Shown: positions 1 to 64,000 of the stretch, piece by piece
How positions within the stretch are numbered: position 1 is the first letter of the stretch
How the letters are laid out: every line of letters begins with the position of its first letter
Source: an uncultured Gemmatimonadaceae bacterium
GTDB taxonomy: Bacteria > Gemmatimonadota > Gemmatimonadetes > Gemmatimonadales > Gemmatimonadaceae
Reading direction: 5' to 3'
Assembly: GCA_963790305.1 (NCBI GenBank)
Contig: CAWBOC010000013.1
Location: 64,001-128,000, forward strand
DNA length: 64,000 nucleotides
Program-made: the position numbers and the translations under genes
Notes under the pieces: model-generated
What the model was told of the DNA's origin: nothing
The model's input: only the letters and a program-made list of their open reading frames with translations
The model's database searches: none

Positions 1-12
1 GCGGAAAGGCTG

Positions 13-1395
13 ATGCGCGAGCATGTGACGCAGGCGGCGTATCTGGCCGCCTCGCTGCTCTTCATCCTCGGCCTCCGGAGCCTCAGCTCGCCGGCGAAAG
101 CACGCCGTGGCATGCAGCAGGCGGCGCTCGGGATGCTGCTGGCCGTCATCGGGACGCTGGTCCAGCAGGAGATCGTGCGGTACGAGTGGATCGCGGGCGG
201 ATTGATCGTGGGCTCGATCATCGGCGCCGCGATGGCGATCTACATGCCGATGACGGCGATGCCGCAGCGGATCGCGGTGTCGCACTCGTTAGGAGCCGTC
301 GCGGCGACGCTCGTCGGCGTCATCGAGTACTATCGTCACAGCGCGGACGTCGGGCGCGGCAAGATGATCGCGCTCGGATTCGAGGTCCTGTTCGGCGCGT
401 TGACGGTGACGGGGAGCCTCATGGCGTTCGGGAAGCTGCAAGAGGTACTCCCGACGCGACCGATCACGTACCGCTTTCAAAACTTCTTCAACCTTGCGCT
501 GTTCGCGATCGCCATCGGGTTGTTCGGTTGGCTCATCTACGACGCGTCGAATCCCATCGTGTTCTACACGATGCTGACACTCGGCGCAGTGCTCGGCGTG
601 CTCATGGTGCTCCCGATCGGCGGTGCGGACATGCCGGTCGTTCTGTCTCTGCTCAACTCATATGCGGGCCTCGCCTCCGCCGCGACGGGATTCGCACTCA
701 ACAACAACGTGCTGATCATTGCCGGAGCGCTCGACGGGACCTCCGGATTCCTGCTCTCGATGCTCATGAGCAAGGCGATGAACCGGTCGTTCGCGAACGT
801 GCTGTTCGGCGCGTTCGGCGCCGCGCCGGCGGGCGGCCCGACGGCCACCAGTGTCGCAGGCCTTACCGTGCGATCGCTGAGCCCCGAGGACGCAGCCGCG
901 CAGATCGCGTATGCGCGCACGCTGATCGTCGTGCCGGGGTATGGGATGGCCGTCGCTCAGGCACAGCGGGAGGTGCGAGAGCTTGCCGACATCGTCACGA
1001 AGAAGGGCGGGGACGTGAAGTACGCCATTCATCCGGTCGCCGGCCGCATGCCCGGCCACATGAACGTACTGCTGGCGGAGGCGGACGTGCCGTACGAGCA
1101 GCTCTACGACATGGAGGCGATCAACGATCATTTCGAGCGCACCGACGTCGCGCTCGTCGTCGGGGCCAACGACGTCGTCAATCCCGCGGCACGCAGTGAC
1201 CGCGGAAGCCCGATCTATGGAATGCCGATCCTCAACGTGGATCGCGCGAAGAGTGTCATCGTTCTCAAGCGCAGCATGAACCCCGGCTTCGCCGGTATCG
1301 AGAACGAGCTCTTCTACAAACCCCAGACGGCCATGGTGTTCGGCGATGCGAGGACGACGCTCAAGCAGCTCGTCCAGGCGGCGAAGGATCTGTAG
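13..1395 (+). CDS. pntB: NAD(P) transhydrogenase subunit beta
   Basis: 460-aa ORF; hydrophobic N-terminal half with IGGADMPVVLSLLNSYAG; dIII motifs PGYGMAVAQAQ, HPVAGRMPGHMNVLLAEA, GANDVVNPAA. Confidence 0.97.
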   Translation: MREHVTQAAYLAASLLFILGLRSLSSPAKARRGMQQAALGMLLAVIGTLVQQEIVRYEWIAGGLIVGSIIGAAMAIYMPMTAMPQRIAVSHSLGAVAATLVGVIEYYRHSADVGRGKMIALGFEVLFGALTVTGSLMAFGKLQEVLPTRPITYRFQNFFNLALFAIAIGLFGWLIYDASNPIVFYTMLTLGAVLGVLMVLPIGGADMPVVLSLLNSYAGLASAATGFALNNNVLIIAGALDGTSGFLLSMLMSKAMNRSFANVLFGAFGAAPAGGPTATSVAGLTVRSLSPEDAAAQIAYARTLIVVPGYGMAVAQAQREVRELADIVTKKGGDVKYAIHPVAGRMPGHMNVLLAEADVPYEQLYDMEAINDHFERTDVALVVGANDVVNPAARSDRGSPIYGMPILNVDRAKSVIVLKRSMNPGFAGIENELFYKPQTAMVFGDARTTLKQLVQAAKDL

Positions 1396-1401
1396 GCCTC
1401 C

Positions 1402-2331
1402 TCAGGCACCGACGCCGAGGTAGCGCAGGGCGCCGCGGACGGCGCCGCGCACCGGAACCACCTCCTCGGGGCGGAGCTGGGCACCGGGGACCGCGCTCTT
1501 CATGCGGTGCTCCACCCGCTTGCGAAGTGGCGCCCCCGGAGCGAGCAGGCCACCGGCGAAAGCGACCGGGACGCTGGCCCGCTCATCACCGAAAAGCTGG
1601 CGCGCCAACGTCCGGACGTGCAGCACGAGCTCTTCCGACGCCATGCTCAGGAGCGAGTTGGCGCGCAGGTCGCCCGCATCGGCAACGCTTGCGACTACAG
1701 GCGCGAGCGTCGCGAGATCCGCCGGCGTCGCCATCCCCGCCCAGGCTACGAGTCCGTGAACATCGTTCACCTGCGCCGCGGTGAGGATTGCGCCGACGAG
1801 CGCCGTGGTAGGCTCCCGCTCGTCCGACGATGCAGTGGCGATCGAGAGTGCCCGCCGGCCGATCCACGCGCCGCTCCCCTCGTCGCCGCACACCGGACCC
1901 CACCCGCCGCACCGTGACGTCGCGCCGGTTGGGCTCCGCCCAAAAGCGACGGAGCCCGTGCCTGCAATGAGCAGGATGCCGGCGCCGTCCCCGAATGCAT
2001 CGTCGAGCGCGATGGCCGCGTCAGCGTGCACCACGACCTCATCGGCCACGTCGCGCGACACGAGCGCCTGCCACAACGCCTGTCGCTCGGGCTCGCGGCC
2101 CACTCCCGCAACCCCAACGCAGAGCACCTTCGGTGTCACGTGCGTCATGTCGCACGACGCGAGAGCGTCGCGTGTCGTCGCGACGATCACCTCTGCCGAG
2201 CGATCGACATCGCCAGGTCGAACCGCGCTCCCCGGGCCTTCGGCGCTCCCCAGCTGGTGACCACGCTCGTCAGCGACCCAGATGCGCGTTCGGGTTCCCC
2301 CTCCGTCGACACCGACGACGACGGCGCTCAT
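1402..2331 (-). CDS. BadF/BadG/BcrA/BcrD-type sugar kinase (GlcNAc/MurNAc kinase-like)
   Basis: Start reassigned to MSAVVVGVDGGGTRTR (ATG overlapping the upstream stop); motifs IAGTGS and GGWGPVCGDEGSG; amino-sugar gene context. Confidence 0.85.
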   Translation of the reverse strand: MSAVVVGVDGGGTRTRIWVADERGHQLGSAEGPGSAVRPGDVDRSAEVIVATTRDALASCDMTHVTPKVLCVGVAGVGREPERQALWQALVSRDVADEVVVHADAAIALDDAFGDGAGILLIAGTGSVAFGRSPTGATSRCGGWGPVCGDEGSGAWIGRRALSIATASSDEREPTTALVGAILTAAQVNDVHGLVAWAGMATPADLATLAPVVASVADAGDLRANSLLSMASEELVLHVRTLARQLFGDERASVPVAFAGGLLAPGAPLRKRVEHRMKSAVPGAQLRPEEVVPVRGAVRGALRYLGVGA

Positions 2332-3854
2332 CCGCGCGCCTCCACGGTCTCGCGGGACGGCGCTGGATGCGTGTACGAGGAGAGAATGCCCACGATCATG
2401 GTGATGGTCGTTCCGATGAGCACGTACCAGGGCCAGGCAATGCGGCCGAGCGGAGCAAGCGTGTCCGCGAATCCAGGATACGCCGATGAGAGCGGCTTCG
2501 CGAAGACGACCAACGTCATTGCCGCAATTCCGACGGCCATGCCGAGAACCGCATCGCGCTGAATCGCGCGACGCCAGAGCATGCCGAGAAAGAAGCCCCC
2601 AAGCAACCCGCCGTAGGTGAACGAGGCGACGGAGAGCGCGACGACCACGACCGGCGTACCCTGCGCGCGGTAGAGCAGCGCGCCGCCGACGAGGATCACG
2701 GCCCACACCAGCGTGAAGAGCTTCCCAATGCGGAGCACGCCGGGATCATCGGCGCGGCGCCCCGTGAGGGGCAGGTAAATGTCGTGTGTGGTCGCCGCCG
2801 ACAGTGAATTCAGCGCCCCGGATACCGTGCTCATGGCGGCCGCGAGAATGGCGGCGATCACGAGACCGGTGAGCCCGGGAGGCATCGCCTCGACGATGAA
2901 GCGTGGGAAGATCTCGTCGGGACGCTGGAACGTCTGGCCGCGGTAGTACGCGAACAGCCCAATGCCGATGAATAGAAAGAGAATGAACTGGGCAATGACG
3001 GCGATGCCGCTGCCGATGAGCGCTCGCCGAGCGTCGCGGAGCGACGAGGACGCCAGGAGACGTTGCACGATCAGCTGATCGGCGCCGTGAGAAGCCATGG
3101 AGAGGAACGCACCGCCGATGAGTCCCGCCCATAACGTGTGTGCGCGGTCGACTCCGGTGTACGTGTCGATCACCCTCAGCTTCCCTTGCGCGGCGGCGCT
3201 GTCGAGAATCGCGCTCCAGCCGCCTTCCACACCCTTGCCAAGAAGCCAGAGTGCCGCAATACCCCCGAACAAATAGACGAACGTCTGCAGCACGTCCGTC
3301 CACACCACGGCGCGCATTCCGCCATGATAGGTGTAAATGATCGTGAAGACGCCGAGGATGAGAATGGAAACTGGCGTGAGGTACTTCGGGTCGATCACCG
3401 GTCCGATGATGAGCGCGATCGGAATGGCGGTCGCGAAAACTCGGACCGAATCCCCAAAGGCGCGCGTCACCATGAAGATGATCGAGGCGAAGCGCCGCGT
3501 CGCGACTCCGAACCGTCGCTGGAGCAGTGCATACGCCGTGACGAGCTCGCCCTGGTAGTACCGAGGAAGCAGCGTATACGCGATGATGATGCGCCCGATC
3601 AGGTAGCCCAACGCCACCTGGAGGAAGCTCAGATCAGCGAGGTATGCCAGTCCCGGAATGCTGATGAAGGTCAGCGCGCTCGTCTCGGTCGCGACGACGG
3701 AGAAGAGGATCGCCCACCAGGGGATGGCGCGGTCGGCGACGAAGTAGTCGCGCGCGTCCTTCTGATCGCGCCCCAGCCACATGCCGAGCGCGGTGGTGCC
3801 GACGAGGTACGCGACCAGCACCGCCGCGTCGAGCAGCGTGAACGTGGATGTCAT
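2328..3854 (-). CDS. Sodium:solute symporter (SSS family)
   Basis: 508-aa multi-TM ORF; YFVADRAIPWWAILFSVVATETSALTF, GGMRAVVWTDVLQ, AAAMST motifs. Confidence 0.92.
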   Translation of the reverse strand: MTSTFTLLDAAVLVAYLVGTTALGMWLGRDQKDARDYFVADRAIPWWAILFSVVATETSALTFISIPGLAYLADLSFLQVALGYLIGRIIIAYTLLPRYYQGELVTAYALLQRRFGVATRRFASIIFMVTRAFGDSVRVFATAIPIALIIGPVIDPKYLTPVSILILGVFTIIYTYHGGMRAVVWTDVLQTFVYLFGGIAALWLLGKGVEGGWSAILDSAAAQGKLRVIDTYTGVDRAHTLWAGLIGGAFLSMASHGADQLIVQRLLASSSLRDARRALIGSGIAVIAQFILFLFIGIGLFAYYRGQTFQRPDEIFPRFIVEAMPPGLTGLVIAAILAAAMSTVSGALNSLSAATTHDIYLPLTGRRADDPGVLRIGKLFTLVWAVILVGGALLYRAQGTPVVVVALSVASFTYGGLLGGFFLGMLWRRAIQRDAVLGMAVGIAAMTLVVFAKPLSSAYPGFADTLAPLGRIAWPWYVLIGTTITMIVGILSSYTHPAPSRETVEARG

Positions 3855-3866
3855 GTGGCGAGGGGC

Positions 3867-5804
3867 TCAGTCGATGACGTACGCTTCCATCGCGAAGTAC
3901 TCGGCGAGGCCGAGCCGGTCGAGCGTCGCCGCTGTTTCCTTGTTGCGGGATTCGACCCGCTGCCAGAATTCCCGCTCGTCATGCGCGCCGGGGAAGGGAG
4001 CGGAATCCTTCTGCGATTGGTGCTTGAAGATCGCCTGAATCTTGAGCTTGAGCTCTTCCTGTGAAAGCGGGACGAGCCAGGTTGCGTCGGTGACGGGCCA
4101 TTCCTGCCAGGCGCCTCTGTAGAGCCAGATTTCTGGACGGGCGAATGCGGAATTCGGAATGCGGGAGGTCTTTTCCTCATTCACAGACTTCCGTGTTCCG
4201 GATTCCGCATTCGGACTCATTTCCTCCACCGCGCGATAAATCGCCTCCTTGCACATCCAATGCGTTCCGTGCGGATCGGAAAGATCCCCCGCCACGAAGA
4301 TCAGCTCGGGGCGGAGCTCCTCCAGGAGATCACGCACGATGGCGACGTCGGCCGGCCCAATCGGATCCTTGCGGACTTTCCCGGTCTGATAGAACGGGAG
4401 ATTGAGAAACCGCGCCGCCGCCGCCGTCATGCCGAGCGTCTCAATGCCGCTCACCGCCTCCGTCTCGCGGATGATGCGCTTGATGTCCTGTACCTCGGGG
4501 ATGTCGACATCGCCGGGGCGCTTCGAGGCGAGGAAGTCGTAGACGCGCTTCGCCAAGCCCGAAACCTCGGACTTCCCGATCTCCCGGTCGTGGTCCAGAC
4601 GGACGAGAAAGTCAACGTACCGCCGCACGTCATGGTCGAATACGGCGATGTTGCCACTCGTCATGTACGCGACGACGATCTCGTTCTTGTTCTCGACCAG
4701 CTTGCGCAGGATGCCGCCCATCGAGATGACGTCGTCGTCCGGGTGCGGCGAGAACACGATGATGCGCGTGTCGCGAGGCAGCTTCGACTTTCCGCGAATC
4801 TTGGCGCCGAGCATGTTGAACACCTCGCCATTGGCGGTGCCCGGCGACCCAAAGCGCGCCACCAGCGACGACAGCTTGTGCTCCGCGTAGTCGCGCTGCG
4901 TCAGCTTCAGGATCGCCTTGCCGGTCTGCTGCGAAAGCCAGACGACGGCGCGAACGGCGAGCTGCGGGGTCCACTGCACCTCGTCGTGCAGCCACGGCGT
5001 GGCGAATCGCGTGAGATCGGCGGCCGCGGCGCGATCGATGTAGAACGTGGTGTTCGGATGCTGCTGCAGGAACGTCGCGGCCACTTCGACATCGACCTCG
5101 CCTTCCACGGCACGCCGGACGATCCCCGCCTTGTGCTCGCCCGTTGCGAGAATGATGATCTCGCGCGCGTCGAGGATGGTTGCGACGCCCATCGTCAGTG
5201 CCTCACGAGGGACGTATTCCTCGCCAAAAAAGTCAGCCGCCGCGTCCTGGCGTGTAACGTTGTCGAGGTGCACGGGTCGCGTGCGACTCTCCACGCCCGA
5301 GCCCGGCTCATTGAAGCCGATATGCCCGGTTTTTCCGATTCCGAGGAGCTGGAGGTCAATGCCCCCCGCTTGACGAATCGCCTCCTCGTACCGAAGGCAC
5401 TCCAGCTCGATGTCTTCGAGTGGTGTATCGCCGCGCGGGATGTGGACGTGCTCGCGCCTGATGTCGACGTGTGCGAAAAAGTTCTCCCACATGAACCGGT
5501 GGTAGCTGTGAATGCTGTCCGACCGCATGGGATAGTACTCATCGAGATTGAACGTCACGACGTCGGCGAACGAGAGCCCTTCATCCCGGTGCATGCGAAT
5601 GAGCTCGCGGTACACTCCGATCGGAGTGGAGCCGGTTGCCAGGCCGAGGACCGCCTGCTCGCCGCCCGCCTCCTTCTCTCGAATCAGCGTCGCGATGCGA
5701 GACGCCACCAGCCGCGCGATGTCATCGTGCTCTTCGACGACAACGGTGCGAATGCGCTCGAGGGCGGCTGCCGCCTGCGAGATGCGAGAAGGCCCGCGAG
5801 TCAT
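3867..5804 (-). CDS. nagB: Glucosamine-6-phosphate deaminase fused to a PIG-L/LmbE-like C-terminal domain
   Basis: LGLATGSTP, TFNLDEY, GIGKTGHIGFNEPGS in the N-terminal domain; FSPHPDDDVISMGG and DPHGTH in the C-terminal domain; start taken at MTRGPSR. Confidence 0.92.
   Translation of the reverse strand: MTRGPSRISQAAAALERIRTVVVEEHDDIARLVASRIATLIREKEAGGEQAVLGLATGSTPIGVYRELIRMHRDEGLSFADVVTFNLDEYYPMRSDSIHSYHRFMWENFFAHVDIRREHVHIPRGDTPLEDIELECLRYEEAIRQAGGIDLQLLGIGKTGHIGFNEPGSGVESRTRPVHLDNVTRQDAAADFFGEEYVPREALTMGVATILDAREIIILATGEHKAGIVRRAVEGEVDVEVAATFLQQHPNTTFYIDRAAAADLTRFATPWLHDEVQWTPQLAVRAVVWLSQQTGKAILKLTQRDYAEHKLSSLVARFGSPGTANGEVFNMLGAKIRGKSKLPRDTRIIVFSPHPDDDVISMGGILRKLVENKNEIVVAYMTSGNIAVFDHDVRRYVDFLVRLDHDREIGKSEVSGLAKRVYDFLASKRPGDVDIPEVQDIKRIIRETEAVSGIETLGMTAAAARFLNLPFYQTGKVRKDPIGPADVAIVRDLLEELRPELIFVAGDLSDPHGTHWMCKEAIYRAVEEMSPNAESGTRKSVNEEKTSRIPNSAFARPEIWLYRGAWQEWPVTDATWLVPLSQEELKLKIQAIFKHQSQKDSAPFPGAHDEREFWQRVESRNKETAATLDRLGLAEYFAMEAYVID
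4142..4213. repeat. Heptamer-based (GAATGCG/CGCATTC) imperfect inverted repeat, inserted in frame in nagB
   Basis: Arms cgaatgcggaattcggaatgcgggaggtct and agacttccgtgttccggattccgcattcg; 72 nt; related copies at 33073 and 34934. Confidence 0.8.
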
Positions 5805-5889
5805 GCGATGATCGCGGGCCTCCTGTGCGGTGCCGGCGTCGAGTCGCACGCCAGTATCCGTCCTCATTTGATCGGGGTGTGTGCCTGTC

Positions 5890-6246
5890 TCAGGCGTTGA
5901 ACGAGCTGCCGCACCCGCACCCGCCCGTGGCATTCGGATTCTTGAACGTGAACCCGGAGCCCTGCATCGACGAGACGTAGTCGATGGTGACGCCGTTGAG
6001 ATATTGAGCGGAGAAGGGATCCACGAACACCCGGATACCCTCCTGATCGATCACCAGATCGTCCTCGGCGGCCTTCTCCTCGATCAGCAGGCCGTACCGG
6101 AAGCCGCTGCACCCGCCTGGCTGTACGCTGACCCGGAGCCCGCCCTGCTCAAAGGGCACCCCTTCCTGCTCCATGAATCGCTTGACCTCGGTGGTCGCGA
6201 CCGTCGTTACGGTCACTGCGAGCATTGGTTGCTGCGTCGCGCTCAT
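5890..6246 (-). CDS. A-type iron-sulfur cluster carrier (IscA/ErpA/HesB family)
   Basis: 118 aa; GLRVSVQPGGCSG and FKNPNATGGCGCGSSF. Confidence 0.95.
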   Translation of the reverse strand: MSATQQPMLAVTVTTVATTEVKRFMEQEGVPFEQGGLRVSVQPGGCSGFRYGLLIEEKAAEDDLVIDQEGIRVFVDPFSAQYLNGVTIDYVSSMQGSGFTFKNPNATGGCGCGSSFNA

Positions 6247-6349
6247 GAGTCCCCTCTGTGGTAACGGCCGGGAACCGCCCCGGCACGGCTGACGAATAAT
6301 AGTCCCGGCGACAGCTAACTACAAGAATGACTCACGCATGGGGCGCGGG

Positions 6350-8155
6350 TCACGTCCTCCTCTCTTCTACTGCGACGGGCGTGCCGGGTTCCCGTTCGCC
6401 GCGAAATGACCGGGCGATCCACGCGAATGCGGCCGTGGCGATCCCAAGGAGCACGAATCCCGAAACGATCTCCCCGAACACCAGCTTGCCGATGCCGAAC
6501 AGCGTGCCGTAGACCGCCACGATCCCCGCCACCCAGTTGGACCACGCGCGCCCTCCGCCCGGGATGGACTCCCGCCCAAAACCAAGCCGCGTCGAGACGG
6601 CGCGCCATCCCGGACCGCCCGGTCGCACGCGCCGGTAGAACGAGTCCAGCACCGCGTCGGGTTCCGGCTTCGTCAGGAAGGTGACCGCCACCCAGACGAC
6701 AGTACTCACCGCCACGGTCACGAGCATGACCCAGGCGTCAGCGTTGGCCGTCCCGGCGAACCGCGTGGGCACCATTTGCATCGCGGCGACCGAGACCACG
6801 AAGGAGGTGATCATCGCGCTGATCTCCGACCACGCGTTGATGCGCCACCAGTACCAGCGGAGAATCAAAACCAGTCCTGTGCCGGCACCAATCGCCAGCA
6901 GAAAGGTCCACGCCCGTCCGATCGTTTGAATCTGCCAGGTTACCAGAATCGAGGCGAGGAACAGGAGGATCGTGGCGACCCGCGACACGTTCACGTAGTG
7001 CTTGTCGCTCGCGTCCTTTCGCATGAACCGCTTGTAGAAGTCGTTGACGAGGTACGACGCACCCCAGTTCAGCTGGGTCGCGATCGTCGACATGTACGCC
7101 GCGGCGAACCCGACCACCATGAGCCCTCGCCACCCCGAGGGCAGCAGATCGACGAACGCTCTGACGTAGCCATTCTCCTTCTCGGCCGGGCCGAGCTCCG
7201 GGTACAGGATGACCGTCGCGAGTGCGGTGACGATCCACGGCCACGGACGTAGCGCGTAATGCGCGACCTGGAAGAACAGCGTCGCGAGCACGCCGTCGCG
7301 CTCCGACCGCGCTGAGAAAATGCGTTGCGCGACGTAGCCACCGCCGCCGGGTTCCGCTCCCGGATACCACGCCGCCCACCACTGCACGAAAAAGAACACC
7401 GCGAGCGCCATAATCGGCATCCACGCGTAGTCGAGTATGGCGCCGTTCTCAATGCGAACGGGCAGTACCGAGAGCGCGGCCTGTTCACTTCCGAAATACG
7501 CGGAGGCCTTCGTCTTGAGCGCATCCATGCCGCCGACCGCGTCCACCGAATACACTGCCAGCACGATCACCGCGGTCATGGCGAGTCCGAACTGGATGAA
7601 GTCCGTCCAGAGGACAGCCCACAGCCCTGCCGCTACCGAGTATGCGACGGTGATCACGAAGCAGATCCCGACCGCGACGTAGGGCGACACGCCGAGCGAG
7701 ATCGACAGGATCTTGATCATCGCGGCGTTCACCCAGCCGAGGATGATCAGGTTGATCGGGAGCGCGAGGTACAGGGCGCGAAAGCCACGAAGAATCGCCG
7801 CGGGACTGCCGCTATACCGCACTTCCGCCAACTCGACGTCCGTGAGCACCTTCGCGCGGTGCCAGAGGCGTGCGAAAAAGAAGACGGTGAGCATCCCGCT
7901 CATGACGAAGCTCCACCACACCCAATTGCCCGCCACGCCGCGTGTCGCCACGAAGCCTGTGACCACGAGAGGAGTGTCGGCGGCGAAGGTCGTCGCCACC
8001 ATCGACACGCCAGCGAGCCACCAGGGCACAGACCGCCCCGATACGAAGTACTCACTGAGACTCGAGCCCCCTCGGCGCGTGAAGTACAGGCCGATGCCCG
8101 CGGACAACACGAAGTAGCCGACGATGATGGCCCAGTCGAGCAAGGTGAGTGTCAT
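6350..8155 (-). CDS. Sodium:solute symporter (SSS family)
   Basis: Start at MTLTLLDWAII overlapping the upstream stop; YFVSGRSVPWWLAGVSMVATTFAADTP; many TM segments. Confidence 0.92.
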   Translation of the reverse strand: MTLTLLDWAIIVGYFVLSAGIGLYFTRRGGSSLSEYFVSGRSVPWWLAGVSMVATTFAADTPLVVTGFVATRGVAGNWVWWSFVMSGMLTVFFFARLWHRAKVLTDVELAEVRYSGSPAAILRGFRALYLALPINLIILGWVNAAMIKILSISLGVSPYVAVGICFVITVAYSVAAGLWAVLWTDFIQFGLAMTAVIVLAVYSVDAVGGMDALKTKASAYFGSEQAALSVLPVRIENGAILDYAWMPIMALAVFFFVQWWAAWYPGAEPGGGGYVAQRIFSARSERDGVLATLFFQVAHYALRPWPWIVTALATVILYPELGPAEKENGYVRAFVDLLPSGWRGLMVVGFAAAYMSTIATQLNWGASYLVNDFYKRFMRKDASDKHYVNVSRVATILLFLASILVTWQIQTIGRAWTFLLAIGAGTGLVLILRWYWWRINAWSEISAMITSFVVSVAAMQMVPTRFAGTANADAWVMLVTVAVSTVVWVAVTFLTKPEPDAVLDSFYRRVRPGGPGWRAVSTRLGFGRESIPGGGRAWSNWVAGIVAVYGTLFGIGKLVFGEIVSGFVLLGIATAAFAWIARSFRGEREPGTPVAVEERRT

Positions 8156-9346
8156 GGCGAGCCAGGGCTGAGGGGAGCGGCCGAGCCAAGCGCCGCCATC
8201 ACGGCATCGGCGAGTGCGACACGAACCTGGCCGATCCGCGTGTTCTGACGGGAAGGATTTACACGGTTGGTCAGCAGGACGACGAACACCCCCGCCTCCG
8301 GGTCCATCCACAGCGAAGTCCCGGTGAATCCGGTGTGGCCAAAAGCGCGCGCCGACATACGCCGGCCGGCTGAGTTCTGGCCCGACGGGGTTTCCCAGCC
8401 AAGTGCGCGGTGCGAGAGCCCGGGATCTTGGACCGCAGTGAATTGCGCGATCGTCGATGCGCGAAGCACGCGAACCCCATCGAGCGTCCCCCCCGCCAGC
8501 ATCATCCGGGCGAAGCGCGAGAGATCGGCGGCGGTCGAGAACAGCCCTGCATGCCCGGAGACTCCGCCCAGCATGAACGCGTTCTCATCGTGCACCTCGC
8601 CCCGGATGTGCCGCTGGCGCCACGGATCGTACTCCGTTGGCGCGATGCGATCGCGCAGCGACGCGTCCGGCCGGTAGAGCGTCGAGGTCATGCCTAACGG
8701 CCCGAACACGTGACGGGCGAGATAGGCATCGAGCGCCTCGCCACTGACGCGCTCGACCACTTTGCCGAGGAGAATGGCGCCCAGGTCGCTATAGACCATG
8801 CGCGCGCCCGGAGCCGTATCGAGCGGCGTGGCGAAGACGATTGCCACCGCGGTGTCGGCCGCCGTCGCTTCCTTGTACAACGGCCGCCATGACGGCAATC
8901 CGGACGAGTGGGTGAGCAGGTGCCGGATGGTCACCCGCTCCTTTCCCTCGCCCGCGAACTCGGGAAGGTATCGTACGACCGGCGCATCGAGCTCCACGCG
9001 GTCCTGCTCGACGAGCTGCATCATGGCGGTCGTCATGCCGACGACCTTCGTGAGCGACGCCAGATCCCACAGGGTGCGCTCGTCAGGCGCCGGTGCATTT
9101 GCCGGCCAGTCGATCCTCCCCACCGCGTAGGAGGTCTGCCCGCCGTCGCGCGTACCGACGACGCCGATCGCGCCGGGAAACGCGCTGTCGGCGATCGCGC
9201 GATCGAGCACGCGGACGATGGCGTCGTGCACGACTCGCATGGGCGCTCTCTCCGGCTCGGGCGCGACGATCGGTCGCGTGGCGGGTGCGCAGGCGGAGAT
9301 GACGGCGAGGACGACCGAACATGGCGACCCAGCGCGGCAGGGTCAC
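8152..9346 (-). CDS. Serine hydrolase, beta-lactamase/class C family (AmiE-like), probable lipoprotein; frameshift near 9315
   Basis: SxxK (ASLTK), LLTHSSG, YSD and GHTGFTG motifs; upstream in-frame VLAVISAC lipobox joins a GTG at 9346 (overlapping the nagZ stop) across one indel. Confidence 0.85.
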
Positions 9347-11166
9347 GGAGCGGCCTCACGACGCAGCCCATCGCCCGCGGCGAAGAACCCGGGGAGCGAG
9401 ATCGGCGCCCTCCCGACGATCGGTGCGGCTCCGACGAGCGCGCGCGCGGCCGCCCGCTCCAGAGACGCATCGATTCCGTATGTCACCATGTAGCTCCCGA
9501 CTCGAGGAAACTGCGCGATCACATAGGGGTTGCCATTCGCGATGACGACCACACGCTCACGCGTGGCCAATGTGTCGATCCAGGCAGCGACCCGCGGCGC
9601 GATGGCGAAGCGACCCGCGCCTTCGATCGTGCGGACATGCGTCGTGACAATGATGCGATCGGCGCCGCGCACGCGCGCGCTCACCGAGTCGAGCTCCTCC
9701 GCCGATGTCGACGGATCGATCCGCGCTATCATCGTCTGAGGAGCGAGCGCGCGCAATTCGCCCGCAAACGCGCGTCCGGCATTCACGTCGAGCTCGGGCG
9801 CGTACGTGACGACCGCGAACCGTCCCTCTGGCGACGCTGGAACCAGGGCTGCGCTGTCGCGTAACAACGTGATCGCGCGTGCCGCAATGTCACGCGCTGC
9901 GGTCCAGTGTGCGGGGGCGCCCACCGTGCGACGCAGCGAATCGAGCGAGACGACTGGGTGTCGTGCGGCGCGCGTGCGCACCTTCAACTCGAGAATGCGG
10001 CGCACCGACTGATCGATGCGCTCGGCGGTGATGACCCCCTGCACGACGGCCGCGGTGACGGCATCGATCGCTTTCTTCACATCGGTCGGTGACAGGAGGA
10101 TGTCCGCACCCGCTTGCACGGCCAGCACGGCGGCGCGCTCGGGCGTGTAGCCTCGTCCCACCGCCTGCATGCGGAGCGCATCGGTGACGGCGAGACCCCG
10201 GAAGCCGAGCGAGTCGCGCAGCAGAGTCGTGACGATGCGCGGCTCGAGCGTGGCCGGGCTGCTATCGATTCCCACCGCGGGCAGCGCGATGTGCGCCGTC
10301 ATCACGCCAATGACGCCAGCGTCGATCGACGCGCGAAAGGGAACGAGCTCCACCGACGCGAGACGGGCGGCGTCCGATCGCACCACGGGAAGCGCCAGGT
10401 GCGAGTCGGTGTCGGTATCCCCGTGCCCGGGAAAATGCTTTGCCGTCGCCGCGACGCCTTCGGACTGCATCCCTCGCACGAACGCGGCAGCGAGCTCGGC
10501 CACGCGCTGTGGATCCTCGCCAAATGAGCGCGTGTTGATGACGGGATTCGCCGGGTTGTTGTTGACATCGACGGTCGGCGCAAACGCCAGGTGGATGCCC
10601 ACGGCGCGCGCCTCGCGACCAATGATCCTGCCAACCTCGCGCGCGTCGTCAATGTCGCCGGTGGCGGCAATGGCCATGTTGCTGGGGAACACCGTTGCGC
10701 TGCCCGCGCTCATGAGCGTCGGCACGAACGTACCGCCCACGAGTCGCCCCAATCCCGGCTCCAGATCGGACGCGACGAGCAACGGAACGTTCGCCAGCCC
10801 CTGGAGGGAATTCACCTTGGCTGCGACTTCGATCGGGGAGCCGAGCGACATGATCACGCCGCCGATTCGATCCTCCGCGACTGCGCGACGAACTTCCGCG
10901 AACGTGCTGTCTTCGACGTGCGCGTAGTCGCCGAGCACCCAGAGCATGACCATCTGCGCAACCCGCTCGCGCGGCGAGAGGCTCGCGAGCGTGCGCTCGA
11001 CCCATGCCCGGTCCCGCGCGGGAAGCGGCGTCGTCCACGACAATGAGTGGGCGCCGACGCCGGTTGCCGGCGCCGGTGTCGCTGGCGCCGGGGGGCCGCC
11101 GCACGCTCCGAACAGAATGGTCGTCGTGGCCACGAACCACAGCCGATCTGCTGAAACCAGGTGCAT
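9343..11166 (-). CDS. nagZ: GH3 beta-N-acetylglucosaminidase, probable lipoprotein
   Basis: KHFPGHGDTDTDSH NagZ signature, RSFGEDP, VMTAH; N-terminal ILFGAC lipobox; start at MHLVSADR. Confidence 0.9.
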   Translation of the reverse strand: MHLVSADRLWFVATTTILFGACGGPPAPATPAPATGVGAHSLSWTTPLPARDRAWVERTLASLSPRERVAQMVMLWVLGDYAHVEDSTFAEVRRAVAEDRIGGVIMSLGSPIEVAAKVNSLQGLANVPLLVASDLEPGLGRLVGGTFVPTLMSAGSATVFPSNMAIAATGDIDDAREVGRIIGREARAVGIHLAFAPTVDVNNNPANPVINTRSFGEDPQRVAELAAAFVRGMQSEGVAATAKHFPGHGDTDTDSHLALPVVRSDAARLASVELVPFRASIDAGVIGVMTAHIALPAVGIDSSPATLEPRIVTTLLRDSLGFRGLAVTDALRMQAVGRGYTPERAAVLAVQAGADILLSPTDVKKAIDAVTAAVVQGVITAERIDQSVRRILELKVRTRAARHPVVSLDSLRRTVGAPAHWTAARDIAARAITLLRDSAALVPASPEGRFAVVTYAPELDVNAGRAFAGELRALAPQTMIARIDPSTSAEELDSVSARVRGADRIIVTTHVRTIEGAGRFAIAPRVAAWIDTLATRERVVVIANGNPYVIAQFPRVGSYMVTYGIDASLERAAARALVGAAPIVGRAPISLPGFFAAGDGLRREAAP

Positions 11167-11377
11167 TGCCCTTTCACCCCGCGCGCGAAACGTGTGACGG
11201 GTGCCGATGCAGGTGGGTGCGGCGGTCAATCTATGGATGCGCGGCGGATCGCGGAATGTGGCGCGAGCCTTCCAGGGGTGGGCGAGCACGGTATTTGTAT
11301 AGGGATGTACGGCTGCACCCAACGTCTGGCGTGACGGACTCCGTCGTGCGGACCCGCGAACCATCAAGGAGGCACTC

Positions 11378-11719
11378 ATGAAGGCGCTCTTCGCCGCGTT
11401 GCTTTTCGCTTCGACGCTGTCGATCACTGCCTGTGGCCAGCGACAGGTGGAGGTCTCCACCGGTGCGCAGCCGCAGAGTGATGTTGCCATTCACCTCACG
11501 AACAACACGAGCACCCAGCTCAACGTGTATGTGGTGCATGGCGGCCAGCGGATCTTCGTTGGTCAGGTCAGTGGAAACAGCACGCAGCATCTCCCCGTGG
11601 CGAACGTTCCCTCGGGCTCCGTCGTGACGCTGGAAGCATCGACGGTGAGCAGCACGCCGCGCACGTATTCGCGCGGCGACGTCTCACTGAGCGGGACGTA
11701 CGAGTGGCGGGTGCCCTGA
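11378..11719 (+). CDS. Small hypothetical lipoprotein
   Basis: Strong RBS aaggagg; MKALFAALLFASTLSITAC lipobox; beta-rich mature region. Confidence 0.8.
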   Translation: MKALFAALLFASTLSITACGQRQVEVSTGAQPQSDVAIHLTNNTSTQLNVYVVHGGQRIFVGQVSGNSTQHLPVANVPSGSVVTLEASTVSSTPRTYSRGDVSLSGTYEWRVP

Positions 11720-11755
11720 TCGCGGGTTGCTCGCCTGAGAGTGGGAAGCTAGGTT

Positions 11756-11788
11756 AACGGGCTGGAGAGCGAACCTCTCCAGCCCGTT
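11756..11788. terminator. 14-bp perfect hairpin, probable terminator
   Basis: aacgggctggagag-cgaac-ctctccagcccgtt just downstream of the lipoprotein gene; weak U-tract. Confidence 0.6.
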
Positions 11789-11903
11789 GTCCTATCGTCA
11801 CTTGTGAGGTGACGAACTCACGTCGTCGCCCTCCGCGGCGGCGAATTCTCGACCCTCCCGCGCGCCGTGCTTCCGGCGCGCCGCACCTAAGGAGATCGCG
11901 TTC

Positions 11904-13238
11904 GTGCAGGCTTCCTCTACCGCCGGCAATCGTCCCGCTCCGCGGCCCGCGACCGGCCGCCTCGGCGTGCTCACGCCCGGTCTCGGTGCGGTGGCTACAA
12001 CGTTCATCGCTGGCGTCGAGAGCATACGTCGGGGCCTCTCGAAGCCGATCGGCTCGCTCACCCAGATGGCGACGATCAGGCTTGGCAAACGGACCGACAA
12101 ACGGTCTCCGTACATCAAGGAATTCGTCCCGCTCGCGAACCTCGAGGATCTCGTGTTCGGCGCGTGGGATCCCATTCCCGATGACGCGCTCACGGCCGCG
12201 CGCAAAGCCGGTGTGCTCCAGGACAAGCATCTCGAGCCCATCGCAGATTTTCTTGCCGCCATCAAGCCAATGCCGGCGGTGTTCGATCAGAAATATGTCT
12301 CGCGTCTCTCCGGGACGAACGTCAAGAAAGGAAAATCGAAACGCGACCTTGCGGAGCAGCTGCGCCAGGACATTCGGGAGTTCAAGGCCAAGCACAAGCT
12401 GGATCGTCTCGTGATGGTGTGGTGTGCCTCGACCGAGGTGTACATCAAGGCCGGTCCGCAGCACGCCACCATTGAGCAGTTCGAGAAGGCGATGGATCGG
12501 AACGATGAAGCGATCGCTCCGTCGATGCTGTACGCGTGGGCCGCGATCATGGAGGGCGTGCCGTTCGCGAACGGCGCCCCGAACCTCACGGTCGACACGC
12601 CCGCGCTTCTTCAGCTCGCTCTGTCGCGCGGCGTCCCGGTGTCCGGAAAGGATTTCAAGACCGGTCAGACGTGGATGAAGACCGTCATCGCCCCTGGACT
12701 CAAGGCGCGCATGCTGGGGCTGGAGGGATGGTATTCGACCAACATCCTTGGCAATCGCGACGGCGAGGTGCTGGACGATCCGGCGTCGTTCAAGACGAAG
12801 GAGGAGTCGAAGCTCAGCGTGCTGCATACGATTCTGCAGCCGGAGCTCTATCCAGACCTCTACAACGGCTTCTCGCACGTCGTGCGCATCAACTACTACC
12901 CGCCGCGCGGCGACAACAAGGAAGGCTGGGACAACATCGACATCATTGGGTGGATGGGGTACCCAATGCAGATCAAGGTGAATTTCCTCTGTCGCGACTC
13001 GATTCTCGCCGCGCCAATTGTTCTCGATCTCGCCTTGTTCATGGACTTCGCCCAGCGCGCAGGGATGAAGGGAATTCAGGAATGGCTGTCGTTCTACTTC
13101 AAGAGTCCCATGGCGGCGCAGGGGCTACAGCCGGAGCATGACCTGTTCATTCAGCAGACGAAGCTCAAAAACACGCTCCGGCATCTCATGGGCGAGGACC
13201 AAATCACGCACCTCGGACTGGAGTACTACCCCTCGTGA
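11904..13238 (+). CDS. ino1: Myo-inositol-1-phosphate synthase
   Basis: GLGAVATT, WCASTE, GKDFKTGQTWMK, NILGNRDG, GDNKEGWD, RDSILAAP motifs; RBS aaggag. Confidence 0.93.
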   Translation: MQASSTAGNRPAPRPATGRLGVLTPGLGAVATTFIAGVESIRRGLSKPIGSLTQMATIRLGKRTDKRSPYIKEFVPLANLEDLVFGAWDPIPDDALTAARKAGVLQDKHLEPIADFLAAIKPMPAVFDQKYVSRLSGTNVKKGKSKRDLAEQLRQDIREFKAKHKLDRLVMVWCASTEVYIKAGPQHATIEQFEKAMDRNDEAIAPSMLYAWAAIMEGVPFANGAPNLTVDTPALLQLALSRGVPVSGKDFKTGQTWMKTVIAPGLKARMLGLEGWYSTNILGNRDGEVLDDPASFKTKEESKLSVLHTILQPELYPDLYNGFSHVVRINYYPPRGDNKEGWDNIDIIGWMGYPMQIKVNFLCRDSILAAPIVLDLALFMDFAQRAGMKGIQEWLSFYFKSPMAAQGLQPEHDLFIQQTKLKNTLRHLMGEDQITHLGLEYYPS

Positions 13239-13687
13239 GGCATCCCGTGCGGGCGATACTGGCGGCCCTCGCGCTATTCGCGACGGCATGCCGGCCGGAG
13301 CCGCAGCAATTCGCGCTGCGGCTCGATTCGGACAGCTATTCCTTCCGCGTGACGGCGGACCCGCTGCCGCCGCGCGCGCGTGAGATCACGCGATACATGG
13401 TCGTGGTCAGCGACAGAAAGACCAAGCAGCCGATCGAAGGTGGGGAAGGGCGGATCTTTGCGAGCAATGCCGGTCCCGACGATCCGGACCGCCGCACGGT
13501 CTGGGATGGTCTCGCGGCCGCCGAGCAGGTAGGGACGTATACCGCGAACATGAACTTCGTGACGGCGGGGAATTGGGCGATGGCGCTCGAGTTCCGTCGG
13601 GATTCGACGAGCCGCCTGGAGCGGATCGACTGGCGTCAGGACATTCGCCGCGAAGGGCCCGCCTTCCCCGGAGACACCGGCTCATGA
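13235..13687 (+). CDS. Lipoprotein, YtkA/FixH-like Ig fold (tentative)
   Basis: ALFATAC lipobox; GTYTANMNFVTAGNWAM pattern; GTGA overlap with ino1. Confidence 0.6.
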   Translation: MRHPVRAILAALALFATACRPEPQQFALRLDSDSYSFRVTADPLPPRAREITRYMVVVSDRKTKQPIEGGEGRIFASNAGPDDPDRRTVWDGLAAAEQVGTYTANMNFVTAGNWAMALEFRRDSTSRLERIDWRQDIRREGPAFPGDTGS

Positions 13688-13978
13688 GGCATTACCATCG
13701 CACGCACGTCACCCCCGAGCTCGGTGATGACCGCCGCGGATGAGTATTTCCCGACGCTCAATCTCGCTCGTCAGGCACCATCGCTGCGCTCGCGCGTCTA
13801 TGCTGGCGAGCTCGGCACCGTGAAGGTGTCGGTCCGGCCGGAGGGAGGTCACTACACCTTCATCGAGGCCGAGACCGATCAGGTCGGCGAGAGCCGGCTG
13901 GATCGTAACGTCAAGCGATTCTTCGTTCGCGTTCATCGTCAGGCGGAGCCATCGCACAAGCTGGCGGCCGCATACTGA
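13684..13978 (+). CDS. Hypothetical protein (frameshift near 13720)
   Basis: ATG overlapping the previous stop (MRHYHRTHVTPE) joins ORF 13724..13978; stop overlaps the E1-alpha start. Confidence 0.6.
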
Positions 13979-15138
13979 TGGCTCGTCGAAGCGGCTCCAG
14001 GGCGGAGGGACGTGGATCGCGGAGCCGCGCCACGACGGATCGCTCATCGCGACGCGGCGCGTCCGGGTCGCGCCCCTCCTCGCAGCTCGACCGCGCCCAG
14101 CAGCTCGAGCTCTACTATTGGATGCGGCTGACCCGGTCGCTCGAGGAGCGTCTCGTCAACCTGTACCGGCAGACGAAGGTCGTCGGCGGTCTGTTTCGCT
14201 CGTTAGGGCAGGAGGCCGACGCAGTCGGCAGCGCGTTCGCCCTCGAGCGCCGTGACGTGCTCTCGCCCCTCATCCGCAACCTGGGATCGATGCTCGTCAA
14301 GAGGGCCGAGCCGGTCGAGATCATCCGGCAATACATGGCGAAGGGAGACTCGCCGACCCGCGGACGCGAGCTGAACATCCACTACGGCGATCTCGAGAGG
14401 GGCTTCATTGGCCAGATCTCCCATCTGGGCGACATGGTTCCGGTGATGACGGGGGTGACGCTGTCGTTCAAGCTCCGCAACGAGCCGCGCGTCGGGCTCG
14501 TCTACGTGGGCGACGGCGCGACGTCCACGGGTGCCTTTCATGAGGGGATCAACTTCGCCGCGGTGCAGCGGTGCCCGCTCGTGGTGATCGTGGAGAACAA
14601 CGGGTACGCGTACTCGACGCCGATTTCGCGACAGACAGCCGTTACCGAATTGAAGGACAAGGCGCTTGCGTACGGGATTCCCGGTGTTCGCGCCGACGGC
14701 AACGATGTCCTCGCCGTCTACGACGTCACCAAAGAGGCCGTCGATCGCGCGCGTCGGGGCGAAGGCGTTACGCTCATCGAGCTCATGACGTATCGCCGCA
14801 AAGGGCACGCGGAGCACGACAACCAGTCGTATGTCCCGGGTGGCGAGATCGAGCGGTGGGAACGCGAGAATGATCCGGTGGATCGATATCTCCGCGTGTT
14901 GACCGAGGAGCTCGACTTCGACCATGCGGAGATTGCCGCGGTCGACGGGCGAGTGACCGAGGAGATCGATGTCGCGACCGACGCCGCGGAGTCGTCACCG
15001 ATGCCGGAGCCGACCAATGCGCTGGTCGGCATCTATGCTGATCCGGCCCGCGTCGAGCCGCTCTGGTACCGCGCGGGCATACGCAGCGCGGTCGATTCCC
15101 ACGAGCGCGCCGCCGGGTGGGGGGCGTTCAATGCCTGA
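13978..15138 (+). CDS. 2-oxoacid (pyruvate/branched-chain) dehydrogenase E1 alpha
   Basis: TPP motif GDGATSTGAFHEGINFA...ENNGYAYST; TYRRKGHAEHD. Confidence 0.93.
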   Translation: MARRSGSRAEGRGSRSRATTDRSSRRGASGSRPSSQLDRAQQLELYYWMRLTRSLEERLVNLYRQTKVVGGLFRSLGQEADAVGSAFALERRDVLSPLIRNLGSMLVKRAEPVEIIRQYMAKGDSPTRGRELNIHYGDLERGFIGQISHLGDMVPVMTGVTLSFKLRNEPRVGLVYVGDGATSTGAFHEGINFAAVQRCPLVVIVENNGYAYSTPISRQTAVTELKDKALAYGIPGVRADGNDVLAVYDVTKEAVDRARRGEGVTLIELMTYRRKGHAEHDNQSYVPGGEIERWERENDPVDRYLRVLTEELDFDHAEIAAVDGRVTEEIDVATDAAESSPMPEPTNALVGIYADPARVEPLWYRAGIRSAVDSHERAAGWGAFNA

Positions 15139-16108
15139 AGCGACATATCTGGAGGCGATCCGTCAGGCGCTCTTCGAGGAGATGGAGCGCGACGAGAACG
15201 TGTTTCTTCTCGGGGAGGACATCGGCGCATACGGTGGCGCGTTCAAGGTCACGGATGGCTTGCTCGATCGGTTCGGCGAGCACCGGGTGATCGACACGCC
15301 CATTTCCGAGGCCGGCTTCGTCGGCGCCGCTGCCGGCGCCGCGCACATGGGCATGCGGCCGGTGGTCGAGATGCAGTTCATCGACTTCATCTCGTGTGCG
15401 TACGACATGCTGACGAACTACATCGCGACCTCTCGCTACCGCGCGATGCTGCCCTGTCCGCTGGTCGTCCGCGGACCGAGTGGTGGCTACGTGCGTGGAG
15501 GCCCGTTCCACTCGCAGAATCCGGAAGCGGCCTTCCTGCATACGCCCGGTCTCAAGATCGTGTACCCGGCGACGGCGAGTGACGCCAAGGGGTTGTTGAA
15601 GGCCGCAATTCGAGACGATGATCCAGTGCTGTTCTTCGAGCACAAGTATCTCTATCGGCGAATCAAGGAGGAGTTGCCCGACGGCGATCACGTGGTGCCG
15701 ATCGGAAAAGCACGCCGGGCGCGGGAAGGCAAGGATCTGTCGATCATCACGTACGCTGCCACGGTGTGGAAAGCCCTCGAGGCCGCCGAGCAGCTCGAGA
15801 AGGAGGATGGGCTCTCGGTGGAGATCGTCGATCTTCGCTCGTTGCTCCCGATGGATGATGTGGCGATCGTGGAGACGGTGAAGAGGACGAACCGCGTGAT
15901 GATCGTGCACGAGGACACGCGCACCGGCGGTGTGGCGGGAGAAGTGGCCGCCCGCATCAATGAGCAGGCGTTCGAGTGGCTCGATGCGCCCATCCTGCGC
16001 GTCACGGCGGCGGATGTTCCGCTTCCGTACTCACCGCCGCTCGAGGATTACGTGCTGCCGCAGACCACCGATATCGTCTCGGTGGCGCGCAAGCTCGCGG
16101 CGTACTGA
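15131..16108 (+). CDS. 2-oxoacid dehydrogenase E1 beta
   Basis: MPEATYLEAIRQAL start; GEDIGAYGGAF, DTPISEAG, GGPFHSQ. Confidence 0.93.
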   Translation: MPEATYLEAIRQALFEEMERDENVFLLGEDIGAYGGAFKVTDGLLDRFGEHRVIDTPISEAGFVGAAAGAAHMGMRPVVEMQFIDFISCAYDMLTNYIATSRYRAMLPCPLVVRGPSGGYVRGGPFHSQNPEAAFLHTPGLKIVYPATASDAKGLLKAAIRDDDPVLFFEHKYLYRRIKEELPDGDHVVPIGKARRAREGKDLSIITYAATVWKALEAAEQLEKEDGLSVEIVDLRSLLPMDDVAIVETVKRTNRVMIVHEDTRTGGVAGEVAARINEQAFEWLDAPILRVTAADVPLPYSPPLEDYVLPQTTDIVSVARKLAAY

Positions 16109-16109
16109 G

Positions 16110-16373
16110 GTGGCGAGGGGCGGAACGCCGCGATACGCCATCGGTTGCCTGTTCGCGATTCCCGGTTTCTTTGCGGGGGGGATGATCGGTGCGGCGGTAG
16201 CGAAGATCGTGGGTGCAGTGCGCGGATGCACGCCTCCGCAGGGGTTTCCGGCGTGCGACATTTGGTCGTTCGTCTTCCCGCTCGGCGTGGTGGGAGGCCT
16301 GGCACTGGCAGCGGCGATCGTGCTGCGGCTCGGGCCTGATCGCGGAGCGAAGGATCCAACGGAGAGGAGCTAG
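16110..16373 (+). CDS. Small membrane protein, two TM segments
   Basis: GTG immediately after the E1-beta stop; two hydrophobic stretches around a CTPPQGFPAC loop; fills the gap before E2. Confidence 0.6.
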   Translation: MARGGTPRYAIGCLFAIPGFFAGGMIGAAVAKIVGAVRGCTPPQGFPACDIWSFVFPLGVVGGLALAAAIVLRLGPDRGAKDPTERS

Positions 16374-16375
16374 TC

Positions 16376-17744
16376 GTGGCACGAGTCGACGTGATCATGC
16401 CGCAGATGGGCGAGTCCATTGCCGAGGGCACGCTCTCCCGCTGGCTGAAGAAGGTCGGAGACGAGGTCAAGCGGGATGAGCCGATCTTCGAGATTTCCAC
16501 CGACAAGGTCGACGCCGAGATCCCGGCGCCATCGGCCGGGGTCCTGGCGGAAATCCTGGTGACGGAGGGGCAGACCGTTCCGGTGCAGACAGTGGTGGCG
16601 CGTCTCGAGACGGAGAAAGGCGCGGCCGTTGGAGCGCCGGGCGCGGCGGCACCGGCCGCGGGCGCCGGCGACGGAAACTCTCGTGCGAAAGCGCCGTCCG
16701 CCGTTGGGGGGCCCCCCCCGAAAACAGAATCTACCGCGCCGGCGGCCGCGAGCTCGCATCCTCCCGCTCGCCGCCCCAACCGCCAGAGCGGCAGCACCGA
16801 ACTCCCTCGAGGAACGACTTCGCGCGCGCAGCTCACCGCTCGTGCGGAAGATGGCGGCCGAGCACGGCATCGAGATCGCCACGCTTCAGGGCAGCGGGAT
16901 CGCTGGTCGGGTGACGAAACGTGATCTCCTCGGCTACCTCGAGACCGGGGGGCGAGGCGGGGCTGGGCAGCGCGTTGCACCCTCGATGCATGCCCCCGGT
17001 GGCGGCGATCAGCATGGGCCCGTTCCGGAACCATGGCCAGGCGATGTCGTCGAGCCCATGTCGGTCATGCGCCAGCGCATCAGCGAGCACATGGTGGTGT
17101 CGCGTCGCACGTCGGCTCACGTCACCTCGTTCATGGAGATCGACTTCACGCGCGTCGCGCGAATGCGCGCGAAGCACCGTGCGCGCTTCGAGGCCGAGAA
17201 CGGGCAGAAGCTCACCTACATGCCCTTCATCATCAAATCGGTGGTCGAGGGGCTCAAGGCGTTTCCGGTCATGAACTCGTCGGTCGCGCGCAACAGCGTG
17301 ATCTATCGCAAGCAGTTCAACATCGGCGTGGCCGTCGCGCTCGACTGGGGCTTGATCGTCCCGGTCATCAAGCAGGCCGACGAGCTGTCGCTCGTGGGAC
17401 TGACGAAAGCGCTCAACGATCTCGCGGCGCGGGCGCGGGCGAAGAAGCTCGATCCGCGCGAGGTTCAGGATGGGACGTTCACCATTACGAATCCCGGCGT
17501 TTTCGGCTCGCTGATGGGGACGCCGATCATCAGTCAGCCGCAGGTCGCGATCCTGGGCATTGGCACGATCGAGAAGCGTCCGAAGGTCGTTACAGGCGCG
17601 GATGGAGAAGACACCATCGCCATCCGGACCTGCTCGTTTTTCTCGATTTCATTCGACCACCGCATCATCGATGGTGCGGTGGCCGACCAATTCCTCGCGC
17701 ACGTGAAGCGCGGGATCGAATCATTTCCCGAACAGGGGTTCTGA
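16376..17744 (+). CDS. Dihydrolipoamide acyltransferase E2 (frameshifted near 16650-16780)
   Basis: Lipoyl domain EISTDKVDAEIP in ORF 16376; E3-binding SSPLVRKMAAEHG and catalytic FDHRIIDG in ORF ending 17744. Confidence 0.9.
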
Positions 17745-17746
17745 GC

Positions 17747-18007
17747 ATGTCGCGCGCGCTCGCCATGCAGCGTACGATCGTGCCCGCACCGGAACGCAAG
17801 AGGCATCTCGAGCGTGCGCGCATGCGCCGCACGTACTACCAGCACGCCAATTGCCGATATTGGGTGTTCGAGGAGGCTGCGCTGCCGGGGGCGTTCATTG
17901 AATTCGTCGAAGCGTCGGATCGCGACATCCTGGATGCGGCGCTCGAGAACGCTCCGGATCGCCTCCTCGATCCGGCCCGCGTCTACGAGGAAGTGGAGCT
18001 GAGCTGA
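17747..18007 (+). CDS. Hypothetical protein
   Basis: MSRALAMQRT... 86 aa, packed in the operon with typical codon usage. Confidence 0.65.
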   Translation: MSRALAMQRTIVPAPERKRHLERARMRRTYYQHANCRYWVFEEAALPGAFIEFVEASDRDILDAALENAPDRLLDPARVYEEVELS

Positions 18008-18008
18008 A

Positions 18009-18275
18009 ATGCCATCCCGAACGATCACGGTCGACGGGGCGTCGTGGGACGTATATCCGTCCGGCCGCATCACCCAGTACGATCGCGACGAGTTCGGTCT
18101 CGTCTTCGTGCGCGGCACGGGACCTGACCGCGAAGTGCGCGTCACGCGCTATTCGCCGCAGGGCGCCCGCTCCCGGGAGCAGTCGCTCGCGGAGATGTCG
18201 GAGAGCGAGCTGAGACGTCTGTTCGACTTCTCGCAGCCGAGCTTCACGTCACCCGAGGCAGGCTACGCGCCGTGA
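18009..18275 (+). CDS. Hypothetical protein
   Basis: 88-aa ORF abutting both neighbours. Confidence 0.7.
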   Translation: MPSRTITVDGASWDVYPSGRITQYDRDEFGLVFVRGTGPDREVRVTRYSPQGARSREQSLAEMSESELRRLFDFSQPSFTSPEAGYAP

Positions 18276-19144
18276 CGGCTCCGGCGGCTCCGAACGGTAG
18301 CGCGGAGCGCTTCGTCGATCTGCACATGCACTCCACGGCGTCCGACGGTATCCTCTCTCCGGCCGCCGTCGTCGCTGCCGCGCGCGCGGCCGGCTTGGCG
18401 GCCATTGCGCTCACCGACCACGATACGCTCGAGGGCGTCCCCGAGGCACGCGCTGCAGGGGAAGCGCTCGGTGTGCGAGTCGTTGCGGGTGTGGAGCTCA
18501 GCGCGCATGAGGGCGACCGCGAGCTGCACGTCCTCGGACTGCACTTGACGCGACTCGCTGCGCTGGAGGATCGGCTGATTGCGCTGCGCGCCACGCGTCG
18601 CACCCGCGCCGCACAGATCGTCGAGAAGCTCCGCGCGTTAGGCTTTCCCATCGAGCTCGACGCGGTCTGGCGCGAGGCGGGGGAGGGAGCGGTCGGGCGG
18701 CCGCACGTCGCCCGCGTGCTGATCGCGAACGGCTGGGCAAAGGACCATCGCGATGCGTTCGATCGGCTCATTGGGAGCGGGCGGCCGGCGTACGTTCCGA
18801 AGCAGCGGCTCCCGCTCCCCGAGGCGGTCCACATGCTCCGCGAGGCGGGTGGCCTCGCCATCATCGCGCATCCAGGATCGGACGGCTCGCGGTCGCGGCT
18901 CGAGATGTTCAAGCGTATGGGATTCGATGGTGTCGAGGTCCGGCACCCGAGTCACAGCGTGGAGGACATCGCGCGGTTAGGCACGCTCGCCGATTACCTC
19001 GGTCTGGTACCGAGCGGAGGCTCGGACTGGCACGGCGCGGGCGAGGGCCCGCGAACTATTGGCAACATGCGCGTTCCGCACGCCTGGCTCGAGCGGCAGG
19101 ACACGCTGGTTCGCGAACGGACTACGTCGGAGCGAGTCGCATGA
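18272..19144 (+). CDS. PHP-domain phosphoesterase (YciV/TrpH-like)
   Basis: DLHMHSTASDG, ALTDHDT, GRPHVA, AHP and GGSDWHG motifs. Confidence 0.92.
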   Translation: MTAPAAPNGSAERFVDLHMHSTASDGILSPAAVVAAARAAGLAAIALTDHDTLEGVPEARAAGEALGVRVVAGVELSAHEGDRELHVLGLHLTRLAALEDRLIALRATRRTRAAQIVEKLRALGFPIELDAVWREAGEGAVGRPHVARVLIANGWAKDHRDAFDRLIGSGRPAYVPKQRLPLPEAVHMLREAGGLAIIAHPGSDGSRSRLEMFKRMGFDGVEVRHPSHSVEDIARLGTLADYLGLVPSGGSDWHGAGEGPRTIGNMRVPHAWLERQDTLVRERTTSERVA

Positions 19145-19590
19145 GCGAATTGTCCCCGCTGGGTGTGGGTTCCAGGGCGCCCGACTTCACCGCGAAGGGG
19201 AGCGATGGAGCGACCTACCGCTTGAGCGAGCTGCTCGCTCGCGGTCATGTCGCACTGTTCTTCTATCCCGGCAACAACACACCTGGCTGAAACCGTCAAC
19301 TCTCCGCCGTGCGCGATGAGATCGAGACGTTCCGAGCGAGCAACATACAGGCGCTGGGTGTGAACCCGGCCGGCGTCGACAGCCACGCGAGCTACGCGGC
19401 CAAGCTGAGCCTTCCGTTTCCGTTGCTCAGCGATCCGGACCGCGCGCTCGCGGGCGCGTATCACACGCTCAAGCCAGACGGACGCGGCATCCATCGCACC
19501 GTGTATGGCATTCGTGCCGACGGAACGATCGCGTTCGCTGCGCGCGGTGCACCGCTTCCCAATGACATTGTCGCGGCCTTTGAGGGCTAG
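19141..19590 (+). CDS. Peroxiredoxin BCP/PrxQ family, probable selenoprotein (UGA at the peroxidatic Cys)
   Basis: ATG 19141, in-frame TGA at 19288-19290 within FFYPGNNTPG*, homology continues (LPFPLLSDPD, RTVYGI) to TAG 19590. Confidence 0.85.
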
Positions 19591-20315
19591 CGAGAAATCC
19601 GGGCAGACGGCTCTGGTCACCGGCGCCGGCCGACGCATTGGCCGCGCGATCGCGGTAGCGCTCGGCGCCCGCGGCATGCAAGTGGCCGTCCATTATCATG
19701 GCGCCGAAGCGGGCGCTCGAGAGACGGTACGCGCGATCGAGAAGGCCGGTGGAGAAGGGTTCACCGTGCGCGCCGATCTGCGCGAAGCCGGAGCACCGGC
19801 GCGACTCGTCAGCGAGGCGGTCGAACGCCTCGGGTCGCTGCACGTGCTCGTGAACTCGGCCGCCGGTGATGATTCGAACGCCATTCGAGGACGTTAGCGA
19901 AGAGGTCTGGGATGAGATCTTCGCCCTCAATCTTCGCGCGCCATTCTTCTGTGCCCAGGCCGCGGCCGGTCGTATGCAGGACGGAGGGGTCATCATTAAC
20001 ATCGCCGACCTGGCCGCCTTCGAGGCGTGGACGGGCTACATCCCACATGGCGCGTCGAAGGCTGGCGTCGTGCACATCACCCGAGCACTCGCGAAGCGTC
20101 TCGCGCCACGGCTGCGGGTGAACGCGATCGCACCGGGAGCAGTGCTACTCCCGGACGAGTGGAGCGCCGCTGAGGCGGAACGCCTCATCGGCACTACGCC
20201 GCTCGGGCGTCTCGGATCGCCTGACGATGTGACCCAGGCGGTGTTGTACTTGATCGACGCCGACTACGTGACGGGCCAGACGATCATCGTCGACGGCGGA
20301 CGTCATGTCCGCTAG
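19580..20315 (+). CDS. Short-chain dehydrogenase, pteridine reductase/FolM-like (frameshift near 19865)
   Basis: ALVTGAGRRIG and LVNSA in the first frame; HGASKAG, RVNAIAPG, VTGQTIIVDGG in the second; start uncertain. Confidence 0.82.
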
Positions 20316-21069
20316 TCGCGCGTCGCTGGCCTATCGGAGCATCATCATCGTGGGTGGGGGATGCTACGGGTCGTATTACGTCCGTCAGCTGCTGCGAGCT
20401 CGCAACGCCGGCGCGCTGGGGTTCGACCGTCTTGTCGTCGTTGATCGCAACGACGCGTGTGCCGTGGCGACGACCTGGCCGCAGGAACCCACGGTCAGCG
20501 TGGTCTGCAGCGATTGGGCGGCGTTCTTCGATGACTACCTTCGCGTCGCGTCGGCGACCGGCCTCCCGAGCTGCGACGCGATCGTTCCGTCGCCTCTCAT
20601 GCCGCACCTCATGTTCGATTGGCTCCTGCGCCGCGCGCGAGAACGCTGGCCGCAGCGGCCGGTGGAGCGGCGCCCGTTGCAGCGCCCGCCGAACGTTCCA
20701 TGGCAGCGCGCCCTTCCGTCAGGCACGCACGTGGTCAGCTTCGCCGAGTGGATGTGCCCGGTGAATTGCATCGAGCCGGCGACGTGTCCTGCGATCAAGG
20801 CGCCTCGCACGTGGAGCATGCCAACGGCCGTGCGGGCGTATGTCGACGCCCAGCCAACGGAGGCCTCGCCCCTTGCGGGGCCGATCATTTTCCATTGTGA
20901 GCATCGCGCGTACGGAGTGGGTATGTTCGATACCCAGGACGTGCTGAACGGCGACGCGCTCGTCGCACGTGCCGCGGCGAACACACCTGCGGATGTACTT
21001 GTGGGTACCGTGTCGCACTGCCATGGGGCTCTCGACGTGCTCCACGTAGGTCACGGGCACGTCGCCTGA
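20305..21069 (+). CDS. Conserved hypothetical protein with N-terminal Rossmann motif and Cys/His clusters
   Basis: IIIVGGGCYG; WMCPVNCIEPATCP; FHCEH; TVSHCHG. Confidence 0.7.
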   Translation: MSASRASLAYRSIIIVGGGCYGSYYVRQLLRARNAGALGFDRLVVVDRNDACAVATTWPQEPTVSVVCSDWAAFFDDYLRVASATGLPSCDAIVPSPLMPHLMFDWLLRRARERWPQRPVERRPLQRPPNVPWQRALPSGTHVVSFAEWMCPVNCIEPATCPAIKAPRTWSMPTAVRAYVDAQPTEASPLAGPIIFHCEHRAYGVGMFDTQDVLNGDALVARAAANTPADVLVGTVSHCHGALDVLHVGHGHVA

Positions 21070-21111
21070 CGTCCCGGCGTTCATCGAGAGGGGAGACCGA
21101 CGAGAGAGGCG

Positions 21112-22098
21112 ATGGCGAACACGCACGAATACGAGGTCGTGATCATCGGTGCCGGTCCTGCCGGCATGACCGCCGGCATGTATGCCGGCCGGGCAATGTT
21201 GCGCGCCGTAGTGCTCGAACGCGGGGCGCCTGGCGGGGAGCTGCTCAACACGGAGATCATCGAGGACTATCCGGGCTTCGAGCACATCGAGGGCTGGGAC
21301 CTCGCGCAGAGGTTCGACTCGCACGCGCGGAAATTCGGGTCGGAACTGCACACCGCCACCGTCGAGCGAGTCCGAAAGGCCGACGATGGCTGGTTCGAGA
21401 CGGTTACCGACTCGGGCGACGTCTATCGCTCGCCAACGGTCATCCTGACTGCGGGGGGAACGCCCGTGAAGCTCGGCGTCCCTGGCGAGCTCGAGTACGC
21501 CGGGAAGGGGGTGTCGTACTGCGCGATTTGCGACGGCGCCTTTTTCAAGGGACATCGGATCGCGGTCGTTGGTGGAGGTGATGCGGCCGTCGAAGAAGCG
21601 GATTTCCTGACGCGTTATGCGGAGAAGGTCTACCTCATCCATCGCCGTGACCAGCTGCGTGCGTCGAAGATTCTGCAGAAGCGCGTGTTCGACAATCCGA
21701 AGATCGAGCTCATCTGGAACACCGTGGTCGATCGCATCGAGGGCGATGCCAAGGGTCTGGTGCGGGCGCTCCATCTTCACAATGTCGTCACCGATGCGAG
21801 CTCGGTCCTGGACGCGACGGGCCTGTTCGTGTTCATCGGCTTCCGCCCGAATACCGGCATCGTCGACGGGCACGCGCGTCATGACGAGGGCGGGTATCTC
21901 GTCACCGACGCCAATATGGAGACGACCATTCGCGGGCTATTCGCCGCGGGGGACGTGCGAGCACAGCTGGCACGGCAGGTGACGACCGCGGTGGGCGACG
22001 CGACGACGGCGGCGATCGCGGCGGAGAAATACCTCACCGCGCTCAAGAACGGCCAACTCGACCCGCAGCTGCTGTCGAGCGGTGGTTACGCCGTGTGA
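21112..22098 (+). CDS. trxB: Thioredoxin-disulfide reductase
   Basis: IIGAGPAG, GVSYCAICDG, VGGGDAAVEEA, GLFAAGDV. Confidence 0.96.
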   Translation: MANTHEYEVVIIGAGPAGMTAGMYAGRAMLRAVVLERGAPGGELLNTEIIEDYPGFEHIEGWDLAQRFDSHARKFGSELHTATVERVRKADDGWFETVTDSGDVYRSPTVILTAGGTPVKLGVPGELEYAGKGVSYCAICDGAFFKGHRIAVVGGGDAAVEEADFLTRYAEKVYLIHRRDQLRASKILQKRVFDNPKIELIWNTVVDRIEGDAKGLVRALHLHNVVTDASSVLDATGLFVFIGFRPNTGIVDGHARHDEGGYLVTDANMETTIRGLFAAGDVRAQLARQVTTAVGDATTAAIAAEKYLTALKNGQLDPQLLSSGGYAV

Positions 22099-22742
22099 TC
22101 GTCCGCACGCTGACGGTGGGACCGCTGGAGGAGAATGCGTACCTGGTCGTCGACGACACGACGCGTCGCGCCGTGCTCATCGATCCCGGCGACGAGCCGG
22201 ATCGCCTGCTCGAGGCGGTGCGGGATGACCGGGCCGACCTCGACGCCATCTGGCTCACGCACGCCCACATGGATCACGTCGGGGCCATCGCGGGGATCGT
22301 CCGACACACCCCGGTGCCGATCTACGTGCATCCGAGCGAGCGCCCCATTTATGACAGCGCTGCACAGCACGGACTGGTGTTCGGGCTGCGGGTAGAGCAA
22401 CCCCCGCCGCCCGATCGCGATCTGGCGGACGGTGACACACTGCACGTCGGGACGCTGTCGTTCTCGGTCATTCATGTTCCGGGGCACGCACCCGGGCACG
22501 TCGCGATTCATGGGAATGGCGTCGCTTTCGTGGGCGACTGCCTGTTCGCCGGATCGGTGGGGCGCACGGACCTGCCTCTCGCCAACGGGGCGCAGCTCGC
22601 GCGCTCCCTCGAGCGCATCTGCGCACTGCCTGACGACACAATTGCGTACCCCGGTCACGGTCCCGCGACCAGTATCGGGCGCGAGAAGCGAACGAATCCG
22701 TTCTTGACCGGCGCCGTTCGCCTCACAGGGTTCGACCGGTAG
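22095..22742 (+). CDS. MBL-fold metallo-hydrolase (glyoxalase II/YcbL-like)
   Basis: THAHMDHVG, PGHAPG, GDCLFAGSVGRTD, PGHG. Confidence 0.92.
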   Translation: MIVRTLTVGPLEENAYLVVDDTTRRAVLIDPGDEPDRLLEAVRDDRADLDAIWLTHAHMDHVGAIAGIVRHTPVPIYVHPSERPIYDSAAQHGLVFGLRVEQPPPPDRDLADGDTLHVGTLSFSVIHVPGHAPGHVAIHGNGVAFVGDCLFAGSVGRTDLPLANGAQLARSLERICALPDDTIAYPGHGPATSIGREKRTNPFLTGAVRLTGFDR

Positions 22743-22862
22743 AGCGGACGAGCTGAACGCCTGAAAACTGTGCTCCCGGCCGTTGTCTGTACGCTGTCCA
22801 TCAGTACACATTGCATTGAGCGCCACGCGACGTGGTGCGCGACGTCTCTCTCTGGAGCCACC

Positions 22863-23650
22863 ATGCGCCGCCACCTTTGCCTGTCCGCCCTCCTGCCCCT
22901 CGGGTTGGCGGCCTGCCTGGATCCCGACCCCGTTCCGGAGTCCAACTACGGCATCATCGGCCTGACGACCGTCGTCACGCCGGTCGATACCCTGCTTTCG
23001 CCTGAAGCGCAGTTTTACCGCACAGGGCTGCTGGGCCTGCCGACGAGCCGCGTCAGCTCCGACCAGTGTCAGATCGCGGCATACCCGACACCCTCGCAAG
23101 GCACCCAGCTTCCGCGGTTCCTGGACGCGGGAGACAGCGTTGCCGTATCGACCGCCACGACTACGAAATTCCTGTTCCCGAGCACCGGCGCCAATGGCGA
23201 ATCCTACGTGCTGGGACAGACGGACGAATTTGCATTCCAGCCCGGTGAACGGGTCACCATTACCGTGCCCGGCGCGCCCGGTGGATTCACGAACGGAACG
23301 ATCGACGTCGTCACGGCGCACGCATTCACCTTGGGGCCGATCGCCGCGTCCCCGCCGCCCGACTCTTCCCTCAAGCTGACGTGGGCGCCGCGTGGCGACG
23401 ACAGCACCAAGATGCTCATCTCCATCCAGTACGCCGTGCCCCCCAGCTTCAGGCGAACCAGCAGATCTTCTGCTCCCTCCTCGACGATGGGGCCGCCGAG
23501 ATTCCGTCGATCCTCCTCACCCAGTACCGGACGGCGTCGGTCGGCTCGAGGTCGTTCGAGGCAGCCCGCTGGCGCGTATCGGCCAGGGAGGTCACTGGCG
23601 GCGTGCTTCTGGTGATTTCGGCGTTCGAAGTCGAGGACACCATCGACTGA
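22863..23650 (+). CDS. Hypothetical lipoprotein (frameshift near 23445)
   Basis: MRRHLCLSALLPLGLAAC lipobox; reading continues in the frame ending 23650 (QIFCSLLDDG...EVEDTID). Confidence 0.65.
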
Positions 23651-23684
23651 GCCCCGCTCCACGACTGTTCTTTCTTCGCGACCC

Positions 23685-25112
23685 ATGACATCCGCGACGC
23701 GCACCGAGAAGGATCCGTTAGGCACGAAGGAGGTTCCCGCCGGCGCGCTCTACGGCGTGCAGACGTTGCGCGCCGCCGAGAATTTTCCGATCAGCGGGCT
23801 GCGCTCGCTGCCCGCGTTCGTGCTGGCGACGGTGTGGATCAAGAAGGCGGCGGCGCTGACGCACAAGGAGACGGGGCGGCTCGAGGGTCGCCTCGCCGAC
23901 GCGATCGTCCGGGCGGCTGACGAGGTCGTCGCGGGCGAGCATCGCGATCAGTTCGTCGTCGACGTGTTCCAGGCCGGTGCGGGCACGTCGCACAACATGA
24001 ACGTCAACGAGGTGCTGGCGAATCGCGCGAACGAGCTCCTGGGCGCCAAGCGCGGGGCGTACGCGCCGGTGCATCCGAACGATCACGTCAACATGGCGCA
24101 GTCGACGAACGACGTCATTCCGACCGCCATCCGTCTTGCGTGCCTCGCGCAGCTGCAGCCACTCGCCGACGCGTTCACGGCGATGAGTGGCGCGCTGCGA
24201 AAAAAGGGTGAGGAGTTCGACGACGTGGTGAAGTCGGGGCGCACCCACCTGCAGGATGCGATGCCCATCCGCCTGGGGCAGGAGTTTCATGCGTACGCCG
24301 GCTCGATCGAGCGCGGGCTGCGCCGGGTGACGGAGGCTGCCGACTATCTCCGCGATCTGGGGATTGGCGGCAGCGCCGTGGGCACTGGCGTGAACGTCGA
24401 GCCCGAGTACCCGGAGAAGATGGTGAAGCACCTGCGCGCGATGACACGGCTCGATCTCCGGGTCGGAAAGGACCGCGTGCAGCTCATGCAGAGCATGGGC
24501 GACGCCGCCGGCTTCAGCGCGCAGCTCCGCGTGCTCGCGCTCGATGTGAGCAAGATCGCCAGCGATCTGCGGCTGATGGCGAGTGGGCCGCGGACCGGCC
24601 TCGACGAGATTCGGCTGCCGGCCGTGCAGCCCGGCTCCTCGATCATGCCCGGGAAGATCAATCCGTCGATCCCGGAGATGGTGAACCAGGTTTGCTTCCA
24701 GGTCGTCGGCAACGACGCGTGCGTCGCGGTGTCGGCGGAGCATGGACAGCTCGAGCTCAACGTGATGATGCCGGTGATCGCGTACAACGTGCTGCTGTCG
24801 ATGCAGATCCTTACCACGTCGTGCACCGTCTTCACCGATCGATGCATCGTCGGGATCGAAGCGAACGAAGCAATGGCCGCGTACTGGCTCGAGCGCTCCG
24901 CGGCACTGGCGACGGCGCTCGCGCCCCAGATCGGGTATGCCGCGGCCGCTGAGCTGAGCAAGCGGTCGGTCAAGGAGAACGTGCTGATTCGGGAGCTGGT
25001 GACGCGCGAGCGGGTTCTTCCCGCCGATCAGATCGACGAAGTGCTCGACCTGCGAAAAATGACCGAAATCGGCGTTCCAGGCGGCAAGCACGGCGCTGTC
25101 GCGGCCGGCTAG
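23685..25112 (+). CDS. Aspartate ammonia-lyase / class II fumarase family lyase
   Basis: QAGAGTSHNMNVNEV, KSGRTHLQDA, GSSIMPGKINP signature. Confidence 0.93.
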   Translation: MTSATRTEKDPLGTKEVPAGALYGVQTLRAAENFPISGLRSLPAFVLATVWIKKAAALTHKETGRLEGRLADAIVRAADEVVAGEHRDQFVVDVFQAGAGTSHNMNVNEVLANRANELLGAKRGAYAPVHPNDHVNMAQSTNDVIPTAIRLACLAQLQPLADAFTAMSGALRKKGEEFDDVVKSGRTHLQDAMPIRLGQEFHAYAGSIERGLRRVTEAADYLRDLGIGGSAVGTGVNVEPEYPEKMVKHLRAMTRLDLRVGKDRVQLMQSMGDAAGFSAQLRVLALDVSKIASDLRLMASGPRTGLDEIRLPAVQPGSSIMPGKINPSIPEMVNQVCFQVVGNDACVAVSAEHGQLELNVMMPVIAYNVLLSMQILTTSCTVFTDRCIVGIEANEAMAAYWLERSAALATALAPQIGYAAAAELSKRSVKENVLIRELVTRERVLPADQIDEVLDLRKMTEIGVPGGKHGAVAAG

Positions 25113-25150
25113 CCTTGTTCCTCTCGCCAAGCGCTACCTATCGTGAAGAC

Positions 25151-25607
25151 GTGCGGATAACGACCTGGGCCGAGTACGGCGTGATCTGCGCTTTGCATCT
25201 CGCGAAGCGGGCGGAGCAGGGGCCGGTCACGGGTCGCGACATCGCCGAGCGCGAGCGCCTGCCCACCGATTACGTCGAGCAGATCCTGCTCCGTCTCCGA
25301 CGAGCCGACCTCGTGTCCAGCGTGCGAGGCGCGCGCGGCGGATATCGGTTGGCACGCCATCCCGTCGGAGATCTCCATCCGCGATGTCATTCACGCATCG
25401 GAGCTCACCACCTTCGACCTCCACTGCGTGTCGCATCCGGTCGACGAGGAGCGCTGCGCCGCGTCGCACGAGTGTAGCATTCGGCCGGTGTGGCTCATGC
25501 TCCAGCGGCGCATCGATGATGTGCTCGAGAGCGTGAGCCTCGCGGATTTGCTTCACGACGAGCCGACGGTGCGGCAGCGCGTCGGCCTTCCGGTGCTGCA
25601 GGCCTGA
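25151..25607 (+). CDS. Rrf2-family transcriptional regulator, IscR-like (frameshift near 25365)
   Basis: VRITTWAEYG...VSSVRGARGGYRLAR, then in the shifted frame three Cys (LHCVSHPVDEERCAASHEC). Confidence 0.85.
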
Positions 25608-25700
25608 GGAGTGCGCATGCGGCATTCGGCCACCGATCGCGTCGCGTGCTGAGGGAATGGCGGGCGAATAGAGCGCTTCGGCGCGCGCGCGGCGGCATAC

Positions 25701-26192
25701 GTGGCGAAGCTCTTTGCCGAGCCCCCCGAATCCGATGTGCAGTGGCTGACTGCCAATGGCACCCACGGCGACGTCGATCACGCGCGATGGGAGCTTCGCT
25801 ACGCGCGGCGCGCGCTCGGCCTCCTCACCGCGCAGCGAGATGCGCTCGATGATCGCACGGGTTCGGCGGTCGCTGCGGCCCTCGGTCGAGCGCTCGCCGG
25901 CGACGCGGCAATCGCGCCCGGGCGACTGCGCATCGCTGAGCGCCAGTTGAACGCCCGGCTGCGCGCGTACGGGGATGCACTCGTCAGGCGGGAAGGAGCC
26001 GGAACGGGCTGGCATCTTGGACGCGCCCTGCTGGATTTCGCCGGACGAAAGGAGGGAAGTCCGCCCGAGGTTGTCGCCAAGGCCGGCGACCTCCTCGCGC
26101 ACTATCTTGCGGAATCGAACGAGGCGCTGCGTGAGCACTTCGGCGCGCCCCGGCTCGCGGAGGGCGTCCCCGCAAACGCGACTGGCTACTGA
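25701..26192 (+). CDS. Hypothetical protein
   Basis: 163-aa ORF with typical codon usage; true start may be upstream. Confidence 0.6.
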   Translation: MAKLFAEPPESDVQWLTANGTHGDVDHARWELRYARRALGLLTAQRDALDDRTGSAVAAALGRALAGDAAIAPGRLRIAERQLNARLRAYGDALVRREGAGTGWHLGRALLDFAGRKEGSPPEVVAKAGDLLAHYLAESNEALREHFGAPRLAEGVPANATGY

Positions 26193-26225
26193 CGCCGCAC
26201 GCGGCGAACAGTAGCCAGAAATCGC

Positions 26226-26310
<85 letters not shown>

Positions 26311-26441
26311 GCGAGTGAGAAAGCTAGCCCGCGACGGGAGGCGAGTCAACGCGAATGCCGCCGTTGCCCGAGTGGATGGAGCGCGTCTAAGTTCTTGTGC
26401 GCGTTGCTCGTTGACGATTGCGTCCCGCCGTTAGCATTGGC

Positions 26442-26915
26442 ATGCCCAAGCCCGCCGACAAACCTCCGACCACGAGCGTCGCCAGGAACAAACGAGCGCG
26501 ACACGACTACCACATCCTCGAGACGTGGGAGGCCGGCGTCGTGCTGAGCGGTACGGAAGTGAAGTCGCTCCGGCAGGGCAAGGCCAACCTCACCGATGCG
26601 TACGCGACCGTCAGGGATGGCGAGGTGTTCTTGCTGAATTTGCACATTTCCCCGTACGAGCAGGGCAATCAGTTCAATCATGAGCCCACGCGTACGCGCA
26701 AGCTGCTCCTCCATCGGAAGGAGATTCGGCGGCTGATTGGCGGTGTCGAGCGCCAGGGCCTGACCCTGGTGCCACTCGAGCTGTTCTTCAATCCGCGCGG
26801 AAAGGCCAAGGTGACCATCGCCCTCGCCAAAGGAAAAAAGCAGCACGACAAGCGCGCCGATGAACGGCGGCGCGAGGACGAGCGGGACATGGCCCGCGCG
26901 GCGAGGGTCCGATGA
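26442..26915 (+). CDS. smpB: SsrA-binding protein
   Basis: [43 protein letters not shown]. Confidence 0.97.
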
Positions 26916-28075
26916 TCATCGAAGTCCTGCTCGGCCTTCAGATCGGCGCGGTGCCACCGTCGGTTGTGTCGGCGCGGTCGGGAACGGTGGAATCCGTCGT
27001 GCCGCTGGTGGAGACATCCACCGGACGCGTGCTGCGACTCGATCGGCTCGCGCCTGCGCTGCCCGTCACCATCAAGGACGACGGACCAGGCCGCTTCATC
27101 GTGTCCGTGTTCGATGTGGCGATCTCGCTGTCCGACCAGGTGCCGTACGCGCGCGTGGGTACTTCCCTGATCCCGCTTGGCGGCGCGCCGCTGATGGATC
27201 GCGGGGCTTTGCTCGTTCCGCTTCAGCTCGTCGCCGAGATTCTTCCCCGTCTCGCGCCGAACCGTCTCAGCTACGATCCTGTACGCAGCGAGCTTCGCGT
27301 CTCGCGTGGCGCGAACGTCGCCGCAGCAACGCCCACGACGCGGCCGCGGACCAAACGCCGCGTGGTCGTCGATGCCGGACATGGTGGGCCGGACAACGGA
27401 ATGACGGGTCCGATCGGGAGCCGTCAAAAAATTCGCGAGAAGGACATCACCCTCGCCGTCTCGCACGAGCTTGCGAAGGTACTCCGCCGTCAGGGCGTGG
27501 AGGTCGTCATGACGCGTACGACCGACACGCTCATCGGGTTGTACGATCGCGGGCCCATCGCCAACGAGCGCGGCGGCGATCTCTTTCTCTCGATTCACGT
27601 CAACGCCGCGAACCTTCGCTGGCGTCGGCCGGGTGATGCGCGTGGCTACGAGACCTATTTCCTCGCCGAGGCGAAGACGGAAGACGAGCGCCGCGTCGAG
27701 CGGATGGAGAACGAAGCGATTCGGTTCGAGACCGCGGCGCAGGCACCGAAGAATGATCCGTTGAGCTTCATCATTCACGACATGGCGCAGAACGAGCACC
27801 TCCGGGAATCACAGGAGCTCGCCGCCGCGGTTCAGGCCGGGCTTGGACGCGTCCATCCCGGCCCGTCACGCGGAGTGAAGCAAGCGGGCTTCGTCGTCCT
27901 GACGACCGCGTTCATGCCGGCGGTGCTGGTGGAGATCGGGTTCGGGACCAATGTGGCCGAGGCGCGATACCTCGCGACCCCGGAGCGCCAGCGTGAGATC
28001 GCCGATGCCATTGCCACCGCGACCATGGCGTACCTGGAAGGATACGAACGGCGGCTCGGCTCCGCCGGTCGATGA
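26912..28075 (+). CDS. N-acetylmuramoyl-L-alanine amidase (Amidase_3)
   Basis: [32 protein letters not shown]. Confidence 0.92.
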
Positions 28076-29419
28076 GGCGTCCGCTCGGGCTGCTCCTCGT
28101 TCTCGGCGCGAGTGCCTGCGCGTACTACAACGGCTTGTACAACGCTCGTGGACTCGTGAGGCGCGCCGAATCTGCGTCACGCGAGGGAAGGGATTCGGCG
28201 GCGATTGCGGCCTGGCGCGATGCAGCGGCGAAGGCGGACACCGTCATTGCGCGCTACCCGCGAAGCCGGTGGACGGACGATGCCCTGCTCGTGAGCGGCA
28301 CGTCCGCCGCGTTCTCCGGCGCCTGCGAGCATGGCCTCGAGCGAATCGGCCAATGGGAACGCCATCCTGCCGCGGATCCCAAGCAGCGGGCGCGCGCGAG
28401 CATTGCTCGCGGCGCGTGCCTCGTCAGGTTTGGCGATGTATGCCGACGCTCTCGACACGTTGGCCCCCTTCACGACGTCCCGCGAGGAGACACTTGCACG
28501 CATCGCCTCCGCGTGGGCTGCCCGTGCCGCGCTTGCGCAGAGCCAATTCGACAGCGTCGTCGCCTTCGCCGGCAAGGCAGGCTCGGACGCGCTCGACGCC
28601 GAGCTCGCCATGTCTGCGCTGCAATCCGGTCGCCCGGCTGTGGCCGCTCGCGTCCTGCGACAACGTGCATCCGCGTGGCGATCGCTATCGCTGCTCCACG
28701 CCCCACTCCAACTCCTGGCCCAGTCCAATCGCACGCTGGCCGACAGCATCGTACGCCTCACGCAGGATGGTCGTGCCTCTCGCCTCGAGCGCGCGCGCCT
28801 TCTGGTCGCTGCCGGCTCATGGTCTGAGATGAGTGGTGACGTAAGTGCTGCCCGTGCTCATTACGATCGCGCGCTCCGCATGAGCTCGGACACGGCCCTG
28901 GTAACCGAGGTGGTGACGCGTGCCGGCCTCCTCGAGATTCGAAGCGCGGCAACGCTCGAGGAAGCCGAGGCGCGGATCGATCACGCGAAGGCGAAGGCCA
29001 TCGACGCCAACCGACTGGCTGGTGTCGATTCCGCGCTGCGCCTCGCCGCCCGACTCGCGAAGACTCCCGACAGCAGCGGGGCGTCCGCCTTTCTTGCTGC
29101 GGAAGTGGCGCGCAATGGTGTCGGCGCGGTTCGCCTGGCACGCGCACTGTTTCTGAGGGCAGCGCGCGAGCATCCCCGATCATCATTAGCGCCCAGGGCA
29201 TGGCTTGCGGCGGCCAACGTGACTCCCGATTCCGCACGAGCGTGGCAAGCGACGGTGCTGAAGACATACGGCACCTCCCCGTACGCCCATGCGCTCACTG
29301 GAACGCCGGTATCATCGACCGCGCTCGACGCCGATGAGCGACTCCTTCAGCAAACCTGGACACGTGCGACGGCGGCCAGAGACTCGGCGAGCCTCGCGGC
29401 GGAGCGGCGCCTTCCATGA
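28072..29419 (+). CDS. TPR-like lipoprotein (frameshift near 28435)
   Basis: LGASAC lipobox, AYYNGLYNA, YPRSRWTDDAL; Ala-rich helical continuation in the frame ending 29419. Confidence 0.65.
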
Positions 29420-30357
29420 GGAACGCGCCCGCAGAGGGTCCGCTCGCGATCGATGCCGCCGGGCTCAGGTTTCAGAACCCCGTGCTGCTCGCGGCCGGAA
29501 CCGCCGCCTACGGTCGCGAGCTGCACGACGTCGTGGAGCTCGACCGCCTCGGCGGGCTGGTCACGAAGGCGGTTAGTCCACGTCCGCGCGAAGGCGCACC
29601 TCCTCCACGCGTTGCCGAATTCTCCGGCGGGATGATCAACGCAATCGGTCTCGCCAATCCGGGGATGACAGTGGTGCGAGACAGCGAGCTCCCGTGGCTC
29701 GCCTCACACATCGATCGCGCTCGCGTTCTCGTCAACGTCGTGGGCGACGTGCCGGAAGACTTCGCGACCGTTGTCGCTCACCTGGACGATTCGGTCGGCC
29801 TGGACGGCTTCGAGCTCAACGTGAGCTGTCCGAACGTCAAAGCCGGCGGAATGGAGTTCGGGGCGGACCCCGACACGCTGCGGGACGTTGTCGCGCGTGC
29901 TCGTGAGGCAACGCGGCGCCCGGTGTTCGTGAAGCTCTCACCCACGTTGATCGACATTGCGCGCACCGCGTCTGTTGCGGTCGACGCCGGTGCCGACGGA
30001 ATCACCGTCGTGAATACGATTCCGGGGCTCATGGTTGACCTCGAGAGGCGGCGTCCGGCTTTGGGCTTTGGGACCGGAGGCGTGAGTGGCGTGTCATTGT
30101 TGCCGGTCGGCGTCCTCGCCACATGGCGTGTCGCTCGGGCAGTGAAGGTTCCCATTATTGGCGTCGGCGGCATAACGAGCGCCGACGACGCCCTCCAGTA
30201 CCTCGTCGCCGGCGCATCGCTGATCGCGCTGGGAACGGCGTCGATGCGCGATCCGCGGACCGCTGAGCGCGTAGTTACCGGACTCGGGCAGTGGTGCGCG
30301 CAGCAGGGCGTGCGCTCCATTCGAGACGTGATCGGGACTCTGGAATGGAAGCAATGA
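29416..30357 (+). CDS. pyrD: Dihydroorotate dehydrogenase (class 1)
   Basis: NPVLLAAGT, NAIGLANPG, ELNVSCPN, VKLSP, GGVSG. Confidence 0.95.
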   Translation: MRNAPAEGPLAIDAAGLRFQNPVLLAAGTAAYGRELHDVVELDRLGGLVTKAVSPRPREGAPPPRVAEFSGGMINAIGLANPGMTVVRDSELPWLASHIDRARVLVNVVGDVPEDFATVVAHLDDSVGLDGFELNVSCPNVKAGGMEFGADPDTLRDVVARAREATRRPVFVKLSPTLIDIARTASVAVDAGADGITVVNTIPGLMVDLERRRPALGFGTGGVSGVSLLPVGVLATWRVARAVKVPIIGVGGITSADDALQYLVAGASLIALGTASMRDPRTAERVVTGLGQWCAQQGVRSIRDVIGTLEWKQ

Positions 30358-31052
30358 CGCGGGCGCGCCGCGCCCGCGCCATTGTCGCGCTCGACACGCC
30401 CGGGTTCGCAGAGGCGGCCGCCATCGTCGACGTCCTTGGAGACAGCTGCGATTTCTTCAAGGTCGGGAGCGAGCTTTTTACGGCCGCAGGACCGGAGGCC
30501 GTCAGGGCGCTTCGAGAGCGCGAGCTCGAGGTCTTTCTCGACCTCAAGTTCCACGATATTCCGAACACGACGCGCGGAGCGGTGCGGAGCGCGGCGGGAC
30601 ATGGCGCCACGCTCGTCACCGTCCACGCGTCCGGCGGTCGTGACATGCTATCGGCGGCAGTGGAGGGGGCGGGGGACCGATGCCGCGTTCTCGCGGTAAC
30701 CGTTCTGACGTCGCTCGATGCCAAAGGTCTTGGTCACGCGTGGGGACGAAACGTCAGCTCGGTCCTCGACGAGGTCCTCCGCCTCGCGGATCTGGCACGC
30801 TCAGCTGGCGCGCACGGTGTGGTCTGCTCGGCGATGGAGGCCTCGGCGGTGCGCGCGGCGCATGGTGATGCACTCGACGTGCTCGTCCCCGGGATCCGCC
30901 TCGAAGGTGGGTCTGCACATGACCAGGCCCGTGTGGCTACCCCCGCCGAGGCCGTTGCTGCCGGGGCCAACTATCTCGTGTTGGGTCGGGCAGTCACCGG
31001 CGCCGTAGATCCCCGCGCCGCAATGCGCCAGGTCAGGGAATCTCTTCGGTGA
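30354..31052 (+). CDS. pyrF: Orotidine-5'-phosphate decarboxylase
   Basis: AIVALD, FLDLKFHDIPNT, VPGIR, VLGRAV; ATGA overlap with pyrD. Confidence 0.96.
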   Translation: MTRARRARAIVALDTPGFAEAAAIVDVLGDSCDFFKVGSELFTAAGPEAVRALRERELEVFLDLKFHDIPNTTRGAVRSAAGHGATLVTVHASGGRDMLSAAVEGAGDRCRVLAVTVLTSLDAKGLGHAWGRNVSSVLDEVLRLADLARSAGAHGVVCSAMEASAVRAAHGDALDVLVPGIRLEGGSAHDQARVATPAEAVAAGANYLVLGRAVTGAVDPRAAMRQVRESLR

Positions 31053-31453
31053 GAATGCTCGTGATAGCTGGATTCGCCCTCGCGCTGTCGGCGGACCCGC
31101 AGGCCGCGATCGCTCGCCTGCGGGAGTCGTGGTCGCGTCAGGACGCCGCCGGCGTCGTGGCTGGCGTCACCCGTCTTGTGGTTCAGCTTCCGGGACAAGC
31201 GGCTACGGCGCCCCTCTCCGCGGAGCAGGCGGCGCGCGCACTCGACCGCCTGTTCCGTGACGCCACGGAGGTCGGCCTCGACGTCGATGCCGTCAGGACG
31301 ATCGGAGGCGAGGCGGTCTACGCGGAAATGCGGCGGCGGTTCCGCGTTCGCGGATCCGAGGACACGGCGGTGCAGCGCGTGTTCGCTGCGTTCCGGCTCG
31401 AAGGGGGCGAATGGCGCCTCGCGGAGCTTCGGATCGGTGTCGCGGGACAGTGA
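31049..31453 (+). CDS. Hypothetical exported protein (NTF2-like fold, tentative)
   Basis: Short hydrophobic N-terminus; ends ...GGEWRLAELRIG. Confidence 0.6.
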   Translation: MRMLVIAGFALALSADPQAAIARLRESWSRQDAAGVVAGVTRLVVQLPGQAATAPLSAEQAARALDRLFRDATEVGLDVDAVRTIGGEAVYAEMRRRFRVRGSEDTAVQRVFAAFRLEGGEWRLAELRIGVAGQ

Positions 31454-31471
31454 GCGAACGGGCGCTCTCAC

Positions 31472-31500
31472 TTGCGTCAAGCTGCTGCGCTGGCTATGCT
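31472..31500 (+). promoter_or_regulatory. Sigma70-type promoter of the rpmJ-rpoA operon
   Basis: TTGCGT-N17-TATGCT ending 42 nt upstream of rpmJ, in an AT-richer intergenic stretch. Confidence 0.7.
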
Positions 31501-31542
31501 TAGAGTCTTGACCGCAATTTTTCCGTTACGAGTGGAGTGTCC

Positions 31543-31659
31543 GTGAAAGTCCGCAGCAGCGTCAAGCCGATCTGCGAGCACTGCAAGGTGATCAAGCGGA
31601 ACGGCGTCATTCGCATCATCTGCAAGCGCAACCCCAAGCACAAGCAGCGGCAGGGCTAA
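31543..31659 (+). CDS. rpmJ: 50S ribosomal protein L36
   Basis: GTG start, (M)[37 protein letters not shown]; too short for the ORF track. Confidence 0.97.
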
Positions 31660-31663
31660 TCAT

Positions 31664-32041
31664 ATGGCACGAATCGCTGGTGTCGACCTGCCGCGCGAGA
31701 AGCGCGTGGAAGTTGGGCTGCAGTACATCTACGGGATTGGGAAGACCGTCTCGCGTCGCATCCTGACGGAAACGGGCGTCAGCCCCGATACGCGCGTGAA
31801 GGACCTGTCCGACGCCGACGTCAATCGGCTGCGTCAGGTCATCGAGCGTGACTATCGCGTCGAGGGCGCGCTCCGGACGGAAGTCGCCATGAACATCAAG
31901 CGCTTGATGGATATCGGTTCGTATCGTGGCGCGAGACATCGCCGCGGGCTGCCGGTTCGCGGACAGCGCACTCATACGAACGCGCGCACCAAGAAGGGAC
32001 CGCGCCGCGCCATCGCCGGGAAGAAGAAGGTGACGAAGTAA
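31664..32041 (+). CDS. rpsM: 30S ribosomal protein S13
   Basis: [10 protein letters not shown]...[18 protein letters not shown]. Confidence 0.98.
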
Positions 32042-32427
32042 TGGCTACCGCAAAGGGAACCAAGAAGGCGAAGCGTATCGTCGAGGCCGAGGGCGTGGCT
32101 CACGTCAACGCGACGTTCAACAATACGATCGTGACGATCACCGACTCGCACGGGAATGCGGTCGCGTGGGCGTCGTCCGGCAAGGCCGGGTTCAAGGGGT
32201 CCAAGAAGTCGACGCCGTTTGCCGCCACGGTGGCGGCCGAAGCCGCCGCGCGCGAAGCGCTCGGCCTCGGTGTGAAGCGCGTGCACGTCCGCGTGCAAGG
32301 TCCGGGGAGCGGACGCGAGTCGGCCATTCAGGCGCTCGCGGCTGCAGGACTCCAGATCCGGTCGATCAAGGACGTCACGCCGATTCCGCATAACGGCTGC
32401 CGTCCTCCAAAGCGCCGGAGGGTCTGA
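32041..32427 (+). CDS. rpsK: 30S ribosomal protein S11
   Basis: [30 protein letters not shown]. Confidence 0.98.
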
Positions 32428-32430
32428 CCG

Positions 32431-33066
32431 ATGTCGCGTTACACTGGGCCGGTCTGCCGTCTGTGCCGTCGTGAAGGCACCAAGCTGTTTCTCAAGGGCA
32501 CCAAGTGCTTCACCGAGAAGTGCCCCGTCGAGCGCCGCCCGTATGCCCCTGGGCAGCACGGTCAGAGCACGGCGCGCCGTCGCAAGTCTTCCGAGTACGC
32601 CAAGCAGCTGCGCGAGAAGCAGAAGGTGAAGCGCATTTATGGCGTGAGCGAGCAGCAGTTCCGCAACACCTTCGAGCGCGTGGCGAAGCTGCCCGGCATC
32701 ACCGGACACAATCTGCTCGCAGCGCTCGAGAGCCGTCTCGACAACATCGTCTACCGCATGGGCTTTGCGTCGAGCCGTAAGGCGGCGCGCCAGCTCATTC
32801 GGCATCGGCACGTCGAGGTGAATCAGAAGAACGTGGACGTCCCGAGCTACCTGGTGAAGCCGGGCGAGGAGATTCGCGTCCGCATGAAGTCGCGTGAGCA
32901 GGCGTCGATCCTGATGGCGATGGATCAGTCGTCGCGCGGCGCACCGCTCTCGTGGATCGCGGTGGATCGCGAGGCGTTCAGCGGCCGTATGCTCGAGCGC
33001 CCCGCGCGCGAGAACATTCCGATCGCGGCGCAGGAGCAGTTGATCGTCGAGCTGTATTCGAAGTAA
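32431..33066 (+). CDS. rpsD: 30S ribosomal protein S4
   Basis: MSRYTGPVCRLCRREG, LESRLDNIVYR, LIVELYSK. Confidence 0.98.
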   Translation: MSRYTGPVCRLCRREGTKLFLKGTKCFTEKCPVERRPYAPGQHGQSTARRRKSSEYAKQLREKQKVKRIYGVSEQQFRNTFERVAKLPGITGHNLLAALESRLDNIVYRMGFASSRKAARQLIRHRHVEVNQKNVDVPSYLVKPGEEIRVRMKSREQASILMAMDQSSRGAPLSWIAVDREAFSGRMLERPARENIPIAAQEQLIVELYSK

Positions 33067-33072
33067 GGAAGG

Positions 33073-33130
33073 CTGAATGCGGAATTCGGAATTCGGATAA
33101 GGACTTCCGCATTCCGAATTCCGCATTCGG
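33073..33130. repeat. Heptamer-based inverted repeat element (rpsD-rpoA intergenic)
   Basis: ctgaatgcggaattcggaattcgga...tccgcattccgaattccgcattcgg. Confidence 0.85.
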
Positions 33131-33229
33131 GTCAGGGACCGCGACTCCCTTACGAGCTCACCGCGCGTCGCGGGCGGGGTGAGGCGTTGCCGGGCGACAT
33201 TCCGGCATTGACCAGAGGGTCACACACAC

Positions 33230-34294
33230 ATGGCACAGACAATCGATCTTTCCGGCCTGGTTCGGCCGCAGCTCGTCGAAGCGACGAAGCGCGAGGACAA
33301 CCCGAACGTCGCCGAGTTCCGCTTGCAGCCGCTCGAGCGCGGCTTTGGGCACACACTGGGCAACGCGATGCGGCGCATGCTGCTGTCGTCGCTCCGCGGT
33401 GCAGCCGTATGGGCCTTCCGCATTGACGGGGTTCTGCACGAGCACCAGACCATTCCGGGCGTCGTCGAGGACGTGCATCAGATCATCGGCAACCTCAAGT
33501 CGCTGGTGCTGACGCTGCCCGACGATGTCGACGAGGCCGTTCTTCGAATCCAGAAGTCGGAAGCGGGTCCCGTCACCGCGGGCGATGTCGAGAGCGCCGG
33601 CGGAGCTCGTATCGTGGAGCCGGGCCACCACCTCTTCACGCTGCAGGACGATCGCGAGATCAACGTCGAGCTCTACGTGAACAAGGGGCGTGGCTACGTC
33701 GAGGCCGATCAGCATCTCCTCGATCGTGGTCTTCCGGTCGATCTCGTCCGCATCGATGCGATCTACAATCCGGTGCGCCGCGCGAACTTCGCGGTGGCCG
33801 AGACGCGCGTGGGCCAGCGAACCGACTATGATCGCCTCGTGCTGACCGTCGAGACGAATGGTACCGTGTCGCCGGAAGAGGCCGTGAGCTACGCGGCCGC
33901 GCTGGCGCAGACGCACTTCCAGTACTTCGCGAACTTCGGATCGCACTCGCCGGCGATGATCGCGGCGGGCGGTGAGCAGACGGGCGACGGCGCGCGGTTG
34001 CAGCAGCTGTTCAAGACGCCGATCGATGAGCTCGAGCTCTCCGTGCGCTCCGTGAATTCCCTCAAGAATTCGGACATTCGGACGCTGGGCGATCTGGTTC
34101 GCCAGACCGAGAGTCAGATGTTGCAGGTGAAGAATTTCGGCAAGAAGTCGCTTCAGGAGATCGCCGATCTTCTCGAGCGTGAGGGCTTGAACTTTGGCAT
34201 GCGGTACGAGGAGTCGGCGGAAGGCGTGCGTGTCGTGGATTGGGGCACACCGCCGAGCCGGGCCGCCGCGGCCGCTCCGGACGAAGAGGAGTAG
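33230..34294 (+). CDS. rpoA: RNA polymerase subunit alpha
   Basis: [46 protein letters not shown]. Confidence 0.98.
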
Positions 34295-34299
34295 GACAC

Positions 34300-34656
34300 A
34301 TGCGTCACCGGAAAGCAGGTCGGCAGCTCCGTCGCACCAGCGAGCAGAAGCTTGCGCTGATGCGCGGGCTGGCCACGTCGCTCATCGAGCATGAAGCGGT
34401 CGAGACGACGGAGGCGAAGGCGAAAGAGCTGCGTCCGTTCGTCGAGAAGCTGATCACGAAGGCGAAGGAGGGGACGTTGCACGCGCGGCGTCTCGCCGGC
34501 CGGCACGTGCGGAAGCGCGAAACGGCCGACAAGCTCTTTCAGGAGATCGGGCCGCGGTACGCCTCGCGGGCCGGCGGTTACACGCGCATTCTCAAGACGG
34601 GCCATCGCAAGGGCGATGGCGCGGAGATGGCGCGCATCGAGCTCATCGAGGGCTGA
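34300..34656 (+). CDS. rplQ: 50S ribosomal protein L17
   Basis: [37 protein letters not shown]. Confidence 0.98.
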
Positions 34657-34659
34657 CCC

Positions 34660-34875
34660 ATGGCCAGCATGAATCGTTGCTTCACGTGCGACAAGGGTGT
34701 CGCATTCGGCAACAACGTTTCGCACGCGAACAACAAGACCCGCCGGGTGTGGAAGCCCAACCTTCAGGTGGCGCGCATCCTCATCAATGGCAAGGTCACC
34801 AAGGTCAAGGTGTGCACCAAGTGCCTGAGCGCGGGCAAGGTGAAGCGCGCACCGCGCGGCGAACGGGCGGCGTGA
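34660..34875 (+). CDS. rpmB: 50S ribosomal protein L28 (Zn-ribbon form)
   Basis: [30 protein letters not shown]...CTKCL. Confidence 0.96.
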
Positions 34876-34898
34876 TTGCCCGCTGCACGATCGTCTAG

Positions 34899-34927
34899 GA
34901 GGGAGCTGTTCGCGGCTCCCTCTTTTT
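34899..34927 (+). terminator. Rho-independent terminator of the ribosomal operon
   Basis: gagggagctg-ttcg-cggctccctc hairpin followed by TTTTT. Confidence 0.85.
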
Positions 34928-34931
34928 GTAG

Positions 34932-35990
<1,059 letters not shown>

Positions 35991-35992
35991 GC

Positions 35993-36949
35993 ATGCGCGC
36001 TCTCGTCACTGGGGCAGCGGGATTCGTCGGGCAATGGGTCGGACGCGAGCTGGTCGAGCGCGGCTGGGACGTCACCGGAACCTGTCTGGAGGACGCGCCC
36101 CCCGAGGTCGCACCTAACGATCCGCTGGCGTCGGTTCGATGGCAGGCGGGTGACGTGCGGTGCGCCGAGGACGTGGCGAGGCTGCTCGATACGGCGAAGC
36201 CCGACGCGGTCGTGCACCTCGCCGGGCTCGCGTTCGTCCCGGCGGCCCAGGCGGATCCGGGCGCGGCCCTCGAGGTGAATGTCATCGCTGCCGCGCGGCT
36301 TCTGGCGGACGTGAAGGCGCGCCGGGCGTCCGGCACGCTCGACCCTGTCGTGCTGATTGTTGGCAGTGGGGAGCAGTACGGGCGGCACGAGGCCGATGCA
36401 ATGCCGTTGGCCGAGTCGGCTGAGCAGCGCCCGCATTCGGTGTATGCCGCTTCGAAGGCAGCGCAGGAATTCATCGCGCTCGAGGCGTTCCGATCCTCCG
36501 GAGTTCGCGTCGTTGCCACGCGTAGCTTCAATCATAGCGGTCCAGGCCAGGCCGACCGATTCCTGTTGCCGGCGCTGGTGGGTCGCGCCCTTGGGCTTCG
36601 CGCGAGCGGCGAACGCGGATTGCCGATCGGAAACACCACGACCGTTCGCGATTTCCTTCACGTGCGAGACGTCGCGCGCGCCTATGCCGATCTGCTGGAG
36701 CGGGGGCAGTCCGGTGACGTGTACAACGTCGCGAGCGGGACCGGCGTGGATGTCGGGACGCTCGCCAAGCGCGTGCTTGCTCTGGTGGGCGTCAATGCGA
36801 TATTGAACACCGACGCTGCGCTGGTGCGACCCGTCGAGGTGCCGGTCCTCATAGGGGACGCCACCAAGCTGCGACGCGCGACCGGATGGTCGCCCCGATT
36901 GACTCTCGACTCCATCATCAACGATCTGATCCGTGCCGCGGCGAGCTGA
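35993..36949 (+). CDS. GDP-4-keto-6-deoxy-mannose reductase-like (Rmd, GDP-D-rhamnose)
   Basis: [37 protein letters not shown]; directly after gmd. Confidence 0.8.
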
Positions 36950-39900
36950 CCTGCACCGCATCATGCTGATCGGCTCCGGGCCGATCATCATCGGCCAGGC
37001 GGCCGAATTCGACTATTCCGGGACGCAAGCGGCGAAAGCGCTTCGCGAAGAAGGCTACCAGGTCATTCTCGTGAACTCGAATCCCGCGACCATCATGACC
37101 GATCCCGAGTTCGCTCACCGGACGTATGTCGAACCGGTGACGCCGGAGATCGTCGAGATGATCATCGAGCGCGAGCGCCCGGATGCCCTCCTGCCGACCA
37201 TGGGAGGCCAGACGGCGCTCAACGTGGCCATGGCCCTCGCTGAACGGGGCGTTCTCGAGAAGTACGGCGTGGAGCTCATCGGCGCCGACGCTCGCGCAAT
37301 CAAGCTGGCCGAGGATCGGGAGCAGTTCGCGGAAACGATTCGGCGAATCGGCCTCAAGGTGCCGATCGGAGGCATCGCCCGCTCCTGGGAGGACGCGGTC
37401 GGTCTCATTGATCGCGTTGGCTTTCCGGCGATCATCCGACCGTCCTTCACGCTCGGTGGCACGGGCGGGGGTATCGCCTACAATCGTGAGGAATACGAGG
37501 CGATTGTCGAGCGCGGTCTCGAGCTCTCGCCGACGCACCAGGTGCTGATCGAGCAAAGCGTGATCGGGTGGAAGGAATTCGAGCTCGAGGTCATGCGCGA
37601 TCACGCCGACAACGTCGTGATCGTCTGCTCGATCGAGAACATCGACCCCATGGGGGTTCACACCGGCGATTCGATCACGGTGGCGCCGGCCATGACCCTC
37701 ACCGATCGCGAGTACCAGAACATGCGCGACGCCGCCGTCGCCATCATTCGCGAGATCGGCGTCGATGCCGGCGGGTGCAACATTCAGTTCGCGGTGAACC
37801 CGCCGTGATGGCGAGATGCTCGTCATCGAGATGAACCCGCGGGTCTCGCGATCGTCGGCGCTGGCGTCGAAGGCGACGGGCTTTCCCATCGCGCGCATCG
37901 GGACAAAGCTGGCCGTGGGGTATCGGCTCGACGAGCTCGTCAACGACATCACCAGGACGACGCCGGCGTCGTTCGAGCCGGTGCTGGATTACGTGGTCGT
38001 GAAGTTCCCGCGTTTCGCGTTCGAGAAGTTTGCCGCCGCCGATCCACGCCTCACGACGCAGATGAAATCTGTCGGCGAATCGATGGCGATCGGGCGCACG
38101 TTCAAGGAGGCGTTTCAGAAGGGTCTTCGCGCGCTGGAGACCGGCCGGTCGGGATGGACGATCGGCCAGACGCTCGCTCGACGACCGACTCGCGGACGAC
38201 ACCATGGAGACGCTTCGCGGCGCACTTCGCCAGCCGACGCCGGAGCGCATCTTCCAGGTCAAGCACGGATTCGCGCGAGGCATGAGCGTCGATGAGATCG
38301 CGTCGCTCACCGCCATCGATCCCTGGTTCGTCGCGCAGATGAACGAGCTTTGGGAAGCGGAGGGGTGGTACGCTGCGCTCCCGTCGGTAGGCGCCGACGA
38401 GATGCGCCGGATGAAGCGCATGGGATTCTCTGATCGACAGCTCGCGGCGATTCGCGACGAGCCGGAGAGCGACGTCCGCCGGCATCGGTGGGCGCTTGGC
38501 GTGCGCCCCGCCTACAAAATGGTCGATACGTGCGCCGGCGAGTTTCCGTCGGCGACGCCATATCTCTACTCGAGCTATGACGAGGAAAGCGAGGCGGAGC
38601 CCAGCGGCCGGCGCTCGGTGGTCATCCTGGGGAGCGGTCCGAACCGGATTGGGCAGGGAGTCGAGTTCGACTATTGCTGCGTGCGGGCGGCGCTCGCGCT
38701 CCGCGAGGCGGGCTATGAGACGATCATGGTCAACTCGAATCCTGAGACCGTCTCGACGGACTTCGACATCTCCGACAAGCTGTACTTCGAGCCGCTCACC
38801 CTCGAGGATGTGCTCGAGATCGTGGAGCGCGAGAAGCCGTTAGGCGTGATCGTCCAGCTCGGCGGTCAGACGCCACTCAAACTCACGCGACCACTGGAGG
38901 CGGCCGGGGTGAACATCCTCGGCACGACGCCGGACGCGATCGACATCGCCGAGGATCGGCGGCGCTTCGAGGCCATTGCGCGCAAGCTCGGCGTGCTTCA
39001 GCCACCCAATGGCACCGCCACCAGCGTCGATGAGGCGGTCGAGGTCGCGGCACGGGTTGGATATCCGGTGTTGGTGCGGCCGTCGTACGTTCTCGGCGGT
39101 CGCGCCATGGAGATCGTGTACGACGAGCCCTCGCTTCGCGAGTACTTCGTGCGTGCGGTGCGCGTCTCCGAGGATCGACCGGTGCTCGTCGATCGCTTCC
39201 TCGAGGATGCCTTCGAGGCCGACGTCGATGCGATCTCCGATGGCAAGCGCGTGGTGATCGGCGGCATCATGCAGCATATCGAGGAGGCCGGTATCCACTC
39301 CGGTGATTCGGCGTGCGTGCTGCCGCCGTACCTCATCGGGGAAAAGGATCTGGAGACAATGCGGCGGCATACCGTCTCCTTTGCGGAGGCGCTGGGCGTC
39401 GTGGGCCTGATCAACGTGCAGTACGCGATCAAGGATCGCGTCGTGTACGTGATCGAGGTCAACCCGCGCGCGAGCCGCACGATCCCGTTCATCTCGAAGG
39501 CGACCGGCGTCCCTCTCGCGTCGGCGGCCGCGCGCGTGATGCTCGGGGAAACGCTCGAGGCTGCCGGCGTTACCGAGGAGATCGTGCCGCCGTACATCTC
39601 GGTGAAGGAGGCGGTGCTGCCCTTCAGCAAGTTCCGCGAATCAGACCCGATCCTGGGACCCGGAGATGCGGTCGACCGGCGAGGTCATGGGCATCGCCGA
39701 CTCGTTTGGCGCGGCCTACGCGAAGGCGCAGATGGGCGCGGACAACACCCTGCCGACATCGGGCGCGATCCTCATCACGGTGAACGACCCGGACAAGCCG
39801 ACGGTGACGCCCATTGCACGACGCATTCACGCGATGGGATTTCGCATTCTCGCGACACCGGGAACGGCGACCTATCTGCGCGCGCGCGGCATCCCGGCCG

Positions 39901-40181
39901 ATACGGTCATGAAGCTTCACGAGGGTCGCCCGAACGCGATCGACTTCATCGTGAACGGCGAAGTCCATCTCCTCATCAACACCCCGCTCGGCAAGCATGC
40001 CCAGCAGGACGACTACACGATGCGTCAGGCGGCGGTCGCTCACCGTGTGCCGTACACGACGACCATGTCGGCGGCGAACGCGGCGTGCGACGCGATTCTC
40101 GCGCTTCGATTCCGCTCGCTCAGCGTGAATTCGCTGCAGGAGTGGCACGAGCAGACGAGGAAGTTCGAAGGGGTGCGATGA
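36933..40181 (+). CDS. carB: Carbamoyl-phosphate synthase large subunit (frameshifts near 37805, 38180, 39660)
   Basis: [61 protein letters not shown] and MGS domain across four consecutive ORFs. Confidence 0.95.
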
Positions 40182-40222
40182 GTGTCTTTGCCGTTGAACA
40201 CCGAACCCGTTAGCGGTACGAG

Positions 40223-41339
40223 ATGCCCGTTCCACTCTTGGATCTGAAGGCGCAGCACGCGCTGATCAGGAACGATGTCGTCGCCGAAATGCTTCGCGTC
40301 GTCGACGAGCAGGGGTTCATCCTCGGTCCGGCGGTCGAGCGCTTCGAGCGGGCGGTCGCCGAGCTGTCGCGCGTGAAGCACGCCATTGGATGCGCCAGCG
40401 GAACCGACGCGCTGCTGCTCGCCTTTCGCGCGCTCGACATCGGCGCGGGCGACGAGGTCATCACCGACGCCATTCACCTTCTTCGCGACGGCGGGCACCA
40501 TCCATAACGTCGGCGCGACGCCGGTGTTCGCCGATATCGAGCCGGAGACGTTCAATCTGGACCCCGCGCTCGCCGCCGTCGTCGTGACCTCGAGGACCAA
40601 GGCGGTGGTGCCCGTCGACCTCTTCGGCCAGATGGCGGAGATCGAGCGGTTCTCGGAGCTGATGCCGAGGATTCCGATCGTCGAGGATGCGGCGCAGTCG
40701 ATTGGCGCCCGTCGCAAGATTGGCGGACGGCCGGTCATGGCCGGCGAGGCGGCGGCAATCGGGACGCTGTCGTTCTTCCCGACGAAGAACCTTGGCGGTT
40801 ACGGCGACGGCGGGATGATGGTGACCCAGGACGACGGGATCGCCACCCGTCTGCGCAGGCTCCGCGTTCATGGCGGTGCGCGCGAGTACTTCCACGACGA
40901 GGTCGGGTACAACAGCCGCCTCGACACGATCCAGGCTGCCGTTCTGCTCGCCAAGCTTCCCCACCTCGAGCGATGGAGCAGCAAGCGGCGCGAACATGCC
41001 CGGTTTTACGACCAGGCGCTCGCCGCGTGATACCGGGTGTCCAGACCCCCGTCGTCCGCGCCGAGAACGAGTCGATCTTCAACCAGTACACCATTCGCGC
41101 GGAGCGACGCGACGAACTGGCCGCTCATCTCAAGAAGAAGGGCATCGGGACGAAGGTCTATTACCCCTTGCCGCTGCACCTCCAGCCCTGCTTTTCACAT
41201 CTCGAACTACAAAGCGGGGGCCTTCCCGGAGTCGGAACGGGCGGCCGCCGAGGTGATCTCACTGCCTATTTTCCCGGAGCTCACCCCGGGGCAGCTCGAT
41301 GAGACGGCGTCCGCGATTCGCTCGTTTTATGGCCGCTAA
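40223..41339 (+). CDS. DegT/DnrJ/EryC1/StrS sugar aminotransferase (frameshifted)
   Basis: MPVPLLDLKAQ, SGTDAL, EDAAQSIG, SFFPTKNLGGYGDGG, GYNSRLD, YYPLPLHLQ, SLPIFPEL across several frames. Confidence 0.9.
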
Positions 41340-43338
41340 CCGCCGCGATGGCCAAGTCGTGAAGGGCGCGGAACTTGCTCTTTCCGACACGCCCAGCCGC
41401 GATGAGTCTGAAGACTCCAGTGACGATACGCTCGTGATCAATTTGCTCTTTCGGTACCGCACGGTACTGATTGTCAGTTTTCATTTCGTTCTCCTCCTTT
41501 TCAGCTACTGGATCGCATATGTCCTGCGGTTCGAGGGGTTCGTTCCTCGGCCGTACGTCGACGCGTTCATCCAGTCGCTTCCCATCCTGCTCGGCTGCCG
41601 CCTGCTCGCCTTTGCGCATTACGGCCTGTACCGCGGCTGGTGGCGCTACGTCGGCATGCGCGATCTGTACAACCTGATCCAGGCGGTGGTGGTCAGCTCG
41701 CTGGTGTTCACGGCCGCGTTGCTGTTCGTTGGCGGAGAGGCAACGGTGCCTCGCTCGGTGATCGTGCTCGACGCGTTGCTCTCGATCGTGCTCATCGGAG
41801 GCGTGCGCTTCGCTCTGCGAGCGGTGCGCGAGAACCGGAGGCCGAAGCAAGGACCGCGTCTGCGCCGCGTGATGATCATCGGCGCGGGCGACGCGGGCGA
41901 GCTCCTCCTCCGCGAGATGCACAACAATCCGCGGCTTGGGTACGTCCCGGTCGGTTTCGTCGACGACGATCAGCGCAAGATCGGCTTCCAGATCCATGGC
42001 GTCGACGTGCTCGGCACGTCGTCGGAGCTCCTCGAGGTGCTGCAACAGCATCCGGCGGACGAGCTGATCATCGCGATTCCATCGGCGTCGCGCGAAGAGA
42101 TCCAGGACATCGTCAACCGGTGCCTCAAGTCGACGCTCCCGTTCAAGATCATCCCGGCGATCGCCGCGCTGTCGGATGGCAAGGTCCACATGAGTCAGGT
42201 GCGGCCGGTGCGCGTCGAGGATCTTCTCGGTCGGGAAGAGGTGAACCTCGACACCACGCGGATCCGCGCCGACATTGCCGGACGGCGAGTGCTGATCACG
42301 GGGGCTGGCGGCTCGATCGGGTCCGAGCTCGCGCGGCAGGTGGCGAGCTACGGCCCGGCCATGCTGACGCTCGTCGAGCGCAGCGAGAACTCGCTCTTCC
42401 TCATCGATGAGGAGCTGCGCCGGAAGTCGCGCGGGCTCCCCGTCCATCCGGTGATCTGCGACATTCGGGATCGCCGCGACCTCGAGCTCCTGTTCAGCGA
42501 CACCCGTCCTGACATCGTGTACCACGCGGCCGCGTTCAAGCACGTGCCGATCATGGAATGGCACGTGGGCCAGGCGGTGGAGAACAACGTGTTCGGCACG
42601 CATAACGTGGCCGAGCTCGGCGGCGCAGGCGGGCGCGAAGCTGGTACTGATCTCGACCGACAAGGCCGTTGCGCCGAGCAACGTCATGGGGGCGACCAAG
42701 CGCCTGGCGGAAAAGATCGTGCTCTGTGCCCAGCGCCGTGGCAACGCGCGCTTCGTCGCCGTGCGCTTCGGCAACGTGTTAGGCAGCGACGGCTCGGTGG
42801 TGCCGCTGTTCACGCGCCAGATCAACGACGGCGGACCGATTACGGTCACGCATCCGGATGCCACGCGTTACTTCATGACGATCCCGGAGGCGGTGCAGCT
42901 CGTGCTGCAGGCCTCGGTGCTCGATGAAGCGGCGGACCGCATCGTCATGCTCGAGATGGGCGAGCCGGTGCAGGATCGTGGACCTGGCGCGCAACCTGAT
43001 TCGCCTCTCGGGCTTCGAGCCCGATGTCGACATCCCGATCGTGTTCACCGGGACTGCGCCCCGGCGAAAAGGTGCACGAACAGCTGACATCGGAGACGGA
43101 AGAGACGCTGCCGACGCGCTACGAGAAGATTCGAATCGTGCGCACGGAGGGTCCGGAAGCGCTCGATCGCGGCCTCGAGCAGTTGCGGGCCGCGGTCGAG
43201 TCACGCGATGAGAAGGCGATCGTTCGCCGGCTGCAGGAGCTGGTGCCGGAGTTCTCGCCGCAGGCGACGCTGTTGGCGAACCTGCGTGAGCGCGCGATCT
43301 CGCCCGATCCGCGCGCGCGAAGCCGATCCGCTGGGTGA
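41329..43338 (+). CDS. Membrane-bound NDP-sugar 4,6-dehydratase, PglF/CapD/WbpM family (frameshifted)
   Basis: Four N-terminal TMs, [65 protein letters not shown]. Confidence 0.92.
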
Positions 43339-45033
43339 TGCGCTTCCGGTCACGACTCGTCGCACTCGCCCTCGCCGCCTCACCTCTCGCCTCCGCGTCC
43401 GCCCAGCACGACCTCTTCACGCTGCCGATCGCCGACCCGGCGTATCGGCAGTTCGAGGGCTTGTCGCGCACGGGATGCGTTGCGGCGCGGGTGTCGCCGT
43501 ACCGGCCCTACCTCCTGAGCGCGATTCGAAGAGCGCTCGTCTCCGCGGTCCGCGACGAGGCCTGCCGCGGCGGCGATTCTCGACGAGCTCGTCCGGCGCT
43601 TCCGGCCGGACACGACCTCCCCGCGCCCATTCCCGAGCCGGGCGCCGTCCCTCCCGTAGGCCCGGTGATGCTCGAGGACATTGCCGAGCAAGCCGGAGGA
43701 GGAAGAGCCGACCGGGCTCGGCGTAGGCGCCGAGGCGGGCGTGCGTCTCACGTCGCTCAGTCGCGGCGTGGTACGCCCGCTCTGGCTCGACGTTCGCGCG
43801 ACGATCGCCGAAGGCGACCCCTCCGGCGGTCGGATTTCGGCACGGCTGCGGGTGACCTGGGACGGCGGCGACCGCATCGCGGCCGTGGCCGAGGCGACCG
43901 CGCAGACGGACGGGACGGAACGACCCGCTCGTGCGCGCTCGGAGCCTTCCGGCACGACGTCCGGGGTGTTCGACTTCACGGAAGCGTACGTCAACGCGCG
44001 GCTCGGGCGGGTGGCGCTCTCCTTTGGGCGGGCGCGAGAGGCGTGGCTGGGAGAGGGGGAGGAATCGACCGTGCTGTCCGGCGCATGGCCCGCCGCTCGA
44101 CCGCTTCCTCGTCACGGCACGATGGTCGCGTCTAGAGATCCGCGCCATCTTCGCCTCCATCGACGATGTCGTGCTCACCGTCGAGGAGGATTCGCTGGTG
44201 CCGGGAACGCCGCCGCAGCGGCTGCACCGGATGCTCGCGGGGCATGCGTTCACGATTCGTCCCACGCGAGGCTGGGAGCTGACGCTCGGGGAGACGGCGC
44301 TGCTGTCGCGGCGAGGTGGGGGCGTCGACCTCGCCTTCGCCAATCCGCTCATGCTATATCTCGTGACCGAGCACGACACGAGCTACACGGGCGGTTCGGC
44401 GACCGGGAACAATCTGACGGTTTTCGGGTCGACACGGCTGCAGCGGGGGCGGGTTCACGGCCGAGGCCGAGATCGTCGTCGACGACATTCAGATCGACGC
44501 GGCCGACCGCGCGAGGATTCCCCACCAGCTCGCCTGGCGGCTGTCGGGGACAATGGGGTTTACGGCGCCGTGGCCGGCGAGCATCGGGGTCGAGTATCGG
44601 CGCGCGGACAGCTACGCCTACATGCGGCGGTATTACTCCGAGGTGTATCACCAGTTCGGACGGCCCTGGGCACGGAGCTCGGCCCGGACGCGAACATGGT
44701 GCGCGCGTCGGCCGAGGTATGGCCGACCGGGCCGCGTCCGATTCGCGGGGGGCGTAGGTCGCTGGAACCGGGGCGCCCTACGGCTCACGCAACGACCAGC
44801 GCAGGCGGCGTTTGGCCACGCCGGCGAGCCGTATCCGTCGGTGAGCGAGGACCGACCGGCGGTCCAGGAGGCGTGGCTAGGTGACGCGAGTGTGGAGTGG
44901 CTCGACACGACGGCTGCCGGTGCGGCTGACGGTCGAGCTGGCGAGCATCGACAACGTGAACAATCAGCCCGGCGAGTCCGGGAATTTTCTGCGAGCGCAT
45001 CTTGTTGCGAGCTATCGTTTTCGGTATCCGTAA
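43335..45033 (+). CDS. Outer-membrane beta-barrel, capsule assembly Wzi-like (multiple frameshifts)
   Basis: Signal peptide; EAYVNARLG..LSFGR..WLG, H..TIRPTRGWELTLGET, ANPLMLY, LGPDA segments; ends ...HLVASYRFRYP. Confidence 0.6.
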
Positions 45034-45704
45034 GGTGGTGCTGGCCGGGGCGTTGTTCCCCGCGGTGGCCGTCGCGCAGGACACTGTGCGCGTCGCCGTT
45101 CCGCCCGTCGATACGACGGCGACGCAAAGCGGTGTCGAGCGTAGCGTCGGCGTTCTTCGTCCCGGGCGACGGTCTGAAGATCGCCGTCTGGGGCGAGAAG
45201 GACCTGAGCGGCGAGTACCTGATCGATGCCCGCGGGCTCGTGCAGATTCCGGGGCTCGGGGACATTGTCGTTGCCGGGTTGACCCCCATGGAGGTGAAAG
45301 CCCGCCTGAGCGAGCAGCTCGTGCGGCGCGGCATCGTCGCGCCGGAGATTTCGGTCCAGCCGGTGATTCGCGTCTCGGTGCTCGGGAGAGGTCCGGAGCC
45401 CGGGGTTGCTCTCGGTGGAGCCGGGCACCAACCTCATTCACCTGATCACGCTGGCGGGTGGGCCCAACCGAGCGCGCGAACATGAAGGCGGTTCGCGTGA
45501 TTCGCGCCGGGCGGCCGTACGAGGTCGATCTTCAGAGCGCGCTTGAGCGGGAGCTCGGCGGGGCGCGTCGTGCTGTTCTCGAACGACGTCGTTTTCCTCG
45601 ACCGGAAGCGGGGGTTGACCCGCGAGAATCTGTCGTTCGGCATGAACATGTTGACCGCCGTGCTGAGCATCGTCAGCGTGGTGACGGTCGTTCAGAACCG
45701 CTGA
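45002..45704 (+). CDS. wza: Polysaccharide export protein, Wza/Poly_export-SLBB (frameshifted)
   Basis: PGDGLKIAVWGEKDLSGEYLID..G..QIPGLGDIVVAGLT, VSVLGEVRSPG, LAGGPTERAN; start uncertain. Confidence 0.82.
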
Positions 45705-45711
45705 GGTACGC

Positions 45712-48123
45712 GTGGGCGAATCGATGATCGAGCAGCGGCAGGAGGGATCGGGCGCGCCGGCGGATCGCGCGCTCCCGCTGCGCAATCTCATCGCCGCGTT
45801 GCGGCATCGCTGGTGGGCGTTCGCGGTGGTGTTGGCGCTCGTCGTCGGGGTTTCGACCTGGCGGACGTCGCGCACGACGCGGCTGTACGCGACGACGGCG
45901 ACCGTTCGGATTCAGGAATTGCAGACCGGTCCCGTCGGCGTGCAATCGCCGACGGTTCGCGACTATCGCGTCGATCCGATCCAATCGGAGCAGGAGATCA
46001 TCAAGAGCAAGGCGGTCGCCGAGCGCGTCGCCGAGCACCTGGGGCTCCGTCTCTACATTCTGAACCCTCCGAAGCTCCAGCGCGGTGCACTGTTCGGGCA
46101 AACGATGCCCGAGGTCGACTCGACGGTGCAGTACGGCGAGTACGTGGTGCGGCTTCGCGGGGACGGCTATTCGCTGTTCTCGAACGGATCGCATGCTCGC
46201 GTCGGCTCCGTACGGGCAGGAAGTGCGGGGCGGCGGCGTCGCGTTCACGATTCCGGCGCGGCCGCGCATCGAGGAGAACGAGATCCGGCTCGGCGTGATG
46301 CCGCTGAGCAGCGCCGCCGCACAGGTTCGCGGCGGGCTGACGACACGCAGCCGCCCGCAGACGAACATCGTCGAGATCTCGTATACCGGGGCCGATCCGG
46401 TGATGGTGGCGCAGATCGCCAATACGGTCGCGCTCATGTATGCGCGGTACACGACGGAGCAGCGGCGTCGGCTGGCGATCGAGCGTACGCGATCCACGGC
46501 CGATGCGGTCGAGAATCAGCGCGCCGAGCTCGCGCTCGAAGCAGGAGGCGCTGACGCAGTTCAAGGAGCGTGGGCGCCTCTCCAGCATCGAGGCGGAGCA
46601 GGCGGCGTTAGGCACGCAGATTCAGGGCTTCACCAGGCGAGCGCGACGCGCTGCTCATCGAGCAGCGGACGTATGGCACGATTCTCGGCAAGCTCACGCA
46701 GGCCGACACCGCCGATCTGGAGCTGCGCCAGCTCGCGGGGACCGGCGCGATTCGCGACAACGCGCACATGCAGTCGCTGTTCGACCGGTGGTTCGACCTC
46801 CAGAAGCAGCGCGCGCAGCTGATCGCCCCAGGTCGCAACGAGAACTATCCCGGACGTCCAGGCCGTCGATCAGCTCATTCGCGCGACGAAGAACGAGCTT
46901 CAGCAGGCGAGCAATTCCTACCTCGTCGGCTTGCGCTCCCGCATCTCCTCGCTCGACAACCGCATCAACGAGCTGCGTCGCGAGATGGAGAAGTATCCCT
47001 CGCTCGGCGCGCAGGAACAGCGGCTGACGCGCGGAGGTGCAGACCGCGCAGCAGCTGTACGGAACGCTGCTCGGCGAGCTGCAGCGTGCGCGCATCGCGG
47101 AGTCCAGCGAAGGCGGGTACGTGACCGTCATCGACAACGCGATGCAGCCGTTCTCGCCGGTCTCGCCGAATCGGAAGCGCATCTTCCTCACCGCGCTCAT
47201 CTTCGGCTCGATCCTCGGACTCGGTGCGGCAGTGGTGCTCGAGAATCTCGATGATTCGGTGAAGTCGCCGGACGAAGTGCGCGAGCAATTCGGCCTCTCC
47301 GTCGTCGGCACGATTCCGGGCATCAAGGATTCGGACCTTCCTGGGGAGAACGGCGCCGAGGTCGCCCGACGGCTCGCGACGCACTTCGATCCCCGCTCGC
47401 CGGTGGCCGAGGCGTATCGCTCGCTGCGAACGAATCTCGCGTTCGCGCGGGCGCACGAAGCGATGCGCATTCTGGTGCTGACGAGCCCCGGGCCCGCCGA
47501 CGGAAAGTCGACCACCGTCGCGAATCTCGCGATCACGTTCGCGCAGCAGGGGCAGCGCACGCTCCTGATCGACGGCGATCTTCGGCGCGCGGTGCTCGAC
47601 AAGATGTTCAAGGTGCCGCGGTCGCCTGGGCTTACCGACGTGCTCGTTGGACGTCAGCGTCTGCGCGATGTCGTTCACAAGACGGAGATCGAGCACCTGT
47701 CGGTCGTCGGCAGCGGACCATTTCCGCCGAATCCGTCGGAGCTCCTCGGCTCGAGCGCCATGCGGGACGTGCTGCGCGACGCGCAAAGCGAGTTCGATGT
47801 CGTGCTGATCGATTCGCCGCCGCTGCTGGCCGTCACGGATGCGGCGGTGCTGGCGACGATGGCGGACGGGGCGATCCTCGTCATCCGCGTCGGGCGCGAC
47901 GGCGAAGGCGGCCGTTAGGCGCGCGGTCGCTCAGCTGCAGACCGTGCACGGTCGCGTCGTCGGTGCGGTGCTGAACGACGTCGATCTGCGCAGCGGCGCG
48001 TTCAGCGGGAGCTACGGGTACTACTACTATTACTACTACGGCGAGGGGGCGCGGAACGGAAAGCGCGGGCCGCTGCATCGAATTCGAGAGCGACTGAATC
48101 GTGCGCGGGCGCGATCGTCGTGA
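45712..48123 (+). CDS. wzc: Polysaccharide co-polymerase/tyrosine autokinase (frameshifted)
   Basis: N-terminal TM, coiled coils, PVSPNR+TM, EAYRSLRTN, Walker A GPADGKST, LIDGDLR, IDSPP, C-terminal YGYYYYYYY cluster. Confidence 0.92.
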
Positions 48124-49240
48124 CACAGGCCCGTGGGCATCCCGTGCATCCTCTCGTACCAGTGCTTCAACTGGCGATGGGCGACGGTGCAGGCGCGCTG
48201 CCGGCGGCGGATGACTGGTGGGACGTCTATCGGCTGAGCATCCGCGAGAGGTGCGCAGGCCTCATCTGGCTGCGATCTGGCGACGTTGTTCGGAGCCAAG
48301 CGCCTACCGAGCTGGTGCAAGCATGGCGATCTGAAATTGTCCGGCAGTATGATCGCGGTGAAGCACTGGTTTCCCGAGTCGGTCAAAGCGTGTCACGTCT
48401 GTGCGAGCATGGCATTTCCTGTGTCGTGCTCAAAGGCGCGCCGCTCGCCGCGCAGCTCTACGGCGATCCGCTTGTTCGCCCGATGGACAATGTCGATCTG
48501 TTCGTGCCCGCGGCCGACTGGGAGCGTTCCGCCGCGGTGCTCGAGGAAGATGGTTGGGCAAAGGAAATAGGCCGGGCGGGCTGGTCGGAGATCTATCGAC
48601 TCACGGATGCACGCGGAACACTCTGGCTCGATCTACAATCGAGCCTTCTCGTCGATCATCTCAACCATCTGCCTGAAATATCGGGGACTGTCGGACCTTG
48701 GCATTGGCGGGAGATGGTTTCACACCTACGTCGGACCTGAGGTCGCCGTTTTCCTCGCTGTTCATTTGCTCAACCATCGCTGCCGCCCGTGCTTTGGTTG
48801 ATTGACTTTCACACCTGTTGGTCCACGATGTCGGAAGGCGACCGGCGCGAAGCAATGCGCATTGCACGTGGAAGCCGACTCCATCGGTATCTCCGGTGGG
48901 CGGTTGAGCGCTCGTCCCTCCTTCGTGAAGCCTCCAGTGGTGGGACAGGAGCCCTGCGCAGGCTCGGCTTTCACCCGTCATTCCGCCGCGACGACTACGG
49001 GATGCTTCGCTTGACCGCATTGGCCGCGTCAGTTCCGGACGTGGTTGCGGTGCTCGGAGCGTGGGCCTGGCCACGACCACTCCGCTATGACTGGGCCGCG
49101 TTCCGCCAAATGTGGCAGCGACGGGCAGCAAAGACATTTCCCGAGTCTTCGCCGCACGTCGCCTGTACTTGGACCCGCGCGATCGATCAGATCTTGGTGC
49201 GCGCACCGCTCAGGACGGGGTCAATCGCCTTCAGAACTAA
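48120..49240 (+). CDS. Nucleotidyltransferase family protein (NTP_transf_5-like, RiPP-associated type); frameshifted, 3' end approximate
   Basis: VVLKGAPLAAQLYGDPLVRPMDNVDLFV motif; later FLAVHLLNH and WLIDF segments in shifted frames; GTGA overlap with wzc. Confidence 0.75.
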
Positions 49241-49244
49241 TTTC

Positions 49245-49768
49245 GTGAAGCGACTGGGATCCACTCCCCCCTACCTCGACGACCGCGGCCAAATCAATGC
49301 TCACGTCCTGCCGAACGAGCGGCCCGGACTGGCAATAGCCGCGGAGCTGGTCGCTCGGGGCAGCGCATGGGTCCGTGGATGTGGGAATAGCATGGCACCG
49401 ACGATTCGTGACGGCGACCGCGTACTGCTTCGGGCCGTTCCCGTCGACCGTCTTCGCCGAGGTGATGTCGTCGTGATCGCGGTACGAGAAGCGGCGGTGC
49501 TGCACCGTACCACCGAATCCATGCGGGGGGTCTCGTGGAAACGGTCGGCGATGGAAAACTCAGTGGCGACGGCGTATTCGCGCCTGATCATGTATTGGGC
49601 GTCGCGGTGCTCGCCGAGCGCAGCTCTTCGCGTGTCACATTGCGCTCAACGTTGGAGTTCGGCGTTGCCGCATATCTGCGGGGTATCGCGCTGCTGGCCC
49701 GGCTTCGGGTTGCTCAATGGTGGCGACGGTCGAAGGCATACCGGGGTATGGGAGGGTCGCGGGTGTGA
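49245..49768 (+). CDS. S24/S26-family peptidase (signal-peptidase-like); frameshifted, start approximate
   Basis: GNSMAPTIRDGD (catalytic Ser), GDVVV, VLHR, then ETVGDG...DHVLG in the next frame. Confidence 0.7.
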
Positions 49769-50710
49769 GTGCCAATGCGGACGAAATCGTCACGACCGAT
49801 CGGGACGCGCCTCGGGAGACGCTAACGTGGAGTAAGCCAACCGCTGCGCTGTCAGTCGCGCTCGGTGGCCTTGTATTCCGTTTTGTGTCCGTGCATCCCC
49901 ACATCCAACTGAGGCTGAGTAACCGATTCGAGCTATTTCGAGTGTCTGAAGACGTCAGCCCCGACTGCATCGTGCGCTGGTCCGAAGGACGCGTCTCCCC
50001 GCTGACCACTGGGGTTGTGTTGCAGGAGACGGACATCTGGGAGACTCGGCTCATGCCAGACGGCAGCGAGCGGACTACGTTCTTCGCCGGTGCAACGCGG
50101 CGGCCGTACCTGGGCCTGACCTTCCGTTCCGAGTTTCGAACCGCCGAGGTCATCCAGGCGCGGGAAATGGGCGGCAACGCTGCCCCGGAGATGCACCCGT
50201 TGTCCGAGTTCCTGACCACGCGTGTGTTGGCGACGCGCGCCGTGTAGAAGTGCACGGCAGCGCGGCGGTCGTAGGGGGAAAGGCCCTGCTATTCGGGGCC
50301 ATTCCGGAGCAGGAAAAACCACCATTTCACGCATCGCCGAGCGGTCTGGGGCCGTCGTCTTGAGTGACGACCGTGTGATTCTGGGAATGAACCATGGCCG
50401 CGCCACGGCCTGGGGAACGCCATGGCACGGATCGGGCTTCTTCACGGCCGCAAGTTCGAGCGATCTCGCCAGCGTGTTCTGCTGCGCCAGAGCGCAGTCG
50501 ATCGCGTTACGCCCATGCGTTATGCCAATGCAGTCAAAGAGCTATTTGTGAGACTGGTGCAAGTCCGTGTCAGTGCGAGCGAGGTCATTGAGTCGCACAG
50601 TGCTATAGGAAATTCTCGAGTCGGTCCCGGCGTAAGACCTTTCTCTTTTTCGTCCGACCGTCTCGGCGTTTTACCTCCCAATGCGAGCCGCCAATGTCCA
50701 AGCCTCGTGA
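49765..50710 (+). CDS. HPr-kinase-related P-loop protein (frameshifted)
   Basis: VHGSA, GHSGAGKTT Walker A, VLSDDRVIL, AWGTPWHG; GTGA overlap with the peptidase stop. Confidence 0.75.
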
Positions 50711-50747
50711 TAAAAGAGCATCTAGTCCCAGAAAAACACCAGTCGGC

Positions 50748-51028
50748 GTGAGTTCGAGTGCGCCTATGTACACAGAGCGCTCAGGCGACGTGATCGGTTT
50801 GTCTACCGCCATATCGCTGGCGAGCACTTGTTGATCAACCTTCACAGCAAAGCACGCGTCCCCTACTTCCTGTTGACGCCGACGGCCGCCGCGATCTGGG
50901 ATCGCCTCGCGGACTGGGCGACACTGGATGAGCTGGCGAAGAATCTCACGACACGATTGAGGTCGGCCAGGTGGAGGCGATGGCCGACGTGGCGAGTTCT
51001 TGACCCAGTTGGAAAGCTGGGGGGCTGA
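50748..51028 (+). CDS. PqqD-family RiPP recognition element (frameshifted)
   Basis: FVYRHIAGEHLLINL...YFLLTPTAAAIWDRL...TLDELAKNL, then EVGQVEAMADVAS in a shifted frame; ends approximate. Confidence 0.8.
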
Positions 51029-52213
51029 TGCGCGAGGCTGGTACGACATGCGTGCGCGATTCCCGAGGTCGCGATTCCCGAAGTCGGGGCACAAGTCCTG
51101 TTCGACCGCATCAACTCCCGTGCTCGCGCGGAGCGCATCCCGCTGAGGCGGACATCGAGATCATCGCGACCTGCAACTACAAGTGCGTGCATTGCTACAT
51201 CGCGCCCTGCGCCGAACGGAGCGATGTCATGTCGCTGGAGCAAGCACGCGTCATCTTCGGAAAACTCCGCGATGCCGGGACGCTCAGCATCTTGCTCACG
51301 GGCGGAGAAATCTTCACGCACAAGCAGTTCAAGGCGATCATCTCGAGGCCAAGCAGCATGGCTTCATCGTCGCGTTGAACACGAATGGGTATTTCATCGG
51401 AACGAAGTGGGCGGACTTCCTGTCGGAGTATCCGCCGAAGGTGGTATCGATCAGTATCTACGGCGCGACGAAGGAAAGTTACGAGGCGGTGACGGGCATC
51501 CCGAACTCGTACGATCGGTGTATGCGGGCGATCGACTTGTTGCACGAGCGGGGGATCAAGCTCGATCTGAAAGTCCCTGCAATGGGGCCCACCGTTGCGG
51601 ACATCCCTCGCCTCCGTGAGTTCGCGGCGAGTTACGGGATCAAGTTCCGCTTCAATGCCATGATTGTGCCGGAGGAGAGCGGCAACGCGCGTCCGCTCAA
51701 CTTGCAGCTCACTCCTGATCAGATCATGGCGGTCGAGCGGCAGGTCGATCCGGATTGGACCATCCTGCGACGGTACTCGGAGCCTCGCCTCGGAGAGCGA
51801 TCGAACGCGCCCATCTATCAGTGTGGTGCCGGTCGCACTGGCCTCGCCATTAACGTGCATGGTGGTGTCACGACCTGCATCACGTCCCGACAGGTCATCG
51901 GCAACCTGCTCGAGCAATCGTCGACGACATCTGGGGAGCACTATACGGGAAGGTCGAACGACGCTTTCCCGATGGCCACCCGTGCGCGACGTGCAAGTTC
52001 CGGGGAATGTGTTCCGGCTGCCCGGCGCTGGTGGAGCAGTTGACCGGCCTACCCGAAGGCTACGTGCAGCACTTTTGCAAGCTCACGCATCTTCACGCCA
52101 AGGAGCTTGGCTACCACGCCACTGGTGTTCCGCGAACAGTCACGGAAGGCATTCCAGCCCACGTGGCGACGCCGCGCGATCGGTACGCTCGCGCGCTTCC
52201 TGTGATGAACTGA
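51028..52213 (+). CDS. Radical SAM/SPASM-domain peptide maturase (frameshifted)
   Basis: CNYKCVHC, LTGGE, NTNG, SISIYG; SPASM CGAG...GGVTTC...IGNL...CATCKFRGMCSGCP...FC. Confidence 0.88.
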
Positions 52214-52241
52214 CGTCCCCTTTTTCAGCTTGAGGCGCCCT

Positions 52242-52424
52242 ATGTCATCCGAACGACAGCCCTACGTCAAGCCAAGCATGATTCGACTCCACTACGAAGC
52301 TGACTTGGCTGTCAGCTTGCAGGGAGCATGCAAGTCGAACACGACGACCGGATCCGGATCCGCGACTTCCACCTGCGCGCTGGCGGAAGGTGGAAGTGCG
52401 TGCAATACGATTACTGATAGCTAG
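52242..52424 (+). CDS. Putative RiPP precursor peptide (60 aa, three Cys, C-terminal Ser)
   Basis: GAGG RBS; MSSERQPYVKPSMIRL leader with YxxP motif; core CKSNTTTGSGSATSTCALAEGGSACNTITDS; 28 nt after the rSAM stop. Confidence 0.78.
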   Translation: MSSERQPYVKPSMIRLHYEADLAVSLQGACKSNTTTGSGSATSTCALAEGGSACNTITDS

Positions 52425-52488
52425 ACCATGCCTCTGTTCCGTCACGCAATGTCACGAACCGCTCCCCTCGCAGTTTCACAGGCGTAGC

Positions 52489-53997
52489 ATGCAACGTCGT
52501 GCTCTGCTTCCCGTTGAGGTGCGTGTGTGTAGACCTCTCTTATTCCTGGCGACCCTCGCTCTGCTCTCGGCCTGTGATGACGATCCGCAAGCTCCGGTCG
52601 CCGACGAGCCTCAAGGTACGCTGGTCACCCCGGCGGTCATTTCCCGTGAAGGCTCGATCGCCGTCCTCTTCGATACGCCCTTGGATACGCGGGGTGCGCA
52701 AGACCCAGCGAATTTCGTGGTGATCAATCAGTGCACGGGGTTGCGCGTGGCTGGCTCGTTGCGACTGGGACGTGGGGCTGCCGGCGACACGCTCATCTTC
52801 ACGCCGTCGAACCGTCTGCCGTTCCTCACGCAGTTGTCCATTCGCATTCAGAGTTTGTTGTCCGCGTCCGGCACTCCAATGGGGCTGCCCTTCGTTACGA
52901 CGGTGACGACGGAAGCGCCGCCCGTCTCGGATATCAGCTGGGAATCGATTCAGTCACCGACGAGTGACTTCGTGTTGGGGGCGACCTTCGCGACTCGGAC
53001 TCGGGTTTTTCTGACCGCGTCATCGGGCGCGGTGTATCGCAGTGAAAATGGCGGGGTCACGTACGCCGCCATTTTCAAGGACCCCAACATCATCACGACG
53101 CGCTCCGTTCGCACGTCGGGCCCCGACACGGTTTTCATGGCGGGGGCTTTGAACGAAGCAGGGAGCTTCTCGACTGCGGCGATTTTTCGCAGCACGAACG
53201 GTGGGCTGACGTTCACGCCCATTTTCACGCAGCGCCCGGCGGACATGCGTAGCCTTGTCGTGGTCCCGCGGGGAACGGTCAAGCCCTCGTTATATGCCGT
53301 TGGGAATGTCAGTGGAGCCTTTACCGCCTGGCGCTACGATACGCAGACCGACTCGGTATTCACGCTCCCGGCCGTCGGTGGTCAAATCGCGAACGGCGGA
53401 GAGCTCTCGCCCGATGCCTCCCACGCGGTTGCCGTTGGCTTCATAAACGCCGTCGGGCAGGCCGGTGCGGCGCATCGGTCAACCGATGGGGGTCGGACCT
53501 ATCAGGCGGTGACGCTCCCAGCAAACACCGGGCAGTTGCGCTCCGGGGCGTTCGTCTCCGCCAATCTCGCCGTGCTCGTGGGCGATTCGGCCGTGGTCGT
53601 CTCGCTGAATGCGGCGACGGGTGCGACGGCACGCATTACAAACGGCGTTCCGCAGAACTCGACGGTTGGACAGACCACACTTCGCTACAGTTATCGGAAA
53701 ATCGACTTCGCTCCAGGAACGCAACTGGGATGGATCGTTGGCATCGAGACGCAAGTTACGCCGAATCAGCCTGACGACGTTCGCGGAATCATCCTCATGA
53801 CGCGCAATGGTGGAGCCACGTGGCAGCGCCAGGCAGTGGTGGGCGCTCCAGAGAGTGGCCTGGCCTTCCCGACGTTGGTCGACATCCACGGCCTCGCGCC
53901 GGATCGCGCTATCCTCGGGGGGCTGCAGGGCTTCGTTGCCACGCGCACGGCAGATATCCAAACCGGCGCTCAAGTCTGTTCAATCCCGGAAGAGTGA
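52489..53997 (+). CDS. Lipoprotein with N-terminal Ig-like domain and BNR/Asp-box (Ycf48-like) beta-propeller
   Basis: LLSAC lipobox; DTLIFTP Ig-like segment; repeated RSENGG/RSTNGG/RSTDGG/TRNGG Asp-boxes; start uncertain. Confidence 0.78.
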   Translation: MQRRALLPVEVRVCRPLLFLATLALLSACDDDPQAPVADEPQGTLVTPAVISREGSIAVLFDTPLDTRGAQDPANFVVINQCTGLRVAGSLRLGRGAAGDTLIFTPSNRLPFLTQLSIRIQSLLSASGTPMGLPFVTTVTTEAPPVSDISWESIQSPTSDFVLGATFATRTRVFLTASSGAVYRSENGGVTYAAIFKDPNIITTRSVRTSGPDTVFMAGALNEAGSFSTAAIFRSTNGGLTFTPIFTQRPADMRSLVVVPRGTVKPSLYAVGNVSGAFTAWRYDTQTDSVFTLPAVGGQIANGGELSPDASHAVAVGFINAVGQAGAAHRSTDGGRTYQAVTLPANTGQLRSGAFVSANLAVLVGDSAVVVSLNAATGATARITNGVPQNSTVGQTTLRYSYRKIDFAPGTQLGWIVGIETQVTPNQPDDVRGIILMTRNGGATWQRQAVVGAPESGLAFPTLVDIHGLAPDRAILGGLQGFVATRTADIQTGAQVCSIPEE

Positions 53998-54004
53998 GTT
54001 GTCC

Positions 54005-55284
54005 ATGAACGACGCGCATGGTCGACGGATTCGTCGAGCGTTTTCGCCAATGCTTTCGTTTCGCAGCGCCCTCATTGCGATCGCTGTCCTGCTCTCGAGC
54101 GCTGGGGCGCTCAAGGCGCAGGTCGTGGTCGGAGGCGACTTCGATATTTGTGACTTCTGCGGCAATGTCGACGCCAACACGATTCGGCTAGTCGGACGGT
54201 CCGGGTTCGGACCAGATCGCGCGACGATGCACCTCGTGAACGCCGCTATCGCCGAGCAGGACGTTGATAACGACGGGTACACCGCAGGCATCGACTTTGA
54301 CCGGTTGTTCATCGTCGACACCATCGATTTCGTCAATCAGGAAGATCCCGCATTTGTCATTTCCTCCACCAACTTCCGGCTCGGCGATTTTCTCAATCCG
54401 TTGAGAAACGGTGGGACCAACCGGGTTGTGATCCGTGTGGACATCCCCGAAGGGACAAAGGCAGGGACCTATCGCGGGGGCCTGACGATTCGGGACTCCG
54501 TCCGTGTCCCGGGGCTCAATTCGAACGGTGAGATCCTTCGCGAGGACTTTGTCATCATCGAGATCGAGGTGCTTCCGGCTCGAGCCATCGACTTTGTCGC
54601 CGCAGACAGCGCTGTAGCGCTCGATTCTCTGGTCATCGCCGGACGGCCGGGGACTACGGCGAGCGGGGTCGTGCGCATCGCGAATCTCGGCAATACCGAG
54701 ATCACGGGGCTTCACCTGGAGTCAACGGACTTGGTGGCCACATCCGGGACGGGACTTCGAATTCGGCGCGATCGAATCACGTTCTCGCCCAACGACTGAA
54801 TTCGGTGGGATTCGGCGATACGGTTCGTATCAAGGTCAAGTCCGCATACCCCAGGGACTGCTCGCCGGCACGTATCGAGGTGAGCTGATCGCCCAAGGTG
54901 ATAACGTCGAGGCGATACGCGTTCCATTCTCCGTGATCGTCACGACGCCAGGCGACATCGTTTTCGAGACGAATCCCGTCGTCGGACGCGCAGGCGATCT
55001 GGCGGTGATCATCTTCAACGCCGATCCGGGCAGCAACTGGGAGCTGGCGGTCTTCGACATGATGGCGACCACGACGTTCCGAACCTCAGGGACCGTGTTC
55101 GAAGGAACCCCGGGCACGCGGACTGATCCCCGGATTCGAGGGCGATCAGGCCGTTCGCTACACGTGGCCGCTCGTGAACGGACGCGGGGAGAACGTCGCG
55201 GGCGGCATGTATTACGTCGTCATCAACGCGGTGCAGGACGGCGAAGAACGCCAACTGCGCGGCAAACTCATGGTCATTCGCTGA
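54005..55284 (+). CDS. Secreted Ig-repeat protein with FlgD/T9SS-CTD-like C-terminus (frameshifted)
   Basis: Signal peptide ...ALKAQ; two repeats (VDIPEGTKAGTYRG / VRIPQGLLAGTYRG); tail NP...WPLVNGRGENVAGGMYYVVI...KLMVIR-stop. Confidence 0.7.
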
Positions 55285-55294
55285 GGCCGGCATC

Positions 55295-56837
55295 ATGCAC
55301 AGACCGATAGCTCTTCTCGGTGTCGCGCTCTCGACGCTGATCGCCGGGCCGACGCAAGCGCAATTCGCTGGAGGGGACGCCGACGGCGGCGTCTACAGCA
55401 TGACGCTCCTCGGCATTCCGGTCTCGCCACGCGCCGTGGCGCTCGGTGAAGCGATGGCCGCGATCGATCGCGATCCGTCCGCCATTTGGTATAACGCCGC
55501 CGGCATGCTCGGATTGCGCACCAACGCGTTCACCGTCAACGCGCAGCAGCGGTTTGCGCAGACGCAGGTGCTCGGCGCTGCGGTGACGTTTCCCACCGAG
55601 ATCGCGACGTTCGGCATCGCCGCGCGTGCGTTCAACGGCGGAACGATCGAAGGACGCAGCGAGGGGGAGCCAACCGGCGGTGACGTCCGTGCGTTCCAAT
55701 GGGCGCTCGAAGGTGGCGGCGCGTTGCAGCTCGCCCGGTGGTGGCGGTGGGGCGGTACCCTGATGTTCACGCAGGAGCAGCTCGGCGACGCCAGCGAGGC
55801 ATCCGTCGGCGTCAATTCGGGAATGCAGTTCCCCGACATTCTCTTCGGTCGCCTAACGCTCGCCGGCGGCATCCGCAACTGGGGCACGAACGTCAACTTC
55901 GATGAGAGCTTCGAGGGCTTCTCGCCGCCGCAGATGTTCTATTTTGGCGCGGGGATCGATGTCTTCCGCCGGCGGAACCTCATCCAGACGCCGATGCTCT
56001 TCCGCGGGCAGCCGATCATTTTCGACGCCAAGGTGGTGGGACAGTTCAACGTGCCCGGACCGGATGGAGCCCTACGTCGGGCTCGGCGTCGAGGCGACCG
56101 TGAACGGCGTCGCCATCGGCCGCATTGGGTACCAGACGGGCGACGACAACCGCTCGGGAATCTCCCTCGGCGCGGGCGTGAACGTCGGCCAGTTCCGCCT
56201 GGAATACGCGTTCCGGAACTACAAGAATGGTGGCGCCGGCTTCTTCGAGAACGATCCGGTGGGCGACGCGCATAACGTGAGCTTCACCTTCTTCTGGGGT
56301 GAGCGCGAGCGCAATGAGCCGGTCGTCCCCGTGGTCGTCGCCGCGCCGGTCGACACGGCCTCGATCAATGCCGCGGTTCGCGGCGCCATTCAGGAGCAGC
56401 TCGCGGCGCTCCGTCCGCTGCTCGATTCGCTGCGTGCGCAGCAGGTCACCATCGAGCAGGCGGATCTCGTATCGCGGTACATCGTCCCCGTCCACTTCGG
56501 GTTCGACTCCGCGGTCGTGCGCGAATCCGACTTCGAGGTCCTGGGCAACGTCGCGGAGGTCATTCGTCGCGTGTATCCGACGGCGCTCGTGACGATCGAG
56601 GGATTCGCCGATCCGGCGGGGTCCGTGCAATACAATCTCGATCTCTCTCGCCGCCGCGCTCAAGCGGTTCGCGAGGTCATGATCTCGCGCTTCAACCTCC
56701 CGTCGCAGCAATTCCGCGCGGTGGGATACGGGGAGCAGACTCAGCGACAGATCATTCCCGGCGCGCGGCGCGACGATCCAGGCGCCCAATCGAACCGGCG
56801 CGTGGTCTTCACCATCGACGCGACGCAGCGGTTCTAG
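55295..56837 (+). CDS. PorV/PorQ(FadL-superfamily)-like beta-barrel fused to an OmpA-like peptidoglycan-binding domain (frameshift near 56060)
   Basis: [16 protein letters not shown]...[11 protein letters not shown]; barrel end GISLGAG..FRLEYAF; OmpA motifs [33 protein letters not shown]. Confidence 0.75.
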
Positions 56838-56866
56838 CAATCTTCGCCGAGCGAGTGCATCATTCG

Positions 56867-56898
56867 CGACGGGCGAGAGAGCGATCTCTCGCCCGTCG
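56867..56898. terminator. 14-bp perfect hairpin with GCGA loop
   Basis: cgacgggcgagaga-gcga-tctctcgcccgtcg about 30 nt after the stop; no U-tract. Confidence 0.55.
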
Positions 56899-56976
56899 TG
56901 CGTCCGGAGGGCACCTACCTCCGAGCTTAATTCGTCGCCGACGATTTGCGCCGGCGCGCACAACCAGAGCCTCCCT

Positions 56977-58285
56977 GTGCAGATCACTGTCATCGGGACC
57001 GGGTACGTCGGTCTCGTCGTTGGCGCCTGCCTCGCTGAAACCGGAAACGACGTCATCGGCGCCGACACCGACGCGGCGAAGATCGAGAAGCTGCGCCAGA
57101 ATATCCTGCCGATTTATGAGCCTGGCCTCGACGACTACGTCGAACGGAATCAGGCGCATGGACGTCTCACGTTCACGACGGATATTCCACAAGCGATCGC
57201 GGCAGCCGAGGTCATCTTCATCGCCGTCGGGACGCCGCCTGACGAGGATGGCTCGGCGGACCTTCGCCACGTGCTGATGGTGGCGGAGCAGATCGGACGC
57301 CACGCGAGCCGCGAGCTCGTGGTGGTGACCAAGTCGACGGTGCCGGTCGGTACGGCGGCAAAGGTTGAGGAAGTCATCAGCCAGCATTCGCGGTGGCCCG
57401 TCCACGTGTGCAGCAACCCGGAGTTTCTCAAAGAGGGCGCCGCCGTCGAGGACTTCATGCGCCCCGATCGCGTCGTGCTCGGCGTGAGCACCGACCACGC
57501 GCGATCGGTCCTGGCGGAGCTCTACGCGCCCTTCGTTCGCACGGGGAAGCCGATCCTGTTCATGGATGTCGCCTCCGCCGAGCTTACCAAGTACGCGGCG
57601 AACGCCATGCTCGCCACGCGCATTTCTTTCATGAATGAGATCGCGAATCTCTGCGAGCGCGTTGGCGCGAACGTCGACCTCGTGCGGAAAGGAATCGGGT
57701 CCGACTCACGAATCGGAGCCGCCTTCCTGTTTCCCGGTCCCGGTTACGGCGGCTCGTGCTTTCCGAAGGATGTGAAGGCCCTCGTGCGGACATCCCGCAC
57801 ATGCCAGGCGCCACTAGGCATTCTGGAGGCGGTCGAGGCCGCCAACGAGCGACAGAAGCGGCGTCTCTTCGAGAAGCTGGAAGAAGTGCTCGGCGCGAGC
57901 CTGAAAGGGTCCCGGATAGCCGTCTGGGGATTGTCGTTCAAGCCGCAGACCGACGACATGCGCGAGTCGCCCGCCCTGATCCTCATCGATCAGCTGCTCG
58001 ACGCGGGCGCCTCCGTCGTCGCTCACGACCCGGTCGCGATTCCGGAAGCGCGACGCCGGCTGCAGCGATCGCGTCTCCTTCGCCGAGACGAGCTACGCGA
58101 CGCTCGAGGAGGCGGATGCGCTCGTGATCGTGACCGACTGGAACGAGTACCGCCATCCCGATCTCAAGCGCATCAGGGCGACGCTCAAGCGACCAATCGT
58201 CGTCGATGGCCGCAATCTGTACGATCCGGCCAAAATGCGGTCGCTCGGCTTCACCTATCTCTCGATCGGACGGGGTGAAGGGTGA
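56977..58285 (+). CDS. ugd: UDP-glucose 6-dehydrogenase (frameshift near 58065)
   Basis: [44 protein letters not shown]; tail VTDWNEY..VDGRNLY ends overlapping the next start. Confidence 0.93.
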
Positions 58286-59229
58286 GGGTACTCATCACCG
58301 GTGCGGCGGGATTTCTCGGATCGCATCTCAGCGACCGTTTTCTGACCGACGGTCACGACGTCATTGGCGTCGACAATCTCATCACCGGTACCGCCGAGAA
58401 CCTCGCACACCTCGAACGCGACAAGCGGTTCACCTTCATTCGGCAGGACGTCTCGCGTGCCCTAACGGTTGACGGTCCCGTGGATGGAGTGCTCCACCTC
58501 GCCTCTCCGGCGAGTCCGATCGATTACCTCGCGCATCCCATCGCGACGCTCGAGGCGGGCTCTCTCGGAACGCGAAACGGTCTCGAGCTTGCGCGCGCGC
58601 ATGGTGCGCGCTTTTTCATGGCGTCGACCTCCGAGGTGTACGGCGATCCGCTCGAGCACCCTCAACGCGAGACGTACTGGGGAAACGTGAATCCCGTGGG
58701 GCCGCGGAGTGTCTACGACGAAGCGAAGCGGTTTTCCGAGGCGCTCACGATGGCCTACCATCGCGATCTTGGGCTCGATACCCGCATCGTGCGGATCTTC
58801 AACACGTACGGCCCGCGCATGCGTCCGCGTGACGGTCGCGTGGTGTCGAACTTCATCGCGCAGGCGCTGTCTGGTGAGCCGCTCACGATCTACGGAGATG
58901 GCTCGCAGTCGCGCTCGTTCTGCTACGTCTCCGATGAGGTGGAAGGGATCTATCGCCTGTTCATGAACGGCGACGCCGAGCCGACCAACGTCGGAAACCC
59001 GGACGAGTTCACGGTTCGCCAGCTCGCCGATCTGGTGCTCGAGCTGACGGGCTCGAGGTCCAAGGTGGTGTCGAGGCCCCTTCCGACAGATGATCCCAAG
59101 GTGCGCCGTCCAGACATCACCAGAGCACGTGAGAGGCTCGGCTGGTCGCCTCAGGTCCCGTTGCGGGAGGGGTTGAAGCAGACGATCGAGTGGTTCGAGG
59201 AGCGGGAACGGGCGCTGGAAAAGCGCTAG
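58282..59229 (+). CDS. uxs: UDP-glucuronate decarboxylase (UDP-xylose synthase)
   Basis: [57 protein letters not shown]. Confidence 0.9.
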
Positions 59230-59340
59230 GGGCGCTGGGAAAAGCGCTGAGGGGAGCAACGCCGGTTTTCCAGCGCCGGTCCAGCGCCCTTAGCCCGTTT
59301 CCAGCGCCTTGTCGGTTCCTCAGCGCTTCTCCAGCGCCTC
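59211..59340. repeat. Degenerate tandem-inverted repeat array (RGCGCTRG / CCAGCGCC units)
   Basis: About 4 forward units followed by about 5-6 reverse-complement units at roughly 9-12 nt spacing; overlaps the uxs stop. Confidence 0.75.
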
Positions 59341-59422
59341 TGTACCCTCTAACTTCCTCTGTTTGTGCGCTTTTCGCGCTCCGGCTGAACCCCACGCCGC
59401 GCCCCGGTGTAGCATTCGCGAT

Positions 59423-60196
59423 ATGCCCGTTAATTCGATAGTCCGGACCGTGGCTGCGATCGCAATCGCGATCGTGCTCACGGCCTGCCGTGCCGATTTC
59501 GAGCTCAAGCGCTTCACCCAGGACACCGACCTGTACCAGGCGGCTCTTCGTGAGCTGCAGCATCGTCACTGGGACAACGCGGCCGCCGGGTTCGAGCGAC
59601 TGACCATCGAGCTCCCCGCGCGCGACACGCTCATGCCGCTGGCCTTTTACCATCTGGGCAAAGCACGGCAAGGCAAGAAGGAGTGGCTCCTGGCGGCGCA
59701 GGCGTTCACGCGAGTCACCGAGAGCTTTCCCGACGACACCCTCGCCGACGATGCCCTGTACGAGGCAGGCGTGTCCTACGGCCGGCTGTGGCGGAAGCCG
59801 GAGCTCGACGCGCAGTACGGCGAAACGGCCATCAGCACGCTGCGCATGATGCAGGGAATGTATCCGAATTCCCCGTTGAACGATGAGGCGCAGCGGGAGG
59901 TCGACCGCCTAACGAACTGGCTGGGGACGAAGACGTACGAGACCGGCATGTTCTACATGCGCCGGAAGGCGTACGATCCCGCGATCATCTACTTCAAGGA
60001 TGTGCTGCGCCTCTACCCGACGGCCCCGATCGCGCGCGAGGCGGGCATCAAGCTGGTCGAGGCGTACAACGAGATCAACTATCGCGAGGAGGCGCAGGAG
60101 CAGTGCGCTTCGCTGCGACAGAGCTATCCGAGCTCCGCGGAAGTCCGCGAGGTGTGCGGGAACGCGCCGGCCACGGCGCAGACGCCCACGCCTTGA
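59423..60196 (+). CDS. bamD: Outer membrane protein assembly factor BamD
   Basis: VLTAC lipobox; TPR helices; FYMRRKAYDPAIIYFKDVLRLYP. Confidence 0.85.
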   Translation: MPVNSIVRTVAAIAIAIVLTACRADFELKRFTQDTDLYQAALRELQHRHWDNAAAGFERLTIELPARDTLMPLAFYHLGKARQGKKEWLLAAQAFTRVTESFPDDTLADDALYEAGVSYGRLWRKPELDAQYGETAISTLRMMQGMYPNSPLNDEAQREVDRLTNWLGTKTYETGMFYMRRKAYDPAIIYFKDVLRLYPTAPIAREAGIKLVEAYNEINYREEAQEQCASLRQSYPSSAEVREVCGNAPATAQTPTP

Positions 60197-60199
60197 CGT

Positions 60200-60763
60200 G
60201 TGCGGCTCGGCGTCCTCGGAGGCACGTTCGATCCACCGCACATCGGGCACTTGCTCGCCGGCTCCGACGCCTTCGAGGCACTGGCGCTCGACCGGCTCCT
60301 GTTCGTTCCGGCGGCGGCGCACCCTTTCAAGAGGGACAGCGTCGGCGCGACGGCTCAGCAACGCGTTGACATGCTCGCGCTCCTGATCGCCGGCGACGTC
60401 CGGTTCGACATCGATACGATCGAAATCGAGCGGTCGGGGTTATCTTACACGGTCGACACGCTGGCCGACCTGGCCCGCCGCTATCCGGACGCAGAGCGCT
60501 TTTTTCTCATCGGCGAGGATCTCGTGGATCAGGTGGCCACGTGGCGCACCCCAGAGCGGCTGACGGAGCTCGCGGAGGTCGTCGTGCTGGCGCGCGGAGA
60601 CTCGCCTGACGGCGGGTCCGGACGCTTCCGCCGGCTCGCGACTCGCCGCGTCGACGTGTCATCGACGGAGATCCGCGCGCGGGCGCGCGCCGGTCTGCCA
60701 CTCCATGGATTTGTGCCCGATCCCGTCGCCGCGTATATCCGCGACGCCGGGCTGTATCGATAG
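60200..60763 (+). CDS. nadD: Nicotinate-nucleotide adenylyltransferase
   Basis: GGTFDPPHIGH, SYTVDTL, VSSTEIR, YIRDAGLY. Confidence 0.95.
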   Translation: MRLGVLGGTFDPPHIGHLLAGSDAFEALALDRLLFVPAAAHPFKRDSVGATAQQRVDMLALLIAGDVRFDIDTIEIERSGLSYTVDTLADLARRYPDAERFFLIGEDLVDQVATWRTPERLTELAEVVVLARGDSPDGGSGRFRRLATRRVDVSSTEIRARARAGLPLHGFVPDPVAAYIRDAGLYR

Positions 60764-60772
60764 AGGATCGTC

Positions 60773-63700
60773 ATGCTCAAGGGAATTGCCAAAGCGCTAT
60801 TCGGGACGCGACACGATCGCGAGCTGAAGCGCGTTCAGCCCATCCTCGACGAGATTCATCAGCACGAGCAGCGCCTCGCGTCGCTCGCTGATGACGAGGT
60901 GCAGGCGCAAACGCCGAAATTCCGGGCCGTCCTCAAGGAGCGGACGGAAGAGCTCGAGCGGAGGATCGCGGAGCTCAAGGAGAAGAAGCGCGTCACGAGC
61001 GATGCCGCCGAGCGCGAGCAGATCGACAACGAGCTCACCGGCCCGGACGGCCTGGGCGGACTCGAGCGGGAGCTGCGGGAGCTGATCGCCGACACGCTCG
61101 AGGAGATTCTTCCCGAGGTGTTCGCCACCGTTCGTGAGGCATCGCGCCGGCTGTTAGGCACGAAGCTCACGGTGACCGGCCACGAGATCGAGTGGAACAT
61201 GGTGCCGTACGATGTGCAGCTCATCGGCGGCATCCAGCTGCATCGCGGGCGCATCGCCGAGATGGCGACGGGCGAAGGGAAGACCCTCGTCGCCACGCTC
61301 CCGCTCTATCTCAACGCACTCCCCGGGAAGGGCGTGCATCTCGTCACCGTCAACTCGTACCTGGCCCGCCGCGACTCGCAGTGGATGGGGCACGTGTACA
61401 AATGGCTTGGCCTCACCGTCGGCTGCATTGATGACACCGAGCCGGGGACGCAGGACCGTCGCACGGGGTACCTGTGCGATATCACCTACGGCACGAACAA
61501 CGAGTTCGGCTTCGACTATCTGCGCGACAACATGGTCGTGTCCCTGGACCAGCGCGTGCAGCGCGGGCATCACTACGCCATCGTCGACGAAGTCGACTCC
61601 GTTCTCATCGACGAGGCGCGTACCCCGCTCATCATCTCCGGACCCGTCGGGAACGAGAGCGATCGGGATTACGCCCAATACAACGGGATGGTGTCACGCC
61701 TTGCGCGCGAGCAGACGGAGCTCGTCAACCGCCTCGTAGGCGAGGCAGAGCGCGCGCTGGAGAAAGGCGACACCGACGACGCCGCGACGAGCCTCTATCA
61801 GGCGAACCTCGGCGCCCCCAAGAACAAGCGGCTGCTCAAGGTGCTGCAGGAGCAGGGCAACCGGCAGCTGATGCAGAAGCGGGAGCTCGATGTCATTGCC
61901 GACCGCAAGATCCCGGCGGGCAAGCGACAGTTCTCCGACATCGAGGAGCGGCTCCTCTACGTCATCGATGAGAAAGGACACACCGTCCACCTCACCGATC
62001 GCGGCGTCGACGTACTGTCGCCGAGCGATCGCGATGCGTTCGTGCTGCCCGACATCAGCGAGGCGGTCCATCGGATCGATCATGATCCCGAGATGGTGCC
62101 ACAGGAGAAGGTCGACGCCCGCCTCACCGTGGAGCGCGATTACGCGTTGAAGAGCGAGAAGCTCAACATCGTGCACCAGCTCCTGCGCGCCCATTCACTG
62201 TACGAGCGCGATGTCAACTACGTCGTGCAGGAAGGCCAGGTCCTGATCGTCGACGAGTTCACCGGACGCACGATGCCAGGGCGACGGTGGTCAGAAGGTC
62301 TGCACCAGGCGATCGAGGCGAAGGAAGGAGTTCAGGTGAAGGGCGAGACGCAAACGCTCGCCACCATCACGATCCAGAACTACTTCCGGATGTACGAAAA
62401 GCTCGCCGGCATGACGGGCACGGCGGAGACGGAGGAGCAGGAGTTCTTCCAGATCTACAAGCTCGACGTCGCTGTGGTGCCGACGAATCAGCCGATGATC
62501 CGCGAAGACCGCCACGATCTCGTCTACAAGACGCGGCGGGAGAAATACAACGCAATCCTCGAAGAGGTGCAGCGTCTCCACTCGCTCGGCTTTCCGGTTC
62601 TCGTCGGAACGGTGAGCGTGGACGTCTCGGAGACCCTCTCGCGCACGTTCAAACGTGCGGGGATCGCGCATAACGTGCTGAACGCGAAGTACCACCAGCG
62701 GGAGGCAGAGATCATCGCCGGCGCGGGCCAGCCCGGCGCCGTGACGATCGCCACCAACATGGCCGGCCGCGGCACGGACATTAAGCTGGGCCAGGGCGTG
62801 ACCGAGGCCAAAGCGTCGACGGTGAAGGACGCCGACGGCAAGGATGTCGAGGTCACCGAGATGGGCGGGCTGCACATCATCGGATCGGAGCGGCACGAGT
62901 CCCGGCGCATCGACCGCCAGCTCCGCGGCCGCTCCGGGCGACAGGGTGACCCGGGGGCGTCGCAGTTCTTCCTGTCGCTCGAAGACGATCTCATGCGTCT
63001 CTTCGGATCCGAGCGCATCGCCAGGCTGATGGATCGGCTGGGCGCGCAGGAAGGCGAGGTGCTGACGCATCCTCTCATTACGCGGTCGATCTCCCAGGCG
63101 CAGAAGCGCGTCGAGCTCCAGAACTTCCAATCGCGCAAACGTCTTCTCGACTACGACGACGTAATGAACCAGCAGCGTGAGGTCATCTACTCGCTGCGGT
63201 CCTTCGCGCTGGAGGGTGGCGAGGAGCTCAAGGGCGAAGCACTGAAGATGGTCGAGAAGGCCATCTCGCGTCGCGTCGAGATGACGTTGGCGGAGTTCGA
63301 CGAGCCGGCGGAATGGGACATCGGGCTGCTGCGACAGGAGCTGCTCATGCACTACCTCGTCGCGGTCCCCGAGTTCGACGCCAAGGAGCCGCCATCCACG
63401 GTCGTGCCCGAATTGCAGGGAATGGCCGTGACAGCTGCCCGAGCCGCGTTCGATTCGAAGCTCCGGATGCTGGGCGACTTCTCCGGTCAGGTTCTGTCGC
63501 TCGTGACGCTGAACGTCATCGACCAGAAGTGGAAGGATCACCTGTACGATCTCGATCAATTGCGCGCCGCGATCGGGTATCGGGGATGGGGCCAGAAGGA
63601 TCCGCTGGTGGAGTACAAGCAGGAGGCCTACACGATGTTCGTGGACCTCATGCACGACATCCACAACACGTTCGCTGATCATCTCCTCAAGGTGCAGCTG

Positions 63701-64000
63701 CAGTTCGACGGGGGCGCTGGCGGGCCGGGTGGTGGGGGACCAGGTGGTGGGGGTTCCGGCGAAGTCCCGGCGCACAGGCCCCGTCCGCCACGGCCACCTG
63801 CGAAGCAGTTCAACGCCCTCGGGATCCTCGAGGACGTTCCGCAGCCCGCCGTCGCCGACGGAAACGGTGCCGGCGAGGAGGAGATCGACGTGGTCGATAT
63901 CGGTCCGGCGGAGCAGCCCTCGACCGAGCCGGTAGCGGTTCGTAAGGACCCGACGATTGTTGGGGCGGGGAAACTCCGCTCGCTCGAGCCGAAAGCGACG
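60773..64000 (+). CDS. secA: Preprotein translocase subunit SecA (3' end beyond the window)
   Basis: Open from ATG 60773 to the window end; EMATGEGKT, VDEVDSVLIDEARTPLIISG, GRRWSEGLHQA, ATNMAGRGTDI, RGRSGRQGDPG, QKDPLVEYK; absent from the ORF track because there is no stop in the window. Confidence 0.97.
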   Translation, partial: MLKGIAKALFGTRHDRELKRVQPILDEIHQHEQRLASLADDEVQAQTPKFRAVLKERTEELERRIAELKEKKRVTSDAAEREQIDNELTGPDGLGGLERELRELIADTLEEILPEVFATVREASRRLLGTKLTVTGHEIEWNMVPYDVQLIGGIQLHRGRIAEMATGEGKTLVATLPLYLNALPGKGVHLVTVNSYLARRDSQWMGHVYKWLGLTVGCIDDTEPGTQDRRTGYLCDITYGTNNEFGFDYLRDNMVVSLDQRVQRGHHYAIVDEVDSVLIDEARTPLIISGPVGNESDRDYAQYNGMVSRLAREQTELVNRLVGEAERALEKGDTDDAATSLYQANLGAPKNKRLLKVLQEQGNRQLMQKRELDVIADRKIPAGKRQFSDIEERLLYVIDEKGHTVHLTDRGVDVLSPSDRDAFVLPDISEAVHRIDHDPEMVPQEKVDARLTVERDYALKSEKLNIVHQLLRAHSLYERDVNYVVQEGQVLIVDEFTGRTMPGRRWSEGLHQAIEAKEGVQVKGETQTLATITIQNYFRMYEKLAGMTGTAETEEQEFFQIYKLDVAVVPTNQPMIREDRHDLVYKTRREKYNAILEEVQRLHSLGFPVLVGTVSVDVSETLSRTFKRAGIAHNVLNAKYHQREAEIIAGAGQPGAVTIATNMAGRGTDIKLGQGVTEAKASTVKDADGKDVEVTEMGGLHIIGSERHESRRIDRQLRGRSGRQGDPGASQFFLSLEDDLMRLFGSERIARLMDRLGAQEGEVLTHPLITRSISQAQKRVELQNFQSRKRLLDYDDVMNQQREVIYSLRSFALEGGEELKGEALKMVEKAISRRVEMTLAEFDEPAEWDIGLLRQELLMHYLVAVPEFDAKEPPSTVVPELQGMAVTAARAAFDSKLRMLGDFSGQVLSLVTLNVIDQKWKDHLYDLDQLRAAIGYRGWGQKDPLVEYKQEAYTMFVDLMHDIHNTFADHLLKVQLQFDGGAGGPGGGGPGGGGSGEVPAHRPRPPRPPAKQFNALGILEDVPQPAVADGNGAGEEEIDVVDIGPAEQPSTEPVAVRKDPTIVGAGKLRSLEPKAT

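Follow-up and report, generated by a model that had tools for sequence, protein, structure and literature searches.

SynChlorMet, GeoRSP and HPr-rel cassettes have part lists similar to that of the locus described here. The closest published system is the pathway of the linear polyphosphorylated peptides (LPP) of Bacillota, LppA/K/B/S/D/N (Popov et al. 2026, PMC13381572), in which cutting by LppS needs the RRE and the Ser/His/Asp residues, and deletion of lppN had no effect in a heterologous host. According to the accessible part of PMC9266682, lasso-peptide kinases with a His-Lys-Asp-Asp motif act on the precursor's C-terminal Ser; placing a hexose on the phosphoserine requires PsmN, according to that of PMC6993621.

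The window analysed here is a stretch of 64,000 nucleotides from an uncultured Gemmatimonadaceae bacterium, and the cassette that it carries is a radical-SAM (rSAM) version of a capsule-linked peptide pathway.

Gene content, conservation and state of the cassette

All six co-oriented coding regions named in the preliminary description were located in the window with the quoted motifs in place, and motifs, Pfam and the profiles of relatives agree (Table 1). The GTGA overlap on the wzc stop is present, and profiles from intact relatives tile every cassette gene in pieces, across frames. The count of six stands for coding regions, but there may be only five genes, because the C-terminal half of the nucleotidyltransferase (NTase) and the N-terminal half of the peptidase share one stop-free frame (48765-49514), and 13 of 29 relatives' loci carry a fusion of both. 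The system had been described as spanning 48120..52424, whereas the conserved block in Gemmatimonadaceae usually reaches 56837, with three extra envelope genes and no exporter.

Table 1. Features of the cassette and its borders in the window
Feature	Coordinates	Strand	Evidence and remarks
wzc, polysaccharide tyrosine autokinase	45712..48123	+	NCBIfam Wzc E 4.5e-52; tblastn pieces vs relative; context gene, several frameshifts
NTP_transf_5 nucleotidyltransferase, PsmN/LppN-like	48120..49190, end approximate	+	Pfam E 1e-20 on window piece; profile pieces; motif alignment; GTG at 48120 overlaps wzc stop 48121-48123; maybe fused to peptidase
Soluble SEC11/SipW-type signal peptidase domain (Ser-His-Asp), likely leader peptidase	49300..49768, start approximate	+	PF00717; Peptidase_S24 E 3e-6 on window piece
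HprK-like kinase (His, Walker-A Lys, Asp-Asp)	49765..50710	+	Motifs, NCBIfam (weak: HprK_rel_B E 4e-5 on a piece), profiles; motif parts scattered across frameshifts
Stand-alone PqqD-type RRE	50766..51030, end approximate	+	PqqD E 6e-15 in intact relative, E 2.5e-4 (below cut-off) on window piece; profile matches
Radical SAM enzyme, CxxxCxxC + seven conserved SPASM Cys	51040..52213, start approximate	+	Pfam Radical_SAM in two window pieces, E 7e-7 and 1e-7; SPASM E 0.019; alignment, profiles
60-aa precursor, YxxP leader, Cys30, Cys45, Cys54, terminal Ser60	52242..52424	+	Ser60 codon 52419-52421; NCBIfam StsA E 0.039 (weak)
Predicted lipoprotein, Big_5-like Ig domain + BNR beta-propeller repeats	52489..53997	+	Accompanies cassette in Gemmatimonadaceae
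Predicted secreted Ig-like protein	54005..55284	+	C-terminus like T9SS/FlgD-type sorting tail (lead only), atlas score 0.88; homologues end in Arg, 25/25
PorV/PorQ-like barrel fused to OmpA peptidoglycan-binding domain	55295..56837	+	NCBIfam PorV_fam E 6.5e-22, below cut-off; OmpA; single ORF in relatives
UDP-glucose 6-dehydrogenase (ugd)	56977..58282	+	Context; right border of block

Intact cassettes of the same order occur in other Gemmatimonadaceae, and the radical-SAM enzyme was found in 51 of 401 genomes; a phylum-wide search with a narrow profile at 1e-40, scoring four candidates per genome, returned 5 of the 401, all Gemmatimonadaceae. Over the length that their contigs cover, Gemmatimonadaceae loci, including those of 11 relatives, show the order NTase-peptidase-kinase-RRE-rSAM-peptide. 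The peptide gene is present in every examined Gemmatimonadaceae locus with sequence 3' of the rSAM gene, and 32 of 33 peptide-bearing genomes have the enzyme, bearing out the expected co-occurrence of the cassette genes and the conserved peptide beside rSAM homologues. Related cassettes were found at 79 distant metagenome loci; the radical-SAM cassette ranges from Gemmatimonadaceae to Lachnospiraceae. The suggested linkage to wza/wzc was retained in part: capsule or nucleotide-sugar genes adjoin, but there is no fixed tie to wzc, which was found in 6 of the 79 distant loci (in the subset above 9 kb, 5 of 29) and is replaced upstream in some loci by a nucleotide-sugar dehydrogenase. An obligatory nine-gene unit was likewise rejected: in L090 the cassette is followed directly by ugd, and the Ig-like gene is absent in 10 of the 51 rSAM genomes.

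As the preliminary description had stated, no lasso cyclase, transglutaminase-like B2 protease or ABC exporter is encoded, with no profile match in the window or 35 cassette loci; the same profiles matched the genome's own lasso cluster, which served as positive control. No plasmid record matched the rSAM enzyme at E 1e-25, Rfam gave no match within 40-62 kb of the window, and promoter and terminator scans gave signals at or under chance level. A sequencing-run look-up listed no RNA run with this sequence and one DNA run, at a share of 0.05.

The position between wzc and ugd would also suit enzymes serving a polysaccharide pathway, with the small ORF incidental. The RRE, the YxxP leader and the strict peptide-enzyme co-occurrence make this extremely improbable, and genome G025 retains wzi-wza-wzc-ugd without any of the block.

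About a dozen frame breaks lie within the 4.3 kb of the cassette. They are most likely assembly errors, because breaks are about equally frequent in wzc, most pieces of which are 88-98% identical to a relative, rpoC of the same genome is split across two frames, and contigs of a related strain have a single additional base at each of two break sites, 48778 and 51920 (one contig per site, depth 5.1 and 3.9). Were the breaks true frameshifts, this copy of a real cassette family would be decaying, its nucleotidyltransferase dead. NTase residue 124 (codon 48489-48491) is indeed Asn here and Asp in 29/29 relatives, with the motif scored by alignment, and the NTase and kinase are just 33-39% identical to their best relatives. 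Those relatives, however, diverge equally among themselves, and the catalytic Cys, Ser, His and Lys are all retained, so that with the evidence from wzc, rpoC and the extra bases we regard decay as quite improbable.

The precursor and its candidate enzymes

The peptide of 60 aa is a genuine precursor, since it has a YxxP leader and three conserved Cys and its last residue is Ser or Thr in homologues. It had been called Cys-rich, which is too strong for three Cys in 60 residues, and its terminal Ser had been overlooked. Across 54 precursors the leader Y and P and two Cys are invariant, and the last residue is Ser in 51 and Thr in 3. Among closed profile-called peptides in enzyme-found loci 28 of 30 end in Ser, compared with 36 of 302 neighbouring proteins; rule-called precursors of the distant loci end in Ser (29/41) or Thr (4/41), against a background of 11/235. 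A five-locus clade (support 99 in a quick tree of 48 of the 49 labelled rows, L162 being too short) lacks the terminal Ser/Thr, and its four readable kinases all have Glu-Asp in place of Asp-Asp, which counts as a single event. G028 has an Asp-Asp kinase yet its peptide ends in Cys, and L130 and L162 are further exceptions.

The peptidase residues S24, H61 and D76 are invariant in 28 relatives, all three Ser/His/Asp motifs are kept in 30 of 31 domains, and the best PDB matches are SEC11C (E 4e-9) and SEC11A (E 6e-9). The RRE profile matches TbiB1, 9x90, TfuB1 and 9x8z (the last at E 8e-5). A predicted complex of RRE, precursor and peptidase scored 0.30, with the mark at 0.32. In the kinase, the His-Lys-Asp-Asp motif known from lasso-peptide kinases is retained; His and Asp-Asp were found by regular expression in 26 of 32 relatives' ORFs, the remaining ones being inspected by alignment. 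Two Ser-ending precursors in the lasso cluster of this genome are accompanied by an NTase and by a kinase related to that of the cassette (hhalign probability 96.5).

The best PDB sequence match of the rSAM enzyme is SkfB (E 4e-21). No NCBIfam model reaches its cut-off, and the top models are mixed (GeoRSP, AhbD, NirJ2 and MftC, at most 90 bits against cut-offs of 265-500). The AlphaFold model is of moderate quality (pLDDT 71), and its fold search ranks SuiB, SkfB and anSME alike, without separating reaction types. By alignment, the six active-site-proximal residues read Y, T, N, S, V/T/L/I/S and T/S; three agree with StsB (Y, T, I, S, K, L) and one with CteB (F, F, T, S, H, Q), as given in the accessible part of PMC10288494, a result that is not diagnostic.

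Other chemistry by this enzyme (an ether or C-C link, epimerisation or anSME-like Cys oxidation), with the Cys held in disulfides or binding metal, is a rather unlikely reading. It would agree with the failure of every thioether-forming family model and with SuiB and anSME among the modelled structural neighbours; a disulfide-like pairing of the extra Cys in all ten five-Cys precursors, which are not independent of one another, points the same way. Against it, the Cys number is odd (3 in 43/54, 5 in 10/54), so full pairing is impossible, and aromatic cross-links would find no conserved aromatic residue. Trp and His are absent from the cores (54/54) and Tyr occurs in 1/54, leaving Cys as the sole conserved reactive side chains besides Ser/Thr, and a Gly lies 7-9 residues past the first Cys in 47/54, Gly being the acceptor in StsA (accessible part of PMC10288494).

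Proposed pathway and product

Direct observation covers the genes in their conserved order, with catalytic motifs in place, and a precursor whose leader, Cys and terminal Ser/Thr are conserved; cross-linking and a surface role we infer. In the proposed pathway, the RRE would hold the precursor by its YxxP leader, the conserved Cys would likely be joined to the peptide through thioethers by the radical-SAM enzyme, and the kinase would likely place on the terminal Ser a phosphate to which the nucleotidyltransferase may attach a sugar; the SipW-type peptidase would remove the leader. Taken whole, with the cassette maturing its own 60-residue peptide, this scheme has in our view an even chance of being right. 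Judged from sequence, the peptide is almost certainly the substrate; by analogy with LppS/LppB, RRE-dependent leader cleavage is very likely, and by analogy with PadeK and PsmK a phosphate on the terminal Ser is probable. Thioether formation is moderately favoured, while a hexose on the phosphate, as placed by PsmN, falls a little short of an even chance. The RRE-dependent RiPP pathway claimed earlier, with this peptide as substrate, is supported, and so, as predictions, are the phosphorylation and glycosylation.

Mixed rSAM models, the wide spacing of the Cys, the lack of an exporter in the block, the exceptions G028, L130 and L162, the scarcity of wzc at distant loci, the Asn of this NTase and the silent lppN deletion count against the proposed pathway.

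The leader cut most likely falls just ahead of Cys30, a placement of which we are unsure; the five-Cys precursors (10/10) carry another Cys 4-6 residues upstream of the 'first' Cys, which speaks against a cut directly at the latter. If the cut does precede the first Cys, the residue two after it is core position 3, and the kinase might act there as LppK does on core Ser3 (PMC13381572), the terminal Ser being used otherwise. The peptidase is of LPP type and this residue is Thr in 27 and Ser in 13 precursors (40/54), but 14/54 have no hydroxyl there whereas 54/54 end in Ser/Thr, LppK rejected Thr (PMC13381572), the commonest residue here, and the position is unconserved in distant precursors. 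We consider an LPP-like site improbable and prefer the terminal Ser.

The product is most likely, by analogy with pseudomycoidin, a thioether-cross-linked peptide with the leader removed and the terminal Ser phosphorylated, perhaps hexosylated. That it acts in the cell envelope together with capsule synthesis, and not as an antibiotic, is a balanced proposition. More speculatively, and doubtfully, the phospho-sugar Ser tail might tie the stapled peptide to the capsule, where it would anchor or prime surface polysaccharide and be displayed or sensed via the co-inherited beta-propeller lipoprotein, the sorting-tail protein and PorV-OmpA. If true, the product would be a structural envelope RiPP, of a family spread across many bacterial groups, which would account for lasso, LPP and this pathway all adjoining wzc.

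Comparison with described systems

With LPP the cassette shares an archaeal-type SpI peptidase with Ser/His/Asp, a discrete RRE and YxxP leader, an HprK-like kinase, an NTP-transferase (Asn for Asp in the window) and the capsule-locus setting. It adds a radical SAM/SPASM enzyme adjoining the precursor and three conserved Cys. The LPP main text contains no radical-SAM enzyme, and Radical_SAM appears once in six supplement files of PMC13381572, as the heading of one column in a domain matrix; the LPP product is linear, without a cross-linking enzyme, whereas the cassette encodes an rSAM/SPASM enzyme that may cross-link. The LPP cluster includes an MsbA-like exporter, found in 0/35 cassette loci, not in the window, and in 12/79 distant loci. 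Of the LPP leader consensus YxxPxVLxHQxIxFETxxS the cassette shares YxxP alone, without the HQxIxFETxxS part, and LPP C-termini are variable while the terminal Ser is conserved here. LPP occurs in Bacillota, the cassette in another phylum with three envelope genes attached.

As far as the accessible parts of PMC6993621 and PMC9266682 go, paeninodin and pseudomycoidin (PadeK, PsmK, PsmN) have in common with the cassette the His-Lys-Asp-Asp kinase, the NTP-transferase, a discrete RRE, a YxxP-type leader and the conserved C-terminal Ser; in place of macrolactam cyclase, B2 protease and ABC exporter the cassette has rSAM and SpI. The sactipeptide/ranthipeptide hallmark of RRE, SPASM rSAM and Cys precursor is found in it, and StsA/B/C, SkfB and CteB share the stand-alone RRE, SPASM rSAM and three-Cys precursor (accessible part of PMC10288494). 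Unlike in hairpin sactipeptides, however, the Cys are widely spaced, the StsB model is missed (55-77 of 625 bits), and the Sts cluster lacks the kinase, NTase and SpI in that part of the source. SynChlorMet (TIGR04248-04251), GeoRSP (TIGR04303) and HPr-rel-A/B (TIGR04352/3/5) match the kinase, RRE and rSAM weakly and well below cut-offs (ScmC 35 of 125, GeoRSP rSAM 90 of 400, HprK_rel_A 34 of 200), and no model of these or of the sactipeptide and ranthipeptide families reaches cut-off on cassette proteins.

The novelty of the system was overstated, because capsule loci with its core of peptidase, RRE, HprK kinase and NTP-transferase had already appeared in 2026 as LPP (PMC13381572); the new elements are the rSAM enzyme, a precursor with three Cys and a terminal Ser, and the phylum. 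No description of this rSAM-bearing cassette was found in the literature searched, which covered few subscription papers. The cassette offers an uncharacterised rSAM subfamily together with its candidate substrate, and is compact enough for studying which group NTP_transf_5 enzymes transfer and for what reason phosphorylated RiPPs occupy capsule loci. One tailoring chassis of RRE, Ser kinase and NTP-transferase would serve three cores: lasso cyclase with B2, SpI alone in LPP, and SpI with the radical-SAM enzyme, the core for which the searchable literature gave no characterised product.

Conservation and integrity of the cassette

All six coding regions lie where the preliminary description had placed them, as do their motifs, as judged by motif read-out, Pfam/NCBIfam models and profiles of relatives. 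Frameshifts interrupt all enzyme genes of the cassette in the window. They are most likely assembly errors, since wzc is broken about as often, yet most of its pieces are 88-98% identical to those of a relative, rpoC of the source genome is also split, and, at two cassette breaks, contigs of a related strain have a single additional base (one contig for each break). Intact relatives include loci L023 and L029. In the window, NTase and peptidase may form a single fused protein; such a fusion, with both domains scoring at least 40 bits within one stop-free frame, was found in 13 of 29 loci of relatives.

When the rSAM piece was used as query, 11 of 60 relatives matched strongly and another four weakly, and gene order is retained in all 11 strong-match loci as far as the contigs extend. 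A genome scan revealed 44 loci: 30 from Gemmatimonadota with the order of the window, three from Lachnospiraceae with the cassette parts shuffled, and 11 with distant rSAMs and no cassette gene detected nearby. The tally over 401 genomes of the family, in which kin are not independent and assemblies are often fragmented, found the rSAM in 51, the main-type peptide in 33 and the Ig-like gene in 48; the rSAM is also present in 32 of the 33 peptide-carrying genomes, occurs together with the Ig-like gene in 41, and 343 genomes have neither. G015 contributes one alignment row and G433 and G495 are counted in the tallies, the conclusions being independent of all three genomes. In genome G025 (96% complete, 5 contigs), wzi-wza-wzc is followed directly by ugd and the block from the NTase to PorV-OmpA is absent; because wzc adjoins ugd there, the block was gained or lost as a single piece. 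The three envelope genes were considered as obligatory cassette members, which was ruled out by locus L090, where the cassette occurs without them.

Precursor peptide and predicted modifying enzymes

The alignment of precursors comprises 54 distinct peptides, 15 from loci and 39 of 46 database matches, the other seven being near-duplicates or truncated. A Tyr, a Pro and two Cys are invariant, and the distance from the Tyr to the first conserved Cys is 22 residues in 51 of the 54. Of the 54 peptides, 51 terminate in Ser and three in Thr, with variable residues just before the terminus, and Trp and His are absent from the cores. The residue before the first Cys is small (Ser, Ala, Gly) in 47/54; ten precursors have five Cys, both extra Cys occurring together in all ten. 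As the peptide profile itself contains the terminal Ser, a C-terminus-blind rule was applied to 79 metagenome loci that carry a related rSAM. Its 41 distinct calls (29 Ser, 4 Thr, 8 other) were taken without curation; a few of them may be false, and some genuine precursors escaped the rule. Among neighbouring proteins of the same loci, 11 of 235 end in Ser. These loci, with GC of 30-74% and many short contigs, contain the kinase in 53, RRE in 52, peptidase in 25, ABC transporter in 12, NTase in 10 and wzc in 6 cases. Five loci whose precursors have Pro, Gly, Gln or Asp as last residue group in a single clade (quick tree, support 99), and Glu-Asp replaces Asp-Asp in all four readable kinases of this clade. 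Counted as a single event, this fits the terminal Ser as kinase target; exceptions to the pattern are L130, L162 and G028, the peptide of the last, outside the alignment, ending in Cys.

The best matches of the peptidase among solved structures are SEC11C and SEC11A, and its Ser, His and Asp are invariant in relatives. For the RRE, matches are to B1 proteins of lasso clusters and to the LppB complex (entry 9x8z; PMC13381572). The kinase His, Walker-A Lys and Asp-Asp are present in all 11 Gemmatimonadaceae rows, and the two Lachnospiraceae rows have Gly-Asp instead of Asp-Asp. The NTase (PF14907) has Asp-x-Asp in 29/29 relatives and Asn-x-Asp in the window copy (Asn codon at 48489-48491); according to PMC6993621, a double Asp mutant of PsmN had no activity. 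The rSAM contains CxxxCxxC and seven invariant SPASM Cys, with SkfB as best solved sequence match and SuiB, SkfB and anSME as fold neighbours, and was assigned to no named family by NCBIfam models at their cut-offs. In one subgroup of loci, the extended NTase (see table) suggests an added acylation step.

Proposed maturation and related gene sets

From gene content and motif conservation, we propose that the RRE would bind the precursor, the rSAM would form Cys thioethers, the terminal Ser would receive a phosphate, a hexose might optionally be added via the NTase, and the SpI peptidase would remove the leader. The small residue before the first Cys suits an SpI cut there, but the upstream Cys of the five-Cys precursors speaks for one earlier in the peptide. 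The block from the NTase to PorV-OmpA has no exporter gene. From its gene position, the product may have a role at the envelope.

The kinase, RRE and NTase are also paired with a lasso cyclase and B2, both in G046 and in the lasso cluster of the source genome. The latter contains an RRE, B2, cyclase, two Ser-ending precursors, kinase, ABC-2 pair and NTase. Its leaders begin with YxxP, as do those of the cassette precursors, and therefore the two RREs need to discriminate between leaders. Cassette versions from Lachnospiraceae and other low-to-mid-GC sources (L061, from a cultured Fusicatenibacter strain, and L064, L139, L151, L153) combine precursors of 80-135 aa with an ABC exporter and a kinase whose motif is Gly-Asp; wzc adjoins those in L064, L139 and L151.

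Coordinates of related loci and of other genes in the window
Location	Strand	Content	Remark
L078:5079-12403 (G000:C9)		lasso cluster of the source genome	between rpsG and fusA; complete
L087:4043-13183 (G046, another family)		lasso-type ABC, kinase, cyclase, RRE, B2, NTase	directly adjoins wzc; pattern search found no precursor
L080:7649-10732 (G000:C5)		second rSAM, HprK-like kinase, small peptide, beta-propeller lipoprotein	peptide Cys-free, C-terminal Pro
L079:6363-11401 (G000:C5)		wzc-like gene; farther along RRE, B2-like and NTase-like genes	neither kinase nor precursor seen in locus
L042; L045:10893-11317		one locus with two tandem cassettes, the other with two precursor copies	tandem precursors differ (three vs five Cys)
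L061:9416-9859		low-to-mid-GC cassette version
L064:589-1002		low-to-mid-GC cassette version
L060:6167-8170		extended NTase	subgroup: GNAT and/or second degenerate S24-like domain
L036:2600-4264		extended NTase	same subgroup
L057:6567-8132		extended NTase	same subgroup
Window 54005-56837		T9SS-like sorting-tail protein adjoining PorV-like barrel fused to OmpA	outside Bacteroidota; lead only
Window 8155-9342	-	PF00144 beta-lactamase-fold gene (fold match alone)	amid amino-sugar uptake genes
Window 21885-22739	+	PF00753 metallo-beta-lactamase-fold gene (fold match alone)
Window 34932-41027		GDP-mannose dehydratase, epimerase, CarB-like ATP-grasp, DegT aminotransferase	ahead of capsule genes; possible source of sugar donors for NTase

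Comparison with known systems

The peptidase of the cassette is of the LppS type, and the mode of leader binding and cleavage proposed here would be the same as in the LPP pathway, where leader discrimination between RREs is likewise needed. The proposed tail modification would be that of pseudomycoidin. In the LPP pathway, the cluster includes an MsbA-like exporter, the leaders follow a longer consensus and the product is linear, made without a cross-linking enzyme; the cassette has no such exporter, shares YxxP alone with that consensus and carries an rSAM/SPASM gene next to the precursor. The lasso cyclase of phosphorylated lasso peptides was searched for in the cassette and not found. The product may be of the sactipeptide or ranthipeptide type. 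The cassette is real and conserved, with an uncharacterised product, and because it departs from LPP in three features and lacks the lasso cyclase, it belongs to neither the LPP nor the lasso class.

Follow-up and report, generated by a model that had tools for sequence, protein, structure and literature searches.

The locus analyzed here raises the question of whether a short open reading frame (ORF), lying among genes broken by frameshifts, is the gene for a modified-peptide (RiPP) precursor and, if so, which enzymes would mature its product. By the window we mean the whole stretch of DNA analyzed, 64,000 nucleotides in length; coordinates count from its first letter.

The precursor gene and its peptide family

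The ORF translates without interruption as MSSERQPYVKPSMIRLHYEADLAVSLQGACKSNTTTGSGSATSTCALAEGGSACNTITDS plus a stop codon. A sequence-only reading had described a C-x14-C-x8-C pattern, a Ser/Thr-rich end and a GAGG ribosome-binding site; the translation bears out the first, a recount gives 13 Ser or Thr among the final 31 residues, and the GAGG is present (Table 1). The same reading called the sequence frameshift-free, which holds for the peptide ORF alone, the neighboring genes having many frame switches. Its proposal that the YxxP-led peptide is a RiPP-type precursor agrees with the discrete PqqD-family RRE gene and the radical SAM (rSAM)/SPASM gene found directly upstream. A scan of positions 51900–52800 detected neither promoter nor terminator, and shuffled versions of the stretch 3' of the stop codon fold just as well as the stretch itself (z = +1.03), so that the gene appears to be operon-internal. 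The peptide has zero matches in Pfam and NCBIfam.

In 9/9 related genomes examined, the orthologous rSAM gene is directly followed by a small homologous ORF, and the same arrangement recurs at 13 of the 14 Gemmatimonad loci in a public genome collection, where the remaining contig stops within the rSAM gene and five of the 14 loci are contigs also counted in the nine-genome set; the sequence-only reading had anticipated such homologues beside related rSAM genes. GGAG/GAGG-like sites precede most of them. With a profile built from 15 peptides, 94 clusters were retrieved at E ≤ 0.01 from 224 candidates, and on sequence grounds a peptide family of at least 94 clusters, all unnamed, is now defined. 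YxxP occurs in 93/94 clusters, Cys-Lys in 94/94 and a C-terminal Ser in 92/94; the clusters without YxxP or the C-terminal Ser are two fragments and one Thr-ending peptide. Of the 92 full-length peptides, 88 have a spacing of 22 residues from the leader Tyr to Cys-Lys and four have 23; hydrophobic residues occupy positions 6, 7 and 9 after the Tyr. The core after Cys-Lys is 27 to 34 aa long and is composed of 24% Ser and 14% Thr, with no Trp and almost no Tyr. The C-terminal Ser is not universal: Ala-Ala closes the Anaerolineales peptide, and Thr is the last residue in those of G012 and P0084. As judged by sequence conservation, no features of the core are better kept than the C-terminal Ser and the Cys-Lys pair with its 22-residue spacing from the Tyr.

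The three-Cys pattern of the sequence-only reading survives in part: its first Cys, that of the Cys-Lys pair, is invariant across clusters, but the position of the middle Cys varies. Three Cys are found in 78 clusters and five in 14. The extra pair of the latter, at -4 to -6 and +10 relative to Cys-Lys, would fit disulfides and thioethers alike; one of these extra Cys falls within what had been presumed to be leader. Taken on its sequence, the ORF is a real, conserved gene for the precursor of a predicted modified peptide.

The cassette and its enzymes

Table 1. Features of the precursor gene, the cassette and the surrounding locus in the window
Feature	Coordinates	Strand	Remarks
Wza-like exporter gene and fused Wzz/tyrosine-kinase gene (names from reading of translations, not family-search matches)	45002..48090	+	~7 frame switches; 805 aa fusion in G008
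PF14907 (NTP_transf_5) nucleotidyltransferase gene	48108..49157	+	Short out-of-frame stretch; stop at 48738-48740
Sec11/archaeal-type signal peptidase I homologue	49200..49760 (approximate)	+	Pfam Peptidase_S24 match; GNSMAPT Ser and VLHR His motifs; reading frame lost after His motif
HprK-like P-loop kinase gene	49798..50704 (ends estimated from alignment to G008)	+	2 frame switches; GHSGAGKTT, SDDRV, WGTPWHG kept
Discrete PqqD-family RRE gene	50726..51030 (approximate)	+	Frameshift close to 3' end
Radical SAM/SPASM maturase gene	51035..52213 (start approximate)	+	Three frames, at least 3 switches; CNYKCVHC and SPASM Cys kept
GAGG Shine-Dalgarno-like site	52232..52235	+	ATG 6 nt downstream
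Precursor peptide gene	52242..52424	+	60 aa, range includes stop codon; Y8-x-x-P11, L16, C30-K31, C45, C54, S60
BNR/Ycf48-like repeat protein gene	52489..53997	+	Hydrophobic, lipoprotein-like N-terminus
424-aa NEW3-domain protein, PorV/OmpA fusion, UDP-glucose dehydrogenase-like and epimerase/decarboxylase-like genes (UDP-sugar enzyme names from reading of translations)	54065..59229	+	

The kinase, RRE and rSAM genes are present in 14/14 Gemmatimonad loci, the nucleotidyltransferase and signal peptidase genes in 13/14 (the missing case is a contig end) and the peptide gene in 13/14, one copy being cut short where its contig ends. In all 14 the RRE gene and the precursor gene flank the rSAM/SPASM gene, as they do in two further loci, those of a Nitrospira MAG (L047) and an Anaerolineales MAG (L034), both of which carry the six-part set. 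Neighboring cassette genes abut or overlap in G008, and in intact relatives the rSAM and RRE genes overlap; one such intact operon is that of locus L024 (JAICOJ010000021.1). In every locus reaching that far, the BNR/Ycf48-like gene comes next after the peptide gene, and it diverges to the same degree as the cassette; its product is possibly an accessory part. In the Gemmatimonadaceae the cassette and this lipoprotein gene diverge fast relative to flanks that are 84-97% identical, and the flanks in the window are 84-97% identical to G008 at the amino-acid level within each frame segment. Going by the translated gene content, the cassette sits within a predicted polysaccharide-export (Wza/Wzc/UDP-sugar) locus of a Gemmatimonadaceae bacterium from soil. 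The sequence-only reading made no mention of the HprK-like kinase, the PF14907 nucleotidyltransferase or the Sec11-type signal peptidase.

The RRE of G008 matches PF05402 with 55.1 bits, and its profile matches the solved RREs TbiB1 (E 1.1e-5), PbaB1 (2e-5) and LppB (9x8z; 1.4e-3), and also TfuB1; it is nearer to the lasso B1 proteins than to LppB. Lasso B1 RREs bind [Y/W]xxP leaders, according to the available text of PMC13381572. YxxP had been presented as an RRE-binding leader motif of lasso peptides and several rSAM RiPPs; the same text supports it for lasso peptides and linear polyphosphorylated peptides (LPPs), and no published basis for the rSAM RiPPs was found there. Co-folding of RRE and precursor from G008, a check the earlier reading had proposed, gave ipSAE values of 0.39, 0.38 and 0.39, against 0.00 for the best of three controls, with contact agreement of at least 88% between runs and a partner pLDDT of at least 49. 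Of 157 solved complexes 116 attained the pass mark, as against 2 of 215 mismatched pairs, and passes at or below 0.60 comprised just 18 of the 157 together with both passing mismatches. The pass may mirror known structures, because solved B1-leader complexes exist; at ipSAE 0.38-0.39, the model weakly supports RRE-leader binding.

The kinase motifs GHSGAGKST, [ST]DDRTI and WGTPWHG are invariant in the alignment, and the model (pLDDT 91.5) matches the fold of PEPCK and HprK/P (E 2e-6 to 1e-4). In the peptidase, the Ser (GxSMxP), the His-Arg and the Gly-Asp are invariant across 14 sequences; its profile matches SEC11A/C (E 3e-9), and its best NCBIfam match is TIGR02228 (26.3 and 25.5 bits, below the cut-off of 51.85). 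The nucleotidyltransferase exceeds the PF14907 cut-off of 31.2 bits in the window (73.8) and in G008 (81.6), as it does in L034 and L047. The rSAM enzyme of G008 matches both Radical_SAM and SPASM in Pfam; its CxxxCxxC motif (C38/C42/C45) and seven SPASM Cys are invariant among 13 sequences. The NCBIfam scores of the kinase (TIGR04352 19.9/200, ScmC 30.9/125 and HprK_rel_B 21.9/200 bits, score/cut-off), peptidase, RRE and rSAM enzyme all fall far under the curated cut-offs.

Proposed maturation and rival readings

We consider it fairly probable that the ORF encodes an RRE-guided RiPP precursor and that its pathway consists of the LPP core set plus an rSAM/SPASM enzyme. The chemistry of crosslinking, phosphorylation and cleavage we infer by analogy, as follows: (i) the discrete PqqD-type RRE would bind the leader at Y8-x-x-P11 and the following hydrophobic residues, as suggested by homology to B1- and LppB-leader complexes and by the weak co-fold; (ii) the rSAM/SPASM enzyme would crosslink the core, most likely through one or more Cys-to-carbon thioethers involving the Cys of Cys-Lys and the last Cys; (iii) the HprK-like kinase would place at least one phosphate on Ser, the best candidate being the near-invariant C-terminal Ser, as in paeninodin and pseudomycoidin, and the alternative being the Ser/Thr at position 3 from the start of Cys-Lys, as in LppA; (iv) the PF14907 enzyme may attach a sugar to the phosphate, by analogy with PsmN; and (v) the Sec11-type Ser/His/Asp peptidase would cut off the leader with the assistance of the RRE, by analogy with LppS, for which a ternary LppS-LppB-LppA complex has been modeled.

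Two cut sites are candidates. The first lies immediately N-terminal to Cys-Lys, where the -1 residue is Ser, Ala, Gly, Asn or Thr in 91/92 peptides, and the break in conservation at Cys-Lys would favor it. The second follows [FY]-x-[TA] at positions 11-13 from the Tyr, a motif resembling the F-E-T cut site of LppA (LPP) as given in the available text; the paired extra Cys at -4 to -6 would favor a more upstream cut.

A rather unlikely rival retains the same precursor and cassette and gives the rSAM enzyme a non-thioether reaction, either a C-C or C-N crosslink via the invariant Lys or an epimerization, leaving the Cys to disulfides or metal. The enzyme scores below the cut-offs of all curated maturase families, including every thioether maturase (AlbA 59/850, StsB 61/625, SkfB family 50/300 bits), and its top NCBIfam matches include heme b synthase, NirJ2 and MftC; but AlbA and StsB stand among the same matches, together with GeoRSP_rSAM and ScmE. 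The Lys-Trp crosslinker SuiB is among its PDB matches (E 1.6e-5), but the closest solved relative is SkfB, a thioether-forming sactisynthase (E 5e-14). The invariant Lys beside the first Cys and the paired extra Cys of the 5-Cys clade would suit this rival, but the retention of at least three Cys in 93/94 clusters points to thioethers, and the core, free of Trp and almost free of Tyr, lacks the aromatic residues with which cyclophane or Lys-Trp links usually form.

According to a second rival, which we regard as quite improbable, the cassette and perhaps the entire polysaccharide locus are decaying pseudogenes in this genome, the intact peptide ORF being an unmatured relic. At least 20 frame switches are spread over ~45-58 kb, and the window copy might be dead because each cassette enzyme gene is frameshifted; long frames are intact elsewhere, such as a 1076-aa SecA-like ORF (60773-64000), and the contig of a ~93%-identical relative has an extra T behind 51920, at an rSAM frame switch. 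Flanking housekeeping-type genes are frameshifted too, however, which makes assembly indels the likelier cause. The identity of the flanking genes to G008 within frame segments and the retention of all catalytic motifs of the cassette also speak against decay, and indels unaccompanied by other decay would resemble uncorrected long-read consensus errors. Moreover, two recorded contigs carry the identical peptide sequence and one more a 60-aa form with 90% identity. Among public sequencing runs, none of RNA was listed for this DNA and just two of DNA were, with small shares (0.07 and 0.06); their contigs come from relatives (85-97% alike), not from this strain, and leave most of the frameshifts unsettled. 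A nonsense mutation at the internal stop of the nucleotidyltransferase gene was considered and rejected: the adjoining stretch reads better in another frame, and two close indels are therefore likelier.

Finally, that the ORF is a chance, untranslated open frame in GC-rich DNA is vanishingly improbable: spurious ORFs are common on both strands of the window, but here position, length, leader motif, Cys-Lys and terminal Ser are kept across 15 genomes at 28-42% identity and across the 94 clusters, a Shine-Dalgarno-like site lies upstream, and related contigs are indel-free across the ORF.

Relation to known systems

If the proposed pathway holds, a module of kinase, nucleotidyltransferase, signal peptidase and RRE pairs with either an rSAM enzyme or a lasso cyclase, and would point to a portable unit for "phospho-tailoring and processing" in the evolution of RiPPs. 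The family offers testable features (YxxP, the 22-residue spacing to Cys-Lys and the C-terminal Ser), and the recurrent capsule/EPS placement gives a concrete route to asking what the peptide does. It is a long shot that the crosslinked, Ser-phosphorylated and possibly phospho-glycosylated peptide is a functional component of the surrounding polysaccharide-export locus, for instance as an exopolysaccharide-assembly primer, anchor or regulator, and not an antibiotic. Such a role would fit the occurrence of LPP-type cassettes in capsule/EPS loci of both Bacillota and Gemmatimonadota, a cassette without an exporter of its own, and the fast divergence of cassette and BNR lipoprotein beside flanks that are 84-97% identical.

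The uncharacterized SynChlorMet and GeoRSP cassettes of NCBIfam combine PqqD-like, HprK-like and rSAM/SPASM proteins. They and the HprK-related families supply the best curated models for the kinase (ScmC, HprK_rel_B, HprK_rel_A), the RRE (ScmD and others) and the rSAM enzyme (GeoRSP_rSAM, ScmE, ScmF), but the scores stay far from the cut-offs (ScmC 30.9/125, ScmD 22.5/100, ScmE 57.3/400, ScmF 48.7/400, GeoRSP_rSAM 90.4/400). A full-text search of a limited collection returned no paper on SynChlorMet, none joining radical SAM, HPr kinase, PqqD and nucleotidyltransferase, and none joining HprK, radical SAM and RiPP, and listed one, PMC4289311, for HPr kinase and radical SAM with a precursor peptide; within the same limits, literature on Gemmatimonad radical SAM thioether RiPPs made no mention of the peptide family, PMC8692599 being unrelated to judge from its available text.

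With SkfB, AlbA and StsB the cassette shares an rSAM enzyme with CxxxCxxC and a C-terminal Fe-S domain, an RRE and a small Cys-bearing precursor. It differs in that the RRE is separate and not fused to the enzyme, in the added kinase, nucleotidyltransferase and signal peptidase, and in family scores far below the cut-offs.

The comparison with lasso peptides draws on the available text of PMC6993621, in which PsmK adds phosphates at the C-terminal Ser and attachment of a hexose to the phosphate requires PsmN. Paeninodin and pseudomycoidin share with the cassette an HprK-family kinase, an "uncharacterized NTP transferase", a Ser-ending precursor and a PqqD-type B1 RRE for a [Y/W]xxP leader (PMC6993621). 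A domain search of the cassette ORFs in the window and in G008 detected neither the macrolactam synthetase (C) nor the B2 cysteine protease; here a radical SAM enzyme replaces the class-defining enzyme.

The closest parallel in gene content is with the LPPs, again as far as the available text goes. The LPP core of Paenibacillus alginolyticus is lppA-K-B-S-D-N (PMC13381572, Nat Commun 2026), in which LppK is TIGR04352 and LppS is TIGR02228 with catalytic S29/H68/D93 (PMC13381572); lppN and pbaN both belong to PF14907 (PMC13381572, supplement 1). LppA has a 45-aa variable core whose Ser3 is the kinase target, and LPPs are called restricted to Bacillota and often lie in capsule loci (PMC13381572). 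Both systems have a discrete RRE of the lasso type and a PF14907 nucleotidyltransferase; the kinase described here is HprK-like in fold and motifs, but its score places it outside TIGR04352, the family of LppK. In each system an archaeal/Sec11-type Ser-His-Asp signal peptidase is the likely leader peptidase, the precursor has a YxxP-x-hydrophobic leader, and the genes are placed in a capsule or exopolysaccharide locus. The cassette differs from the LPP set in its rSAM/SPASM protein, a crosslinking-type enzyme where the LPP product is linear, and its precursor differs from LppA in the Cys-containing core of 27-34 aa after Cys-Lys, the invariant Cys-Lys and the C-terminal Ser. The MsbA-like exporter of the LPP set is absent from the cassette; it is encoded neither in the uninterrupted 12-gene run that spans wza to ugd in G008 nor by the counterparts of these genes in the window. 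The hosts described here belong to the Gemmatimonadaceae, and variants occur in the Nitrospira and Anaerolineales MAGs, whereas LPPs have been called Bacillota-restricted; the main text and six supplement files of PMC13381572 never mention Gemmatimonad, Nitrospir, rSAM or SPASM. From its predicted gene content, the cassette is an LPP-type core combined with a radical SAM enzyme, a variant of that recently described pathway. If so, the LPP pathway, described only in 2026, would reach Gram-negative soil phyla in spite of having been called "restricted to Bacillota" (PMC13381572).

A conserved peptide gene beside a radical SAM enzyme

Translation of the plus-strand frame at 52242-52424 yields a 60-residue peptide, MSSERQPYVKPSMIRLHYEADLAVSLQGACKSNTTTGSGSATSTCALAEGGSACNTITDS, with GAGG 6 nt upstream of its ATG, cysteines at positions 30, 45 and 54, and 13 Ser or Thr among the 31 C-terminal residues, just as the sequence-only reading had described it. 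That reading took the peptide for a precursor with an RRE-binding leader beside a radical SAM (rSAM) enzyme, and this is borne out: genes for PqqD (the RRE, predicted to bind the leader) and rSAM lie upstream, and YxxP occurs in 93 of 94 peptide clusters, the sole miss being a 5' fragment. The reading was incomplete in that it did not recognise the surrounding cassette, which resembles those of linear polyphosphorylated peptides (LPPs).

The peptide is encoded by a conserved gene. Orthologues of the rSAM fragment are present in 11 of the 41 genomes searched, the window's own counted, and in 9 of 24 same-family genomes with the window's own excluded. The search for homologous short ORFs beside related rSAM genes, as the earlier reading had advised, gave a small ORF of the same pattern immediately after the rSAM gene at all nine loci L005-L013 from related genomes; one of these genomes, G015, was omitted from all alignments. 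A public genome collection yielded 51 loci, including 14 from Gemmatimonad MAGs (rSAM 59-100% identical; five are contigs already seen in the first genome set). The peptide is present in 13 of the 14, although in one of these the contig breaks off before it is complete; the remaining contig stops within the rSAM gene. Among 15 aligned peptides, 28-42% identical to that of the window, Y8, P11, L16, V24, C30, K31 and C54 are invariant.

Searched with a profile, 5.8 billion proteins gave the 94 clusters (E <= 0.01, of 224 candidates), named 'hypothetical' where named at all, and none with a Pfam domain. Cys-Lys is found in all 94 and a C-terminal Ser in 92, the exceptions being one fragment and one peptide with terminal Thr; there are three cysteines in 78 clusters, five in 14, four in one and two in one. 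In the 92 full-length peptides the Tyr-to-Cys-Lys spacing is 22 residues (88) or 23 (4), 27-34 residues follow Cys-Lys, and the last Cys is followed by 5 or 6 residues in 90. The part after Cys-Lys contains 24% Ser, 14% Thr and no Trp. Within the phylum, the profile matches 5 of 301 evenly sampled genomes, including the window's own and G015; all five belong to one family (4 of 69 with the window's own excluded), and the 231 genomes from the eleven other families searched gave no match.

Gene order, divergence and frame breaks

Gene order was established by scanning stop-to-stop frames against Pfam and NCBIfam, and by tblastn with the intact proteins of G008, a same-genus genome in which the cassette genes (locus L016) are tightly packed with neighbouring ends overlapping or abutting. 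The G008 proteins also served as queries over the 14 Gemmatimonad loci.

Features of the locus in the window, their occurrence at the Gemmatimonad loci and the frame switches seen in this assembly
Feature	Position	Strand	Gemmatimonad loci	Frame switches
CapD-like gene	41299-42927			apparent
Wza-like exporter	45002-45701	+		1
Fused Wzz/tyrosine kinase	45712-48090	+		about 6
PF14907 nucleotidyltransferase	48108-49157	+	13/14; remaining locus cut by contig end	broken
S24/S26-like peptidase	about 49200-49760	+	13/14; remaining locus cut by contig end	broken
P-loop kinase, weak HprK-related matches	about 49798-50704	+	14/14	broken
PqqD (RRE)	about 50726-51030	+	14/14	broken
Radical SAM/SPASM	about 51035-52213	+	14/14	at least 3
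Peptide	52242-52424	+	13/14	
BNR/Ycf48-like protein	52489-53997	+	12/14; remaining two contigs stop earlier	
424-aa NEW3-domain protein, PorV/OmpA fusion, UDP-sugar enzymes	54065-59229	+		2 (424-aa protein); 1 (UDP-glucose dehydrogenase)
PorV/OmpA fusion (L016:13426-15096 in G008)	55200-56837	+		2
SecA-like ORF, 1076 aa	60773-64000			

Every gene between about 45.0 and 59.2 kb is on the plus strand. Between 48100 and 55100, identity to G008 is only 32-65% in the cassette, in the BNR protein and in the N-terminal portion of the gene that follows, against 84-97% in the flanks on both sides. Given this low identity between conserved flanks, the three together are, as judged by sequence comparison, an island, diverging fast or exchanged, within a conserved polysaccharide locus. 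The BNR/Asp-box repeat protein, which has a lipoprotein-like N-terminus and always comes next after the precursor gene, is 40% identical to its G008 counterpart; because it diverges together with the cassette, it may act with the peptide as an extracytoplasmic partner. Further downstream, the PorV/OmpA protein joins a PorV/PorQ-family beta-barrel (NF033709, 107.7 bits) and a C-terminal OmpA peptidoglycan-binding domain in one chain, and this fusion is kept in Gemmatimonad loci long enough to show it.

The rSAM gene is spread over three frames in this assembly. Frame breaks likewise affect the genes for the kinase, RRE, peptidase and nucleotidyltransferase, with all cassette catalytic motifs retained. 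Frame-broken flanking genes are 84-97% identical to G008 inside each frame segment. Over 51621-52104, a public contig with about 93% identity has a single additional T behind 51920, coinciding exactly with an rSAM frame switch; with this T the window would read E-Q-S-F-D-D-I-W, in keeping with the family consensus. We infer that the frameshifts are assembly indels and not cassette-specific decay. Open frames elsewhere in the window stay long (the SecA-like ORF and many upstream ORFs), so the errors are unevenly spread, and 41000-58300 looks like a locally ill-polished part of a long-read assembly. Switches are dense in this stretch, with at least 20 in about 13 kb.

Enzymes and proposed maturation

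No curated NCBIfam model matches the peptide, rSAM, kinase or peptidase at its own cut-off. The rSAM matches both Pfam Radical_SAM and SPASM, and its CxxxCxxC and seven more C-terminal cysteines are invariant in 13 sequences; its closest solved relative by sequence is the thioether-forming maturase SkfB (E 5e-14), followed by SuiB (1.6e-5), with NCBIfam matches (GeoRSP_rSAM at 90 bits, AlbA, StsB, ScmE and others) all well under cut-offs. The kinase has invariant GHSGAGKST (P-loop), [ST]DDRTI and WGTPWHG motifs and sub-threshold matches to ScmC, HprK_rel_B and HprK_rel_A; its AlphaFold2 model (pLDDT 91.5) resembles solved structures of PEP carboxykinase and of HprK/P, with E-values of 2e-6 to 1e-4 (target-normalised TM 0.45-0.58 for HprK/P). 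The best NCBIfam model for the peptidase is archaeal-type signal peptidase I, its profile matches human SEC11A/C (E 3e-9), and an invariant Ser (GxSMxP), His-Arg and Gly-Asp supply a Ser/His/Asp set. The nucleotidyltransferase belongs to PF14907.

The RRE has a PqqD domain (55 bits), and its profile finds TbiB1 (1.1e-5), PbaB1 (2e-5) and TfuB1 (1.1e-4), all leader-binding B1 proteins of solved structure, as well as LppB (1.4e-3), the solved entries being identified via the data statement of PMC13381572. Complex prediction, a check put forward in the earlier reading, gave 'weak support' for the G008 pair: RRE residues 34-128 and the peptide, both entered as alignments, gave ipSAE values of 0.39, 0.38 and 0.39 (best of three controls 0.00), with contact agreement between runs of at least 88% and partner pLDDT of at least 49. 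Of 157 solved complexes 116 reach the mark used, as do 2 of 215 mismatched pairs, of which 18 of the 157 and both mismatches lie at 0.60 or under; since solved complexes of similar kind exist, the pass may reflect likeness to those.

We propose that the RRE would bind the YxxP leader, and that the rSAM, held at a fixed distance, would act at or near the Cys-Lys 22 residues past Tyr and on later cysteines, most likely forming thioethers. The kinase would then phosphorylate a Ser, the PF14907 enzyme may add a sugar onto the phosphate, and the Sec11-type peptidase would take off the leader. Near-invariance of the terminal Ser suggests phosphorylation in the paeninodin mode; of 92 peptides, 48 have Ser and 31 have Thr immediately behind Cys-Lys, which makes the LppA mode (Ser3) the weaker alternative to the terminal Ser. 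The leader may be cut (i) directly before Cys-Lys, where residue -1 is small in 91 of 92 peptides, or (ii) after an [FY]-x-[TA] motif at positions 11-13 that is like the F-E-T of LppA. The extra cysteines of the 5-Cys clade, at -4 to -6 and +10 relative to Cys-Lys, come as a pair, which hints at a disulfide and a core starting upstream of Cys-Lys.

Distant relatives and comparison with known systems

All six cassette parts recur at two distant loci. In a Nitrospira sp. MAG (SWDN01000007.1; L047:4896-11197), PqqD, three rSAM genes, an HprK-like kinase, a PF14907 enzyme and an S24-like peptidase accompany a Cys-rich peptide of 83 residues (7264-7515) with a K-P-Y-S-P-P-V-L leader and terminal Ser; a methyltransferase gene is found upstream, and downstream the translations read as an ECF sigma/anti-sigma-like pair. 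In an Anaerolineales MAG (CAZDDI010000051.1; L034:4699-10170), a PF14907 enzyme, PqqD, rSAM, a kinase-like P-loop protein and an S24-like peptidase accompany a 54-residue peptide (8399-8560) that starts M-A-E-Q-K-E-V-Y-Q-K-P (YQKP leader) and has four cysteines and terminal Ala-Ala; upstream there are a PrsW protease and a fusion of thioredoxin with cyclophilin. Three Lachnospiraceae/Clostridia contigs (L039, L041, L043) hold rSAM relatives 28-30% identical, followed by small Cys-rich ORFs with initial Y-x-K-P (M-A-Y-Q-K-P-V-L-K in L041 and L043); with G008 proteins as tblastn queries, these loci gave no match for the kinase, peptidase or nucleotidyltransferase. The LPP-like module may be younger than the pairing of a YxKP leader with an rSAM.

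LPPs were defined in 2026 (PMC13381572). As described there, their core comprises LppS, an archaeal-type signal peptidase (TIGR02228; catalytic S29/H68/D93); LppB, a discrete RRE; LppK, an HprK-like kinase (TIGR04352); LppN, a PF14907 NTP transferase; together with a pump resembling MsbA. The precursor motif is YxxPxVLxHQxIxFETxxS, LppK places several phosphates onto core Ser3, and LppS cleaves after Thr at -1 and requires LppB. The same account terms LPPs restricted to Bacillota. None of the terms Gemmatimonad, Nitrospir, rSAM and SPASM occurs in its main text or in six supplement files, and 'Radical_SAM' appears once, as a column heading of a domain matrix. In pseudomycoidin, PsmK, a kinase of the HprK family, adds phosphate to the C-terminal Ser, and the uncharacterised NTP transferase PsmN is required for a hexose on the phosphate (PMC6993621). 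Full-text searches of a literature library found no description of an LPP core with an rSAM.

Whereas the LPP core includes an MsbA-like pump, the present cassette holds no exporter gene; it lies within a polysaccharide-export locus, as LPP clusters often lie in capsular polysaccharide loci (PMC13381572). By its predicted gene content, the system is an LPP core with an added radical SAM/SPASM enzyme, and in contrast to the Bacillota-only range given for LPPs in PMC13381572, it is found both in Gemmatimonadaceae and in two or more other phyla.
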